Shown: positions 1-64,000 of the stretch, piece by piece
Layout of the letters: the number at the start of each line of letters is the position of its first letter
Numbering within the stretch: position 1 is the first letter of the stretch
Position numbers and translations under genes: made by a program
The notes under the pieces: generated by a model
What the model saw: only the letters and a program-made list of their open reading frames with translations
Database searches by the model: none
Told to the model about the DNA's origin: nothing
NCBI RefSeq assembly: GCF_002113885.1
Contig: NW_018405595.1
Span: forward strand, 1,187,123-1,251,122
DNA: 64,000 bases
Direction of reading: 5' to 3'
From: Mizuhopecten yessoensis
Lineage: Eukaryota

Positions 1-639
1 GTATTGCAACAACTATTTTATTGCATTAAGCATTGTACACACAGTTATAAAAGCGTCTGAAGTGGAGCTATGTGCAACAAAATTGAATTTTGGAATGAAC
101 CAACACCTAGGCACTTTATTTGGCAGAAATATTTTATTGATGATCTGTAAAATGAGACAAAGTAGAAAACTGCAAAAAACATCTTAGCAAGAAGGTTCAA
201 GAAATAATTCACCAATGTGGGTAACATTATGGTGACTTTAATTCGTGTAATGAATACAAACCTGTTATATTGCTAACCTCTTTAAATTGTCGTGTTTGTG
301 TATTTGTCATTAAACTGTTGTCACGATGTAGAAGAAAATCAAATATGATCAATTGGCTACGAGTTTTCGATATTTTTACATTTCGATAATTCCTAGACAA
401 CAAATCACAATAACACAGTTCAGTTTGTTAATTTTAACAAGTTTTACTGCTTTTTACTGAACGCATACATATTTAACATATCAAAGCATTATGATTGGAC
501 GCAAGCTATATTCTATATTTAAAACCACTTCCACAAACATTTTCATTACATACAATTAACAGCACGGCCTTACGGGTACTGTATTAATGTGGGTTTTTTA
601 AGGAGAAAAGAGGAAACAACGAAGAAAAAAAGAGAATTG

Positions 640-927
640 ACCCCCTGAGTGCTGATAAGAGACCGTGTGGACAGTTAAATTACTCACACCGAGAGAACAC
701 CAAAGAGAGGAAGAAGAAACAAGAGAATCCCATGTCAATGAACTTCAATATTTATTTTACTATATATTCTCCCGGTAAGAGTAAACCGACTGCCCTCACA
801 GCAACTTATCACATGACCTTATAATATAACCTTAAAATGTACTTATGAACTTCAATAAATATATTGGTGTTCTCTCGGTGTGAGTAATTTAACTGTCCAC
901 ACGGTCTCTTATCAGCACTCAGGGGGT
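640..927. repeat. 64-bp perfect inverted repeat (640-703 / 864-927) with a 160-bp spacer
   Basis: ACCCCCTGAGTGCTGATAAGAG...GAGAGAACACCAA at 640-703 is the exact reverse complement of 864-927. Confidence 0.95.
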
Positions 928-930
928 ATA

Positions 931-1526
931 TGTAGGTAGGTTTCTGTATAGAATTATTCTCTGCTCTGTATATTTGGCACAAATATTGTACCAGGGCTCA
1001 TGTACTAGATTACACGAGGTTATGTCACTATTTGAGGAACTACATGTACAGCAATGTCTTGTCATTAGAGAAATCAGTTGTCTATCAAGAAACAGGAGGA
1101 AACCACAGGATTCTCTGTTTTGTTTCTTTGTAATGATTTTCACTGCAATAACGCTTCGTCTTCTCTGTCCTCAAATATCTTTTCCAAGATTTTCAAGATT
1201 TATTTATTCACTCTCGACACAAAAGGTATTTTACAAGAGGTCAACATCTTAATACATTTTAATAACATGACAATGTGAGTACAGATTGTTTTAAATGTAA
1301 AACGTAGATATATACTGCTACATTATAATATAACTGTCATAACTTGTTCTGCTATATTATCGAATGTCACTTAGAGCCTTAATTGTTTTCTCTAGAAAAA
1401 GCAGGAGTATTACAGCATGATGTACACCATTGTTAACTGTTTAGTGCTGAAAATGAAAAGAGTTCATGAGGTGACGAAAGGTCCACTATAAGGCGCGGTT
1501 TTCCTTAATATTTACCGTACGCTACA
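931..1526. mobile_element. Candidate LTR (about 596 bp)
   Basis: TGTAG...CTACA termini, preceded by purine-rich AGGGGGTATA, and it abuts the broken 3' end of the gag ORF. No TSD and no partner LTR found. Confidence 0.3.
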
Positions 1527-1541
1527 CCTATAGGGCTAACT

Positions 1542-2483
1542 CTATCTGACGAGAAAGGCAAATGTAGCCATGTACAGAGATTTATTTAACCACTGGTCCT
1601 CATTGTCACCGAGATTTATGTAAATACCCCTCCGTATCTGTTCTTCTGAACGTTCGGTGTCATATTTTGGTTTGAGGAGGGATGCCAAATTAACGTACCT
1701 GCCTTCAAATATTTTTTTCCTGCTAGTATCTGACACTATGTCTAGATGCGGTAAGCTTTCTGAAACTTAACCTTGTGTAGTGTACCCACATTGTGTAGTC
1801 CTAGTCACGGTATGGTCCGGTCTTCTCAATGCATCGTAAGCTGTTGAGAGGGTGTATTCCGGCTCCTGAATAGGCGTCGTTGTTTCCCGTCGTCCGTCTC
1901 TTGTTCCTGTGAGAGACATCACCGTCTGTTGAAGACCGAGGACGGTTTGCTGCATACTATGCATAGATGCCAAGACCCCATGAATCACAGAGGAGTCCTG
2001 TTGTGTGGACGCCGCCATGTTTGCACTGCTGTTAACAACTTCCTCTGGAATGTGCTCCGCGGAGTTATATGCTGTATCACTACGCCGCGTAGACTGTGTG
2101 ACTTGCGCGAGTTTTGATGCGTTTCGACTGGATGAAAGCCCCTCCGCGTCAGAATGTAGTTCCCCTGTTCCGACGGAAAGTTGACTACGAAAATCGCCAT
2201 TTCGATCAGTGTCCATGTTTTCGCGATCTGGTAGCGTAGCAGAGTCGGAAAGAATGTTACTTACGGTTTCATTTACTGCAGTAATTAGAGTTTGTCGTCT
2301 CGCGCTGTGTCCCGCGTTTTCGAGGTACATGGCCTTTAAACCCGCTTTCGTAATTCCAGTTGATGGCGCGATTATCCCAATTCGAGCTTACTGTTCTCGT
2401 AACTGAGTTATCGTCCAATTTGCTGGGTTTGTTGAGTCCCAAGGTGTATTTCTATTTGTGGATCTTGGTCGACGACTAGCCAT
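1542..2483 (-). pseudogene. Decayed gag-like ORF1 of a tyrosine-recombinase retrotransposon (DIRS/Ngaro type)
   Basis: One frame runs from ATG 2483 through ORFs 1767..2330 and 1542..1736 with two in-frame stops. It has an N-terminal helix-extension-helix-like motif (PANWTITQLREQ*ARIGI...KAGLKAMYLEN) and SESLPHLDIVSDTSRKKIFEGRYVNLASLL...DQWLNKSL, which I recognise from invertebrate DIRS/Ngaro ORF1 proteins. 3' truncated. Confidence 0.65.
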
Positions 2484-3117
2484 GGTCCCGCGATCGAGAG
2501 GTCGCTACAAGTTGAGGGGATACTAGTCTGATCGTCACTCGATCATATTGTTCTCGTAGGCCTACCCCCTGGACGAAATGCGTCCCTACAATACACGAGT
2601 AGGTATTTAGTTCTTATGTGCTCTTGCTTAGACGTTGTTGTTTCTTCACGGGTCCGCTTATTTTCACAGAAATTAAGTAATTGTTTCAATGTTGACACTT
2701 CAAAATGGTCCCACGTAGAAACGCAATTTACGTTCACACATGATTCACATCCACCTGTAGCTGGTAATATATTCCCAAATGATTGTAGTTGAAACAACAA
2801 TAGTCCGTATTAATTTATATGCGTCTTTCTGCTATAGAGCCTGTGAAAACAATGACCAACTATGCCCCAACCAATCAGAATGCTCTAAAGCGGTTGATCT
2901 ATATTTAGGATTGCCTAACACTACATATCATATTACATGTTTACCTTACACTATATATGATCACATCGTTACCTAATAAACATAAAAATTCTTATGTTAT
3001 ATAAATAGTCCAAAAGTTCTATACAGTGTACTCCCTAAATAATTCTTTCAAATTATGATTTGTAGTCAGTTTAAAACTATTTGTTCATTTAAACCTGGCT
3101 TATTTACATAAGCCTCA

Positions 3118-4856
3118 ACTAACACTATCCATGATACTTGGAAAGGCTATCCCTGCCACATACACCCCCTCAAGGATTCATGACGTCCCGGTATTTAACC
3201 AGATACTGTAATAGAAAACAATGGCATTAGTGATTACATATATGATAAATTCATCCAGGGTTGCTCGACAAAAACATCTAATAGAGAATTGGTGATTCTA
3301 TCAAATGTTGTTGTACTAATCACTCTACCACTACTAATCAACCTCTCCAGAAATGCAGCCTTCTGCTTCCATTCTGGCTCAACAATTTGCTGGGCCATGG
3401 CATACTCATTGGACCTTATCCACGCTGGAGGCTGGCGATTCCTTCTTGGCCTTGCAGAAACTTCTGGAGTGTCTCATATTTCCGAGGAATCTAGGTTAGT
3501 TTCCCTATCACTGACCGTCATCAGCTAACCCAGATTCCTCCTCCTCGACAACATCCTCAGGGTCGTCACCACAAGTCTGCTGTGAGGGTTGATGTTCCGG
3601 TACCGGTTTATGTCCGCTCTCCTCCCTCGCTACTGAGGACCTCTCACCCGCGAGAGGTTCCCGAACGGGAGGGATTACTTCCACTCTGCTATATTCCTCA
3701 TCCTCATCTGTATAATCAGAAACATGATCATCAACTTCTGTGGTAGTCTACTCTACTGTCTCAGATGTCTGCCTTTTTCTTGGTCTGGGTCTTGGTTTGG
3801 GTTTGGGTCTCTCCTTAGGTGTGTGTATCGGGAGATATCCTATGGGAAGCAAATGATTCCTATGCAGTGTTCTCTGACGACCATCAGCTTCACTCTCTAC
3901 CACAAACACGGGATTATCCATGTTTGGCTGCAAGATGACTTGGTAACTCCCATTCTCCCACCTATCGGAGATCTTGTGTTTCCCATCAAATGCTAGTTTG
4001 CGTACAAGTACTCGATCCCCTTCCTCAATGGATGCTCCTCTAGTTTTCAGGTCATAAGAATCCTTTTGACGATTTTGTGTCTTACGCGAAGCTGCTGCAG
4101 CTGCCTTATAAGACCACTTAGGTTTAACCTTAAGGTTCTTCACATATTTAGTCATGGGAACACAGACACTAGCTTCCTCTCTTTCTAGGTCAAAACCCAC
4201 ATCTATGGGCAACCTTGGGTCCCCCCATACATTGTTGCCCATTGGATGATATGGCGACGTTCTGGAATTTTTTTTATCCCTGCTATTCCACATAAATCAG
4301 TTATGACATTGCCTACGAAATTCGCGCCCTGGTCAGAATGAAGTCTCCTTGGAAATCCGAAGTGGAACATGTAAGTTCTGAAAAGATCATCAGCAGTAGT
4401 TTTCGCGGTTTGGTTCTTTGTGGGAAATGCCTGGGCATATCGTGATAACCAATACGTGCTGGTACCCTCCAACTGATGTCTCCTATGTCAGATAGTCCAT
4501 ACATACCAGTTCCATAGGTTGTCGTGATGTTATGCTGACCATGGGAGCTCTGTTCACTGGTGTTTCTCTCCGTAAACATCTTGGACAACCCTTAACCCAC
4601 TCTTCTATGTGGGTAAGCATGTTCGGCCAGTAGAACCTATCCCTGACTAGGCTGACGGTTCGATCCCTTCCAGGATGTCCAACGTCCATGAGGAACTCCT
4701 GGAGTAACCGCTCTCGGTATTCACTTGGAAGGACAAGTTGTCTTCGCTGCTTTCCCTCCACAGTCATTACCCGGTGCAACACTCCTCGATGGAACTCAAG
4801 GTTGGCAAAGTTCTTTGATAAAGCTGCGTTGTCTGGTGTATGCGGAATATCCCTCC
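3118..4856 (-). mobile_element. Gypsy LTR retrotransposon A: decayed integrase, PPT and start of the 3' LTR
   Basis: Frameshifted fragments include the Zn-binding region (GHPGRDRT...RFYWPNM...CPRC), the core (LHSDQGANF, TSPYHPMGN) and the C-terminus (TLHRNHLLP). PPT GAGGGGGTGTA (about 3161-3171) lies directly before TGTGGCAGGGAT (LTR start at 3160). The distal LTR end could not be located. Confidence 0.9.
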
Positions 4857-7400
4857 ACAGGACATACTAGTTTATCAAACAAACCATACACAAGTTTTGG
4901 TGTTAAATTTATATTTTTTTGTAACTGTTTTTCTAATTGAAATAAAGATTTCGAGCCTTGTCCCGATAAAGTTAATTGTGTTTCAGAAAACGACCCACCT
5001 GCAGTAAAAGCAACCCCTAAAAATGAAAACTTCTTAACTATCTGCATCTCATCCTCACCCATGTAAAACCTTAAATTTTCTTGTAATCTTCCTCCTTTCC
5101 TGAACACAATCACTTTAGATTTTTCCACATTAATTTGCAATTTCCACCGTTTACAATAGTCGTTCAAAATAGTCAATCCGTTTTGTAAACCGACACTGGA
5201 GCTAGCTATCAGAGTGATATCGTCAGCATACAATAGTATGAATAATTTAAAAAAATCCAAGTGTTACACCCTCATACCCATTCATAACTAACTCGTGCTC
5301 AAGATCATTTAAATACCTAGCAAACAAAAATGGGGATAAACTTTCACCTTGTTTTACCCCGGTTATGCATTCATACTCTTCTGATATTTCCTTTTTTTAA
5401 TTTTAACTCTAGCTTTAACAGAATCATACAATGATTTCACAATATCAAGCATCTTACCTCTGATTCCTAATTTAATTAACTCAACCACAGATTATCTCGT
5501 ACTACATAATCGAAAGCTTTCGATTATGTACAAAAGAACAAAACATGAAATTAAACCATGTAAAATAAATATATTATCGACTGTACTTTGACCAGCTCTA
5601 AAACCGGCCTGTGCATCTACATACACACTATATTTTTCAGCCCATTTTGTTAACCGACTATTTAAAATCTTTGTAAATAGTTTCCCAACTACACTTAATA
5701 AAGTAACGCCTCTGTAATTACCGACCTCTGATTTCTTACCTTTCTTATGAATAGGTATTACATAACCTTCTGACCAAAGACCGGGGAATTCCCCTTTCTT
5801 AAAATAGCATTGAATAAAACATCCAAATGCGGTAATAAAATGCTACGCCCCCGACTCAAAAACTCATTTAACACTAAATCAGGCCCCACACGTTTCCCGT
5901 TTTTAAGCTGTCCTAAAGCTTCATTAATTTCTCCTCTACTAATATTATCATTGAGCTTATCAAACATTACTTGTAATTCATCTTTCAAATATCTGTCAAC
6001 AAAGTTTACGACATCCTCATCGGGCGTGAAAACTGAATAAACTTTGCGAATTCATCAACACTTATATTTAAATTAGAACCTTTCAAGCATGATTCTTTCA
6101 GTAACTTCCAATACTATTTGGAATTACTGGCTCTAAATTTTAATAATTTTGACGTCTTTGCAGCGTCATACTTTAAACGACATTTCCTGGCCTCTTTTTT
6201 AAACTCGTGCCTCGCCTTTACCATATGAACTATCAGAACTGACCCTTCGGTACAAATTCAATTTGTCGAAAAACAATGACCTTATCTCCTCGCATTTCTC
6301 ACTATACCAAGGGATATTACTCTTCCTTTCATGATTGGTTTTATAATTATTATTAGACCTATAATGAGTGACTTTTGACATGAAAGGGTCAGCTGCTTTA
6401 CACAGGGCTTCGTTAAATTTCTCTAAAGCCTTATTTAAATTGCCCATTTCTTCGTCAGAATTATCAATTAATGTAGTCATTTGAAGTTATAGTGACTGAC
6501 ATTTATCATTACGTAAATTTTGAATGTAGAAGTCTGACATCTCTGGTTTCCACCTATAATATTTTTGTTGTATATCGGTAGACCGAGAAGGGCTCACATG
6601 TGTTATATTCGTAGATAACGAAATAGAAATTGTCATATGATCACTGTATATGTTTGGCAAACCGACCTCGAAATGAGAAAATAAAGGGAACAAACCTGGT
6701 GACGTCAACACATAATCAATTAAACTTTTCCCACGCTGGTTCATAAAAGTGAAATTGCCGATTCCAGCATCCTTACCAATCCTGCCATTTACCATTCTCA
6801 GACCTGACATTTTACAGAAATCAAGAAGTTTATGACCGTTTTCATTCACTCGAGCTAAGTCTAATGAACGACATTATCTACAACGTAGTCGTCATCAACT
6901 GGAATGTAATCACTAGTATCCACCTCTACATAATCAGCACTCTCACCCGTTCTGGCGTTCATATCACCAACAACTATAAAATCACAAGTACCGGCGTTTG
7001 TATTTATAATATTTAAATATAAGTCATACAAGCGATCAAGTGTAACACCATTTGTGAATGACCTTCTGCTGGAGTTTACTGGCAGTATATAACACAAAAA
7101 TAGGTAAACATCATTTTCAAAACCGAAGTAATCTTTAGACAATTTAAGAAAAAATTTGTCGTCAGAATCCTTGTTAACTACTTTAATTCCCCGAGATATT
7201 GTGTCTCTTACATAAATAATTAATCCACCAGAGTCTCGTTTAGTAATTTTTTTACGTATTCTGTTCTATTTAAAGGAAAACATGTAAAATCTGTAACATC
7301 CATCTCCCGTAATGTAGACGACCACGTCAAAAGAATGTCATTTACAAGGAAAAGGTTTTCAAAGAAATCACTGTTGAGCTTGTTACTTCGCTTAGCACAA
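4857..7400 (-). pseudogene. LINE ORF2 (APE endonuclease + reverse transcriptase), multiple stops and frameshifts
   Basis: APE motifs VGDMNARTG, SLIDYVL, YSDH. RT region LKNGKRVGPDLVLNEF, ILLYADD, YCKRWKLQINVEKSKV, FSFLG. Confidence 0.9.
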
Positions 7401-7452
7401 GTTTGATACCAACGTTCTTGCCAACGTGTGCACACGTGTACCCCTCGCATTC

Positions 7453-8351
7453 CTAATCACTGTCCGATGCTCCGCTCCCTGTTGCCGCCATTGGTCCACT
7501 CGGCCGTTTATCCGACCAATCACTTGCTGCCCGTCGCTGTAGTACTCTACTCAACTCAGGTAGCGAATCCCTCACCACCGTGCCGTTCACAATCAACTTC
7601 GCTGGAAATACAATCTTCGCTTCATTCTTACCCCTTTTTGCCATCATTAGATCCCCCAATAGTTCCTTTCTAGCTGTCTGAATTTCTCTGGGATAATCTC
7701 TTCCTATACCGAAACCTGTATCTTTAAGTGCTTTTACCTCAGACATGATTTTCTCGGTGTCATTGTAATCACGGAAACCTGATATAAGTGGGCGTGGCTT
7801 TAAATTGACCTGTCCATCACCACATCCACGTGCAGGCTTGCCTACTCTATGAGCTCTCTGAACTTCAGATTATTTTTAATAAAATTGCGAACCACTTCAG
7901 CACCATTTTCACCCTCTGAGTATGAAATTCCATAAAACAGCAAATTGTTTCGTCTGCTTCTCGCCTCCATGTCTATAGCTCTATACTCCACATATTTCAT
8001 TCTGTCCTCTAAATTACCGATAACCTCCTGAATATTCTCAATGTCATCTACTGCCGTATCTACTCGTTTACTAACCTTACTCAAGGTGTTCTCAATCCCG
8101 TCCAGTTTCATTAGTTTCCCCATCATTAAGCTTAACTTTTCATCCACCGAAGGAGACTCAAACTTTGACAAATCCAAACCAGTGTCCACTCTGCCACCCC
8201 CTGTGCTATTTCTTTGTCGTTTTGACTTGACCGTTGTAAAATCATCGTGGCCATTTTGTTCACCTGTCTCGCTGGTTAGCTCTTGTCCGTGTCGAAAGAA
8301 ATCAAAAGTTCCACATTCACTGTTGGTAACTGGACTAAGATCCTCTTCCAC
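7453..8351 (-). pseudogene. LINE ORF1 (coiled coil + RRM-like + CTD), frameshifted near 7850
   Basis: A coiled-coil region is followed by DMEARSRRNNLLFYGI, then GIGRDYPREIQTARKEL...AKIVFPAKLIVNG, typical of LINE ORF1p. Confidence 0.8.
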
Positions 8352-8703
8352 CTCTCACACGTTATCCCTGCCTTCTACCACTCATTTTCTGTACGTTTTT
8401 AGTTACTTTAGTACAGATTATTAAAGAAAAGTTAAAAGCGCTCATGATCTAATGTGTTATCACTGCCATGTACCGTGACGTCATAAATCCTATGTATTAC
8501 AACACATGACATTAACGTTCATAAGCTGCGAAACATGGTGAGCTGTTTATGTGGCACTAAGTTCAACTTTTGCAGACAGAATAAGGTTTATCCCCCCCCC
8601 CCCCCCCAGTTTTTTCCAGTATAAACTGCAAGTCTTTACAGCATGCACTGCAAGTCTGATACAGCAATCGCATGTCGGGTTGATGGATTTATCAAGCGCC
8701 TCT

Positions 8704-8721
8704 GTCCCTACGTGGGCGCCA
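8704..8721 (-). promoter_or_regulatory. Primer-binding site, tRNA-Lys-like
   Basis: TGGCGCCCACGTAGGGAC lies one base after the LTR's terminal CA and matches the tRNA-Lys(UUU) PBS TGGCGCCCGAACAGGGAC at 14/18. Confidence 0.75.
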
Positions 8722-8722
8722 A

Positions 8723-9791
8723 TGAAACAGGGATGGGATTTGGGCAGAGGCGTTACAACAAACACGTTCTTGGTTTCCATTCGTTTAATTATCCCATTTC
8801 TGGACATCAGACACGCTGGATGAATTTACACCCTACAAGAACACAATGACAAACGTATAGGAAACATGCAGTAGATACCCCCTTGTTACTAAAACATTAC
8901 ACTGTACCTATTACAAGGTATCATATCATTATCTGTATAGTTACTTTTATTATTTATCATTAGTCATATTTCATACTTATGATTTATTTCACAATATCTT
9001 TACTGATTTCATTGACTTTATATAACAATGCTCATGGACAAAATAGACTTTATAACCTATTAAACTGGCTAATATATTACACATTACTTAGACCAATAAC
9101 ACATATCATTTGTAATATACATTATTTATATTATATATAACTGTAATGAACTTACTCTTTCAATGTGACAAGGGTTTATAACTGCAGGCGAGTCTGAACA
9201 AATAACCAACGACTCTTTACAGTAACATCGTAGTATGTAATTGATTTAGTCTGATATATTTACATTATCGTTAAAATAGAAATAGAAAGAAGTTATTTCG
9301 AATTTCCAAATATTCACAGAGCATATAGCATGAATATTACTCAGTACATCTATAAAGTACACTATAATAGTTACTCAAAATATCTCATACTAATTTGGAG
9401 AGTTAATACCATCTGTTTTACATTAATTTTGAACATATTAACTCCTACCTTTTCTATATGGTCAACCCCTCCACATGTCTGTCATTCACTCAGGTGAAAT
9501 GCATGGGCAGATAAGAAAGGTCACAGGTAAGTATGGGGTTACAGGTCACAAACAGGTCACAGGTTACAGAACAAAACATAAACAAAAGCACATGGCACTG
9601 AACAACTGACACATGGACAATGACACTGAACAAGACTAGATACTACAAACAATACATGTACACCTGAACAAACAAGACATAATTACATATTAAACTCCAC
9701 TAATATTACTTCATTCATCCACCTTTCAATAAACATTATAAATTAATTACTAACACTATCCATGATACTTGGACAGGCTATCCCTGCCATA
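8723..9791 (-). mobile_element. 5' LTR (1069 bp) of a Gypsy element
   Basis: Imperfect terminal inverted repeats TGAAACAGGGAT / ATCCCTGCCATA and an adjacent PBS. Its first 43 nt are 41/43 identical to the LTR start at 3118-3160. Confidence 0.8.
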
Positions 9792-9900
9792 TGTATATCC
9801 CGAAACTTTGATAATTACTGTCATAATTCCTGCTGAGGATACACATTTATACTGTCTATATTTGTCCATCATCCAATGATGTAATAAGCGACATAACCTT

Positions 9901-9999
9901 ACTACCACACAGGTTTAGGTGACCTATTGACTGACTACCACACAGGTTTAGGTGACCTATTGACTGACTACCACACAGGTTTAGGTGACCTATTGACTG
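9901..9999. repeat. Three perfect tandem copies of a 33-bp unit
   Basis: ACTACCACACAGGTTTAGGTGACCTATTGACTG x3. Confidence 0.95.
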
Positions 10000-10608
10000 T
10001 CTTTCATTGACGTATTTCCCTGGATTCTGGTCTGGTGATATTTTGTTGAATATTTTTTTTCTTCCTTTTCTTGTGGCATTGATTAGCCCAACTACAATAT
10101 TAATCAATTACAGCCTTTTTATGAGGTCAATACATGCGTGGTCATTCTAATCTAGATGTAAGAAAACAAAGGTTTCTTACAATGTTGGAATTTTTATAAT
10201 GTGTAAAATTCTAATAACCTCCCCTTGTTAAAGGGTTATGCCCCCTTGTTTTAAAAAACTCTGTCCCACTCCTTCAGGTATATCACCGATTTTAATTAAA
10301 CTCAGTTTGCAGAGCCATTATAAAAAGGGGATGTGAATAATGCCTATAAATTGGAGCTACCTCCATTATTTATGGAGCTATGCCACTTCATTTAAAATGG
10401 TTTTCAAAAGAACTATTCCTGCAGTTCTTCACACAGGCAGGTAATAAGTCTGCCAATCTGGCAACAGTCTTAGCAATTCAGGGCTAGAAATTAAATTTTA
10501 AAACCGTTAGTCTGTCGTGCTAGTAGTTTCCAATTTTACTAATAGTCCAGGTGTAAATTCCACTTACCCAATATTATTAACATGGTTATACCAAATTTAA
10601 TTATTCCA

Positions 10609-11256
10609 TCAGGCTAGCGTTTTTGCAGCCTCCCCTAACTTCTGATGTGCCACCTGAAAAGACTGGCGCATAGTCTGTTGCGGCCAGCTTACATATTTAC
10701 TTGTACAATAGTCAGGGTCATCTTCCGGTACACCCACCATAATGTCTAATGGACAGTCTGTCTCCCTACCTAACATCAACACATTGGGACTATACCAAGT
10801 ACTAGAGTGTTGTGTAGCTCTATAGGCCATTAAAACATATGGCAACTGATCATCCCAGTCTGTATAGTTCTACTTTACAAAAAAAAAGATAGCATCTGTA
10901 ACAAGGTTCTGTTGAATCGTTCAACTAACCCGTCTGACTGGGGCCAATATGGTGTTGTCCGTGTCTTTTCTATTCCCAGTTTTGCTGCCAAACAAGAAAA
11001 TAACTCGCTCTCAATTTCCTTCCCCATGTCACAATGAATTTGGCGAGGTACCCCAAAACGACTAAAAAATGCAGAACACAGCTTGTCTGCCACAGTAAGG
11101 GCTGTATGATCTGAGACATCATATGCATCAACCCACTTTGTGAAGTAATCACACACTACGATGATATACTGATTGTTGTTATCCGTTTCAGGTAGACCTC
11201 CAAGAATATCAATGGCTATACGATCCATAGGCCGATACACATGAGCTATGGAGGAC
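10609..11256 (-). pseudogene. Gypsy element B, integrase catalytic core (3' truncated)
   Basis: PMDRIAIDILG...CDYFTKW...QIHCDMGKE...TTPYWPQSDGLVERFNRTL, then LMAYRATQHSST. Confidence 0.93.
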
Positions 11257-11452
11257 TTAAAGGTAAACGAAATCCAAAACCAAAAAGTAATTGCCGATTG
11301 TGCCAAAGTGTCATAAAATTATCACTAAAAAAGTAATAAGTGCATTTCGCACATGTTTTGATAGTTATGTAAGTTTATTGCCTTTTTCAAAAAATGCTGT
11401 TTTCAAGTCGATCTCGTAAATCGCGAAGTATTGACCAATTTATCTCCCTTGA

Positions 11453-11477
11453 CTGTGACGTCATATGCGACAAGCGC
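11453..11477 (+). promoter_or_regulatory. Left subterminal repeat with CRE palindrome, upstream of the transposase ATG
   Basis: CTGTGACGTCATATGCGACAAGCGC matches the reverse complement of 19594-19618 at 21/25. Function is inferred. Confidence 0.55.
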
Positions 11478-11534
11478 TTTCGTGGCATAGATTCTGCGCC
11501 TTTTGACAGAGGATGTAAACAAACGCCTGTCAAA

Positions 11535-14500
11535 ATGGTACAATGTGCGGCCATCAACTGTAATAACAGCAGTAATCGCGGACAGAAGATAAGCCTATTT
11601 GCTTTTCCGCGAGATAGAAAACTGGGTAAATTATGGGTAATGAAACTGAAGAGAGGCAATTTTTCTCCAAGCGACCATTCTAGATTGTGCGAGAGGCATT
11701 TTGAAGAGGACTGTTTCACCCAGGATCGTCGTCTGCTTGCATCAATCGGTTTCACACCAGGGCGAAAATCATTAAAACCAGGAGCGATTCCAACAATTTT
11801 TGATTTTTCATCAGCCAACATTCGGAAAAACACTCCAGGCCGGTCAGAAGACAGTTGTCTCGGCCATTTATCAACCCCAAACAAAAATCGGACAAGCACT
11901 GCTATCCAGAAAAGACGATGTCTCGAGGTAAAAAATGATTTTGCATCGATTGTATTTGTAATTGTATTGTATAAATGATATTGCAAAAAGATGCCTGTGC
12001 ACTTACATGCTTATGAAGTAAAACCTATGTTTTTAGTTCCCTCCTTTTTTTGAATTGTTATTTTACATTGTAATGAGTATGCATGTATATCATATAGGAT
12101 ACATGATTACATGTCTCGTATTAAAGTTAGTGATATTTGCTGGTGGAAATTACGTTCCATTTCATTGTTTATTTTATTATTATTTTCGTTTGTAGTTATT
12201 ACCAGACATAACAAGTCACAATAGCCTGACAAGTATGTATGCTGCAAGTACACATGTACAGTACCATCCTAACCAGGTGCATATGGAAACCCATACATCA
12301 GCATTGGATCTGACCAAAACAGCAGACAAATGTGTTGGACCAAATGATCCTCTAGATACATACAATGTTGGCTGTCAAACATCTTACAACCTAACAGTAA
12401 GTATATGAATAATTTTCAATATTTTCTAAGTACATATTCAGCATGAATATTTATATGAGGGTCTTAATTACTTGATCATATGTATGTTTCTAAATATTTG
12501 CTAATACATGTAGATTCATTATGCAGTAAACTATAACAGAAAACAAATAGTTTCACTGAAGTTGAGGATACAATTTTTAAAAAATAGCCCAATGCCCATT
12601 AAAACTTACAGGTGTACATATACATTGGATCTCGAGACTACTGAAATGAAAATGTCTGTTGTAATAATAATGTTAATCAAAATAAATTACAATGTTTAGA
12701 CAGTACAGATCGTTGAAGAGACCGAGGACATACCAGATAAGCATAACTTCTTTTTTTAATTCAGAAACGTCGCCATGTTAGTTTACAGACAAGGATCTCA
12801 GAAATGAAGCCTACAGTGATGTCTTGTGGGGTACAGGCCACATGCCAGACTACGTCTGCATCTGTACAATGTCACAGATACAACCACACCCAGAAGAAAC
12901 ATACAGGAAGTGAATCTGATGATGAAAGTGACATGGATATTTCTCCACCAGACCAGGGCCATGATTCTGAATGGAGTCCATCACAGGAGGACTGTTCAGA
13001 TTTAGAAGGTGATGTCGCACCCTTTTATAAGTTTGACAGTAATGAAACTGACCCAGACAAGGCACACAAGTATGTTGTATTTGAACAATCTTTGTTTGAA
13101 CTTCTTGATATATGTCCTGTCTGCAGGAGGAGAAACTTGCAACACATCAAGACAACAGTTGGAACTTGTGTTTGTATAACAAGTAGTTGTGCCTGTGGAT
13201 TTCTCCGAAAATGGAGGAGCCAGCCATTTTCAAATTCAATGCCCTGGGGAAACTTGGTGATAGCTTGTGGAATATTTTGTAGTGGGAACAGCCCTGTGAA
13301 AACATTTAATTTCATGAGCCATTCAGGTATTTTAGGTCTAAGTCTAACAGCATATAATAAACTCCAAAGGGCCTACATCGTACCTACCACATTATTATGC
13401 TGGCAATTCCAACAGTCTGTGTATCTAAATGATAAAAGGAATAGTGGTAGGTCCTTGAAACTAGGTGGTGATGCCAGATGCAGTTCCCCGGGACACACTG
13501 CGAAATATGGAAGCTACACATTTATGGATGTGGAAACTGCCAAAGTGGTTGATATTCAGCTTGTTCAGGTAATTGAATACTGACCTATTGATGTAGTCAA
13601 GACAAAAATGGTGATAAACAATATTTTGGTGCTTTGTCACTTACATTGATAATATATATAGTAGTCTTAATGCATGTGATTGAACTGTGCTAATTTGTTA
13701 TATAGACTATATATATGTACATGTAGTATAATAATTTCCATATTTCAATTATTTAAAATGCTTTTCATCACATACAAATCACTTGCAAAGCTGCCTTAAA
13801 CTTGCATAATAATTCAATAATTGTACATTATAATCTAATTATGTTAAAAAGAAATATTCTGCTTTTTTCCATATTTTATCCCCATATTAATTAAACTATT
13901 TCAGTCAAATGAAGTGAAAAATTCCAATGCTATGGAACTTGAAGGACTGAAGCGCTGCTTCCAATTCTTGAAGGATGAGGGCATCCCTGTTTCAGATTTG
14001 GTGACCGACAGACATTGTCAAGTGAAGAAATTGATGAAATGTGAACATCCAGATGTAAACCATTGGTTTGATGTTTGGCATGTTGCAAAAGGTAAGCTAT
14101 CTTAACCCTTTCAACACTGTAGACCATAATGGAATCATCCATATAAATACATGGTAGAGTCTACTAAAGTTACATAGGGGTGAGAGGGTTAAATATAATC
14201 ATGCATTTATAGCTCAGATATCAGTATTTTGTCTCTAGGTCTGCTAAAATATTTATAGTTATATATAACAAAATTACTTTCCATCAAATGTTCATGTTCT
14301 ACTATACATTTTTACCCTTGAATTATAGCAGTCAGCTACTACATCAATATTACTATGAATGTATGCCTGTAATGATACATGACTATTACAATTTCATGTA
14401 TTTAATTTACAGGAATGCATTGTCAATTGTTAGGGGAAAATACTTAAAAATATGAAATTGATACATCAGTTTACATCACAGCTCTGTAATATCTACCAAT

Positions 14501-16729
14501 CATATATACTCAGGGGTTTTAAACTTTTATAGGTGTGTACAAGAAGCTAGAAGCTCTGGGGAAGTCAAAAAAATATGCAGTAGCTGGAGAATGGGCCAGA
14601 TCCATCAGTAATCATGTTTACTGGTGTGCTGCCAGCAGTGGAGGTAATGAAGAGCTTGTACGGCAGAAATGGACAAGTATCCTTAACCATGTAGCAAACA
14701 TTCATGAGGGCCATGGGGATCTTTTCCACTCCTGTGAACACGGGAGCATCTCAAGAAAGTGGATCAAACCAGGTTATTATAAGATATGTCTGTCTGAATT
14801 TAGAGATAAATTAGAATTTCAAGCTGGGGATCAAGAGTTCAATAAATTATTTATAAAAAGTTTATTATACTTTTCAGCATGACATTCTTCTTTTCTAATT
14901 ACAGTAGTGCAGAATTCATTTTGAAATTACCATGATACTGTCGATATACAACAATGTAACAAATAAGCATACACCTTTTTCTCTGTTATCCTTTTACTGC
15001 CAGTAAATTTATTTAAGAGTCTTTCAAATCCAGGCACATGCACTGGCCTTGGGTTGAAAGGGAAACTATTTTATGCACATACTGATTTTAAAAGCTGTGC
15101 AGGAAGATACTACACTTGCATGTTATACATAAGTGAAATTATTTATACTTCATGATGTTTTTAATCATTACACATAAAGTATTTATGGTTTATTTATCAC
15201 AGAATTGATTTCTAACCTTTCATTTTAGGAAGCAAAGTATTCCAGGAAATGCAAAGAATTGTATGTCGGAAACTCCTAGTGAAGGATATTGGAAAGTTAT
15301 CTCCAGCACAACAAACATCTTGTTTAGAATCCTTTCACAATGTGGTGAATTATTTTGCGCCAAAAGCTAGCCATTTCTTTTACAATCAGATGAAAGCAAG
15401 GCAAGTATCAGAGATATACAGATTCCACAGTTAAATAAAAGAAATCATCTGTCAGAAATGCATTTGATCACCTTCACATTTGTTCAGACATTTTCACATT
15501 GAGCACAATGAGGTACCTTATTAGTCCCCTACGGGGAGGGGGAGGGACTATATAGTTTTGCGTTGTGTCCGCCCGTCATTCCGTTATCTTGTCCGGGCTC
15601 TATCTCCTACACTACTTGTCACTGTCATACTTTGGGTTTGGGTACGCCTTGGTGAGGCAGTGTATCAAAAGTAGGTCACTCTGACCTACATTTTGACCTT
15701 TGACATGCATCAAAGAAAATGTTTGTCTGGGCTCTATCTCCTACACTACTAGTTGCTGGAGCTTCTATTCACATTTATACCACCAAATGCAATTAAATAA
15801 TGAAACGCTGTAGAATACATAGTGTCACAAGATGTGTCACAAGATGCAATTTAATAGTAAAACGGTATCATTAAACATCTATCAGATTTATTTGCAATAG
15901 TAGCACTTACAGTACTATTCCTTATTGAATACGGTGGGTCTGTCAAACAATCTGTGCATTTTACATTCAGTGGGGGACTATAATTCGACGAATTGTCTTG
16001 TTCAATACATTTTAAAATAAATTTTACACTGACAATGAACTATACTATTTCAGACTCTGCCTGGCAGCCCTGCATTTTAATGCAAATACTTCTCGACAAC
16101 AAGCAACTCTGGAAGACGGGACAGCCAGATACAGAATTGCTTTTCCAAAAGGAAGAAAAGGGGATGCTGTTCCAAAAGAGATCAAAGTAAAACAGAATTT
16201 CGGTATGTTTTGTTTTTCATTTTTCATTTGCATTGAAATATAAAATTAATGTGTAAATTTAATGAAAACATATTGGTGTCCACTGATAGTGTATCTGATG
16301 TAGCATCAACCAATCTTTTACTGTTTTATTTTGAAGAAAAAATTGAACAATGCTGTTGATAAAAACTGTTTACATTGGTGTTCTTGGACTTGTCCTCTTG
16401 CTAAAGTACAGATTTGAAAAATGTAGCAGCAATAAAAAAAGATAGTTTTGATGTAACAGCACATTACGTCTGTATCCTATCAAACTAATATAAATGTTTT
16501 CATTGTTCTTACAGATTACATCACAGAGTTAATGGAGGAGGTAGTAATACGACGGCTCCAGTTTACAACAATTAAACAAGCTGAAGCAGCTCTTGCTCAG
16601 GAAATGGATGCTCCCCCTCCCTCTATTGCCAGTCAACTCCGTGGTGCCATTGGGAATTTTGACAGGAATGTGATCATTCAGAACCACCATCAGAGGTTTA
16701 CCAGTTATGTCAGAAACGAGGATACTTAA
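11535..16729 (+). CDS. Kolobok transposase: THAP zinc finger + DDE, 8 exons, 786 aa, apparently intact
   Basis: Exons 11535-11927, 12196-12396, 12765-13568, 13905-14091, 14533-14772, 15229-15400, 16054-16202, 16515-16729 (2361 nt; phases match, no stops). THAP motif CAAINC...FPRD...W...LCERHF...AIPTIF. Putative catalytic motifs GGDARCSSPGHTAKYG, LVTDRH and TSCLESFHN, plus FDVWH and ARLCLAALHFN. Exon 2 is the least certain. Confidence 0.88.
15519..16002 (+). mobile_element. Non-autonomous Helentron-type element (HINE/DINE-1-like) in transposase intron 6
   Basis: 5' TAGTCCCCT...AGGGACTA palindrome and a GTCCG-type microsatellite remnant. The 3' sub-TIR GGGGACTA is followed by hairpin AATTCG-A-CGAATT and CTTGTT. 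Confidence 0.6.
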
Positions 16730-19572
16730 ATCCAGTGTATTGTTCTGATGGAAATTGTTTCCGTATGGCAGACACAGCACATGCTGGTATGACCCGTCGA
16801 TTTTTCTTTCCAAGAACTTTCCATGTCCACCTGATAAAGCGGCGGTATGCAACAAAACGATACATCCTGAAATGATAAAAATTTCTTGAAGGTCAAGATT
16901 TGTAATGCATGTATTCTCAAATCAGTGCAATTTCAGTGCAGTTAAATATATGTAATAACACTATTCAGTAGTATAAAACATGAATTATGTGTTCTGTATA
17001 GAGTGGGTTAATCAATTGAGGATGTCACTGTGGCATTATTATTTTAATGTCTTATGTATTAAAAGATTGTGCTGAAGAAAAATTTCCATTTTATATAAAT
17101 GTTCTGAATATTGTTTTTTATATTACCAGTACCTGTGAATGTCCTCTTGTGCTCCTGGGCCATGTGTATCGGCATATTCATAATATGATGTTTCCAGTAC
17201 ATGCAAGTTTAGACAATTTGCAATAAACCCTTCATGTTGGGTGATACAGTCAATGTTGGCCAGCTTTTCTTCAAATATGCTCATACCATGACAGCATTTT
17301 CTTTCCTCTTCAGTAGGCATATGAGAACACATGCCACAAGAGCACCTGGAAAGAAAGAAAAAAAGATCAATTTAATTTACATATTATTCACTGATTGATG
17401 GGCAATAGACATAAAAAGTACTTGAAAAATTCTATCAAATAAGTGATACAGTAGTTTTTGTGCATGTACATGCGATAAAAGATGATATGAATGCATCAAT
17501 TGCCTTTCAATCCACTAATTATAAGTTTTAAGGAAAATTTCAATTTTGATATTAGATATTTCAGTACGTAAAAATATTACCTTTTTATGGAATTACAAGA
17601 TATTAGAGAGAGAGAGAAAAAACAGAAATGTGATGCGAGTGAAAGATGGAATGTGGGCATGCATGTTTTATATACACTGTACTTAGATGAATGTTTGTGA
17701 TGACTGTAGCTAAGTGTAATTCAAAGCATGTAGTAAAGGGGGAGGGGGAAAGGAAAGGATTTGTTCCATATTTGGTCTGAAGCATCCTTGGTTGAAGGGG
17801 CAGGGCCCAATAGGGGAAATAGAGGTACATTTTTTATGTAAATCCTCTAAATCGCTACTAGTCATGAATGACTAAATGGTTTTGATCAAATTTGGCCTGG
17901 AACATTATTGGGTGTAGTAGAACCAATGTGTAAATGGAGGGTGTTGGTTCCCTGGGGCCAGAGGGGTGGAGCTCAATAGGGGAAATAGATGTTAATCCTT
18001 AAAGTTGCTACTTGTTGTGAACAACTGTGTGGATTTTGATATCATTTGGTCTGGAGCATTATTGGGTGATCAAGAACCAATGTTATATAAATAGAGGGTT
18101 TGGCTTCCCTGGGGCCTAAAGGGCACGGCCCATTACCGGGAAGTACATTGAATTCTTTGAAATCTTTCTTCTTCAGTAGAAATGTATAGTGTTTTGCCAT
18201 AATCACTGAAATATCCTGGTGAGCGATACAGGCCATCTGGGCCTCTTGTTTGGTACCCTAAACTTTTAATGCAGTTTCAAATAAGCACTACGTGAGGTAT
18301 ACATATTTTTTTGAAACAATTTTTGTTAATCAGCATGAACACTTATAGCAGTTATAGTTATGGTTGCAATTCAATTTTTAAGTTAGGTAAATAAATAAGA
18401 TCTGAATAAATTCAAATATCTTTGCCTACTTTATTATGTTCTGTACATTCAGGACTACTCAAATTGTCAATTTATTGTACATATAATTTTAAACACTTGA
18501 GCATATTATTAAGAGTCATTATCACTCTTCTAAATAATCCCCATGAAATGTATAATTATATATTTTGCCTTCCTAGCTTAATTTTTTCTAAACATTTCAT
18601 AGGAAACAAAACATTTCTTTGGCCAGATGAATCCTTAACAGATCTACACATTTGTGAAGAAGATAATTAAGCCTCCAGTCCAAAGACGGGATTATTTGGT
18701 TTATAAACTGAAATTCTTAATTTTATAGTCTACCGTTGCGTCACATTTATAAAAGAAACATGTATCTGACCAGTGATTATTTATGTTTATATGTTTATTC
18801 AAGTTATTATGATGCCAACCGGCTAATTTGTATTGCATGTAAATCATTGTTGCACGCATGTAGATCATAGGGCAAATACAACATTGTATTGTAATTATTT
18901 ATATTAATACCATCTGCATTTTACATGAAACCTGTGTTAAAATTCATTGTTGCCCAGGAATAAATACAGTGTATACTCAAAAAGAAATGAAATTGTTTCC
19001 TGTTATTTCTGCTGGAGAAGACAGTCTGAATAATATACAGTATTAAAAGTGATTCATTCTGTAAACATTATAATACTTGCGTCGAACTGACAGCAATGCC
19101 GTTTTGCTAACGTTTAAAAAGAAAGTAAGGCAATGCAAATTTCTAAAACAAAGCTGTGGAATGATTTCAAGGATCAGTAGCTTTATGTCAGGCAGGCCCA
19201 TATGCCTCAGCAATATATATACATTTTTTACAATTTGGCCGTTACGATTGGAAAATACGTTTGTTTGAAAAAGAAAGTAACTAGAAGCTAAAAATGATTG
19301 TGACTGCAATTTGACAAACATTTATAGAAATCCGAGTAGATAATTCACAAAGAAACTAACCATTCTCCGACAGGTTGATCGGAAGCCACGGTGTCTGCAT
19401 CACTCTGGTCGCTGAGATTCAGTTCTTCAAAACAATCTGACGAATCTGAGTCGACATGATCGTCATTGTTCGATGTCTCGGGTTCATACATATATGGGTT
19501 GATATTTATAGAGAATGACACCTCTGGGATTTCGTCATGGTCGCTACAATCGGAGTTATATTCGTGCGACAT
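16710..19572 (-). CDS. KolX accessory protein with a P2X7-ballast-like Cys-rich domain, 3 exons, 193 aa
   Basis: Exons 19572-19361, 17345-17133, 16866-16710 (582 nt; GT-AG, both introns phase 2). Acidic N-terminus with PYMYEP, then WCSCGMC...ERKCC...CITQHEGF...RMYRFVAYRRFIRW...LGKKNRRVIPACAVSAIRKQFPSEQYTGFKYPRF*. Confidence 0.88.
17720..18251 (+). mobile_element. 5'-truncated Helentron-type non-autonomous element with about 160-bp internal repeats, in KolX intron 1
   Basis: Three diverged units (GGGGCAGGGCCCAATAGGGGAAATAG at about 17797, 17962, 18120) and a 3' end GGTGAGCGATAC-AGGCC-ATCTG-GGCCT-CTTGTTT. The left boundary is approximate. Confidence 0.6.
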
Positions 19573-19593
19573 TGCGAAGTTTCTGATGGATCG

Positions 19594-19618
19594 GCGATTG
19601 TCATGTATGACGTCACAG
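19594..19618 (-). promoter_or_regulatory. Right subterminal repeat with CRE palindrome, upstream of the KolX ATG
   Basis: The minus strand reads CTGTGACGTCATACATGACAATCGC, mirroring 11453-11477. Confidence 0.55.
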
Positions 19619-19816
19619 CATTTTCGAATTCAAGAACGATAACTCATGCTTGATTTTCACTTGCGATTTCGGTAGAACCTTATATCATTTCACCATTTTA
19701 AAATAATCTACACACCTGTGACGTTTGTAAGGTGTAAAAGCATTAAATTGTATAACCAGGGAACGTTATAATTGTGGAAATACACAAAAACAAACCAGCC
19801 TTTCGTTTACCTTTAA

Positions 19817-20195
19817 GTGCTGATTTACCCTCACCTGGCCCCGGTTTCCTGCGTGCACACTGGTCACACTTCCTACACCACTGTTTGATTGACTCGGTAA
19901 GTCCTTGCAAGAAAAACCTTCGCTTCACGGAAGCAATAGTTTTGTCCCTACCGAGGTGGCCAGAAGTGTGTCCATTGTGTAGCTGGTTCATTCTATCATT
20001 TCTCAAGCAGTATGGTGTGATAATCCGTTGAGTTATATCCCTTGTATCAGTGTCTACATCTGACAAGTACAGAATATCATTGCCCCCTATGCTTATCTTT
20101 TCCCAAAGTTGTACATACACTCTAACTTCATAGGGAAGTGTACTTATTTCTGCCCTAGATGGTTTGTGCGTACATTTTTCTTTCAATAAGATAAA
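19817..20195 (-). pseudogene. Gypsy element B, integrase HHCC zinc-binding segment isolated between two insertions
   Basis: LHNGHTSGHLGRDKT...RRFF...WCRKCDQCARRK. Confidence 0.92.
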
Positions 20196-23100
20196 GGGCA
20201 TGCTTCCAGTAATGTTAATTCTCCATAGGAGCCTGCCCCCGTATAATTTCTTATCTAGCTCAACTACTGTTTTTTTTCTTTTCCGGAGAATAATTTTACA
20301 CCTTTCCGACACCCAGATTTCATAATTTCAGTGAAAATGTATTTTTATAAAGTTGTCAATTTCAGCATCAAAGACATAAGTTCGTAAATAAAAGAAGGTT
20401 ATCTCGAAATTGTAATTCGCAACATAGTATAAATTTCTTTTGATAAATATTTCCAAAACATCGTGTTTATTCATAAAACATAAAAAAAAATATTCTCGGA
20501 TGAAAATGCACTTGCAGAGACACAATTATGAAGAAAAATGCCATAAAATTGCAATTTTCTCCCGTTATATAGTTTTGGATGCAAATTTCCATCAGAAAAT
20601 CGGATAGAGCTTTACTTGTTTCATATGTGTACCAAAAATCAGCTAATTCCATGTGGTGGAACGTTCTCATATCGCCGCCTGAATGTGGTTGTAAATTGAA
20701 AGAAAAGGGGAAATGAGTAACAACCTTGTCTGAAACCCTATTATATAGCTTATTATATACAAACTTTTATATTGAATATCAGAGCGGATATTTTCATGAC
20801 AGTTTTATGATGTGTAACGACTAAATAAACAGTATCGATATAAAGATTTACACTGAGGACACCCTGATACATGAATACTGTTCTATCTCAAGTTGTCCTC
20901 TTCTGAATTTTCTGATCGTGTGGCCTTGTACATTTATCCGTATCTTCTTGTCTTTGTCTATACGTTTACGGAATCATTGACTCGACGCTAGCTATTCTTG
21001 TCTCACTTTCCTTGTTTTATTGTCCCATCTCCAAAGCGTTGTGGCTCTGTCAGGGTTGGGACCCTGACTTGTCTCACTTTCTTTGTGCCTGCCGACCACG
21101 CCACATCGAATAGATAGATTATCCATATGAAATACTTTATTTTGTTCTAAGTAATCAATCAATTCTGCGCTTCTTGGAGGTATTGAATGTGATTTATTAT
21201 ATTGTCTTGTTATTTTGTGTAATTAGTTGTTCGTTATTTATCACACATTTTCGCATAATTGTACCAAACTACTAAGTATTAGCTGTTTACAGCAATCATC
21301 GGTGGCTTGCTATTTTGTTACTTTATCGACGCTTCATAAACCAATCGTTATTGTTTCAAGATGGAGGGTAAATGTGTTGGAGAAGGGTGTCAAGTATACT
21401 TCAAGAAACGTAGTGGCAATAAGAACAGAAGTGCACGCAATGTAAATAGTCCACAATATAAATGGCTCCTAGATACGCTGGTGCAACAAGGATTGATGTC
21501 AGCAAAGGAACAAGCACTTATTTGCCAGAAGTGCTACATGAAGTATCTTCGGAACAAAAATCAGCCTGAACCTGAACCCGAGCAGAACCAGGAAATAGAG
21601 GAAGAAGACGACTCCCCGTCCCATATCCTGCCGTTGCTGACCCTTCATGATCTTTTGAATGGATCATCTTCACACAAAAAATGCTGTCTCTGTCTTGTTA
21701 CCTTTGCAAGAAATGGAACAAAATCATCAGTCTTACCAAAACGTGCAAGACATCACCTGATCTATTCACACAAACTGTGGTGTCCCACCTCATCCCGCGT
21801 CTGCTCCATTCACCTTATTGGTAACGACTTAGATCCGTCTACAGAGGTTGTCCTTGATGGTAGAGGTTCCTTGGAATCTCAGTTACCATCAAAATCGTCC
21901 GAAATCATTAATGACCTCCTAGAGGTGTCGCACGTCCTTTCACAGAACCAGTCTGCGTTTACAATAAGCTTTTCTTCTCTTGATGACTCGGCATGCATGG
22001 CCTGGACAGGTTGGTCCAAAGATCAGTTCCTCGAAATCCACTCGCACTGTTCCCCATATCTTTCATCTGGTATATATACCAAGACTACACACGATGCTCT
22101 ATTACTGTTCTGGGTAAAACTGAAAACCGACATTTCCTGGAGTCAGTGTTCTTCTCTTTTTGGAATTTCCAAGTCAAGTGTGTCCAAAACTTTCCACTCC
22201 ATAGTACAGGCATTAGACACATCGATAGTCCCACAATTTCTAGGTCCGGATCACTTGACAAGAGAACAGTTGCTCGGGCACAATACTGTCTTTTCAGAAG
22301 CATTTTTTGGAGATAAAGCCACTGCCATATTAGATGGCACCTATATTTATATCCAGAAAAGCTCCGACCACAAGCTCCAGAGAATGTCCTACTGTGGCCA
22401 GAAGAAGAGAAACTATCTCAAATTCATGAGCATCGCCTTACCAGATGGCTACATTCTGGACACAGTAGGACCATTCACTGGCAGCGAAAATGATGCTACA
22501 ATTACAAAAAAAGTCATGGACAAGCTAGTTACTTGGCTACAACCAGACGACAACGTTGTCGTTGACCGAGGTTTTAGAGATGTCCTACCAGTTCTCGAAG
22601 CCTCTGGCCTCAATGCTAGCATGCCGTCATACCTGAAACCCGGTCAAAGTCAACATTCTGACGTCCAAGCAAATCTTGACAGAACTATCACCAAATCGAG
22701 GTGGATTGTGGAATCCTATCATGGTCGTCTGAAACACTGGACGTTCTTCCGAACGCAATTGGTGTCTAACAGCTTTATCAATGTCATCGAGGCTTTGCTT
22801 CGAACCGTCACAGCCTGTCTGAATGGTATTAGAGGACCGATCTACCAGAGATCTCCAGAGAGAGATGCCAAAGATAGGCTAATGGCTGAACGTATGAAGG
22901 ACCGTTTGACAACACCGAATGGTTTAGCTCAGAGAGTCAAGACAGATCCGGATCTATCTAGACGGGCAAGGTCCGAGTTTGTCAAGATGGATGCATCTTC
23001 CGTACTGTTTCCCCGTCTCGATCTTGATTACTTGAGAACCATTACGTGTGGAACGTATCAGATATCTCTGGCTCCTGGTTACATCGCCGAACATTTAAGT

Positions 23101-24268
23101 GATGACGGAGACTATGAGGTGTGGCTTTACCAGCACTCCCCAGACCTTCTCCGATGTCAAATACATTCTCGACACAAAAGCCAAACGAAATATAACGTTT
23201 GGATACGGTTCACCGTTTCACCCGATGTTGAGGCCCCAATAAAGGACTACTACTGCCAGTGCCCAGTTGGAGAGAGAACGATGGGAATGTGTGCGCACAT
23301 CTCCAGTATCTTGTACTACCTTGGGTATTACAGGACGCTGGAAAACCCTCGACCATTACAACCACAGGTAAAGAAATTCCGACAAAACTTGAAATAGTTT
23401 TCCATGCGGCAACGGAGTGCATATGTCGAAAGTATGTTTGGGGCTCGATATGAAAGATCCCCGTTACCATGTGACTAACCAAACTTATAAATATAGGTAT
23501 TATACAATCGCCCGTAGCTATGAACACTCCCGTAAATGCGAAAACCAACCAAAATCATAAGGAACACGTTTTGTTTGTTGTTCTGTCTATTTGTCAGCCA
23601 ATGTCTTCAACCACGGGGACTTGTGAAGTAGCCATCTTGGATTTTTTTTATGAAAAAGTGTTTCTCTCACTTTTTTTCATATCTGTGTACATATTCTCAA
23701 CATACCGAGCAAATACTCTCGTTTTTTTGTTAATTATCTAAAGAAAGTCGAAAATCGGCAATTCAACCATAGGCTAATTCAACCCAACATTTGAAAATGT
23801 TCCACCACTTACATTTTGATGATTTTTCCTCTCATCAATAGCATATTACGTACTGTTTAATAGGATAAAAATTGGTTTGCATCCAACGCCCATAAAAGGG
23901 TGTATTCTCTAAAAAACACAGTTTTTGTGTCTAAAATGTTATCATCGAAAATGGCATTTTTGAGATTGTTTCTTCCATAAAACAGCCAAATGGCGCGATG
24001 GAAACATGATTTTTTGTCACAATCATGCCATGAATGTATTCTTTACGGTGACCATCATTTGATTAGATTTTCATTAATATTTTACATAACATGCACATTT
24101 TATCAACACTTAGACAGCTTCTGAAAGGTACAAATTTGAGGAGCCATAAAAAACAAACCAAGTGACCTAAATCTTTATACTTTATAGATTTGTGACCAGA
24201 ACGGCATGGGCAATGCACCACCAACAGGAAATTTGAATCAGAGAAGGGGCCGTTTTGGAAACCGGCCC
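20196..24268 (+). mobile_element. PHIS-superfamily (PIF/Harbinger-ISL2EU-Spy) DNA transposon, 4073 bp, no TSD
   Basis: Flanks read AAA|GGGC...GCCC|TTT. Imperfect TIR GGGCATGCTTCCA vs GGGCCGGTTTCCA (10/13). Removing it restores the Gypsy frame HVSK|FILLKEK. Confidence 0.85.
21361..23397 (+). CDS. Transposase, 678 aa: N-terminal Zn modules, HTH, Harbinger/ISL2EU-like DDE, C-terminal SWIM finger
   Basis: Intact single-exon ORF. HTH: LLLFWVKLKTDISWSQCSSLFGISKSSVSKTF. DDE: ILDGTY...VVDRGF...RWIVESYHGRLK. SWIM: YCQCPVGERTMGMCAH. Confidence 0.92.
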   Translation: MEGKCVGEGCQVYFKKRSGNKNRSARNVNSPQYKWLLDTLVQQGLMSAKEQALICQKCYMKYLRNKNQPEPEPEQNQEIEEEDDSPSHILPLLTLHDLLNGSSSHKKCCLCLVTFARNGTKSSVLPKRARHHLIYSHKLWCPTSSRVCSIHLIGNDLDPSTEVVLDGRGSLESQLPSKSSEIINDLLEVSHVLSQNQSAFTISFSSLDDSACMAWTGWSKDQFLEIHSHCSPYLSSGIYTKTTHDALLLFWVKLKTDISWSQCSSLFGISKSSVSKTFHSIVQALDTSIVPQFLGPDHLTREQLLGHNTVFSEAFFGDKATAILDGTYIYIQKSSDHKLQRMSYCGQKKRNYLKFMSIALPDGYILDTVGPFTGSENDATITKKVMDKLVTWLQPDDNVVVDRGFRDVLPVLEASGLNASMPSYLKPGQSQHSDVQANLDRTITKSRWIVESYHGRLKHWTFFRTQLVSNSFINVIEALLRTVTACLNGIRGPIYQRSPERDAKDRLMAERMKDRLTTPNGLAQRVKTDPDLSRRARSEFVKMDASSVLFPRLDLDYLRTITCGTYQISLAPGYIAEHLSDDGDYEVWLYQHSPDLLRCQIHSRHKSQTKYNVWIRFTVSPDVEAPIKDYYCQCPVGERTMGMCAHISSILYYLGYYRTLENPRPLQPQVKKFRQNLK

Positions 24269-26741
24269 TTTGGATACATGCTCATCTTAACCCTGTAATG
24301 ACTTGATTTTCTCCTCCCCCCAGGATTCTACCCTGTTACTAAATGAATCATCTGAAGATGAGTCACAGAGTGGATTCACCCCAACAGACGTCGATTCATC
24401 TTCATGTGTGTATTCCAAACCAAACTCAGACTCAGGACCCCCCATTTCCTGTTTACAATCTTGACAATCCGGCCTTTTACATGGTCTGGTAGGGACTCTG
24501 GACAACCCATCTGCATTACCATACAGTTCCCCTGGACGGTGTACATTTCAACAATGCTTAACCATCTTGCCAACATTCCCGCAGGATCACTAAAAAATTT
24601 GAACCAAATCAAGAAAGCATGATCTGTCCTGACAGTAAATTTCTGGCCTAATAAAAAAAGTTTGAAATGCCGTAAAAAAGAGTTCTCTGTGGGTTGTACA
24701 GTAATTCTGTTGAGCTTTGTTTAATGTTTTACTAGCGTACGCTATAATGTGTTCTTCCCCATCCTGTACCTGGGATAGCCCAGCTCCCATACCAGAGTTG
24801 CTTGCATCAGTATCAATAATAAATGGGTTGTTTAAGTCTGGATAACTAAGGATTGGGCTGCATGTGAGTAAATCTTTCAGCTCATTAAAAGACTGCTCGC
24901 AGCATTTTGACCACTTAAAAGTTTTGTTTTTTCTTGTCAACTTTATCAAAGGCGCAGTCACTATAGAAAAATTGGGAATAAAACGTCTGTAATACCCTGC
25001 CATGCCTAAACAACTTTTAATTTCCGAAACATTGGTTGGTGAATGCCAATCCAGCACAGCCTTGACCTTAGCAGGATCACAGCTAATCCCAGCTTCCGAT
25101 ACAACATGTCCTAAGTACGAAACTTGGGTCTGAAATAGTTGACACTTCTTAGGTTTTAATTTTAACCCAGCCTCACGTAAGCACTGAAAACAGTCCTAAG
25201 ATTCTTTAATGCCTGATTGAAATTTTTTCCGAACACTATTACATCATCCAAGTAACAGAGACATTTAGACCAGACAATCCCTCCTTTAAAGACGATGGAC
25301 ATAACCCTTGAGAATGTTGCGGGTGCATTTGTTAAGCCAAAGGGCATAACAGTAAACTGGTAGAGACCCTTATGTGTAGAAAATGCTGTTTTAGCCTTGT
25401 CATCTTCACTCATTCCAACTTGCCAGTACCCGCTAGCCAGATCTAGGGTTGAAAACCACTTCGCCCCATGTAACATATCTAGTGTGTCATCAATAAGTGG
25501 CAGAGGATAAGCGTCCTTTTTGGTCACCGCATTAAGTTGACGGTAGTCTACACAAAAACGAATAGCCCCACATTTCTTGGTCACCAAAACAACTGGAGCA
25601 GACCAAGGTCTATTGCTGGGTTCAATCAACCTACTTTCCAACATTTTATCAAGCTCATCCTCAAGCACTTTTTTCGACGCGCTGGTATTTTTATTGGCTC
25701 TGCCTGACCTGTATCTATATGGTGTTCTCCCAAGTCTGTACGGCCCAACTTCCCATCAGGTCCTGCAAAAATATCCTGATATTCCACAAGTAACTGTCTC
25801 ACTTCTGTTTTTTCATTCTCCCTCAACTGAACTGATAACCCCTCTGATAATGGTTCTAATTCATTACTCTCTATCTCTGCTTCATCAACCTGGTATACAT
25901 GTTCTACACTTTCCACTGTAGCTATGTGGGTGTTCTCCTGTAACTTGACAGGTCGCGATGAAAGGTTAAGGACCGACAAGGTTATTTGTTTACCTTTCCT
26001 CGGTCGAACCAACATCCTTGCCAGTAACAACCCTTCACTACTAAACTTCTCAACAGGTTCCACTATTCCCTCCTCACCCGATATATTGCCATCTATGTAA
26101 CCAGGAAAATAACATTCCGTGTTTTCAGGAATGGAGATTGGTTCACTGACCCGTATCCTAGCACAAGTACTGGCGGTGGCCACTACAGGTTGCAAATCAC
26201 ACCTATATTTGCCTAACCTGAGGACTTTTTCTCCAAAGCTTATCTCCCCTTGATGCTTTGTAAGAAAATCAACACCTATGATTCCTCTTAGTCCCTCCAA
26301 CTTAGCCACCACCACTTCCTGTGCAAAATCTGGATCTCCAATCCTAAAATCACAAATGCACTTCCCGTACACCTTCAAATTGTTACCAGATGCAGTTGTT
26401 AACCTTAAATTGCACCTCTGCAACTGGGGCCTATTCTGTGCTGGCATTTGATCATACACATCTGTGGTAACTAGGGTGACTGTTGAACCTGAATCTATAA
26501 GATATCTTGAGGTAACAATGCATACCGAGGAATCTAAATATAAACTAGGTTGTACTGCATTTAACGTAACTACCGGCCCATCTTTATGAAAAGTATCAGA
26601 TTCTGGGGCTGTACTTTTGGGCCCAAGCCCAGCCGTTAAAAGTTTTCCTGACACTGACGACCTTCCTCTCCCCCATTTGTTTTGGTTTTCGGACAATTGT
26701 AGGACAGCTGTCCCTTTTCTCCACACCCATAGCATGGCCAA
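24269..26741 (-). pseudogene. Gypsy element B: gag zinc-knuckle tail, protease, RT, RNase H (decayed, 5' truncated)
   Basis: Knuckle CYGCGEKGQLSYNC; protease LIDSGS and IIGVDFL; RT PWSAPVVLV, FCVDYRQLN, LDLASGYWQ, MPFGL, YLDD; RNase H DTDAS, IAYASKTL, NYCTTHREL. Domain order PR-RT-RH-INT. Confidence 0.95.
26604..26648 (-). other. Probable -1 ribosomal frameshift signal at the gag-pol junction
   Basis: G_GAA_AAC lies just before the gag stop (QENF*) and pol is in the -1 frame. After a 7-nt spacer comes the stem-loop GGCT-GGGC-TTGG-GCCC-AAAAGTAC-AGCC. Confidence 0.6.
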
Positions 26742-26759
26742 GTATCATCACCCAAGGAC

Positions 26760-26980
26760 AAAATGTTACCGTGGTAAACTTTATTCATTTTCACAACAAT
26801 TATGCTACAAGTTATTTAAATTACATTTATCACTCTTGTGGGCCCGGGTGTTATCGCGTGGGGTTTGGGTGTCTTAATGTGGAAGGAAACTGGAGAACCC
26901 TAAGAAAACCCAGGAATCGAGGAATCGAGCCCCAGTCACCTTGGTGAAAGGCGACTGTTTTATCCACTGCGCCACCTGAA
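26760..26980 (-). mobile_element. tRNA-derived SINE
   Basis: A-box GGTGGCGCAGTGG, B-box-like GGCTCGATTCC and central GGGTTTTCTTAGGGTTCTCCAGTTTCCTTCCAC motif. Flanked by the 11-bp direct repeat CACCCAAGGAC (26749-26759, 26981-26991). Confidence 0.75.
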
Positions 26981-28312
26981 CACCCAAGGACCATTGGTTA
27001 TTCAAAAGTTTAAACATATTTCATCCAAAAAAGGGTATACGGAATGAAATTATTGAATATTGCAACGTTTGATACGCCATATTAGAGCGTTGGGCTTAAA
27101 ATGTTCTAGATACTGTATCTAGTTCAAAGAGTAATTCGGGTGGCCATGTGTTTTATCGACTATATATTCGTTCTTAAGGAAAATTCTTTAATTAATTCAA
27201 TGATAAAAAGGATGTTTCACACTCAAATCATCGAGGAAGTAACTACCTCAATTGGGAATTCCAGGCCGGGATGCACTACTTAATTTAATAATCTGATTTA
27301 AAAAAGGCCAACCTCAAATGTTTCTACATTTACATAAGAATTTACGACATTTTGAGTCAAATTTCTTAAAACAATCTCTTGACCTTTTCTAGAACATGTA
27401 GAAATACTGTCACCGTACGCGTCGTACAGCCGCATCACCTTATCTTTACAGCGTAATAGTAACCAATGAACGTTTCCGGGAGCGTCCTCGACTTCCGGTG
27501 CAGACGAACTACTTAGTATGATTTATTACCCCTGGTCACGATATTTGTTCTACATCCCTGTCCAACTTTACATATTTCGGAAAACACACACATCAAGCAT
27601 CATACTGGTTAGTGCTTTTTCTTTTTTCTCAACAGTCTATTTCTACATAAATTAGAAAAATATAGCGCCATTTTATTTGAATTGGGAAGGTTAGCCTCAT
27701 TTTGATTTAATTTTGGAAAAAGTAAAGTTCGTTTTGCTGGGGAAAGCCAGTTTTCTTTCAGCTGTGAAAAACTGCTGCTGGCTATCAAAATATTTCGACG
27801 AAATGGCAACTACAAAAGAAATGCGCAACGAGTGTGTATTATAACGGTGATATCTGCCGGTTTTAACCTTATTCTGTTAAACAAGGCGTGTGCATACATT
27901 TTATAACCTATTTATTTCCCATTCGGAACATAGAAATCAGTGACTGCATTTATACCATTTGATATGTTCGATTGTCCTATCTTCGAATCTGATTCTATTA
28001 ACCTGTACATATAATTGCTTCTGCATCAATAGACTGGCCCCGTCTCTAAAATATTGGATCATCAGGGGTCCATGCAAAAAATAAACTCTATTATTTTTGA
28101 TCACTTGGATGACTGATCCTAAGTTCTCAAACTAGGGGGAGATAAGCTAGTAGTAAAATGCAGCCAGGATTTTCTTCATGAAAACTTGGGGGCTGGTAGT
28201 CAGTCTACTGCATCAATAAAAACGTACCATATGTTGTGATGATAACCTTGAACTGATGGTAAACCAAATTCTCCAGGGAAAATCTTCGCTAGTGAAAGCA
28301 AACAGTATAGCG

Positions 28313-28406
28313 AAACCTCGTTCCGTAGTCTGCTGAATTGCCGGTGACCAAAATCCTTACGATCGGTCCCAGGTGTCTAGATTAGTTAAGACCAGGAACG
28401 AGGTTT
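28313..28406. mobile_element. Very short MITE
   Basis: 12-bp TIR AAACCTCGTTCC / GGAACGAGGTTT. Confidence 0.5.
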
Positions 28407-30338
28407 TATTTCTCTAGTAAAATAAACGTTGCCTTGACAACTCTGAATGTCACGCTCGTGTATCGTGGGATTTTATTGACCACAAAACTGTTAAAACGGA
28501 ACAAAGGTGACATATTTCAAGAAATAACTTCCAATACACATTGTCGTCTGGTAGACCATCATTCCAAGTTCCATGTTAACAGTTGTATAATCGGATTTCC
28601 TTCATTAAGACTTTCCTTAACAACGCAGGGAAACATAATTACAAAGAATTTACTTTAGCATAATTGATATGTGTACCAAGTGATTGACCAGCAATAAGAA
28701 GAAATTGAGTTTAGCCTTCGTACATTTACCCTAACCATTTTTATTTTTAAATTATCTTCAAATTAAATCGATTGATTGCGTTGCTGCTGTAACTGATGAC
28801 GTTATATAATCTAACACGACTTCCTGTTTGTTTTCGTGACAGTTTCCACGACATCCTTTACAGGAACTGTACGCGTTTTATTTTCTTCAAGAGCAAATTA
28901 AGTGGTAATATATACCGGATTACATTTTTCGTGTTCTTTGCTAACTCGAAAGGTTTAAAAATACAATTTTGTAAAAATAGCAGAAACTGCTGCGGTTAGA
29001 CAATGTTACATTGTATGCAGTTTAACTTTTATCTTTACATACCATATCAACAGAAAATATTTTTGTCAGACAAGTTTATGCAATTTTACTATATATTTTG
29101 TCTTTTAATAATCAAGTTATAGATACAACGGAATCTTGTTATTCGGATGTTGGGAACATTCCTTGAAATTTGAATAAATATACAAATGTTGAAATATGCC
29201 TTTAGTACAAAATGCCGATGATTTTTTTTAATAATACCGCACAAAAATTAAGAATATATGTTCAATAGCCAGTGTTCATTTAGGCAATCAAAAATTTGAA
29301 AAATACCGCGAAAAAAAAAGAATTAATGTATCTGATTGCCACATTGCAGTTTGCGGAAGTGTTCCCTTGATCCCACCATGGACACCATTATTGTTAACCA
29401 CACAGGAGGTGATGATGCACAAGTAATGCTGAGTCACGGTATTTAGTTCGTCAGAATACGATCTTTTCAGTAACACTTATATTAAGCTTAACATTTTTAA
29501 TTAGCTGATGTATTTTTTGGTTTGATAGCGAAACATTTGATAAACTTTGATGGTTGATACCTTAAATTATCATTTTCATCTCCGAAAAAAGAGGATTTTG
29601 GATGTATATATCTTTATTATTTTTTATCTCAGAATGTTCAATGGACATTTCAAAATTCAACTCATGAATTTTATTCTTTTTCTCTTTCCACTTTCGGGTT
29701 TTGCTTTTCCCCAAAATATCTGACAAATTCACAACTTAAAATTGAATACTTTTTGCCAGCTATTGCTTTGTTGCCTTTTCCTAAATGTTTTCATTGTTTT
29801 TGCAAACTTATGTTAAGAAATATGATTTTGAAAACCGTGAAACGTTTCCTTTTGTTTTTTTGCCGGATGCCATTCTCAATCAGGAAATTAACAATATACA
29901 GTTTGTGACACTAAAATTTATGAAAATTTCGTGACTAAACAAAATAAAAGTCTTCTCTTCCGCGATCAGAGTGATTGCGTTCAGACAGTAATTAATTACA
30001 CTGTACAAGTGTGAAAACAATGATGGCGCGAGAAGGAATGTGAAATGATGTTCACAGAAGATAACGAGTAAGGACGATCGTTTGAAAAAATGATTCATTA
30101 TCTTGTCTAACGGCGGGTCTATTGGGAGCGAAGGCCTAAATTTTTACACGTAGGAACAGCTTAATGAACATGATTGATGGTTAGAGTTGACATAAAGAGT
30201 TGACCAACAGATGATGTGTCCAGATAAATTACGGACACCAGATATCAAATACGTCCAAAAGGGGATCAACTAAAAATTAAATATTCAGCTAATGATCTTG
30301 TTCATGATAGATATATTTTCGCGACAAATCAATGAATC

Positions 30339-30577
30339 GAAAGTCGGGTAACTGCGACATGAGTGATCGAAATAACCCGATGGCATGCTGTGATCGAATT
30401 TGCCCGAATCGTGATTTAGACTCATTACCTTTGTTTTAAGCTGTAAATTAAAAGGGGAACACCAAAAATGTTGAATTTTGTGAATTTTGAGACGTTTACG
30501 TGATATGGGATCAAAAACAGTCACGTGACCTTCCAGAACGAGAGGAATATATGAGTGACCGAAGTTACCCGACTTTC
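30339..30577. mobile_element. MITE with 15-bp TIR and internal subterminal repeats
   Basis: GAAAGTCGGGTAACT / AGTTACCCGACTTTC, with repeated TGAYCGAAnTnnCCCGA motifs. No clear TSD. Confidence 0.55.
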
Positions 30578-32849
30578 CTCAAGACTTTTTAAAATGGAAT
30601 GTTTCGAAAATTTAAAGAATTATTTGAAATTATCTACCAAGAAGGAAAAACCCGTGCAGGTGCGGGGAAATAATGGGCCAACCAACTTCATGATAGTGAG
30701 AGTCTACCTATGTGTCTCTATATATGTAACTAGTGTAATCTACGAGTTACCTCCCTTTCTTGTAACCTATACTTGTATGTGTAATGTGTATATTCTCTGA
30801 GTAATTGTAGTCTTTATGTTCGTTACAGAGTGTAGTTATTTTAACTTGCGTCGAGAAAATTAAGAACTTATGGAAAATATATCAACGACTTGGTGACATG
30901 TGAAAACGGGTTTCATTAAGCTGCCTGATTCGTCGTTTTTGCAAAATAACGATGTCGATCACTTGAAAATGTCATGAAATTGTCGAAGAATAAAGCTCGT
31001 TCCATTTTAAGATTTTAAAATGAAACACGAGTAAGATAACACTGATAAACAGCTCTCACTTATTGTAGAAACTCCATTTGATTATATACTTTCCTCAATC
31101 AATGATACCTGGATATTTACATAAAACAACTGCTTCAAGCGTTTCATTGGTCCTGATTTTAGTTTTCGAAATATCAATAACGGAGATTATATTCGTAAAT
31201 ATTTCCACTTAGGACATCAGAATAAACAAAAAGATTACATAGAAAATATCCCTCTCGGAAATAATATGTGTAGATGACAATAGGTATTTGCCGGGAGCAT
31301 CTCTAAAACATACCAAGAGTTTTAAAACTAATCATGTTATGGCAGATAGATTGGACACGTGATCACTCTTACACATAGTCTCCAAAACAACTCGCACGTC
31401 AACATCACAGTTCCCTCCCCCGGGAATCCTCCTTCTCTGGGATGACAAATGAACACGTGTCTTCTCCGATAATTTCGTACATGTTTTTCTCGGCTCAACT
31501 AACAGAGCACGCCGTGTAATCGTCGTTCTTAGTATTAAAATGGGTTCAAGTGAGTGCGATACTGTATATTGATCAGAGTCTCGGGTGCTCTTGTTTCAGA
31601 CCGACTGTTGACACCTCGCTAGAGATCTGTAATCTATTATACATAGCACAGAAGAGACGGACCTGTTTCCAATCTACAAGGCTATAGTTCTCAGCTTCTG
31701 TATGTTGCTGGACATGCCCGTCTCTACGACACATACACACATTACGTGAAGCAAGATATGAATACTAAATTAGCATATCTTTTGATATGGTAGACGTATG
31801 CATCCTCATATTTTACCATGTAATGGAAAATTGGTATCTTATAAGGTCTAAGAGCCAAATAAACAAAAAATATCAACGTGAGAACATTTTTAAATCAATA
31901 TTTTTTTTTTTTATAAAAGTAATGATTAATTTATGGAAGCAACGTTTTGTCAGCTTCTGTCGGCCATAATTTCTTGACCTTTTCAACCCTTATGTAAAGC
32001 TTTGATTCCCAGGAGTCCCCGTATCGATGAAAGAATTTAAATTCACTTAAATGTGTAATGGAGAACCATGACAAAAGTCCATAATTGTGGGTTATGGATT
32101 TAACAAATGCTTCAGGCATAGTTGGGAGGAGCATCTAATTAAAAAAACAAAAAAAACAAAACAAAAAAAACATGCGCCATGGTATAACGGATATGAGTTA
32201 TAGGGTTTATGTCTGAAAAAGACACTGCATTGGCTTTCAAATATAAATCAATAAGTTCATGTATCACATAATGTATATAAGAATTGAATACTAACTAGAT
32301 TGTAAGCGATGGAGCACGCAAGTCTGACATTAGTTTCGAAAACGTGATGTATGCACACAGTCTGAAACTGATCAAACTGCAGGTGGTCTGTGATTTGGTT
32401 GTGAAGCACAAACAGGATTTGCAAAGAAATATATCACATACAGTATGTCCATATCAAGTTTATGATAATGAATTTCGCGTCAGCTTCTTAAAGCATAGAC
32501 TTAAAAAAGTTGTGCACTATACATGAAATTCATAAACATTGCACAACTTCTTTATTCGTATTGAACAATGTTTCATCAAGTGGTTTATGCAGGAAAAAAT
32601 GCCGTATAACCCCAAAATAATAATGTGTGTTCCTAATAGTTGAATTTAGAAAGACGGACAACATTTTTTAGCTCATAGTTGATAAATCTTTAATAATTTC
32701 TGATAAAAATAAAACACCAGTAGAATCTTGCACAATACACAACATTACGCTGTAACGTCATCGTCGAGCTTACCGCACCAAACAAGTATGCCATAGGTGA
32801 AGGAATAACCAAAGTTAAATAAGAACAAGGTTAAAGAAATCAATGCGAT

Positions 32850-33041
32850 CTATTCCGTCTTTGCGTATTGCAGAGTTATCTTCTCTTGGGAGCAGGTATT
32901 GATTGTTACGTCATTGGTCTGTGTGAGAAAATAACGTCGTTTTCTCAAAAATTGATGACGTTATTCTCACAAACAAGTGACGTAACAATCAATACCTGCT
33001 CCCAAGAGAAGATAACTCTGCAATACGCAAAGACGGAATTG
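32850..33041. mobile_element. 192-bp palindromic (foldback) MITE, copy 1
   Basis: Arms TTCCGTCTTTGCGTATTGCAGAG...GTTACGTCA of about 60 bp in near-perfect inversion. A second copy lies at 56889-57080. Confidence 0.85.
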
Positions 33042-33081
33042 GTGTTTGCAAACTTCAGTATCTTTTAATTACACGAATGCC

Positions 33082-33315
33082 GGGTCCGTATTCATGAAAC
33101 CGTTTTCATGCTAAGGCTTAGGCTGTGGTCAAGCTAATATACTTGTAACTCGTTTATGACACGTACAAATAGTCAAGTCTAGAACTGACATTGATATTAG
33201 GATATAAGTCTTGACAAAATAGGAATATTTTTTTATTTAATCACTGGAAGAAGAAACTGGGTTTGAGTACGGAATCTCAGTTTGAGCATGAGAACGGTTT
33301 CATGAACATGGCCCC
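33082..33315. mobile_element. MITE with 31-bp TIR (Harbinger-like GGG..CC termini)
   Basis: GGGTCCGTATTCATGAAACCGTTTTCATGCT matches the reverse complement of the right end at 27/31. Confidence 0.7.
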
Positions 33316-33760
33316 TGGTCTATTTAGTGATATTTCACTTCCGGTAAGATGGATAACGATTTCGATTTGATAATTTCTCTGATGTAAAAAAGAACACGTT
33401 TTTGTACATGTATGTGCGCCTCTGGCCGCAGACACACTGCCTCGTTCGTATTCTTGCTGGATGTTACTTCCTTTGGGAGTAATCGTGTACATGTATATAT
33501 ATTTGAACCAAATGCATTGTATCTAAAAGGTCAAGCTACTTGTAACTGTCTCAATGGCTATATCAGAAGATAATTGGTGAGCTGAAGGTTTGCAGACATC
33601 TAGTTAAAAAAAGAGGACTTCTATGGATTTGTTTTGTTTTACTTTCAATGATCAATATCAAGGTGTGAGGAGAATTGTCGTGCTGTACTTGTATAACCTT
33701 TACTGTATTTTCTAATGAGCGGGTCCCAAGGTTATACCGCATCGCTGGATTCACCACCCC

Positions 33761-33806
33761 NNNNNNNNNNNNNNNNNNNNNNNNNNNNNNNNNNNNNNNN
33801 NNNNNN
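33761..33806. other. Assembly gap (46 N)
   Basis: Run of N flanked by C tracts. Confidence 1.
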
Positions 33807-34317
33807 CCCCCCATCCCCCCTCCCCCATATCACCACTCTCCGAGAGGTCTCGTCCCAAGACTTGGCCTGGGGAATCCCGTGTGTCCTCCCTGTGAACCAA
33901 TGCACCTTCCCTAACCACCGGTAACTGGCCATGGCCGTACATTATCACACAGAATCCCACTGCTGACACCAAATTCATTGTGCGGGCGAGTGATTACTAT
34001 TACTTGAAACAACTTATTTCATAATTGTTGTAAAATAAATAAGGTTTATATGCAGCGGTTTCAAAAAGTGTTGCCTTTACATCGAATAGGTATACAGTTA
34101 CATAAAACTAGAAAGCAAACATAACATAAAACTAGGAAACAAACATTACAAAAAAATGTTGTGAAACATGCTTTCTTCTCAATTCCTGAAACACGTTCAG
34201 TATTCAGATAAATCAGATTTCTTTTTTAAAAAGGAAATGTTCTGAAAAAAAAGTTTTTTAAGGGACATAACTCTCTATATACATCTTTTATGGTCCGATA
34301 TCAATGTTCGTACGTTG

Positions 34318-34568
34318 TCATGAAACCATTATGATGCTCGAACTCAAATTCTGTGCTCAAACATTGTTTCTTGTTCCAGTGATAGAGAAATCCATATTTC
34401 GTCACTGATTTGAAAGAATTCTAGAGAGAATTAAAGCTGATTACCAATTTCAGTATCTAGACTTCACGTATTAACCTTGTCACATGATTTAAGAAAGTTA
34501 TAAGAAGGTTTGTTTGAGCACAGAATCCATCCTTGATCATGATAACAGTTTCATGAATACTGGCCCAG
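34318..34568. mobile_element. Related MITE, left TIR partly lost
   Basis: TCATGAAAC...ATTCTGTGCTCAAAC is inverted against GTTTGAGCACAGAAT...GTTTCATGAATACTGGCCC. Confidence 0.55.
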
Positions 34569-37013
34569 GTGATACAATGCATCATAATTTTACACATGCA
34601 GACAGATGCGACGCATCACGATACTAAACGCTGAACGCGATATATTCTTAAAACTTGGCGGTGGTGGTGTAGGTCGCCGGTATCTGCCAGACACCGAGAG
34701 AGACCCGTATAAAGCATATCTTAAGTACAGACGCTGTAATTTCATAGCAATACATATCTCAATGTTTGCAATGCTCCTTAAAAGCATTCCCTGATCGTAG
34801 TGCAGGATTATATCCCCAGCCTTACTTTTTAGCTGTAGCTGCTTTTGAATAGGTGACAGAATTCAGTGTTCTCTCGGAAACTTGATCAGATATTTAATTA
34901 GTACGACCACAGCTGTATGAAAGCAGTGTTTGATGTTTCATATTTAGATTGACTCTGGACCGCCATCACTGGTATTATTTGTGGGTATTTTGTAGATATA
35001 CATTGACAAGTAATGACATGGTTTGGCGCATGATACTCTGATAAAGAAACACGTACATCTATAACACGGTGAACGCGCATGAGCGTTAACGCCTTAATAA
35101 ACACGTGACCTTCAGTTATATCGTTTGACACTAAATAAGTGAACACCAAATCATTATGAAAAATACTTAACAATCGATATTGGAAGTGACAGATTGTGAA
35201 TATTATTAACGATATTTGAATAATTAATTTGATGCAATGAGAAAACTTAAGTGCGAAAATCGATTGTAGTTAAGCTATTATCAAAGTGCACTTGCAAAAC
35301 ATGTTACTCCTCGACACATATGTCTTTATAAGCCTTATAGAACATTTGGACATGTACGGGGAAATGAACTACAGTTGTATCAAAGTAACACCAAAAAAAA
35401 AAAACTAAAAAAAATGCCAGTGCTAGTGTTCAAAAATAGCGGTATGCCTTTTCTCTCGTAGCAATAACAGACTGGCTCCCACGTAACCAACAGTAGCGCA
35501 AGCCGCAGGTTGCAGTGTGTGCGACAACGGATTCTACGAATTAGCGCTAGCAATCTGTTTATGACTTAAACGAGGCCTTGGAAGATTTGAGAAATTCATT
35601 TTGTTTGAGTGACTATCTGCTAATACTTCTTGGAAACTCAATGCCCTGGGAACCGATATCGTAAAATCTTTGGTTTTAATGAGAATTATCGTCGTGGGCG
35701 TTGCTTGATAGTATTGGAATATCTCCGGTGAGAGGATACCTCGCAGCTGTCACGTATACACTGGGGTAAGTGAAGAAAATAATTAATGAAGGCAATAATT
35801 AATGAAGAAAATGTACTTCCCGTGCATTAGAAATATTGATATGGATATCATGATTAATCACTAAATCTGTTTGAGAGGGAAAATGATTAACAGTTTAATT
35901 AATTAACTCATCTCATTGGCTAATATCATGTACTCTGTAAGTCGGACGTTGATTGTTATGTCCCTTCTGCTACAAGAGTGCACATGGCTTGGTTTAAACA
36001 TGTAATTTGGATACATGCGACACATTTTAATCTTTTCGAGTCAATTCAATTTATACAACAATAATGCCGTGCTCACGATATCAACAGCCATTTTCACCTA
36101 AATTGCAATCCTGATAATTCAATCATTCTAGGGCATTATGATTTTTTTTTTATACCTGTTGATAAATTTCTCAGTGAACTACATCTATTCATATACGGAG
36201 GTTTTTAACTGGATGGTCTCGAAAGTAAGGAAATGTTAATGCGTTATTGTTATGATATATATTCTCGCGTTATTTCGCGAGATAAGCTGATATCCTGATA
36301 TATCAACCTCGCCAGTGGTAAGCCATGATACATTTATACAAGTATATACTGCAAAGTTTCATTTCACTTTTCTAAATTATCACGAGTATCTTGTTTACAG
36401 AAAACTCGGGAAAATCAGCATTGGTGAAAAATAAGTGTTTTACAGTTTTAACACTGGTAAATCGGAACATCACCAAGATACTACATTGTATAATGAAATA
36501 CTTGAGAAATTGACGCCATAGCACGTATACTTTAGACCAGTTTTTTTTATTAAGTTGACGGCAGCTTTCTTATATGAAGCTCTACTAGCATGAACTGCTG
36601 TCTACTGCAATCAAACAGCCAGTGTCTGGAGTACAGCAGATCCAGGGGCGGGGACCTTTTGTTTGTGTAAGTGGTTACCCTCAAAAGAATGAAGTAGCTC
36701 GTTAACTATCGTTCATTATACTTAATAGATTACCTGTCAGTCGATATTGGAATCATCCAACTGTAGGTGATAGCGCACAGAGCACAGCTGTAACATGCTT
36801 CTCGAGCTTAGTCTACGCGTTTTGTCTGACAATTTTGTAAATGACCTTTTTACTTGATCACATTCTTCGTCCGATGTGGCTCTTTTTAGAAACTCAGAAC
36901 ATGCTTTTTGATGTTCTTAAAAAAACTGCAGTGAAAAATTGGTTTAAATTGTAATCATACCAATGTATATACATGTATATACATGTAATGAAGGAACTAA
37001 AGAATTATACAAC

Positions 37014-37590
37014 TGAGTCAGGGGGACGCATTGTGTAAGGGACATAATGAATCAGGTTGACACATTGAGTTAGGGATGCATTTTTTTCAGGGAACACATT
37101 TACTCATGGGCGCATTGAGTCAATGGCATACGTTTAGTCATGGGAACTCACTGGATCGGATACACATTAAGCTAGGGACACATTTTTTAGGGGATATATT
37201 GATTCGGATATACATTGAGTCAGGGGACACAATGAGTGTGGGCCCCACTGAGTCAAAGACACGAGTCAGGGACATATTGAGTGTGGGCCCCGTTGAGTCA
37301 AAGACACGAGTCAGGGACATATTGAAACTGGGAGAAACATTTACTCATTAAGATGTTGAGTCAAGAATATTTCAGGTAATGGAAATATCGTGTCTATGAC
37401 ATGTTTAGTGAGAGCTGTAAGGACATACTGAGTTGAGGTTTGGAACAAATTGAGTCTGTGGCACAGTGCGCCATGATAGATATTGAGTAAGGGTACGTTG
37501 AATCTATTGGTCTCTGAGTCAGGGATGTATTGAGTCAATATCACTGCGTCATTGGCTCATTGAGTCGAAGACAAATTTAGTCAGGAGCTC
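37014..37590. repeat. Degenerate minisatellite (TGAGTCAGGGACACAT-like unit) including a 45-bp tandem duplication
   Basis: Recurrent TGAGTCA/GGGACA motifs. 37233-37277 is repeated at 37278-37322. Confidence 0.8.
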
Positions 37591-39247
37591 GTTGCACCAA
37601 AGGCAAAGTTACATCAAGCATTGTCATCTTCATGACAGGTCGCCTATACATTGTAATAGGCCACCTCTAAAACGAGATCTAAATTAGAAAAAGTATTGTA
37701 TCGGATTCAAAGTAATCCCGTTAAGATTCAATTGACAAAATTACATTTTTTTTCTGCCGACATTTCACTCAAAGAAATTGTTATTCGATTGAGCTCATGA
37801 AGCTTTGCATATTTAATTCCAGACACATTTTATTATTAACGTATGAAGACTAAATACCAACTTGTGTGAACATCATGAAGGTTTTTTCTGTCTGTAAGAT
37901 ATGAAATCGCCACTTCCGGTCCGCTGAGAGTTGAAGCTCTGGTGCGAAAGTGACTCTCAATCCAGGTCCATTTATTGGCGTGTCAGATAACACGGCTTCA
38001 ACACTTCTTTATCACGTCCTTAACACAAGGGCATATGGATAGTCACAATTCATCAATTGTTTTTCATGTGGTCAGTATGATTGACCAGCAGTAATACATG
38101 ACCGATCCATATTGGAATAGATGTTAGCCATTTACGAATTGTTAAATGTTTTAAAATAGTCAAATGAAGTGACCTTACGTGTGGTTTTGCCTTATGTTTA
38201 TTAAAAAACTGCACCTAAAATTTAATTTCAGTACATGTACCAAATAAAAATGGGTTTCGAAATTGCAACAAAACGTTGTTAGGGTAAAATCAAGCTTTAG
38301 AATACCAATAGTTGTGTAGGGCAATTTGTGACCGGACCGTCATTTGATCTACATTTTCTGTTCATACTCCGGAACCATACATTTTTTAATTTAAGAACTT
38401 TCCTAATTCTCAATATTTCTTCAAACATTAATTAGAATAGAAAAGCGATTTGAATAAAATTGATATTTGAAAAATGATATGTTTTCCGATACGACAAAGC
38501 GAGTATTGTAAAAAAAAAGCCAATACGCGGACAAGAATATCGCTTTTCCCATCGAATTCACTTTTCGACTGAAAACGACATGTTTTCGATGCAACAAAAC
38601 GCCATTCAAAAAAACTGTATCAGCGCTTTTTGCTTTGTTGCCACGATAATACGCTGTAAAACGATGTTTGTGTCACAGCAACGAAGCGTCTGTGTAAAGA
38701 TATGAAATGGTGTTTATTTCGCAGGGAAAAGGGCAAAAAGGGAAAAATGGCCCTGATCAGCCACCACAAGAAACAGTGGGTGAATCGCAGGAAACTAGCT
38801 TAAGAACAATTAAGAAGAAACGTGAGCTATGAGATTAAACTAACTTATAGAAGACACGTGACAGCTAGGAAGGTGTGCCTGTCAATTGAAAATAAAAGAG
38901 AAGAATCTGATGAGAAGCAGTTGTGATTTGAACAGACACTCCGGGAATAATAATTGTTTGACGTCTACCCTGGTCTTGAAATGATTACATCAGCATCTGT
39001 TACTCAGATTTTACTGGATAAGCGTGCTAATTTTTTGCGAATTAGGCCGATGCTGATTTCACAGCAGTGAATTGAGTTTTACTGAAAGTGAGTAAATAAT
39101 CTCCTTATACATAATTGGATACTGGACGAAGTTGTTCCGAAGCTGTCGACATAAGACACCCGCATAGGGTTTAATTTAAATAAAGATTCCGAGAGTTGAA
39201 TTTCAGTCTCCTGAGATTAGAAAGTGTTCCTTGTTCATCTAACTAAT

Positions 39248-39625
39248 CTGATAATGTTGTTGATCTGATAACACTAGGATAGAATGTATGGTAAACGTTT
39301 TTTGTCCTGTTAAAACTAGGATAGAATGTATGGTAAACGTTTTTGTCCTGATAACACGTCGATAGAAGGTATTGGAAAATGTTATTAGTCTGATAACACG
39401 TGGATAAAAGGTATGGTGAAAATGTATTCAGATAACACGGGGGTATGTTTGGTGCAAGTTTATTGATCTGATAACACCAGGAGAGAAGGTTTGGTGAAAT
39501 TTATCGGTCTGATAACACCAGGAGAGAAGGTATGGTGAAAGTTATCGGTCTGATAACACCAAGGGAGAAGGTATGGTGAAAGTTATCGGTCTGATAACAC
39601 CAGAAGAGAAGGTGTGGTGAAAGTT
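39248..39625. repeat. Minisatellite, about 41-bp unit, about 9 copies
   Basis: CTGATAACACCAGGAGAGAAGGTATGGTGAAAGTTATCGGT variants. Confidence 0.9.
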
Positions 39626-40422
39626 TACTATTACGTTATATTTGGAGGGAGGAAATGCGAACTGTCGGGATCACATCCGATACATTAACAGCACATTACA
39701 CATGTGTACCATCTTGGACAGAGATTAATTCGTGTTTCAAGATCTGTGTCCGTCTCTTCGACGTCGCCTGAGTCAACGAACGAAAAAAACCCTCTGATTT
39801 TACAGAAACCCTATATTAATCGCCTTTTACATATACATGTACCATATACATGTACCATGTACCATATACATGTACCATATACATGCAGTGGTATACTTCA
39901 GGTCTACTCTTGGTTTCTCAAATGCTTTAAGCAGAAAACTACAAGGAAAACTCCACGCCTGTTTCTGGAGAGGGCGGGGCTACATTACACGTGACTCCAA
40001 ATGATTTAAGGATTACTGACGATACAATGTGCGTACTATATGACCAAGATATAGGCACTGGGTTTAAACAGACAGGTGTTCCTTGGAAGTGTACTGCTTA
40101 ACTTGAAATGGACGCGGATTAAGACAATAACATCACACAAAAGTACAAGACAAAAACATTAATATAATATCTACTGTGTAACTAAATCAATAGAAAAACC
40201 AAAGTCTTATGAATTCCTTTAAATAAGCAAGACTGTAAAATCTGTATGTTAATTGTTCATGTCAATCTACTTTTGAATGGTTCACTTGGGACTATGAATG
40301 ATGATATCGTAAATCTGTTCATCATGAGATAACATACTAACAATTCTATCATGCATGTCTCGTTAACGTATCAAGGACGTATGTTGTACACGTTGTGGAT
40401 GGTGAACGCACTCTGGTGGGAC

Positions 40423-42523
40423 TCTATGTATATAAAGACATGCTATTAAGTGGTAAGTGAGATTTGTACGGTCTCATGTCGTATCAGTGAGGTTGAAATC
40501 ATCAATCGATATTTTGAGTCACATCTTTGGCTGACTAAATAGAGGAATGTCTGCATCCGGGCACTCACTGGTCCACATCATCAAAATACGGTACTCACAG
40601 CTGATAATTAACACGGCAAGAGCCCCGATTATACACATCAAGAACTCCGACCTATTACAACCTTGTAATATTTACCGTCCTATTCTCCTCATTGTAATCC
40701 CTTCATTGACATCTTAATACCAAACATCACCACTCGAGACCCATTATCTCATACTCACCACTCAATACTCACCACTCAATACTCACCACTCAATACTAAC
40801 CATTCAATACTCACCCCTCAATACTCACCACTCAGTATTCCCCACTCAATACTCACCACTCAATACTAACCACTCAATACTCACCACTCAAGATGCGAAA
40901 CTACATCTATGTATATAAAGACATGCTATTAAGTGGTAAGTGAGATTTGTACGGTCTCATGTCGTATCAGTGAGGTTGAAATCATCAATCGATATTTTGA
41001 GTCACATCTTTGGCTGACTAAATAGAGGAATGTCTGCATCCGGGCACTCACTGGTCCACATCATCAAAATACGGTACTCACAGCTGATAATTAACACGGC
41101 AAGAGCCCCGATTATACACATCAAGAACTCCGACCTATTACAACCTTGTAAAATTTACCGTCCTATTCTCCTCATTGTAATCCCTTCATTGACATCTTAA
41201 TACCTAACATCACCACTCGAGACCCATTATCTCATACTAACCACTCAATACTCACCACTCAAGATGCGAAACTACATCTATGTATATAAAGACATGCTAT
41301 TAAGTGGTAAGTGAGATTTGTACGGTCTCATGTCGTATCAGTGAGGTTGAAATCATCAATCGATATTTTGAGTCACATCTTTGGCTGACTAAATAGAGGA
41401 ATGTCTGCATCCGGGCACTCACTGGTCCACATCATCAAAATACGGTACTCACAGCTGATAATTAACACGGCAAGAGCCCCGATTATACACATCAAGAACT
41501 CCGACCTATTACAACCTTGTAATATTTACCGTCCTATTCTCCTCATTGTAATCACTTCATTGACATCTTAATACCAAACATCACCACTCGAGACCCATTA
41601 TCTCATACTAACCACTCAATACTCACCACTCAAGATGCGAAACTACATCTATGTATATAAAGACATGCTATTAAGTGGTAAGTGAGATTTGTACGGTCTC
41701 ATGTCGTATCAGTGAGGTTGAAATCATCAATCGATATTTTGAGTCACATCTTTGGCTGACTAAATAGAGGAATGTCTGCATCCGGGCACTCACTGGTCCA
41801 CATCATCAAAATACGGTACTCACAGCTGATAATTAACACGGCAAGAGCCCCGATTATACACATCAAGAACTCCGACCTATTACAACCTTGTAATATTTAC
41901 CGTCCTATTCTCCTCATTGTAATCACTTCATTGACATCTTAATACCAAACATCACCACTCGAGACCCATTATCTCATACTAACCACTCAATACTCACCAC
42001 TCAATACGCACCACTCAATACTCACCCCTCAATACTCCCCACTCAGTATTCACCACTCAATACTCACCACTCAATACTCCCCACTCAGTATTCACCACTC
42101 AATACGCACCACTCAATCCTCACCACTCAATACTCACCACTCAGTACTCACCACTCAATACTCCCCACTCAATCCTAACCATTCAATACTCACCACTCAA
42201 TAATCGACACTCAGTACTCATCACTAGATACTCACTACTCGCTACTCACCACTCAATACTAACCATTCAATACTCACCACTCAATAATCCACACTCAGTA
42301 CTCATCACTAGATACTCACTACTCACTACTCACCACTCAATACTAACCATTCAATACTCACCACTCAATACTTACCATTCAATACTCGCCACTCAATACT
42401 CACCACTCAATACTCACCACTCAATACTAACCATTCAATACTCATCACTCAGTATTCACCACTCAATACTCGCCACTCAATACTAACCACTCAATACTCA
42501 CCACTCAAGATGCGAAACTACAT
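40423..42523. repeat. Composite tandem array: four near-identical units, each with an embedded 14-bp VNTR
   Basis: Units start at 40423, 40906, 41277 and 41648 (483, 371, 371, 876 bp). The length differences come from the copy number of CACCACTCAATACT. Confidence 0.95.
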
Positions 42524-43796
42524 TTGTACATGAGCTTTTATTTAACAAAGGCCAAATGTTGCAAAAATAATGCAAATAATATACCATTAATGAGTTATTT
42601 ATTACATGTAATGCTGGCAGAAGGACAAACAATATTTTATCATGGATTTAATGAATTTTCAAAAATGACAAAACCTGTTTATCGCTACGCTTAGAAGTAA
42701 CCGCGACGGCTTGGATAATATAGTATGTCCAACTTTACAGGCAGTCCGCTTCTATGTCAAGACACAGACATGAACTAGTTACATGTACTTGTCCTAGTAG
42801 CAGATTGTCTTCAAGATATTTTCAGTTTCCGATTGGTATTCATATTGACTATGAAAACTATTCCAAATGGGATCCCTTTCTTGACCTGTCCATTTCAACA
42901 CATGCGACCGGACCAAGAAAGCAAATTTTACTGCAGGTCGTGGCCTCGATAAGGGGTGATTGGTTTGAAGACAAGTTAACCCGTATAGTATAGATGTGTT
43001 GACCGCAGGAGGCGCTCTAATGAGAAAGCCATTTACGCGTCTGTCCCTAATGGGGCGGCTTCTTGGAACACGACTTCCGACCTACGAAGACACAACACGA
43101 TTATGTGATTAAGAAATTACCTAAGAGCAGGACAATACCACTAATGAGTGGGGCAGCGCTTACTTTCTGTGTTGTTAATTTAAAAGTGTGCATACATAAG
43201 GAGAGAAAACGGCAGCAAAATGGAATCAAAATCGGAGAATGATGGACTGCGATATTGCATGTGGAGTCATCTACACTATCGACCCGGTATATCAGATAAC
43301 CTAAACATTGGCTAACATGCGATAATGTGTAAACACACGCCATCTCAGCACTAGGCTTCCGGTGGTTGTCGTAGACTGTAGCTTCATTATCATATCAATG
43401 AATTAAATGAGGTTAACACGTTTATTTCTTTTCTTTGAGTTTTTGCATGGAAGATCAGAACAAGATGAACATCTGAATGTTGTTAAAAAGGTCATTCCAA
43501 TGACATATTGCAATATACGCCGTTTCATTTACGTGTATAGAAGACAAAAAAGTTACATGTATTGAATCTGCTCTTTTCATGTACATGACGTATGCCAATA
43601 GTTTTGGAATTTAAGTAGGGAGTAAACTTGCTACAATATCTCTTTTAATTTCTGTGTGTTGTACTGCTGAAAGATCTATATCAATAGACAGGTGACGCGT
43701 GCTACATTGGTCACGTGACATGGAAAGAGTGACAACACATTAAATTGAATACCTAATATTGAAAACGGTCAAATGATATTGAATGATGACATGGCC

Positions 43797-44525
43797 TTTG
43801 ATACTGGTCACATTATATGACATTAACATAGGGGATACTAGTCACATGACTTAGACACTGATCATATCACAGAGAATACTAGTCGCATGACATAGATACT
43901 GATCATATGACAGGGATACTAGTCACATAACACGGACACCGCTAATCTGACAGGGGATACAAGTCACATGATGATACAAGTCACATCACACGGACACCGC
44001 TTATCTGACAGGGGATACAAGTTACATGATGTGCAAGTCACATGACACGGACACCGCTTATCAGAAAGGGGATACAAGTCACATGACATGGACACTGATC
44101 ATATGACAGGGGATACAATTCACATGACATGGACACTTATCATATGACAGGGGATACTAGTCACATGACATGGACAACTCTTATCTGATAGGGGATACTA
44201 GTCACATGGTAAAATTACTGATCATATGACAAGGATACTAGTCAAATGAAAAGGACACTGATAATATGACAGGGATACTAGTCACATGACAAGGACACTG
44301 ATCCTATGATAGGGGATAGAGTGTCAAATGATATTAACATAGACACTGTGTTCATATGACAGGGATACTAATCACATGACATATACACTGATCATATGAC
44401 ATTGGAAAACAGTCACATGACATTGACATTGATCATATGATAGAGATACAAGTCAAATGACCTGGACAATGATCATAGCTCATGGAATATTTGTCATATG
44501 ACATTGACACTGACATTGTGACAGA
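43797..44525. repeat. Minisatellite, about 41-bp unit with two related halves
   Basis: GGGGATACTAGTCACATGACATGGACACTGATCATATGACA variants. Confidence 0.9.
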
Positions 44526-45031
44526 CACATTATAATCATCTAACAATACTGACTAGGAAAGTATCCACACGAAATTTTGAACGTTTGTCCATAAAACGTA
44601 ATGGTTGATAATTGTTTTTGAAATAAAACTGGTCCTTGCTACAAATGTGCCTTTGAGTCCTTGTTGACCTCGAGATCTGTTTCACGTTTTTTATCAGTGT
44701 TTGAATCCAGTTATTCATAGGTTAACTATTTTTCGGTGTCAGGGGAAATTTCTTAATTACATCTAAACGATACTTTGAATGCTCATCTCGGCTCTTCTCT
44801 TTGGTGATTCGTTTTTATACGTTCGCATGGCAGTAATCATGTGGCGGCGCTCTTTCTCGTCCTGAACGAGTTGGGAATAAGCACCGATACAACCAACCAA
44901 AACTCACTTGAAAGCACACCAGAACGTCTATATTTCAGTTTCTCCTGGGACTACGCCCAAGTGTGTAGCAACCACACAACGTATTTACAATTACTGGATT
45001 TAATTGGGGCAATAGGTCAGTGATAAATAAC

Positions 45032-45252
45032 TCCCCCGCCTCGTGCTCGCCATAGGATCCCCAGTTCTCTGTGCCTCCCACCCCCCCGCCTCGTGCTCGC
45101 CATACGATCCCCAGTTCTCTGCACCCCCCCCCCCCCCGCCTCGTGCTCGCCATAGGATCCCCAGTTCTCACCTACTCCCAGTGCCCTGCCTCACTGACGC
45201 CATGGGATCCCCAGTTCTCTGTGCCTCCCACTCCCCCGCCTCGTGCTCGCCC
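45032..45252. repeat. GC-rich minisatellite, about 51-bp unit, about 4 copies
   Basis: CCCCCGCCTCGTGCTCGCCATAGGATCCCCAGTTCTCTGTGCCTCCCA variants. Confidence 0.9.
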
Positions 45253-45529
45253 TAGATTACTCACAGTGTACCTGTACCCTGTTAAATGCCATACTGAAGC
45301 TATGCGATAATCGGTGTTTATTGGTTGTATATATTATAATCGACACGGGTTGCAGAGGTGGTTTTCCTAAAATAGTTACCTGAGAGGAAGTATTCTATCA
45401 TAAATTCTATCTGCATACTATAATCATTGTATCGGGATAACAATTTCATTCCTGTCTTACAGTTGAAAATGAGAGAATAACATTAAAAAAAAGTTTAGAG
45501 AGCAGTGAGTCTAGTTACGTTAAATTCTA

Positions 45530-46093
45530 AAAGTGGGGCTTCAAACAATGGCTTTCGAATAACAGAATAGAAGACAAGGAAAGGGACAGATGAAAATAGA
45601 GTCATTCTTCAAGGGACATACAAAACACACAACACTTTGTGATATATTTGTTTGTTTATTTGTATTGGTTTAACCTCCTTGAAACAGCCAGCTTAGGTCA
45701 TTAATTGGGAGACGTCTGCAACTGAAATGAAAGAGTAGGAAAGTGTGAAAGAAATTTTGGATCGTTCAGTTCCTTAGTACTGGAGCGATATTGCTGACGA
45801 AACTAAACGTTATACAAGCGAACAGGTCAGTAACTGCATACGTAAGTCCTTTTATGGTTCAATCAAACTGAAAAATCAACTACTATTTTGGATTCGTATG
45901 GGGATTGTATTTGAGTAATCTAGCAGACCAAGGCTATGATGAAGCAACTATGATGAGCTCTGGCCTTAATAGGGTTAAGGCAATATTTCATCGTTGTTTT
46001 GTGAACGTCACATTGCTGTCACATGTGCTTGCTATAGCTCTTGCCTCATCCTTAAGAGTCATTCCAGAAATTCGGAATCTCTTTGACAGTTGA
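45530..46093 (+). pseudogene. hAT transposase remnant (Tip100/ZMYM1-like)
   Basis: YWSDIADETKRYTSEQVS resembles the first catalytic-D motif. LSNLADQGYDEATMMS...SHVLAIAL...IPEIRNLFD resembles the GQGYDGAxxMSG...HCxxHxLNL region. Heavily degraded. Confidence 0.65.
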
Positions 46094-47904
46094 TAGGTAT
46101 CTTGATGTAAGTACCAAATTAACAGCCAGATTCTGCGGGTAAGGATGACAAACTTTACCAACAGCGTCTTTTTGACACGTCACAATGTATCAACTATGAC
46201 ATAAATCTGTTAAATTTAGACGGACAGCACGGATGTTATGTGACCATATATATACTTAAAATGTATACCTATAAAGTGTCTTCGTCCTCCGAACCCTGAA
46301 CCCCATCCAGCCGCGTCTACGCTTCAATTTGATCTCCAATCAGTTGGGCCAACATCCGCCCATGTTTTTTTTATATGTATCCGAGATCAACATGAATACC
46401 ATCCTTTCAAGAAATTTTTTTTTGTGTGTGTGTTTGCATTGTAAATCAAAAGCAAAACGCTGGAGTCATGATGGCAGCACTTATCCTAAGGGAAATATAT
46501 CCCTGCTTTTAAACAGGATTACATAAATTCAAAAAGGGCAGCTAGACCCATGGTAACGCTGCTGATTCTCTGATCATTAGACGGCGACCTTAACATGTTA
46601 AACATCAACTTTTTGTGTTGGTATTAATCGATCGACGACACTGTTTCATTGGAATGAATCTACGTTTGGGTATTATTTTACCGTAGTTACTGAGTTCACT
46701 CTGGGCATGGACACAACGTAGTCCTACTCAGACTAGTAATGGGCAGCATCTGATATGAGTTTTCCTCATGTCCATTGGTAAAACATATTCCAAGATAAAC
46801 GTTCTTAGCGCTTTAAGGATGTATGTCCTAAGTGATGGCGACAGCGTGTTGATGACACTCTTCAACTAACAGCAATCAGCCAATCGCATCATCAAATTTT
46901 GTTATCCAGAAACGTAATTCCACAACCACCTTATTCGAATCGGGGCTATATTTTGTCAGGTTCATTTGATTAATTTCCTTCCTATTTTAGCAAATATCTC
47001 TTAATTTTTGTTTAAGTTCATACTGATATTTTGTATGAACACCAATTGCGTTTATGAGGTTGTTATTATTACAAAATATTATGTTTACACGGAAACGGGG
47101 AAGTATGTTTACCTGAATATTTCCTCTTGACGCAAAGATAACTATGCTAAATGTATCATAAAGTTTGTCGTGTGCCAAAAAACGGATTGCTCGCAATTTA
47201 TAATATACCTTCCAGACAGGATACACTGTTTAAACACCACAATCATTGTATCACATATTATTCATATTTCAACACCGAACGGTTATATATCATTATAATT
47301 CGAAGTTAAATATACATGTACGTTAAGAAAATAACAAGCTGTGCTCGCTCCTAATATTGTCGAAGTCGAGGCGCGTAAATACTTCAAAGTGATGCCTACA
47401 TAATTTCCGCTCGGCCGTCAATTTGTTGAAGGAACTTCAAATAGTTTTTTTTATCGATTCTTAACCAATCCATTTATCACGTTAAGGGTAAGGATATGGC
47501 TCTGTACTTTCTGAACATGTCATTACAATCTTAAAATACAACTTCATCGAACTATCCGAGAAAAAAATCCATACGTCAGATTCAATTACTGCTGTAATGC
47601 AGCGACGATAGCTATTTCTGGTACAATGCAATCAACCAGGATTTAAAACCATCCGGCGCGGCAGTAGTCAACAGTTCACGTTCCTACAGGGCAGGTTAAT
47701 TAGAATTTCCTTGTAAAGTCAGCCTTACGTCGATATGTGATGGTCTTCTATTTTATGCACTCTTTATATGTATGCATATCGAAGTTCACTGATGGCTATT
47801 ATTACACGTGGATCTTGCGTATTACAATACATACAATTAAAATAAAGAGCAGTAATGCATGATTTGAAGATATCAGTCACGTTAATGTGCATATGCATAT
47901 TTAA

Positions 47905-48892
47905 GGTGGCTCCACACTTTCGCAATTAACCAGCAAAATTCATTGAAACTTTCATATAATGGTTATGCAACTATGTAGAGTTAATTGTTTGGGGACTTTT
48001 TGGAAATGAATTTTCGTCAATTTTAATATGTCTATTTTGTGTGTGGCATTGTTCGGAACAATAACAACAATAAAAAATGAAAAGAAGCATTTCTAACTAA
48101 CACTACAAATATTTTATTTATCGCAAACTATGTAACACATGTTACACAAAGCGTTTTTTTTTATTGAATTTGTACGGTTAAAAATGATTATCTACAAGCT
48201 TAAAGCAAACAGGACACAAAGATCTATACATAAAGAGTGGGAAATTGAACAAAATATACACAATGGCTTTATAATTAATATATTTTACATTTTACAATCA
48301 CTTTGATCTGGGTGAGAGCTATCTTCCGTGAAGAAAATCGGAACTTTTTGCAGAGGTCGTCTGGTCTCATGTCACTGTCTTCCAGTGAGTCTGTTTATGT
48401 CTATGAATTGGAAAGCTTTATTCGTGAAGTACGTGTGCTTATGCATTTCCCGGTAAAATCTCGATATCGGGTGTTGACATATCATCGGCACGCACGTGTA
48501 CTATTGTTTACCAGGGGCCTGTTCGTTTATGCGGAACAACCAGGTTGACCGTTTATAAATGTAACAATTTTGGGTATAAATCCTGGCGGACCTGCAAATA
48601 TGTATGCAGGCCTTGCAAGGCTTTCTCAAGGCTCGCCCGCAAGCAGCATAAGATTACTAGGTCCGACCTTATTTAATAAACGAACAACAGTGGTCCGATC
48701 AGTTTGACCGTTTAATCGAAAACGGCCCTGTGTTACTATAATTTGCACTTCGATATTGAATGCCCGATACGCAATATGGAAATGACGACACGGTGTACAT
48801 GCACATTTCGATCAAGATAATTGAGTCCGAGCTGTACTTTTTCCGGAAGTACGTCACGAAATTGGACGCTGATGACTATGTGTGGAGCCACC
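47905..48892. mobile_element. Non-autonomous Kolobok-type element (988 bp)
   Basis: TTAA TSD (47901-47904, 48893-48896) and a perfect 13-bp TIR GGTGGCTCCACAC / GTGTGGAGCCACC. No coding capacity seen. Confidence 0.85.
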
Positions 48893-49744
48893 TTAATGTT
48901 AAATACAGTTAATAATATACGTCACTGTATACCTGAGTTTATATGGTTTCTATTTTTTTTTAAAGAGAAAAGAAAAGAATAATGAAATACACCTCTCACA
49001 AATATTAACATGAAATCCGACACCGGAAAATTCGAATCATACAATTATATGATCTCCTTTCCGATATGTCAACTCTGTAAGAATGTAATGTTTCGGGCAA
49101 TTTCTCTTTGGACGTACCTTCTTTTACTTTCTAAAGTTAAACCTTGCAAAATCATTCCGTAAATCCCAAGCATAACTAGGGACCTTTATCTTTTTTCTCA
49201 TTCCTTCTATTTTTCACTATGGTGTTTCTGCAGGCACCTCTGGTTTTCCCTTTGTGAGGTCGCGGCCGTGTAAAAGATGTACACACGAAATGCCACTTGT
49301 CCAGGTTATGAAATTATAGTAAGATATATTATTAAGTTAAATTTGCCTTTGTAAGGTCCAATAATCTACGAACGCCGTTTTCATTTGTTATAAGCTTTTG
49401 CGATTATGAAAACATATCCAAATCAAGTTCTAAACAAATATATTTTCAATGTTGATAGAAGTTAAAATAAGCACTGCGTCAGTGAACCAACATATATTAA
49501 GACAATACATTAAGAAATACGATGTTTTTATTTCAAATTGCTTTGATTGTAAGTCGAGACACGGAGAAAATTTGATGAAGAAGTAACGATCGCCAGCGAA
49601 GAGACGTTAGGCTGATTTAAATACATCGGCAATATCATTAATATTGATTTAATTATTTTCTTCTGAGAATTTAACCTTGATGACATCCTGTTGCATAGTA
49701 ATCTAATAGAGATTAATTAAAGTTTGAAATGCATCTTTTTAACA

Positions 49745-50680
49745 TTTATGAGGGTATGCAACACATCCGTTCAAACATATTCCATGATGCGCGTTAGCGC
49801 ATCTTTGAGAAGTTATATTTACGTTCTATTACATCCACTTTTATTATTTGAAATTTAAAAAAAAAAAATGTTCACGTTAAAATGCAAAATACCGTCATGA
49901 AAACGCATTAATTGAACAGCCTTTTTCGCGGGAAAGATGATGCGTTGTCAACTGTGACGAAATACACAGTGAACAATAAACAAATAGTTCCACTTTGCAT
50001 ATTTTTTAATAATTTAATTTACATTACCAGCATGTTTAACAAGCAATGGTTATCTTAAAAAATGACAGTAGATCTAAGTTTAAAACAAAAATACCATGTA
50101 AAATATTTTAGTTGCAAAAAGTCTGAAATTTATTCCGTGTTCGCGGACAAAGCTGACTGTTTAAAAAAGAGTTGTGCAGCGGCTACGCTCATCAGGCAAC
50201 GAAGCGGTTCGACTTTCAACGAGATAGAAAGTGCACCGTGAAATGTGGAGTTTCCTTAGAAACCAGAGACGATTTAAAAGATGCTGTTGGCTGAATTATT
50301 GTGTCGATCGACTGTGTCAACAGGACTAGCTCATCGTTTAAGCATTCGGCATGCATTACTATCGATGAGGGGACTGGCCGACGAGCCGGGACGATTTCAC
50401 CTGCTTCGCCACTAGCAACGGACGCTAGTGTAGAGGACAGTGACTTATTCTGTTCTGTTGAAAAGGACCTGTTATAGGATCTTATAGCAGACATACTTCG
50501 GTGGCCCGTCATAAACATGTGACAGTTATTCCATATTCTAGGGACACGTCCACGACGTCGCTGTCAGACATAGCCTATTTGATGGAGCACAGCTGGGGTT
50601 CGTTATAAATGTCTGTGACACACTACGCATTTTTGACGCTGAATACGCGGACTTAAATTTAAGGGTGATTTCTTGCTGAT
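49745..50680 (-). mobile_element. Crypton-like remnant with the C-terminal tyrosine-recombinase fragment
   Basis: ORF 50216..50518 begins MFMTGHRSMSAIRSYNR...EQNKSLS, matching the YR box II pattern GH-x-S...Y. Hairpin GATGCGC-GTTA-GCGCATC near 49790. Boundaries approximate. Confidence 0.55.
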
Positions 50681-53354
50681 ACTATAAAAAAAAGAAAGAT
50701 TATTAAAATATGTTTACATGTATTTTAACCGATGATAAACAATCTTGTTTTGTTTTTGGTGTGTTTGTTTGTGTTTGTGTGTGTAGGGGGTCAGAGGTCA
50801 TGCAACGGTACATGTAGTACTGTTAATATTACTACACACTTGGTTTTATTGAATCATGCAATCATTTTTAGTTGGTACTTTTATCTAGTGGCACTGCAAC
50901 ACAAATGTAAATATAGTAAAGTAAAGGTTTTGTTCTGTTGTTCATGAACTGGTTAATAATTCATAGGAAATTACGAAGGGTTTTAACTTTACCACCAAAC
51001 CACTCTCTATTCTGTTTTAGCCTTGATGCACAAGATACTTTGATACTTAATCTCCAACCACCTAATCATTTTCCGCTGCCCTTATCGCTTCCAATCTGAA
51101 TTTATTTTTTTCGCATATTTTCTAGATACAAATTTCGAGTTCGTATTTAGATGATTAGAAATAATGACATCTCATTAGAAGTAGCTAAACTAGAGAATTA
51201 ACTAAAAAAAATCTCTTACAAGTCGTCAGTGTTCGGCCATCACGTGTCAGACTTGTTTTTGTGTCATGGACCAATGTAAAATATTTGGATGATATATAAT
51301 ATTTATAAAAGTATTAACAATGACGTTGTAAGCAAAAAGCTGTAAGACGTATCTGGCTCAATTCAACAGATCCGTCCGTTAGGATGGATGTTTCTAATAT
51401 GTTCTGCATTTCTATATACATGTACGACCGACTTATTTAAACTTTAAAAGATGAATCCAATCCGGTGCATAGGTTTTGCATGTAAAGTTGACAGTCCATT
51501 TCTTACGGGTGATATCTATCCAACAATTAATCAATCAACTTTATTGCATATTTTCATTTGATTATCTGGACAGAACTGCAAAACATAATGTGCAGCAAAT
51601 AGACATGAATAAGCTGGATACGTAAGTAGGTTGCAAGCCTATTAGTATATCACTTCAAAAACATATAATGAAGAGACAAATTCCGCTCAGAAGGGTTAAG
51701 ATTATCTTTGTTTGAGAAAATAAGTCCCGATTTCAGAATTGGCTAATCAGTTATAAGTCAAATTAACCCTTTACATAGACGAATTTGTCACGGTATCGTC
51801 TTAGGTTTGCCAGTTTAAAATTCTTGAACTTCTATCCTACATAAATACATGTACATATGATAAAGTAAGTTTTCTACATGGCTTACTGATTAATTTGATT
51901 GAGATTTGCAGCAACAATCTTGGGGCAAAAAATCAATTTATCTAATAATGGCCCAATTTTGAAATTACCTATAAATCTGAAAAAAGCGCGTCACAGTTTA
52001 GGGTACACTGGTCGTATAAACTTAACATTATAAGGAGGACAACAATAAGTGACGATAAAATATTTGAACTGGAAAATAAAATTTAGCAAAACAGGCTGAA
52101 ATAACGTCAAACTTGTACGGCATGACGTTAATTTGCCTTAAAAGCATGTTAGCTAGTTTAAAAAAAGTATATATCTTCATGAGTATCTTTTAATGTCCAT
52201 TACTTGAAGAGCTTACAATATTTTCGGAACATTCTGTGTAAATAGTTATGAATTATATTGTATTACTGGTAATAAAAAGTGCACATATTTCTCAAATTAT
52301 CTAATTGACATACAAGAAATGTTACCAATGCATTGATTAACACGACGTAGACAGCACGACAGCCTAACTGTCAATAACGACGAATTATTTGATAATCAAC
52401 AAATTTCTACTTTATTGCCGCTTACATGTAGACGAAATGTCATGAATAATCCTTTTAAAAACATTAACAAACTATCGCTTTTTTAATATTTATTCGAGAG
52501 GATGCGTATATTCTCGGACTTAAAATAGCCGTATGGCATTTTGCAAGTGAAGGACGTCAAGTGTAACATTATATCACTCTGGTGAAATCTGCCTGTACCT
52601 ATACAAACCATCTTCGAGTTCATTTGGGTCAAATGTGTTCAAACCTTTAAAGAACCTATGCATAGCCAAGAGGCATACTTCATATTCGACAATACTGAGT
52701 TTTCAACTTAATGGATTACTTTGACCCGTTTCAATGTATCAGTGGTAAGTGTGTTAAGCACATCTGAATATGCAAGATCCTAGCATGACGCCTTTTTGGA
52801 AGCAGTCTGGGATGACGTTTTTTCATTGATAGACCAAGGTTACAGAGATCAAACACCTTAAAACGATCGTTTAAGGTCCTTAAGGCATTGATTAGTACCA
52901 CAGTATGCTAGGATAACAAATTAGCAAGTTTGTTCGAATAAATGACCCTGAGTTACTTTGAAGGTTTATTGATTTACGTTACATGTAGTTTATTCTAGTG
53001 AAGATCCTGTATGTGTAGCGTAATGATACTTAGTCTATTGTGTAAGTATACTTGTTATTGAGATTTCTTGGATAAATATAACCTTGATCCAGTGTGACGT
53101 AGGTTTCCCAATTGCATTGGACAACAGGTGGCCGATACAGGCCCAATGGTCCTCCTGTTTGTTTCCTCTACAGAAAAGGTGTCAGCAGCACTTTTGTTAT
53201 GTTTCCAGAGAGGACTATATTGGAACGTAAACCTATCTATATATACTTTATTTCCTGTTCATGGCATCGTTAAAAATATATTTGTCTCTTAAAGACTTGT
53301 CAACATCATTGTACTTATTTCTCGACTCAGAAAAATATTTTAAAAGTTGTAACG

Positions 53355-53501
53355 CCAGTTTCACGAACGTTTTTGTTTCATTGGCTAAAGTAAATTCCTT
53401 AGCTAAAGTTGCATTATTGCAGTTAGATAAAACACCCACTTTAAGAAAAGTCCTCAAATGTTGGAGAAACTTAAGTTAAGGAACGTTTGTGAAACAGGGT
53501 C
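53355..53501. mobile_element. Degenerate MITE
   Basis: CCAGTTTCACGAACGTT is inverted against AACGTTTGTGAAACAGG. Confidence 0.45.
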
Positions 53502-54270
53502 CTGATTTCTCCCGCTTTAATATAATCTAAACCAAATTCAAAAGTATTTTTGAGACTTACAGAGAAAATGGCGGACACAGCTGACATTGTAAACGTGATG
53601 GTGCTACATGTCAGTAGTATATTTACCTGTTAGACTATCTCTATACTTCCTAAAATATACCCCAATTATTGTAGCGCTCTTTAAATACATCGCTACATCA
53701 ATACAACATTTATTTATAAAGTACTTTAACACATTCTAACGATGTTTCAGCAAAGTAACTTTGTTGTGTCATACTGATATCAATTGTAAAGGGAAAAAAA
53801 CAACCTTTTCAATTGGTACTCAATTAAACGATCAACCAGACATAAAAAGCAAGAAAAGAAAAAAAGAAAAAAAAAGGAAGGAAGGAAGAAAGAACAAAAA
53901 CAAAAATCTTCACAATATCCAGTTTTATTTCGACACCTTTCTCTTTTGAAGTGACAATGCAAAGCTATACCTCTCTTTTTTGTAAAGACAAATGAAATCA
54001 TACAATGGGAATGTTTACAAAGACTGCGGATATCTCGCTGTATGATAACAGATCTACAGTTTGTCCCCGCAGTTCGTCTGTTTTACAACACATGCATTCC
54101 TAGCTGGCAACTACGTTTGCTCGACTTACAAGGCTACATTTACATCACCGATGCAGTTTTACATTTACTTGTTTCCCTGTTATAAAATGCATCAGAATAC
54201 ACTCTAACCCGGAAGTCTCTGAAGCAAAAACGTCACAAGATCAGAAACTATACCTGGACAGATGTCAATG

Positions 54271-54755
54271 TGATGAATATTTTAAGGCAAACTATCTTAT
54301 TGTTTCAGCTCCAAATGAACGAATATAAGCTGTTCTATATCTCCAGCATGGTCTTTTGTAAACTGCTTGAGTACATAAGAGTGCCGCGAAAACTCCTCCT
54401 CCGGGTCATTGTCACATTATACAAGTATCGAGGGTTGTGTATTTTTATCGCCTTGGGCCGTTTATTAGAATGTCATGGCCTATTCTGTTGTACTTGTCTC
54501 CTGGTACCAGAATTCTGTTAATGCCCTTTTCGATGAGCTGTCAGGTGAATGGCACACTAATCTAGAGAGAGGTGTCCCCAGCCATGTCTTCAGGGAGTCG
54601 TCTGTCGTCGCTATAATCCTTTCCGTTGCTCTTAAGAGTTGGCGGAAAGCATGGGTCGTTTGCCCTTCTCTGGTGCTGCGCGTGAGAGTACGGTGGTGTC
54701 GTCACCTTACTGTTATAAACGACCTTGTTGCGTCACTTGACACTATCGTGTTACA
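54271..54755 (+). mobile_element. Candidate solo LTR
   Basis: TG...TTACA ends, flanks CAATG / CAACG (a possible 5-bp TSD with CpG decay), and a poly(A)-signal-like TATAAA about 35 nt before the end. Confidence 0.4.
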
Positions 54756-56888
54756 CAACGGTGTACAAACATACTATAGTTTAATGTAACGAGGTGTCAA
54801 ATGACCTCGTTATACTTGTGTCAACTACTTGTAATACAATCTTGTAATTTATAGTATACAATCAATATCATAAATATTTGTCGCAGACAGCACGTGTACG
54901 AATTCATCCACGAGAAACGAACCGAATTCGAGGAAGAATTCCACGTTCGCAAAAAAATTCGTACTGTCAGCGATGTCAGGCAATTATATAAAGACACCTG
55001 TGATACAGAATACACTGTTCCAACATCCCATAAACCTCAAACCCCAGTGCGTATACATAAAATATATCTATAAACGTCCAGACATTTCGCAGATGGCGCA
55101 TTGCTGATTAACAGTACATCCCGGCTTGTTTGGTGCAGATGTATTTTGAAATGTAAGTATAATATTGAATTTGAAATCAAATGTATCTAACCAATACATT
55201 CCACAACATTTCAGGTCAAAAATTAATTACATGTACCTACATGTATCTGATAATGGAACGACCGTGACTGAAGTAAATCTTTTCCGCCTGTCCGAATATA
55301 TGCTCCCGAATGACAAGAGAAAACTTCAAATCTAGTAACGGTTATCCAGAATTAACGTATTAGGGTAATGACCTTTGATGTCATAAAAAGTAATTCGCGT
55401 TACAGGTTGACCGGGATGTTAGGTACTTAATGGCGATGTTATATTTATGATAAAGCGAAAGGCTTTTATTGTTTAAAGCATTTTTATGTTTTCGTTTTTA
55501 GTGTTTCCTTCATTGTCAGCGTTATGTGTTCACTGAGATTTAGTGCTTAATGTGTCTCATTAAGGGTGAACAAAACTCTCACACAGGTGGTCACCTTTCT
55601 AACTTAATAATAGATACAGTATGCAACAATCAATTACACTGCACAGTGTAAGACAGTCAGGCCAGCCGAAGATTGTTTTTTGGGCGAGTACAAAAAATAT
55701 TTCACAGGCCCAAAATGAATATTGGTAGCCCAATTATTTTAATAAGGGTTTGTTTCAGTATTGAGCAATAACAAATGTCAATAAAGCAATATAAATAGAT
55801 GTTCTTTATTCTTCAATCAAACCCTCCCGACACATAACCCTAAAAATCCTCCCCTCATTAACATAGTCTTGTTTGTCACTGAATTCACCTTTGTTATATT
55901 TAGATGAAAAAAGTCACGTGACACCCCTGACGATCAGTTGGCGATTTTTGGGCGACTGAGGGTTTATTTCCTGATATCCCCGGCGTACAGGACAGATAAG
56001 TCTTGAAATTTTGCTTATATGGTTAAAAATACAGCTTCATTAGATTGTGTGTGAAAAAAAACACGATAATTCGCGTGACATCGCACAATACACGCGCTTT
56101 GGCGAGAATTGGTACTTGGTGAGAATTGGTCGGCAACCAGTACTGGTGATACGGCAGACCAAACAACATAAAATAGTAACTTATAGCGAAGAAAACTTAC
56201 GACTAAAACAATACATTAGTTAACTTACTTAAATCCCCAGCCCTTGTTTGTATCCGCCATGTTGACTGTGTCAATTCTGACGCACTTGCACGTTTTTCCG
56301 AAGTTTGGATGGTTAATTTAAGGGCGTAAACTACGATTTTGAGAATAATAATATACTCGCCCAATGATTTATTTTTGGGCCAGTAACTATCCATCTTTTG
56401 ACAATTTCTAGTCGCCCAATCAAGGTTTTTGTGCACTGAATGGATATTACAAAATAAGTCATGCAAGACGACGCTTTAAGTTGTTTATATAATTTACTAA
56501 CAAAGTCAAAAGAACATTCACACGAAAAGACATTTTTAGAGGAATTCCTTGCTTTTCTTATGGACGAATTTCGTTACTTTTATCGCTATTTTGAGGTATC
56601 GATGTTATGCCAAGCTTTTCTACAAATCTGCATTGGGACACGAGAGTACTTTGCAGGTTGATGTGAAGGAGATGTTTAGTAAAATCAAAAAACAAAATAC
56701 AATATATGCTAAAGCAGCGATTATTTCAATGGACAAATATTTTTCTCCTAGGTTTCTACCAAAACGCAAAGATCGAATCGCGTTATTTTAGTAATGTCAA
56801 CTCTGGACATTCGTAAACCATGGTATTTTCAATGCTGGGCAAAAAAACACGTGGACTTGCAATTGTGTAACGCATCTCTAGACGTCTC

Positions 56889-57080
56889 CTATTCCGTCTT
56901 TGCTTATTGCAGAGTTATCTTCTCTTGTGAGCAGGTATTGATTGTTACGTCACTTGTTTGTGAGGGTAACGTCATCAATTTTTGAGAAAACGACGTAATT
57001 TTCTCGCACAAACCAATGACGTAACAATCAATACCTGCTCCCAAGAGAAGATAACTCTGCAATACGCAAAGACGGAAAAG
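56889..57080. mobile_element. 192-bp palindromic MITE, copy 2 (opposite orientation to copy 1)
   Basis: Near-identical to the reverse complement of 32850-33041. Confidence 0.85.
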
Positions 57081-57479
57081 TGCTCCATGAAGATGTCTAA
57101 ATCCGGAACAACATCCCCTTCGTAGAGGCATCACTCATACAAAAATGAATCACAATATCTTTTTAAAACATGATCCCCTGCGATGCCATACAAAGAAGTG
57201 ACGCAAACATTTTTAATTTCGGATTTGTCCTCAGAGGGTGTAGTTTACCCCCATTGAGCTCGATATTTGGAAAACATAGATACAAAGTTCACTTCTATCT
57301 TGATTAAGTCTAATATCTGAATAAAACGGCTCACGACCAAAACGTGAAAATTGGGCGGGGTCAATGCTGGGAGGATATCTGGAGGCAGCGTCGTTGCAAC
57401 CAAATATGGTATTGATAATCTTTGGACGTAGTCAGAAAGATTACTAACAGAATGAATTCTTCTCCAATCAGCACTACGG

Positions 57480-57800
57480 GTACTAATCTCTTGTTTACGA
57501 ACTCCTAACACGTGCTTCAACATGTTTTCATTTCTCACATCAAAGCTTGTGAATTCTCATTTCCGTTTTGTTTTCCACCTCAAAAGGTTGATCTTGTAAT
57601 ATAAGTTCATCAAAAGGTAAATTGTTGGTGAAAGTGAATAAGGCAGTGGTATGAGTTCGAACGGAAATGTCAATCCGGTATAAAATAAGAAAATTGTACT
57701 TTAACGGCAAATCAATTAATCTTTTTTTATAAATTATCTTTACGTAACAATAATTCCGTTGGTTTTGTGCATGAATGTGGAAAACTAAAGCCCACACTTT
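57480..57800 (-). pseudogene. Possible LINE ORF2 C-terminal remnant
   Basis: VW...DQPFE...MLKHVLGVRKQ resembles the post-RT region of invertebrate LINEs. Weak. Confidence 0.3.
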
Positions 57801-58276
57801 AAAGGTTGTTGTGTGTTACGTGAAACCATGATACAATCTTTATCAGAATATATGTTTAATTACATAATTAAGAACCTCCTGTTGTTAATGTAAAAATGTG
57901 TATCAAAGGCATGCACTCACTGTACGGCAGAATATTAGTAAAAAGTCTGCTAGACTGATCGATGAATAGATGAATACATGGGGTTTTTGTTTGGACGACT
58001 TGACGTAACAGCTAAACTCCCGGGACGTTTGTATGCATATATGATTTGGCATTCCATGGGCCATTTTGAGAAATATGGATGTTTGTTTGTGGTATATGAT
58101 GACGGGTGCCCAGGGAGACACCGCCGGAAATAGAGGGTAGATACAAAAGACAGAAGACAGAAAAGATAGGTAACGCAATAGATCCCAAGTTGTGAAATGG
58201 GGATAGCAGATAAATGTTGGTTCTTCCATGTCCCCTTCATCGAAGACACGGAGAGAAATATCCCGATTTTGCAGGG

Positions 58277-58487
58277 NNNNNNNNNNNNNNNNNNNNNNNN
58301 NNNNNNNNNNNNNNNNNNNNNNNNNNNNNNNNNNNNNNNNNNNNNNNNNNNNNNNNNNNNNNNNNNNNNNNNNNNNNNNNNNNNNNNNNNNNNNNNNNNN
58401 NNNNNNNNNNNNNNNNNNNNNNNNNNNNNNNNNNNNNNNNNNNNNNNNNNNNNNNNNNNNNNNNNNNNNNNNNNNNNNNNNNNNNNN
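58277..58487. other. Assembly gap (211 N)
   Basis: Run of N flanked by G tracts. Confidence 1.
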
Positions 58488-61400
58488 GGGGGGGGCACAT
58501 TAGTGCAACAGCAGGTCTATTCTTGATTTCTTCAGTGTCCCAAAAACAGAAGACAAGGTAGAAACCAGCTCCGATTCTACAGGAAGAACATATGGATGTC
58601 AACTCTTCGAGACATGGATGCTCAGATAAGGAACTGAAATGTTTAGATCATATTTCCTGGAAAGAAGGCTTAACGACTTTCTTTTCGGCTGTTACATTTA
58701 GCAGCTCATTGAAGTTAGAGGTCAATATCTGGAACACTCTTGTGTTTAATTAATGTAAATGACACTCATTTGCACGTCATATCTTTTGGCATATCTATAG
58801 ATGCAAATGACACATCAACAAGTCCATTACATAACGTTGACAATGTGTGAATCGCGATACCGACACCTAGACAACAATACAAACTGTTGCATGTTTTATT
58901 TCAGAAAATCATATACAATAGAATATATAAAACAATCAAGTATATCCAGGGGTCACATTATTGGAATAAACCGAGGCGAAACTGCCCTACTGTAATACTA
59001 CAACATGGAGAAGATGCACTAAGTTATCAGAAATTGTTTCTTATCCATTTGTCTGCACTCATCCTCGATATTCTAGGGGTTACGTTCACTTTCGTTCTCT
59101 GCGTCCCTGGAATATGTCACAGAAAAATTGAAGGTACAAAAACAGCTGTTTGATTGGTCTCAGGTAAAACAAAACTGACCAATCGCTAGGCTGATACCTG
59201 TCCTATGAAGATTACAAAGGAGCCACACCCGACTTCAAAGCCGCCAATTTTTACCGTTATGCGACCGCGAGATTCTTTTGATTCGTCCTGTCTCATCAAC
59301 AAGGTGTCGGACACTGATACTTCGATTTTGTTATGACATATTCCAGGGGTGCAGAGAGCGAAGGGAGCGTAACCCCTCGAGTATCGAGAATGGTCTGCCC
59401 AATAAAATAGGTTTGAATAAAATCAATAATGCACTTTTTAAGATAAACATATATATATACAAATCAGAAATCTCAAAACCAAAGATGATGTATCTTATTT
59501 CATTCGCCATATATCTTACTGCCGATTTTCAGATTTCTTGTGTATGTGCGTGTCTTTGATACGTTGCCAAATCCCCTCTTAATGCGGAGATGCTGTTAGA
59601 CAAATGATGAGAGTATAACAAGGTTCTACATGTACATAGATAAACGTATTGCCGATCTGTCCCTCGACAACAGCAGATCGTGAGTATTATGACGTTTAAA
59701 TCGTTTTCAGTATGTAATTGAGTAAACTGCTGTCGTCTGTACATACATGTAGCAAACGTTCTATGCCGTCTTTTGTAAAAGAACAGTTCTGTAAAAATAA
59801 AAAATAAGTCCATCTGCACCATAAGCAACTGTAATGCCCTGTATATAGAGACTAAGTGGTACGCAATAGTCATTTGGCCGTTCATATGTTTTTGAATTCG
59901 TTTGCTTGCTCCTTTAATTATTTGTATAAAGTTGATAAACGACAAAACTACGTATGAGAAGATAATATATTTTGTAAAATTTTCAGGTTCATAATATAAG
60001 GTCAAGGCCAAATCAACAAGTCAAAGTCATAAAGTTTACAAAATCTTATCTTTGAGGAATAGCATTTCATTGTATATCTTGGCAGTGGGGACCTTTGTTT
60101 TGTAACCAATACTACATGCAAATATTGTGTTTAGTGTATGTTAAGCTAACAATGCTATGAACAAAAACACCTATTCTGCTGTAATTGAAGTCAATTTCAT
60201 TTATAATGGAGTTCTTTAAATTTTCTTGATATGTCAAATGTGTCAGGAGAGTTTGATTCCTTCCTACTGCAAACGGAAGAGCACTTCTTCACGACTAATG
60301 AAACACGAAATATGACTTAAATTAAATCAGATGCTGAAACTGAGGTAGTGAGAAACTGAAATCGAAGCAGGCGACATCCGGACAATTGAGGTTTATCTAG
60401 CATCTTTCAACCTTGATAGTGGACCTTATTAATTCAGACACTTTGGTTGTCTGGAATAACTGATGTCCTGGAATATGTTATGAATAATTGAAAAAAAGGT
60501 TCATGTCCTGAATAAAATGTCTGGGAGGAGATGTATATGTATTAAAGATATCCGGACCGGCGATGTTCTATAGCGCCGTGCGTGGCTCCCGACAGTCTTG
60601 TTAACATCGTTCCAATACATGTATTTATGTATACATAAAATTCGGATGACGGTGGTCAAGCCTAAAGGGGATGCAGACTGATTTAATTCAATTCGCGAAA
60701 GGTATAATACGGACAAGGAAATATCTAGATTAGTTTTTTGCTTGTCTTAGGGGGTATTGGAGGTTTTAAATAGCTCCTGCGTTCTCACATAGCAAGGAAA
60801 CACCATTGTTCCGGAAAAGTCCGTCTTCTCGTGTTCCGTTAATTAGGATATTATCCGTCAGTTAGTGGTGCCCCTGGGTCCACAATGTGATAACGCTACT
60901 GATAGGGTTCTTTTTACGGACTGTTGACGTTGTATTGGAGTGTCCGAGAGATGTGGTCCCATATGGACGGGTCAAGAGTCGAATTAGGGCTAGAGGCAAT
61001 GCGTGTGAAAACACATTATTCTCATTTGTCTTACTATAATTAGATTGTTCGGCACTTTTGAAGTATATGGATGGACAGACTGACGAACAAATGAGATTAG
61101 AAATTATAAATTGGAGATGATCCCAGTGTCAAAATATGATGATGATGAAGGAAGTGACGACTGGAATAAAGAGGACAGGTAATTTGTCACACGTGATCGA
61201 TGGAAAAGTGGCAAAATGGAGAATTTTGGAGGATTGGATTTATAAGGTCTTTCCGGCCCGTCAATACAAGGAAGAAAATACATTTTGAATATGATGTGAC
61301 TCGGTCTTAGTGCCTTATCGGTACGGGAAGGTTGTTCAAGGTCATGCGCAATATATACACTCCAGACGGTAATTGTGTCTAGAGAGACGAAGAAATATAA

Positions 61401-63664
61401 ACATTACAGAAAAAACTATTTATCTTCCAAAATATCACTTTTACAAGAATCAAATCAAAAGAATATGGTAGGAGCCATGTTCCGATTTATAACTGTCTGG
61501 TTTTAAATCTCAGCGAAATTCAATAGGGAGTTTGGTACTTGAATTGCTACCAACCACCATGTAAACGCACTCAACAGAACACACGATTAATTTAAGTACT
61601 GGATATGCATGAAAACTACCAAAGATACATCTTCAAAAAGATTAATTAGTTTTGTAGTTTTTGATATCAAAGTTTTACTTTCTACACAAACAATGTACGT
61701 ATTAAACGTGTCGCACCGTTTCAAGACCGACTGGTCCCTTGTCAAGCTATGACTAAAGTCTTGATACGTTGCGACACCTTTAATACGTACATTGTTTGTG
61801 TAGAATGTAAAACTTTGATATACCAAAGATACAATTTGTTTATAACAAACTGACCTCAACAGAATATAAAACTAGTTTCTAATGACCAAAGGAGTTGAAC
61901 AGAAAATATAAATGCTTTAAGGTAACTTGTACGAATCAAAACTATCAGACACAAATGTACGACAAACAGATTGCAAAACGTCACACTTGTTTAAGTATCT
62001 AGTCACTGTTTAAGTTATCCAGATTATCGAAAGTCCAATGAGAAGAGAGGTCTCCGATTAACACGACCAATATTTAACTGTCGAGAAAAGAAATGTTTCA
62101 TAAGTTTCAATTTTGCCAACATCCACACTAATGTTGCTAAATATGAAATTGAAAGTCATACTGTGTTAAATTATGATATATATATATGGGAATTTCCGAG
62201 ATGATAAAATATCTCCGACTAGTTACTATTCCATTTACTTCTATCGTCGTATCAAATGTTGTGAATTTGTAACATGCTTCATGTTATACTTGTACAATTA
62301 AATATTACGTACCACTGTGGTGACGTCACGAAAGGCCATAATTACATTTCTACATATATACTGATCGCAAATCGTGCAAGAAAAAAAGGATTTCCCAAAA
62401 TATTTAAGATATGCATGTTATAATATTCTAACAAAAACTAATAAAAAGAAGTCAGTTTTACATAGGAATTAAAACCAATGCCTCAACACAGGGGTTCATT
62501 GCGGTACTTATGTCTCCAACAGAATAATTGCCTTGTGAAATGTCAAACGTCACAACAGTTATATTAACGCTGTCTTTGACATATAATTATGACACCGTCG
62601 AGACAGCACCTCATAAAAGGCCAACGAATCAAGATCAGGGACGAATCTGTGTCACGTGCGATGTCCGACCATGTTCGTTAAATCAATAGAAGACAACTAA
62701 CTGAAATAAAAAGATAAGGTAAAGTTGTAGTCGTTTGTCGAAAAGCCATACTAGTGTCCTCTAGTAGGAGTCTAGACTGATTAACGAACTTCCGGTTTGA
62801 TTTTTTTTATTGACAACCAAGTTTGTTGGGTTTCAGAAAGATTATAAAAGATATATTTGATTCATCTTGTATTTGTTTTTCCGAGACATGTAATTGCTTG
62901 AAAAACACAAATTAATTATTTTAATAATGTTTAATTTATTTTTGAAATTGAGTTTAACGTGTCTCGGTGTACTGAAAACTGTAATATCTGGTAGATAGAG
63001 GTTATCTCATGAGTGACATTATTTTATACTAGGTTTTACTATTCGAGTTCATTGATTGTAGATCTCTGATGATTGCTGAAAAATAATCCATCTACAAAAC
63101 GCACTTTTCTAGAATAAAACTTGTTAATGTAACCCGACACGGCTGTGTTTAAATCTGGTTTACAAAGGGATTCGTATCACATATACCAACTTCAACAACC
63201 GATTACTACGTTATTCTTTTCGCCGACTTCTAATTAGCATGCATTAAGAAGAGTGACACCAAAAGACCGATATCAAATGTAAGGCGGCATTGCCAAGTTG
63301 TATATTTGACAGTTTTTATTGATATTTGAGATAAGTTTTATTTTGTCATTTTGCCAATGTCTAAGGTGAAGGTCGTTTAGACTAACCAATGAGATTGTCG
63401 AAAAAGTAATAAACGCCTTGTAATAGAATCCAGAAACAACTTAAATGTTTCTTTTTCTGTTTTTGTATGAAAAGTTGAACGAATTATGTTTGAAGAAGTC
63501 ACAAATTCGCCTGATTCGAGAAATACGCCTGATTGGAGATATACACTTGTATGGTGTGCATATGACGTCATTAAGATATCAAAATTTGCCATCCATGATA
63601 CGCTTTTCTCCTACCCTTCACAGATGTGTCTCCCGTTTTAGCCGGGAAAGATCAGCTTGTCATC

Positions 63665-63808
63665 CCCTACCTTGAGGGTGTAACAGAGAAATCTCCAACC
63701 CTCGGGGTGATTTTTTGGTTGTCTAACCTTCGGCAGAGCCTCGGGTTAGACAACCAAAAAACATCACCCCTCGGGTAAGAATTTCATTGCCACATCCTCA
63801 AGGTAGGG
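63665..63808. mobile_element. Palindromic non-autonomous element (possibly Crypton-derived)
   Basis: CCCTACCTTGAGG...TTTTTTGGTTGTCTAACC-centre GGCAGAGCC-GGTTAGACAACCAAAAAA...CCTCAAGGTAGGG. Confidence 0.7.
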
Positions 63809-64000
63809 AGAAGATTCTAACAATCTTAAGCATTCTTCTGCGAAAGTGAAAGGTTGTGCTTGTGGTGCCTTTGTCTCATTTTGTCTTTATCACTACATCA
63901 GTTGAACAATGACATTAGACTTCGTCATCTTCTCCCCTCTCAATTGGCTGTTTACAAGAAGCAAGTGAACGCCACGTTGCAGTATATTTAATTGCTTCGA

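What the first reader, a model, noticed from the sequence alone, without database searches (positions are those of the whole stretch)
16710..19572. Transposon accessory gene encodes a stand-alone P2X7-ballast-like Zn/nucleotide-binding domain
Seen: the spliced 193-aa product has WCxCGxC...CC...CIT...YRFVAYRRFIRW...IPACAVSAIRKQFP...YTGFKYP. Established: the vertebrate P2X7 cytoplasmic ballast has WCQCGxC...LCCR...CITTS...LRHCAYRCYATW...LPSCCRWRIRKEFP...YSGFKSPY, binds two Zn ions and GDP/GTP, and Kolobok elements carry a second gene, KolX. From memory the KolX-ballast homology has been noted before, but I know of no demonstrated function in transposition. Inference: this is a two-component system in which a guanine-nucleotide-sensing module regulates a THAP-DDE transposase. 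The last exon is invisible in the ORF track.
Basis: partly seen in the sequence, partly recalled or inferred. Interest (0 to 1): 0.75.

Follow-up and report, generated by a model that had tools for sequence, protein, structure and literature searches.

The report
Scallop Kolobok transposon's KolX (ballast) gene
This is the second gene (KolX) of an intact, expressed Kolobok cut-and-paste transposon in a scallop; its product has the zinc-binding "ballast" fold of the vertebrate P2X7 receptor tail, a link published in 2022, and what it does for the transposon is still unknown.

Summary
A three-exon minus-strand gene (19572..16710, GT-AG introns of 2015 and 266 nt) encodes 193 aa with every quoted motif. 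Contigs from four studies lack exactly these two introns. Full-length 189-194-aa scallop homologues carry the same exon 2/3 junction.

- **Family:** exon 3 alone passes Pfam P2RX7_C (E 1.8e-9). A 13-sequence mollusc profile hits rat P2X7 residues 463-594 (E 1.2e-12). A model of the Pecten homologue's domain superposes on P2X7 472-586 (Z 10.8, 2.9 Å over 106 residues).
- **Element:** the gene lies inside an 8,552-bp element with TTAA duplications and perfect 12-bp inverted ends. It sits tail-to-tail with a THAP-DDE transposase, and the whole element is nested in a Gypsy integrase.
- **Conservation:** the same two-gene layout recurs in six further mollusc loci; a seventh, in Patella, keeps only a THAP remnant. 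KolX dN/dS is 0.10-0.22.

So this is KolX of a Kol0-type Kolobok. Kojima & Bao (2022) already published the KolX-ballast homology.

All seven zinc cysteines are present, but only 2 of 5 rat GDP-contact residues are. The "guanine-nucleotide sensor" idea is therefore unsupported.

New here:
- the public 144-aa gene model lacks exon 3;
- a conserved N-terminal motif;
- a conserved TGACGTCA element upstream of both genes.

The scan noted relic copies of this element elsewhere in the same genome.

The parts
11257..11260 (.). Left TTAA target-site duplication
   Evidence: TTAA directly abuts the terminal repeat. The 16-mer made of TTAA plus the terminal repeat occurs exactly twice in the window, where 0.12 is expected by chance.
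11261..11272 (+). Left terminal inverted repeat AGGTAAACGAAA (5'-RR terminus)
   Evidence: (I4). A perfect 12-bp match to the right end. The same 12-mer bounds the Pecten maximus element L001.
11456..11463 (.). TGACGTCA (CRE-like palindrome) 79 nt upstream of the transposase ATG and 196 nt from the left terminus
   Evidence: (I3). It is conserved upstream of 15 of 16 gene starts in 8 elements from 7 mollusc species.
11535..16190 (+). Multi-exon THAP-DDE (Kolobok-type) transposase gene. The coding ORF segments are about 11535-11935 (THAP), 12804-13575, 13914-14100, 14535-14790, 15249-15410 and 15993-16190. Exact splice sites were not determined.
   Evidence: - Pfam THAP, E 7e-18.
- Every segment is open and 59-92% identical to the Pecten copy.
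- Conserved motifs: GGDxRCxSPGHTAKY, TDRH, FDVWH (DxxH), an H..H..C.H finger, and LSPAxQTSxLExFH.
- dN/dS against L001 is 0.185.
16710..16866 (-). KolX exon 3 (last exon, including the stop at 16712-16710). It encodes the Arg-rich helix, the last zinc cysteine and the YTGFKYP tail.
   Evidence: - Pfam P2RX7_C E 1.8e-9, profile positions 145-192.
- PDB rat P2X7 546-594, E 1.6e-4.
- pI 11.3.
- The spliced joint is seen in 4 of 4 runs.
16867..17132 (-). KolX intron 2 (266 nt, GT..AG)
   Evidence: Contigs skip exactly these 266 nt in X1, X2, X5 and X9.
17133..17345 (-). KolX exon 2, carrying zinc-cysteine clusters 1 and 2 (CxCxxC, CC, CIT)
   Evidence: -.
- 100% identical to the public protein P0001.
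- Weak collinear Pfam hit, profile positions 82-126.
- Within the 13-sequence profile it aligns to rat P2X7 from residue 463.
17346..19360 (-). KolX intron 1 (2015 nt, GT..AG). It contains tandem repeat units of about 154-166 bp at 17770-18083.
   Evidence: Contigs skip exactly 2015 nt in X1, X2 and X9. Contig depth there is about 4,000-13,000.
19361..19572 (-). KolX exon 1: the start codon, a conserved N-terminal motif (IPEVSF...PYMYEP) and an acidic Ser/Asp-rich linker
   Evidence: - (pI 4.05; 20 Asp/Glu and no Lys/Arg).
- The motif is conserved in mollusc homologues.
- It lies outside the Pfam match, which covers residues 49-189 of P0002.
19608..19615 (.). TGACGTCA (CRE-like palindrome) 43 nt upstream of the KolX ATG and 198 nt from the right terminus
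   Evidence: (I3).
19801..19812 (-). Right terminal inverted repeat (AGGTAAACGAAA on the minus strand)
19813..19816 (.). Right TTAA target-site duplication
   Evidence: Contigs of the public runs leave the window's flank exactly at 19816, which points to another insertion site.
10609..11256 (-). Flank: the downstream half of a Gypsy-type integrase ORF, interrupted by the element
   Evidence: ORFs 10609-10845 and 10875-11306. Reading by hand shows the two integrase halves in the same frame on either side of the TTAA.
19817..20312 (-). Flank: the upstream half (zinc-finger part) of the same Gypsy-type integrase ORF
   Evidence: ORF 19743-20312.

Best explanation
The locus is the KolX gene of a structurally intact, autonomous Kol0-type Kolobok DNA transposon. 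The element is 8,552 bp (window 11261-19812) in what is almost certainly the Yesso scallop genome.

**Shown**
- The element has TTAA duplications and 12-bp perfect inverted ends.
- It carries two convergent genes read inward from the ends. One is a multi-exon THAP-DDE transposase on the plus strand. The other is the three-exon KolX gene on the minus strand.
- KolX has three parts: a short conserved N-terminal motif, an acidic linker, and a roughly 125-aa cysteine-rich domain.
- That domain is homologous to, and folds like, the P2X7 cytoplasmic ballast. It keeps all seven cysteines of the dinuclear zinc site.
- The gene is spliced as modelled in public runs.
- It travels with the transposase inside the ends in other mollusc species, and it is under purifying selection.

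**Inferred (my odds about 0.3-0.4 for this specific role)**
- KolX is a small zinc-stabilised cofactor that the element needs for its own propagation.
- It is co-expressed with the transposase through the same TGACGTCA element upstream of both genes.
- It acts on or with the transposase, for example in nuclear import (through the KolX-specific basic GKKNRR patch), in assembly at the ends, or in dosage control. This would resemble the second protein of Harbinger elements.
- Its invariant Arg-rich helix (YRxxAYRRFxR) binds a phosphate-bearing ligand, either a nucleotide or nucleic acid.

It is not a P2X receptor, despite the public name 'P2X purinoceptor 7-like'.
For: **Gene model and splicing**
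-.

**Family**
- Pfam P2RX7_C: exon 3 E 1.8e-9; homologue P0002 E 4.1e-19; 13 of 13 mollusc homologues match.
- The profile of these homologues hits rat P2X7 463-594 at E 1.2e-12.

**Fold**
- The model is of the Pecten homologue's domain (pLDDT 71, pTM 0.70).
- Its top 14 PDB hits are all P2X7, with TM 0.57-0.64. The next hit has E above 5.
- Z 10.8, rmsd 2.9 Å over 106 residues, on chain residues 472-586.

**Zinc cysteines**
- The seven zinc cysteines are invariant or nearly so in the domain alignments. They match the three clusters defined in PMC7016195.

**Element ends and Kolobok features**
- Ends.
- TTAA duplication and 5'-RR/YY-3' termini as in PMC9587614. THAP with an AVPTIF-like box and an H2CH finger as in PMC6004289 (compared).

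**Linkage and selection**
- KolX plus the convergent transposase recur in L001-L005 and L007. TTAA plus AGGT... inverted ends are defined in four of these loci.
- KolX dN/dS is 0.115, 0.218 and 0.096. The transposase gives 0.185 and 0.222.

**Shared promoter motif**
-.

**Literature identity**
Against: - No experiment shows that KolX is needed for transposition or touches the transposase.
- The run type is only guessed as RNA, and contigs cannot give strand, start or level.
- The expressed copy is not the window's copy. It has a different flank beyond 19816 and a G91D difference.
- The fold model is of the Pecten homologue (88-94% identical in the ballast exons), not of the window's joined product. 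I did not build the joined product.
- Placement in Kol0 rests on KolX presence, not on a phylogeny with reference Kolobok families.
- TGACGTCA could be a transposase-binding site rather than a promoter element.
Confidence: 0.8

Rival explanations
1. One reading: KolX is a guanine-nucleotide (GDP/GTP) sensor that switches the THAP-DDE transposase on or off according to the cell's nucleotide state.
For: - The fold is the same as the GDP-binding ballast.
- The equivalents of rat R546, A549, Y550 and R578 are kept. R546, A549 and Y550 are invariant and the R578 equivalent is nearly so across mollusc KolX.
- KolX has extra invariant arginines on the same helix.
- Rump et al. model a conserved position for the two arginines in invertebrate domains.
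Against: - Three of the five rat GDP contacts are lost: H547 to F, R574 to V, K583 to S (alignment; residue list).
- The P2X7 pocket also uses helix alpha-9 of the neighbouring subunit. That helix has no counterpart in the match, which starts at residue 463.
- In P2X7 itself no sensing role is known, and GDP appears to be bound in both channel states.
- Nothing here links KolX to transposase activity.
Confidence: 0.15
2. KolX works against the host rather than with the transposase. It would be an anti-silencing or host-factor-binding protein, using its acidic tail and conserved N-terminal motif as a decoy or docking peptide. This would protect the element from repression.
For: - The N-terminal motif plus acidic linker is conserved and lies outside the ballast domain.
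- Purifying selection fits any function that benefits the element.
- The convergent genes have polyA signals that imply overlapping 3' ends. Such overlap would make double-stranded RNA and expose the element to small-RNA silencing.
Against: There is no similarity to any known silencing suppressor. There is no evidence about partners. The overlap of the 3' ends is inferred only from motif positions and unstranded contigs.
Confidence: 0.1
3. The gene is a domesticated host gene (nanor-like or 'P2X7-like', as publicly named) that merely lies next to transposon debris.
For: - Public names are 'P2X purinoceptor 7-like' or 'uncharacterized protein'.
- Domesticated relatives exist in vertebrates: nanor and P2X7 itself.
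- The sequence is well conserved between scallop genera.
Against: - It lies inside the TTAA-flanked inverted ends in the window and in L001, L003, L005 and L007.
- The insertion sites are not orthologous. The window copy is in a Gypsy integrase, and the Pecten copy is inside the span of a VWD gene.
- It always faces a full transposase.
- Contigs show at least one more site in the same species.
Confidence: 0.03
4. KolX is a passenger ORF with no present function.
For: No function has ever been demonstrated for KolX.
Against: - dN/dS is 0.10-0.22 at dS 0.44-1.03, and lowest in the ballast exons.
- All exons are open and splice sites are intact.
- The gene is spliced in four studies.
- It is retained from scallops to clams, mussels, oysters and a limpet while transposase identity falls to 30-45%.
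Confidence: 0.03

Closest known systems
KolX protein of Kol0-lineage Kolobok transposons (type family Kolobok-1_XT; Kojima & Bao 2022, PMC9587614)
   Same: - It is the second gene of a TTAA-targeting Kolobok element with a THAP-DDE transposase.
- It is a small protein with clear similarity to the P2X7 ballast.
- It has seven conserved cysteines for two zinc ions.
   Different: - The paper lists Kol0 in vertebrates, annelids, cnidarians and sponges. These copies are molluscan.
- Features not mentioned in the parts of that paper I read: the three-exon structure, a conserved N-terminal motif (IPEV.F...PYMYEP), the acidic linker, and TGACGTCA upstream of both genes.
- No reference KolX sequence was available for a direct alignment.
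Cytoplasmic ballast / ZCD of vertebrate P2X7 (PDB 6u9v, 8tr5, 9e3m; Pfam PF20478)
   Same: - Homologous domain: profile E 1.2e-12; Z 10.8 over 106 residues.
- It has the same three cysteine clusters.
- The equivalents of R546, A549, Y550, P570, C572, R578, F581 and P582 are kept.
   Different: - It is stand-alone, with no P2X channel, no transmembrane segment and no palmitoylated anchor.
- There are 8 extra residues between CC and CIT.
- H547, R574 and K583 are not kept.
- A basic GKKNRR patch replaces the acidic rat segment 561-566.
- It is encoded by a transposon.
Invertebrate ZCD proteins and vertebrate nanor / nanor-like proteins (Rump et al. 2020, PMC7016195)
   Same: - They are short cytosolic proteins with the ZCD at the C-terminus and a variable N-terminus.
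- Only R546 and R578 of the GDP contacts are conserved outside deuterostomes, which is exactly the pattern seen here.
   Different: Rump et al. treated them as host genes with ancestral synteny. Here the gene is demonstrably inside a mobile element at non-orthologous sites.
Two-gene cut-and-paste transposons such as Harbinger/PIF (transposase plus Myb-like protein)
   Same: The transposon carries a second, non-catalytic protein that is conserved with the transposase. This analogy is the source of the proposed cofactor or nuclear-import role.
   Different: The proteins are unrelated. For Harbinger the role of the second protein has been shown experimentally (my own knowledge, not checked here). 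For KolX nothing has been tested.

Membership tests
Pfam PF20478 P2RX7_C / ZCD (ballast) domain | Score above Pfam's gathering cut-off (23.5 bits) | tested here: met
   - Exon 3 alone scores 38.2 bits, E 1.8e-9.
- Full-length Pecten homologue P0002 scores 69.7 bits, E 4.1e-19, over residues 49-189.
- 13 of 13 mollusc homologues match.
Pfam PF20478 P2RX7_C / ZCD (ballast) domain | Cysteine cluster 1, PxWCxCx2C (PMC7016195) | tested here: met
   The W from the exon 1/2 split codon, then CSCGMC. W and the three cysteines are invariant. The proline sits at -4 from W, not -2.
Pfam PF20478 P2RX7_C / ZCD (ballast) domain | Cysteine cluster 2, LCCRx3GxCITTS/T | tested here: met
   KCCH, then 14 residues, then CITQ. 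All three cysteines and I-T are kept. The spacing is 8 residues longer than in P2X7, matching the 53-residue to 45-position Pfam alignment.
Pfam PF20478 P2RX7_C / ZCD (ballast) domain | Cluster 3, (L/I/V)PSC(C/S)x3IRx2(F/Y)Px5Y(S/T)G | tested here: met
   IPACA-VSA-IR-KQ-FP-SEQ-YTG. The serine is replaced by alanine, and there are 3 residues rather than 5 before Y.
Pfam PF20478 P2RX7_C / ZCD (ballast) domain | Ballast fold | tested here: met
   Tested on the Pecten homologue's domain, not on the window's joined product.
- Model pLDDT 71.4.
- Foldseek's top 14 hits are all P2X7, TM 0.57-0.64.
- Z 10.8, 2.9 Å over 106 residues.
- The full-length model was poor (pLDDT 44.6), but its top 10 hits were still P2X7.
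Pfam PF20478 P2RX7_C / ZCD (ballast) domain | The five rat GDP-contact residues R546, H547, R574, R578, K583 | tested here: not met
   The alignment gives R, F, V, R, S, so 2 of 5 are kept. This is the usual state outside deuterostomes. It is not required for domain membership, but it bears on the nucleotide-binding claim.
Pfam PF20478 P2RX7_C / ZCD (ballast) domain | Actual binding of two zinc ions and of GDP/GTP | not testable with these tools
   This needs recombinant protein.
P2X7 receptor (the public name 'P2X purinoceptor 7-like') | P2X channel body with two transmembrane helices upstream of the ballast | tested here: not met
   The product is 193 aa. Exon 1 has no Pfam hit. The only Pfam family found in 13 homologues is P2RX7_C.
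Kolobok superfamily of DNA transposons | TTAA target-site duplication | tested here: met
   and four other loci. The criterion comes from PMC9587614.
Kolobok superfamily of DNA transposons | Termini 5'-RR ... YY-3' | tested here: met
   5'-AG...CT-3' in the window and in L001, L003, L005 and L007.
Kolobok superfamily of DNA transposons | Transposase with an N-terminal THAP domain including an AVPTIF-type box | tested here: met
   Pfam THAP E 7e-18. GAIPTIF follows the domain. The criterion comes from PMC6004289.
Kolobok superfamily of DNA transposons | DDE core with a C/DxxH motif and an H2CH zinc finger before the last E | tested here: inconclusive
   Candidate motifs are conserved in the relatives that cover each segment, 5-6 per segment: GGDxRC, TDRH, FDVWH, an H..H..C.H finger and LExFH. 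No Kolobok reference profile or sequence was available. Pfam gives only weak Mutator/MULE hits.
Kol0 lineage of Kolobok | Second gene encoding KolX (ballast-like) | tested here: met
   the definition is.
Kol0 lineage of Kolobok | Transposase groups with Kolobok-1_XT and allies in a DDE phylogeny | not tested

The most novel reading that the evidence does not exclude
KolX is the ancestral, free-standing form of the ballast. It is a ligand-gated licensing factor: its zinc-stabilised, Arg-rich pocket binds a guanine nucleotide or another phosphorylated ligand, and its conserved N-terminal peptide docks on the THAP-DDE transposase. Both genes are switched on together by CREB/ATF-type factors through the TGACGTCA element upstream of each gene. 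Transposition would then be tied to a cell-state signal. P2X7 would have inherited a ready-made signalling module.
Probability: 0.12. Interest if true: 0.7.

Novelty: new member of a known kind. Interest (0 to 1): 0.3.

Why it matters
The homology between KolX and the P2X7 ballast, and the proposal that P2X7 acquired its tail from a Kolobok transposon, were published in 2022. The core of the finding is therefore not new.

This locus adds a clean natural example in a bivalve: an intact two-gene element with defined ends, a gene spliced in public data, near-identical copies at other sites, and relatives in six other mollusc species.

That is a practical starting point for an open question, namely what the ballast domain's zinc and nucleotide sites are for. 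In the receptor their function is still called unknown (PMC9859053). A transposition assay with and without KolX would give a simple readout that the receptor does not offer.

Two smaller points follow:
- Public databases call these transposon proteins 'P2X purinoceptor 7-like'.
- The scallop gene model is truncated, which could mislead gene-family counts of purinergic receptors in molluscs.

Tried and rejected
**Searches that gave nothing**
- Exon 2 alone against PDB sequences gave no P2X7 hit, only chance matches at E about 1. The P2X7 match for this part appears only with the 13-sequence profile.
- Exon 1 has no Pfam family.
- tblastn of the three exon peptides found no second KolX copy in the window.

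**Repeats**
- The longest inverted repeats from the repeat finder (I1, I2) are chance. The true ends are I4, and I3 is the subterminal motif.
- My exact-match search for TTAA plus an 11-mer inverted end found no ends in L002, L004 and L006. Those elements' limits are undefined.

**Structure**
- The full-length AlphaFold model with 13 sequences was poor (pLDDT 44.6). I used the domain-only model instead.

**Literature**
- The primary structure paper (McCarthy 2019, PMC7053488) is not held. The GDP and zinc residue lists are taken from Rump 2020 and Durner 2023.

**Steps deliberately not run**
- I did not run the exhaustive HMMER search (search of protein representatives).
- Exons were searched one by one by reference. 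The public proteins P0001 (exons 1-2) and P0002 (the Pecten homologue) stood in for the joined sequence.

**Readings rejected**
- The domesticated host gene and the functionless passenger ORF; see the rival explanations.

Full report
**1. What is in the sequence**

On the minus strand there are three coding pieces with canonical splice signals.
- Exon 1 runs 19572..19361. It has the ATG, 70 codons plus TG, and donor GTTAGT.
- Exon 2 runs 17345..17133, with acceptor TTCCAG and donor GTACTG.
- Exon 3 runs 16866..16710 and ends in a stop.
- The split codons read TGG and AGG, and the sum is 193 codons.

Exon 3 is a 51-aa ORF, below the default ORF listing.

Each was searched by reference.

**2. 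Independent support for the gene model**

Contigs of four public runs from four studies were laid on 16500-19900.
- All four contain a joint that removes exactly the 266-nt intron.
- Three contain a joint that removes exactly the 2015-nt intron. On the minus strand both are GT..AG.
- One contig has intron 2 removed but intron 1 retained. That looks like partly processed RNA rather than a DNA retrocopy.
- Caveats: the run type is only guessed as RNA, and contigs give neither strand nor ends.

The word search found the public protein P0001, an 'uncharacterized protein LOC110448431' of Mizuhopecten yessoensis.
- It is 100% identical over exons 1 and 2.
- It ends in three intron-encoded residues, so the public model (144 aa) lacks exon 3.
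- On this basis I take the window to be Yesso scallop DNA.

Full-length homologues in Pecten maximus (P0002, 193 aa) and Ylistrum balloti (P0003, P0004) carry the same exon 2/3 junction and the exon 3 sequence.

**3. Family and fold**

- Exon 3 alone passes Pfam PF20478 P2RX7_C: 38.2 bits against a cut-off of 23.5, E 1.8e-9.
- Exon 2 gives a weak collinear hit, and exon 1 gives none.
- Exon 3 aligns to rat P2X7 546-594 in the PDB, E 1.6e-4.
- Thirteen mollusc homologues all match the Pfam family.
- Their profile hits rat P2X7 463-594 at E 1.2e-12.

A full-length AlphaFold model was poor. A domain-only model of the Pecten homologue reached pLDDT 71 and pTM 0.70.
- Its 14 best PDB matches are all P2X7, TM 0.57-0.64. 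The next hit is at E above 5.
- The second-look alignment gives Z 10.8 and 2.9 Å over 106 residues, on chain residues 472-586.

**4. Zinc and nucleotide sites**

The three cysteine clusters that define the domain (PMC7016195) are all present.
- The seven cysteines are invariant or nearly so in the mollusc domain alignment.
- An eighth cysteine in exon 2 is not conserved.

Of the five rat GDP contacts, only the R546 and R578 equivalents are kept. H547, R574 and K583 are F, V and S. This is exactly the pattern Rump et al. report outside deuterostomes.

Other observations on this region:
- KolX has further invariant arginines on the same helix.
- A basic GKKNRR patch sits where the rat protein is acidic.
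- Exon 3 has pI 11.3 and exon 1 has pI 4.05.
- In P2X7 the pocket also uses a helix from a neighbouring subunit, and its function is still unknown (PMC9859053).

Zinc binding is therefore well supported by conservation. Guanine-nucleotide binding is possible but unproven, and 'sensing' is speculation.

**5. The element**

The sequence TTAA plus AGGTAAACGAAA occurs exactly twice in the window, in inverted orientation, at 11257-11272 and 19801-19816.
- This bounds an 8,552-bp element.
- The flanking minus-strand ORFs are the two halves of a Gypsy-type integrase, in the same frame on either side of the TTAA. The element is therefore a nested insertion.

Inside the element, the plus strand carries a multi-exon transposase.
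- It has a THAP domain (E 7e-18) with an AVPTIF-like box.
- It has conserved candidate catalytic motifs, including DxxH and an H..H..C.H finger.
- All segments are open.

KolX is convergent with the transposase, and the two stop codons are about 520 bp apart.

These are the published hallmarks of Kolobok. A second gene of the KolX kind defines the Kol0 lineage (PMC9587614; PMC6004289).

**6. Relatives**

I looked up the loci of seven homologues and compared them with the window's exon peptides.
- In Pecten, two Ylistrum loci, Mytilus, Saccostrea and Ruditapes, KolX is followed by the full set of transposase segments in convergent orientation.
- In Patella only a THAP remnant follows.
- Perfect TTAA plus AGGT... 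inverted ends bound four of these elements. The Pecten one has the same 12-mer as the window.
- The insertion sites are not orthologous.
- KolX and transposase identities fall together from locus to locus.
- KolX dN/dS is 0.115 (window against Pecten), 0.218 (against Ylistrum) and 0.096 (Pecten against Ylistrum). It is lowest in the ballast exons.
- The transposase gives 0.185 and 0.222.

KolX is thus a selected, constant component of the element. It is neither a host gene nor a passenger.

**7. Activity**

The contigs that cover the KolX 5' region leave the window's flank exactly at 19816 and continue for 0.9-2.5 kb of unlike sequence.
- They differ from the window at a few positions, including one that changes G91 to D. 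D is the residue in the other scallop copies.
- So at least one further copy, more than 99% identical, sits at another site. It is the copy represented in these runs.
- The scan has also noted relic copies elsewhere in this genome. I did not check them.

**8. New details**

(a) A TGACGTCA palindrome, with conserved flanks, lies upstream of both start codons.
- It is found at 15 of 16 gene starts in eight elements from seven species.
- It lies 173-199 nt from each terminus wherever termini are defined.
- Only 26 occurrences exist in the 218 kb examined.
- It is either a shared CREB/ATF-type promoter element, implying co-expression, or a subterminal transposase site.

(b) The N-terminal motif IPEV.F...PYMYEP is conserved from scallops to a limpet and lies outside the Pfam domain.

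(c) PolyA signal positions suggest overlapping convergent 3' ends. One spliced contig runs at least 580 nt past position 16500, which takes it to about 15920.

**9. Verdict**

- The mechanistic inference of a guanine-nucleotide sensor regulating the transposase has no support beyond fold homology and two conserved arginines.
- My best mechanistic guess is a zinc-stabilised cofactor of the transposase, co-expressed through the shared upstream element. It is an inference, with odds of about one in three.

This is a new, well-preserved member of a known kind.

The two N runs (33761-33806, 58277-58487) were not touched.

Noticed in passing
window 11456-11463 and 19608-19615; L001-L007: A conserved TGACGTCA (CRE-like) palindrome with conserved flanks lies upstream of both the KolX and the transposase start codons. 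It is found at 15 of 16 gene starts in 8 elements from 7 mollusc species, 173-199 nt from each defined terminus. It may be a shared promoter element or a subterminal binding site.
   Followed up: yes
window 19361-19572 (minus strand); alignment A3: KolX has a conserved N-terminal motif (IPEV.F...PYMYEP) followed by an acidic Ser/Asp-rich linker. Both lie outside the Pfam ballast domain. The motif is kept from scallops to Patella, and its partner is unknown.
   Followed up: partly
window 16710-17345; protein P0001: The public Mizuhopecten yessoensis gene model (LOC110448431, 144 aa) reads through the exon 2 donor. It therefore lacks exon 3, which carries the last zinc cysteine and the Arg-rich helix. 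Homologues in other molluscs are named 'P2X purinoceptor 7-like' although they are transposon proteins.
   Followed up: yes
window 15920-16710: The two convergent genes stop about 520 bp apart. PolyA signals on each strand lie beyond each other (plus strand 16431 and 16571; minus strand 16330 and 16263). A spliced contig continues to about 15920. The 3' ends may therefore overlap in antisense.
   Followed up: partly
window 17770-18083 (KolX intron 1): Tandem units of about 154-166 bp show contig depth of about 4,000-13,000 in all four runs, plus a 'goes back 454' joint. This is a high-copy satellite or short repeat inserted in the intron. The window's intron is about 880 nt longer than in the Pecten copy.
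   Followed up: partly
window 21361-23397 (plus strand): A 678-aa single ORF with HTH_Tnp_4, DDE_Tnp_4 (E 1.9e-17) and a weak C-terminal SWIM finger. It is a Harbinger/ISL2EU-like transposase, also nested in the same Gypsy element. The scan has already noted it as s1-510912.
   Followed up: no
window 10609-11256, 19817-20312, 24590-26741 (minus strand): These are pieces of one Gypsy-type LTR retrotransposon: integrase halves, reverse transcriptase, and a protease/gag region. It is interrupted by at least two DNA transposons. The ORFs are still largely open.
   Followed up: no
window 9856-10107: A minus-strand ORF contains three tandem copies of an 11-aa unit (SQSIGHLNLCG), which indicates a 33-bp minisatellite.
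   Followed up: no
L006 (Patella vulgata) 10001-13205: A KolX gene is followed only by a THAP remnant, with no DDE segments detected and no TGACGTCA upstream of KolX. It may be a deleted or domesticating copy.
   Followed up: no
proteins P0007 and P0013: Two public homologues look like faulty models or decaying copies. P0007 has a 19-aa insertion at the exon 2/3 junction, which suggests a retained intron. P0013 loses the conserved C-terminus after the GKKNRK patch.
   Followed up: no

What the first reader, a model, noticed from the sequence alone, without database searches (positions are those of the whole stretch)
20193..24271. TSD-less AAA|TTT insertion (Spy-type) by an element with a Harbinger/ISL2EU-like, SWIM-fused single transposase
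Seen: the element GGGC...GCCC sits between AAA and TTT with no duplicated bases, and the empty site reads in frame as Gypsy ...TCC AAA TTT ATC. Established: blunt insertion into AAA|TTT defines Spy transposons, whereas PIF/Harbinger make 3-bp TSDs with a Myb/SANT partner and ISL2EU make 2-bp TSDs with a YqaJ partner. Here the motifs (DGTY, DRGF, RxxVE) look Harbinger/ISL2EU-like and I see no partner gene. Inference: possibly a distinct, poorly described PHIS lineage with blunt, potentially scarless integration.
Basis: partly seen in the sequence, partly recalled or inferred. Interest (0 to 1): 0.75.

Follow-up and report, generated by a model that had tools for sequence, protein, structure and literature searches.

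The report
Young Spy transposon in a scallop
This is an intact, very recently multiplied copy of a Spy jumping gene, a kind known since 2014 for inserting between AAA and TTT without duplicating any host bases.

Summary
A 4,073-bp element (window 20196-24268) sits between AAA and TTT inside a decayed Gypsy-type retrotransposon. Uninterrupted paralogous Gypsy copies read ...GATAAA|TTTGGA..., so nothing was duplicated. All 30 other copies I fetched have the same AAA/TTT flanks and no duplication.

The element has 13-bp inverted ends and one 678-aa gene with HTH, DDE and a C-terminal CxCx9CxH (SWIM-type) finger. There is no partner gene.

The interpretation as a possibly distinct lineage is not supported. 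The protein falls with full support in one clade with ant, moth, oyster, mussel and rotifer proteins. That clade has the host range, size and DDE spacing published for Spy. It is separate from ISL2EU-like THAP transposases. Four related families at 29-56% identity also end AAA|GG...CC|TTT. The SWIM finger occurs in nearly all full-length relatives, so it is not a special fusion.

New here:
- a scallop family of roughly 500 near-identical, intact copies;
- ZAD-like and THAP-like N-terminal fingers that the Spy papers do not mention;
- a 99.3% identical copy in a king-scallop metagenome.

Its deep position within Spy is unresolved. The scan reported this family twice before, on other copies in this genome (s1-545917, s1-514807).

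The parts
20193..20195 (.). Host AAA, left half of the AAATTT target
   Evidence: AAA in 30/30 copies. Paralogous empty site L033 reads AAATTT uninterrupted.
20196..24268 (+). Whole Spy-type element, 4,073 bp (family consensus 4,072 bp)
   Evidence: 36 scored genomic matches, 34 spanning 1-4073 at about 100% identity; mean of 2.1 differences between copies.
20196..20208 (+). Left terminal inverted repeat. This copy reads GGGCATGCTTCCA; the family consensus is GGGCCTGTTTCCA.
   Evidence: 29 of 30 copies carry the consensus. This copy has substitutions at element positions 5 and 8.
20634..20672 (.). Left arm of a subterminal inverted repeat, 438 bp from the left end
   Evidence: pair I1: 39 nt, 77% complementary; local score 21, against a shuffle mean of 13.6 and maximum of 19. 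The arms lie at mirror positions.
21361..23397 (+). Single transposase gene, 678 aa, intact
   Evidence: All 30 copies keep the 678-aa ORF. M1 is invariant in 55 homologues.
21361..21558 (+). N-terminal C4 zinc module (C5, C10, C55, C58), ZAD-like fold
   Evidence: the six top structural matches are all ZAD domains (Z 5.5 to 3.2, 54-75 residues aligned). C55 and C58 are nearly invariant.
21673..21813 (+). C108-x2-C111-x36-C148-x2-H151 module, THAP-like (weak evidence)
   Evidence: conserved Cys and His; profile hit to the P-element THAP domain 3kde_C, E 0.076; 3kde_C Z 2.9 and THAP1 Z 2.2. Pfam THAP was not detected.
22087..22224 (+). HTH_Tnp_4 DNA-binding domain (aa 243-288)
   Evidence: PF13613, E 3.4e-7.
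22321..22830 (+). DDE catalytic core (aa 321-490) with D325, D402, E451, giving D(76)D(48)E
   Evidence: PF13359, E 1.9e-17.; the fold's nearest solved structure is Tn5 transposase. All three residues are invariant in 55 homologues.
23239..23322 (+). C-terminal SWIM-type zinc finger (C632, C634, C644, H646)
   Evidence: PF04434, E 0.05, below the cut-off. CxCxxGxRxxGxCxH in nearly all full-length homologues; 16 of 55 homologues hit SWIM, best E 3.5e-4; strands followed by a helix, as in SWIM.
23789..23827 (.). Right arm of the subterminal inverted repeat, 441 bp from the right end
24256..24268 (+). Right terminal inverted repeat, TGGAAACCGGCCC (reverse complement GGGCCGGTTTCCA)
   Evidence: 27 of 30 copies are identical in the last 12 bases shown (GGAAACCGGCCC).
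24269..24271 (.). Host TTT, right half of the target
19596..20195 (-). Host Gypsy-type retrotransposon, integrase side (decayed)
   Evidence: Integrase_H2C2, E 5e-17.
24269..25668 (-). Host Gypsy-type retrotransposon, RT and RNase H side (decayed, with stop codons)
   Evidence: RVT_1 E 1.3e-26, RT_RNaseH_2 E 3.1e-27.

Best explanation
The element is an autonomous cut-and-paste DNA transposon of the Spy group (PHIS superfamily). It belongs to a very young, high-copy family in a scallop genome.

Its single 678-aa transposase carries:
- two N-terminal zinc modules, one ZAD-like and one THAP-like;
- an HTH_Tnp_4 DNA-binding domain;
- an RNase-H-fold DDE core;
- a C-terminal SWIM-type finger.

The transposase presumably binds the 13-bp terminal inverted repeats (GGGCCKGTTTCCA), excises the element, and joins both 3' ends to phosphates directly opposite each other at the centre of the palindrome AAA|TTT. 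With no stagger there is no gap to fill, so no target-site duplication forms.

Shown here: the target, the absence of duplication, the anatomy, the copy number and near-identity, and the family placement.
Inferred: the blunt strand transfer, current activity, and the roles of the zinc modules.

The window copy is the most diverged of 30 copies. It has two substitutions inside its left end, so it may move less well than its siblings.
For: Target and lack of TSD: 30/30 copies have AAA|...|TTT, and paralogous empty sites are uninterrupted.

Youth and abundance: 30/30 copies have an intact ORF, differ by a mean of 2.1 bases in 4,073, and show no differences in the ORF. There are about 497 first-look candidates for the 3' end and 496 for an internal piece, and all 80 scored matches are 99-100% identical.

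Family placement:
- Of the 104 homologues, all 102 strong ones that carry a name come from bivalves, ants, moths and rotifers, the published Spy host range. The two weak hits are a chimeric scallop gene model and an ISL2EU-like THAP protein at only E 2e-8.
- The Spy-like clade is separated from THAP transposases with support 100.
- The ant and moth members have D(80)D(48)E and D(79)D(48)E, matching the published D(79-80)D(44-62)E (PMC4122938).
- Cyphomyrmex costatus and Lasius niger are listed with single Spy elements of 690 and 686 aa. My hit from C. costatus is 686 aa.
- Related families L040, L042, L069 and L093 end cleanly at AAA|GG...CC|TTT. Two of them start GGACCACG and GGAGGTAG, fitting the published GGANNNNG.

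Published experiment: cgSpy made 8,810 insertions in human cells, about 60% at AAWTT, without TSDs (PMC11304231).
Against: - No curated Spy reference sequences were available. The 'Spy' identity of the ant, moth and oyster homologues rests on species, length, DDE spacing and end structure.
- The TIR start GGGCCTGT departs from GGANNNNG at positions 3 and 8.
- The first DDE spacer is 76 residues, not 79-80.
- In the 33-row trees the window's subclade is sister to all other Spy rows (support 84-87). In the 79-row tree it is nested (support 98). Its depth within Spy is therefore unresolved.
Confidence: 0.9

Rival explanations
1. It is a separate PHIS lineage, not Spy, that evolved blunt AAA|TTT insertion on its own or kept it from a common ancestor.
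For: The TIR start GGGCCTGT is not GGANNNNG, and the spacing is D(76)D, not D(79-80)D. In the reduced trees its subclade branches first among the Spy-like rows.
Against: The protein shares one fully supported clade, the same five-part architecture and the same SWIM motif with the ant, moth and oyster proteins. Identity is 27-37% over the full length, at E 1e-50 to 1e-120. DDE spacing across that clade runs continuously from 76 to 84. The sister-to-the-rest branch has only 84-87 support, and the larger data set contradicts it (support 98). Even a basal position would still be Spy by the published definition: target, single ORF, and a clade sister to ISL2EU.
Confidence: 0.07
2. AAA and TTT are the outermost bases of the element's inverted repeats, not host sequence, so the true insertion site and any duplication lie further out.
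For: AAA and TTT are reverse complements of each other, so they would extend the inverted repeat.
Against: Five paralogous copies of the host retrotransposon without the element retain AAATTT or GAATTT at the exact site. The bases outside AAA/TTT show no repeat in any of the 30 copies.
Confidence: 0.01
3. It is an ISL2EU or PIF/Harbinger element whose short duplication happens to be hidden by the A/T-rich target.
For: Pfam sees only the generic DDE_Tnp_4 and HTH_Tnp_4 domains that all PHIS groups share. Repbase once filed oyster Spy elements as ISL2EU (PMC4122938).
Against: A 2-bp AT or 3-bp TWA duplication would leave AAATATTT-like or longer empty-versus-filled differences, and none is seen. 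There is no YqaJ or Myb/SANT ORF. ISL2EU-like proteins align only over HTH plus DDE and end directly after the DDE domain, lacking the 180-aa SWIM-bearing tail. The clades are separate.
Confidence: 0.01

Closest known systems
Spy transposons (Han et al. 2014, PMC4122938; Diaby et al. 2024, PMC11304231), including the active cvSpy of Crassostrea virginica and cgSpy of Colletes gigas
   Same: Precise insertion between AAA and TTT without duplication. A single ORF of about 700 aa with an N-terminal DNA-binding part, HTH and DDE. Short TIRs starting GG, as in other molluscan Spy. Length within the published 1,165-5,910 bp. Invertebrate host. Very low copy divergence, as in the active families.
   Different: The TIR begins GGGCCTGT, not GGANNNNG. 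The first DDE spacer is 76 residues, not 79-80. It is only about 33-36% identical to the oyster, mussel and Argopecten proteins. It belongs to a subclade with unnamed bivalve-assembly proteins (47-57% identity), plus rotifer proteins. Copy number, about 500 full-length copies, is far above the 1-37 intact copies listed for most species. The 2024 survey lists only fragments (284 and 372 aa, no TIRs) for two scallops. The Spy papers describe no zinc fingers; here three are conserved.
ISL2EU transposons (PHIS; reported sister group of Spy)
   Same: Homologous HTH plus DDE region (hhalign E 4.8e-35 over residues 205-499). TIRs start GG. A/T palindromic target (A|AT|T). ISL2EU has an N-terminal THAP, and this protein has a weakly THAP-like C2CH module at the matching place.
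   Different: ISL2EU makes a 2-bp AT duplication and carries a second YqaJ-exonuclease gene. Its transposase ends right after the DDE domain, with no SWIM tail.
PIF/Harbinger transposons
   Same: DDE_Tnp_4 and HTH_Tnp_4 domains, and an A/T-rich palindromic target.
   Different: A 3-bp TWA duplication and a second Myb/SANT gene. No SWIM tail.
MULE/MuDR-type transposases and FAR1/FHY3, the classical carriers of a C-terminal SWIM finger
   Same: A CxCxnCxH finger placed C-terminal to a DDE core.
   Different: An unrelated DDE family (Mutator) that makes 8-11-bp duplications. The shared SWIM position is analogy or domain shuffling, not family membership.

Membership tests
Spy (PHIS superfamily) | Insertion exactly between AAA and TTT with no target-site duplication | tested here: met
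   30/30 copies. Paralogous empty sites are uninterrupted.
Spy (PHIS superfamily) | One long ORF only, with no accessory gene | tested here: met
   678-aa ORF. No ORF outside the transposase gene exceeds 73 aa.
Spy (PHIS superfamily) | Transposase with N-terminal HTH and a PHIS-type DDE core | tested here: met
   PF13613 E 3.4e-7 and PF13359 E 1.9e-17. RNase-H-like fold, nearest solved structure Tn5.
Spy (PHIS superfamily) | Transposase groups with Spy transposases, apart from ISL2EU and Harbinger | tested here: met
   Clade support 100 against 25 ISL2EU-like rows. Caveat: Spy references were identified by species, length, DDE spacing and AAA/TTT ends, not taken from a curated set. Harbinger, Pangu and Nuwa references were not available.
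Spy (PHIS superfamily) | DDE spacing D(79-80)D(44-62)E (a published shared characteristic) | tested here: inconclusive
   Here D(76)D(48)E. The second spacer fits and the first is 3 residues short. The clade ranges from 76 to 84, with ant at 80 and moth at 79.
Spy (PHIS superfamily) | TIR terminal consensus GGANNNNG (described as 'relatively well conserved', so not a criterion) | tested here: inconclusive
   GG is kept, but positions 3 and 8 differ (GGGCCTGT / GGGCCGGT). Relative L040 has GGTGCTGT. L042 and L069 fit the consensus.
ISL2EU | 2-bp AT duplication at A|AT|T | tested here: not met
   No duplicated bases.
ISL2EU | Second ORF with a YqaJ exonuclease domain | tested here: not met
   No second ORF.
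ISL2EU | N-terminal THAP domain in the transposase | tested here: inconclusive
   The C-x2-C-x36-C-x2-H spacing fits THAP. 3kde_C gives profile E 0.076 and Z 2.9. Pfam THAP was not detected in 55 homologues, and hhalign did not align the N-termini.
PIF/Harbinger | 3-bp TWA duplication | tested here: not met
PIF/Harbinger | Second ORF with a Myb/SANT domain | tested here: not met
SWIM zinc finger (PF04434) | CxCxnCxH signature on strands followed by a helix | tested here: met
   C632, C634, C644 and H646 are invariant in 55 homologues. The model shows strands 588-632 and then helix 645-659.
SWIM zinc finger (PF04434) | Score above Pfam's gathering threshold | tested here: not met
   13.6 bits against a cut-off of 19.6. 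16 of 55 homologues reach E<=0.1, best 3.5e-4. UniRef labels two relatives 'SWIM-type domain-containing'.

The most novel reading that the evidence does not exclude
This family may represent a deep, so far uncatalogued Spy sub-lineage, made up of a bivalve subclade plus rotifer relatives. It would have its own end motif (GGKNCTGTT), a shorter DDE spacer and a conserved ZAD-like / THAP-like / SWIM zinc-finger set. It may be mobile now, given about 500 identical autonomous copies. It may also have crossed recently between distantly related scallops, given the 99.3% identical copy in king-scallop material.
Probability: 0.3. Interest if true: 0.45.

Novelty: new member of a known kind. Interest (0 to 1): 0.3.

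Why it matters
The main value is correct filing. TSD-less AAA|TTT insertion was described in 2014 and shown experimentally in 2024, so it needs no new lineage.

The family is still a useful specimen:
- It has hundreds of identical, intact, autonomous copies with short ends. It is therefore a strong candidate for a naturally active molluscan Spy, next to cvSpy, for footprint and target-choice experiments.
- Its conserved zinc modules, which the Spy papers do not describe, give concrete residues to mutate when asking how a DDE enzyme achieves a zero-stagger attack.
- The near-identical copy in another scallop is a lead for horizontal transposon transfer in bivalves.

Tried and rejected
I could not read the genomic ends of the named ant, moth and oyster homologues, so I used metagenome contigs instead.
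There is no RNA evidence and no insertion-polymorphism evidence, and read laying was not used.
Other DDE_Tnp_4 families of this genome (Harbinger, Nuwa and Pangu candidates) could not be fetched as local outgroups.
- The supplements of the Spy papers hold no protein sequences, so there was no direct comparison with curated Spy references.
- The AU test on the 79-row tree did not finish in three tries. Reduced trees gave a different, weakly supported deep order. I therefore report the depth within Spy as unresolved.
- A first TIR scan timed out, and a second was swamped by low-complexity matches. The GG-anchored scan with boundary inspection worked. In L043 and L082 the inverted repeat extends past the assumed end, so I do not count them.
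- Foldseek on the N-terminal model gave nothing significant. Foldseek on the whole model matched only the DDE core, so the SWIM fold has no structural match behind it.
- A degenerate long TIR was rejected. Global similarity between the two 700-bp ends is weak (z 2.9), and only one 39-nt mirror pair stands out.
Full report
**What is there.** The element spans window 20196-24268 (4,073 bp, + strand). It begins GGGCATGCTTCC and ends GGAAACCGGCCC, with host AAA (20193-20195) on the left and host TTT (24269-24271) on the right. It interrupts the pol region of a Gypsy-type retrotransposon on the minus strand: RT and RNase H lie to the right and the integrase H2C2 finger to the left. This retrotransposon copy is already decayed, with several stops, one of them six codons upstream of the site.

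**Is the insertion really without duplication?** I searched the window's own genome (988 Mb, 82,659 contigs) with the 250 bases left of the element. This found five paralogous copies of the retrotransposon that run straight through the site. One reads GATAAA|TTTGGA and four read GATGAA|TTTGGA. AAA and TTT are therefore host bases, not the tips of the element, and nothing was duplicated or deleted.

A search with the whole element gave 36 scored matches at about 100% identity, 34 of them over positions 1-4073. In all 30 fetched copies the element lies between AAA and TTT, while the neighbouring positions vary. With six fixed bases in 30 independent sites, chance is not an issue.

**The family.**
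- All 30 copies keep the 678-aa ORF. They differ by a mean of 2.1 bases in 4,073, and every difference lies outside the ORF.
- The family's ends are GGGCCTGTTTCCA on the left and GGGCCGGTTTCCA (reverse complement) on the right, a 13-bp inverted repeat with one mismatch.
- The window copy is the most diverged of the 30, with six differences. Two of them are inside its left end.
- A 200-base query from the 3' end gave 497 first-look candidates, and one from inside the DDE region gave 496. All 80 scored matches are 99-100% identical.
- The family therefore has roughly 500 copies, nearly all full length, with few or no deletion derivatives. At least about 90 distinct places were scored.
- A 39-nt inverted pair lies at mirror positions, 438 and 441 bp from the two ends.

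**The protein.** Pfam finds HTH_Tnp_4 (residues 243-288), DDE_Tnp_4 (324-486) and, below threshold, SWIM (627-654). The catalytic residues are D325, D402 and E451. No ORF outside the transposase gene exceeds 73 aa, so there is no Myb/SANT or YqaJ partner.
- An AlphaFold model built on 55 homologues is confident (pLDDT 90.2). Its nearest solved fold is Tn5 transposase, followed by piggyBac and retroviral integrases.
- The alignment shows invariant C632, C634, C644 and H646. A scan of all hits shows CxCxxGxRxxGxCxH in nearly every full-length relative, including those from ants and moths.
- The SWIM-type finger is therefore a trait of the whole clade. It is not a fusion peculiar to this element.
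- A profile-profile comparison with 29 ISL2EU-like THAP transposases aligns only residues 205-499 (E 4.8e-35). Those proteins stop right after the DDE domain, so the 180-residue SWIM-bearing tail separates this clade from ISL2EU.
- At the N-terminus, residues 2-81 (C5, C10, C55, C58) match ZAD domains. All six top structural hits are ZADs (Z 5.5 to 3.2).
- Residues 105-161 (C108-x2-C111-x36-C148-x2-H151) weakly match THAP domains: 3kde_C at Z 2.9, plus a profile E of 0.076. The THAP reading is a lead, not a result. Pfam THAP is not detected in any of the 55 homologues.
- None of the three Spy/PHIS papers contains the word SWIM. The 2014 paper states that most Spy transposases appear to have no zinc finger.

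**Which family?** Spy is defined by four traits: insertion between AAA and TTT without duplication, a single ORF, an HTH plus DDE transposase, and a transposase clade sister to ISL2EU (PMC4122938). The first three are met directly. For the fourth, the evidence is as follows.
- The word-index protein search returned 104 relatives. Among the 102 strong ones, every named protein comes from bivalves, ants, moths or rotifers, which is the published Spy host range. The two weak hits are a chimeric scallop gene model and an ISL2EU-like THAP protein at only E 2e-8.
- Table S1 of the 2024 survey lists Cyphomyrmex costatus and Lasius niger with single Spy elements of 690 and 686 aa and AAA/TTT flanks. 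My C. costatus hit is 686 aa.
- The ant and moth proteins have D(80)D(48)E and D(79)D(48)E, the published Spy spacing. Across the clade the first spacer runs from 76 to 84, and the window protein sits at 76.
- Eighty metagenome contigs encode relatives. Four families, at 56%, 37%, 29% and 31% identity, show clean boundaries AAA|GG...CC|TTT. Two of them start GGACCACG and GGAGGTAG, which fit the published GGANNNNG.
- In maximum-likelihood trees the Spy-like rows form one clade against 25 ISL2EU-like rows, with support 100.

**Position within Spy.** Inside the Spy-like clade the window protein belongs to a 12-row group of unnamed proteins, several of them on megabase-scale contigs. One of these is mislabelled as coming from a lucinid-clam symbiont MAG. 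The next relatives are rotifer proteins. In the 79-row tree this group joins the ant and bivalve clade with support 98, leaving the moth clade outside. In 33-row trees it is sister to all other Spy rows with support 84-87. The deep order is unresolved, and the AU test did not finish.

**Mechanism.** The published experiment with cgSpy in human cells recovered 8,810 insertions, about 60% at AAWTT, without duplications (PMC11304231). By homology, this element most likely integrates in the same way. A two-fold symmetric transpososome attacks the two strands at directly opposite phosphates in the centre of the palindrome AAA|TTT. That gives a zero stagger, compared with 2 bp in ISL2EU and 3 bp in Harbinger. 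This step is inferred, not shown here. A dimerising role for the ZAD-like module and a DNA-binding role for the THAP-like and SWIM modules are speculation.

**Organism and earlier notes.** From memory, the assembly size and contig number match the Mizuhopecten yessoensis assembly, but I could not verify that. If it is right, the 2024 survey lists only a 284-aa fragment without TIRs for that species, so this intact family seems uncatalogued there. The scan reported the same family twice before on other copies, with the same verdict.

**Side result.** Contig NSIT01000223.1 (L039) comes from a shotgun assembly of king scallop (Pecten maximus) gill tissue (PMC5772249). It carries a copy that is 99.27% identical over element positions 99-4073. 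Its ORF is intact and differs by 11 nucleotides and 6 amino acids. Fragments of at least 90% protein identity are annotated in Ylistrum balloti. This points to recent horizontal spread among scallops. Host-gene divergence was not measured.

Noticed in passing
L039:1704-5679 (contig NSIT01000223.1): A shotgun assembly of king scallop (Pecten maximus) gill tissue carries a copy that is 99.27% identical to this element over positions 99-4073. Its 678-aa ORF is intact, with 6 amino-acid differences. Fragments of at least 90% protein identity are annotated in Ylistrum balloti. This suggests recent horizontal transfer among scallops.
   Followed up: partly
window 20196-20208: The window copy has two substitutions (element positions 5 and 8) inside its left terminal repeat, where 29 of 30 copies carry GGGCCTGTTTCC. 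It is also the most diverged copy overall, so it may be impaired for mobility.
   Followed up: partly
window 20634-20672 and 23789-23827: A 39-nt inverted pair (30/39 complementary) lies at mirror positions, 438 and 441 bp from the two ends. It scores above all 200 shuffles. It may be an internal transposase-binding site or a relic of longer TIRs.
   Followed up: partly
window 21361-21558 (protein residues 1-66): The N-terminal C4 module of the transposase resembles the ZAD dimerisation domain of insect zinc-finger proteins; the six top structural hits are all ZADs (Z 5.5-3.2). The Spy papers I read do not mention it.
   Followed up: partly
L001-L030, element positions 286, 296 and 300: Among 30 copies the recurrent variants cluster here: T>A at 286 in 10 copies, T>A at 296 in 9 copies, C>T at 300 in 2 copies. 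They border an A-run and are mutually exclusive. They are either sub-family markers or homopolymer-edge sequencing errors. No copy differs inside the ORF.
   Followed up: no
L032-L036 (paralogous Gypsy copies): Four of five uninterrupted paralogues read GAATTT at the site, and only one reads AAATTT. The element sits in a copy that carries AAATTT, consistent with a strict need for AAA.
   Followed up: no
P0243 (cluster of P0004), P0054: One protein in this animal transposase clade is deposited as 'MAG: transposase family protein [Candidatus Thiodiazotropha sp.]'. This is probably host (lucinid clam) DNA binned into a symbiont genome. A Lasius niger member is misnamed 'vacuolar protein sorting-associated protein 13c'.
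   Followed up: no
L040:1013-4834 and L041: The same king-scallop assembly holds two further Spy families at 56-59% protein identity. L040 is complete: 3,822 bp, ends GGTGCTGTTGCAG, flanked by AAA/TTT. It shares the GGNNCTGTT end motif with the window family.
   Followed up: partly
The region is a nest of mobile elements.
   Followed up: no
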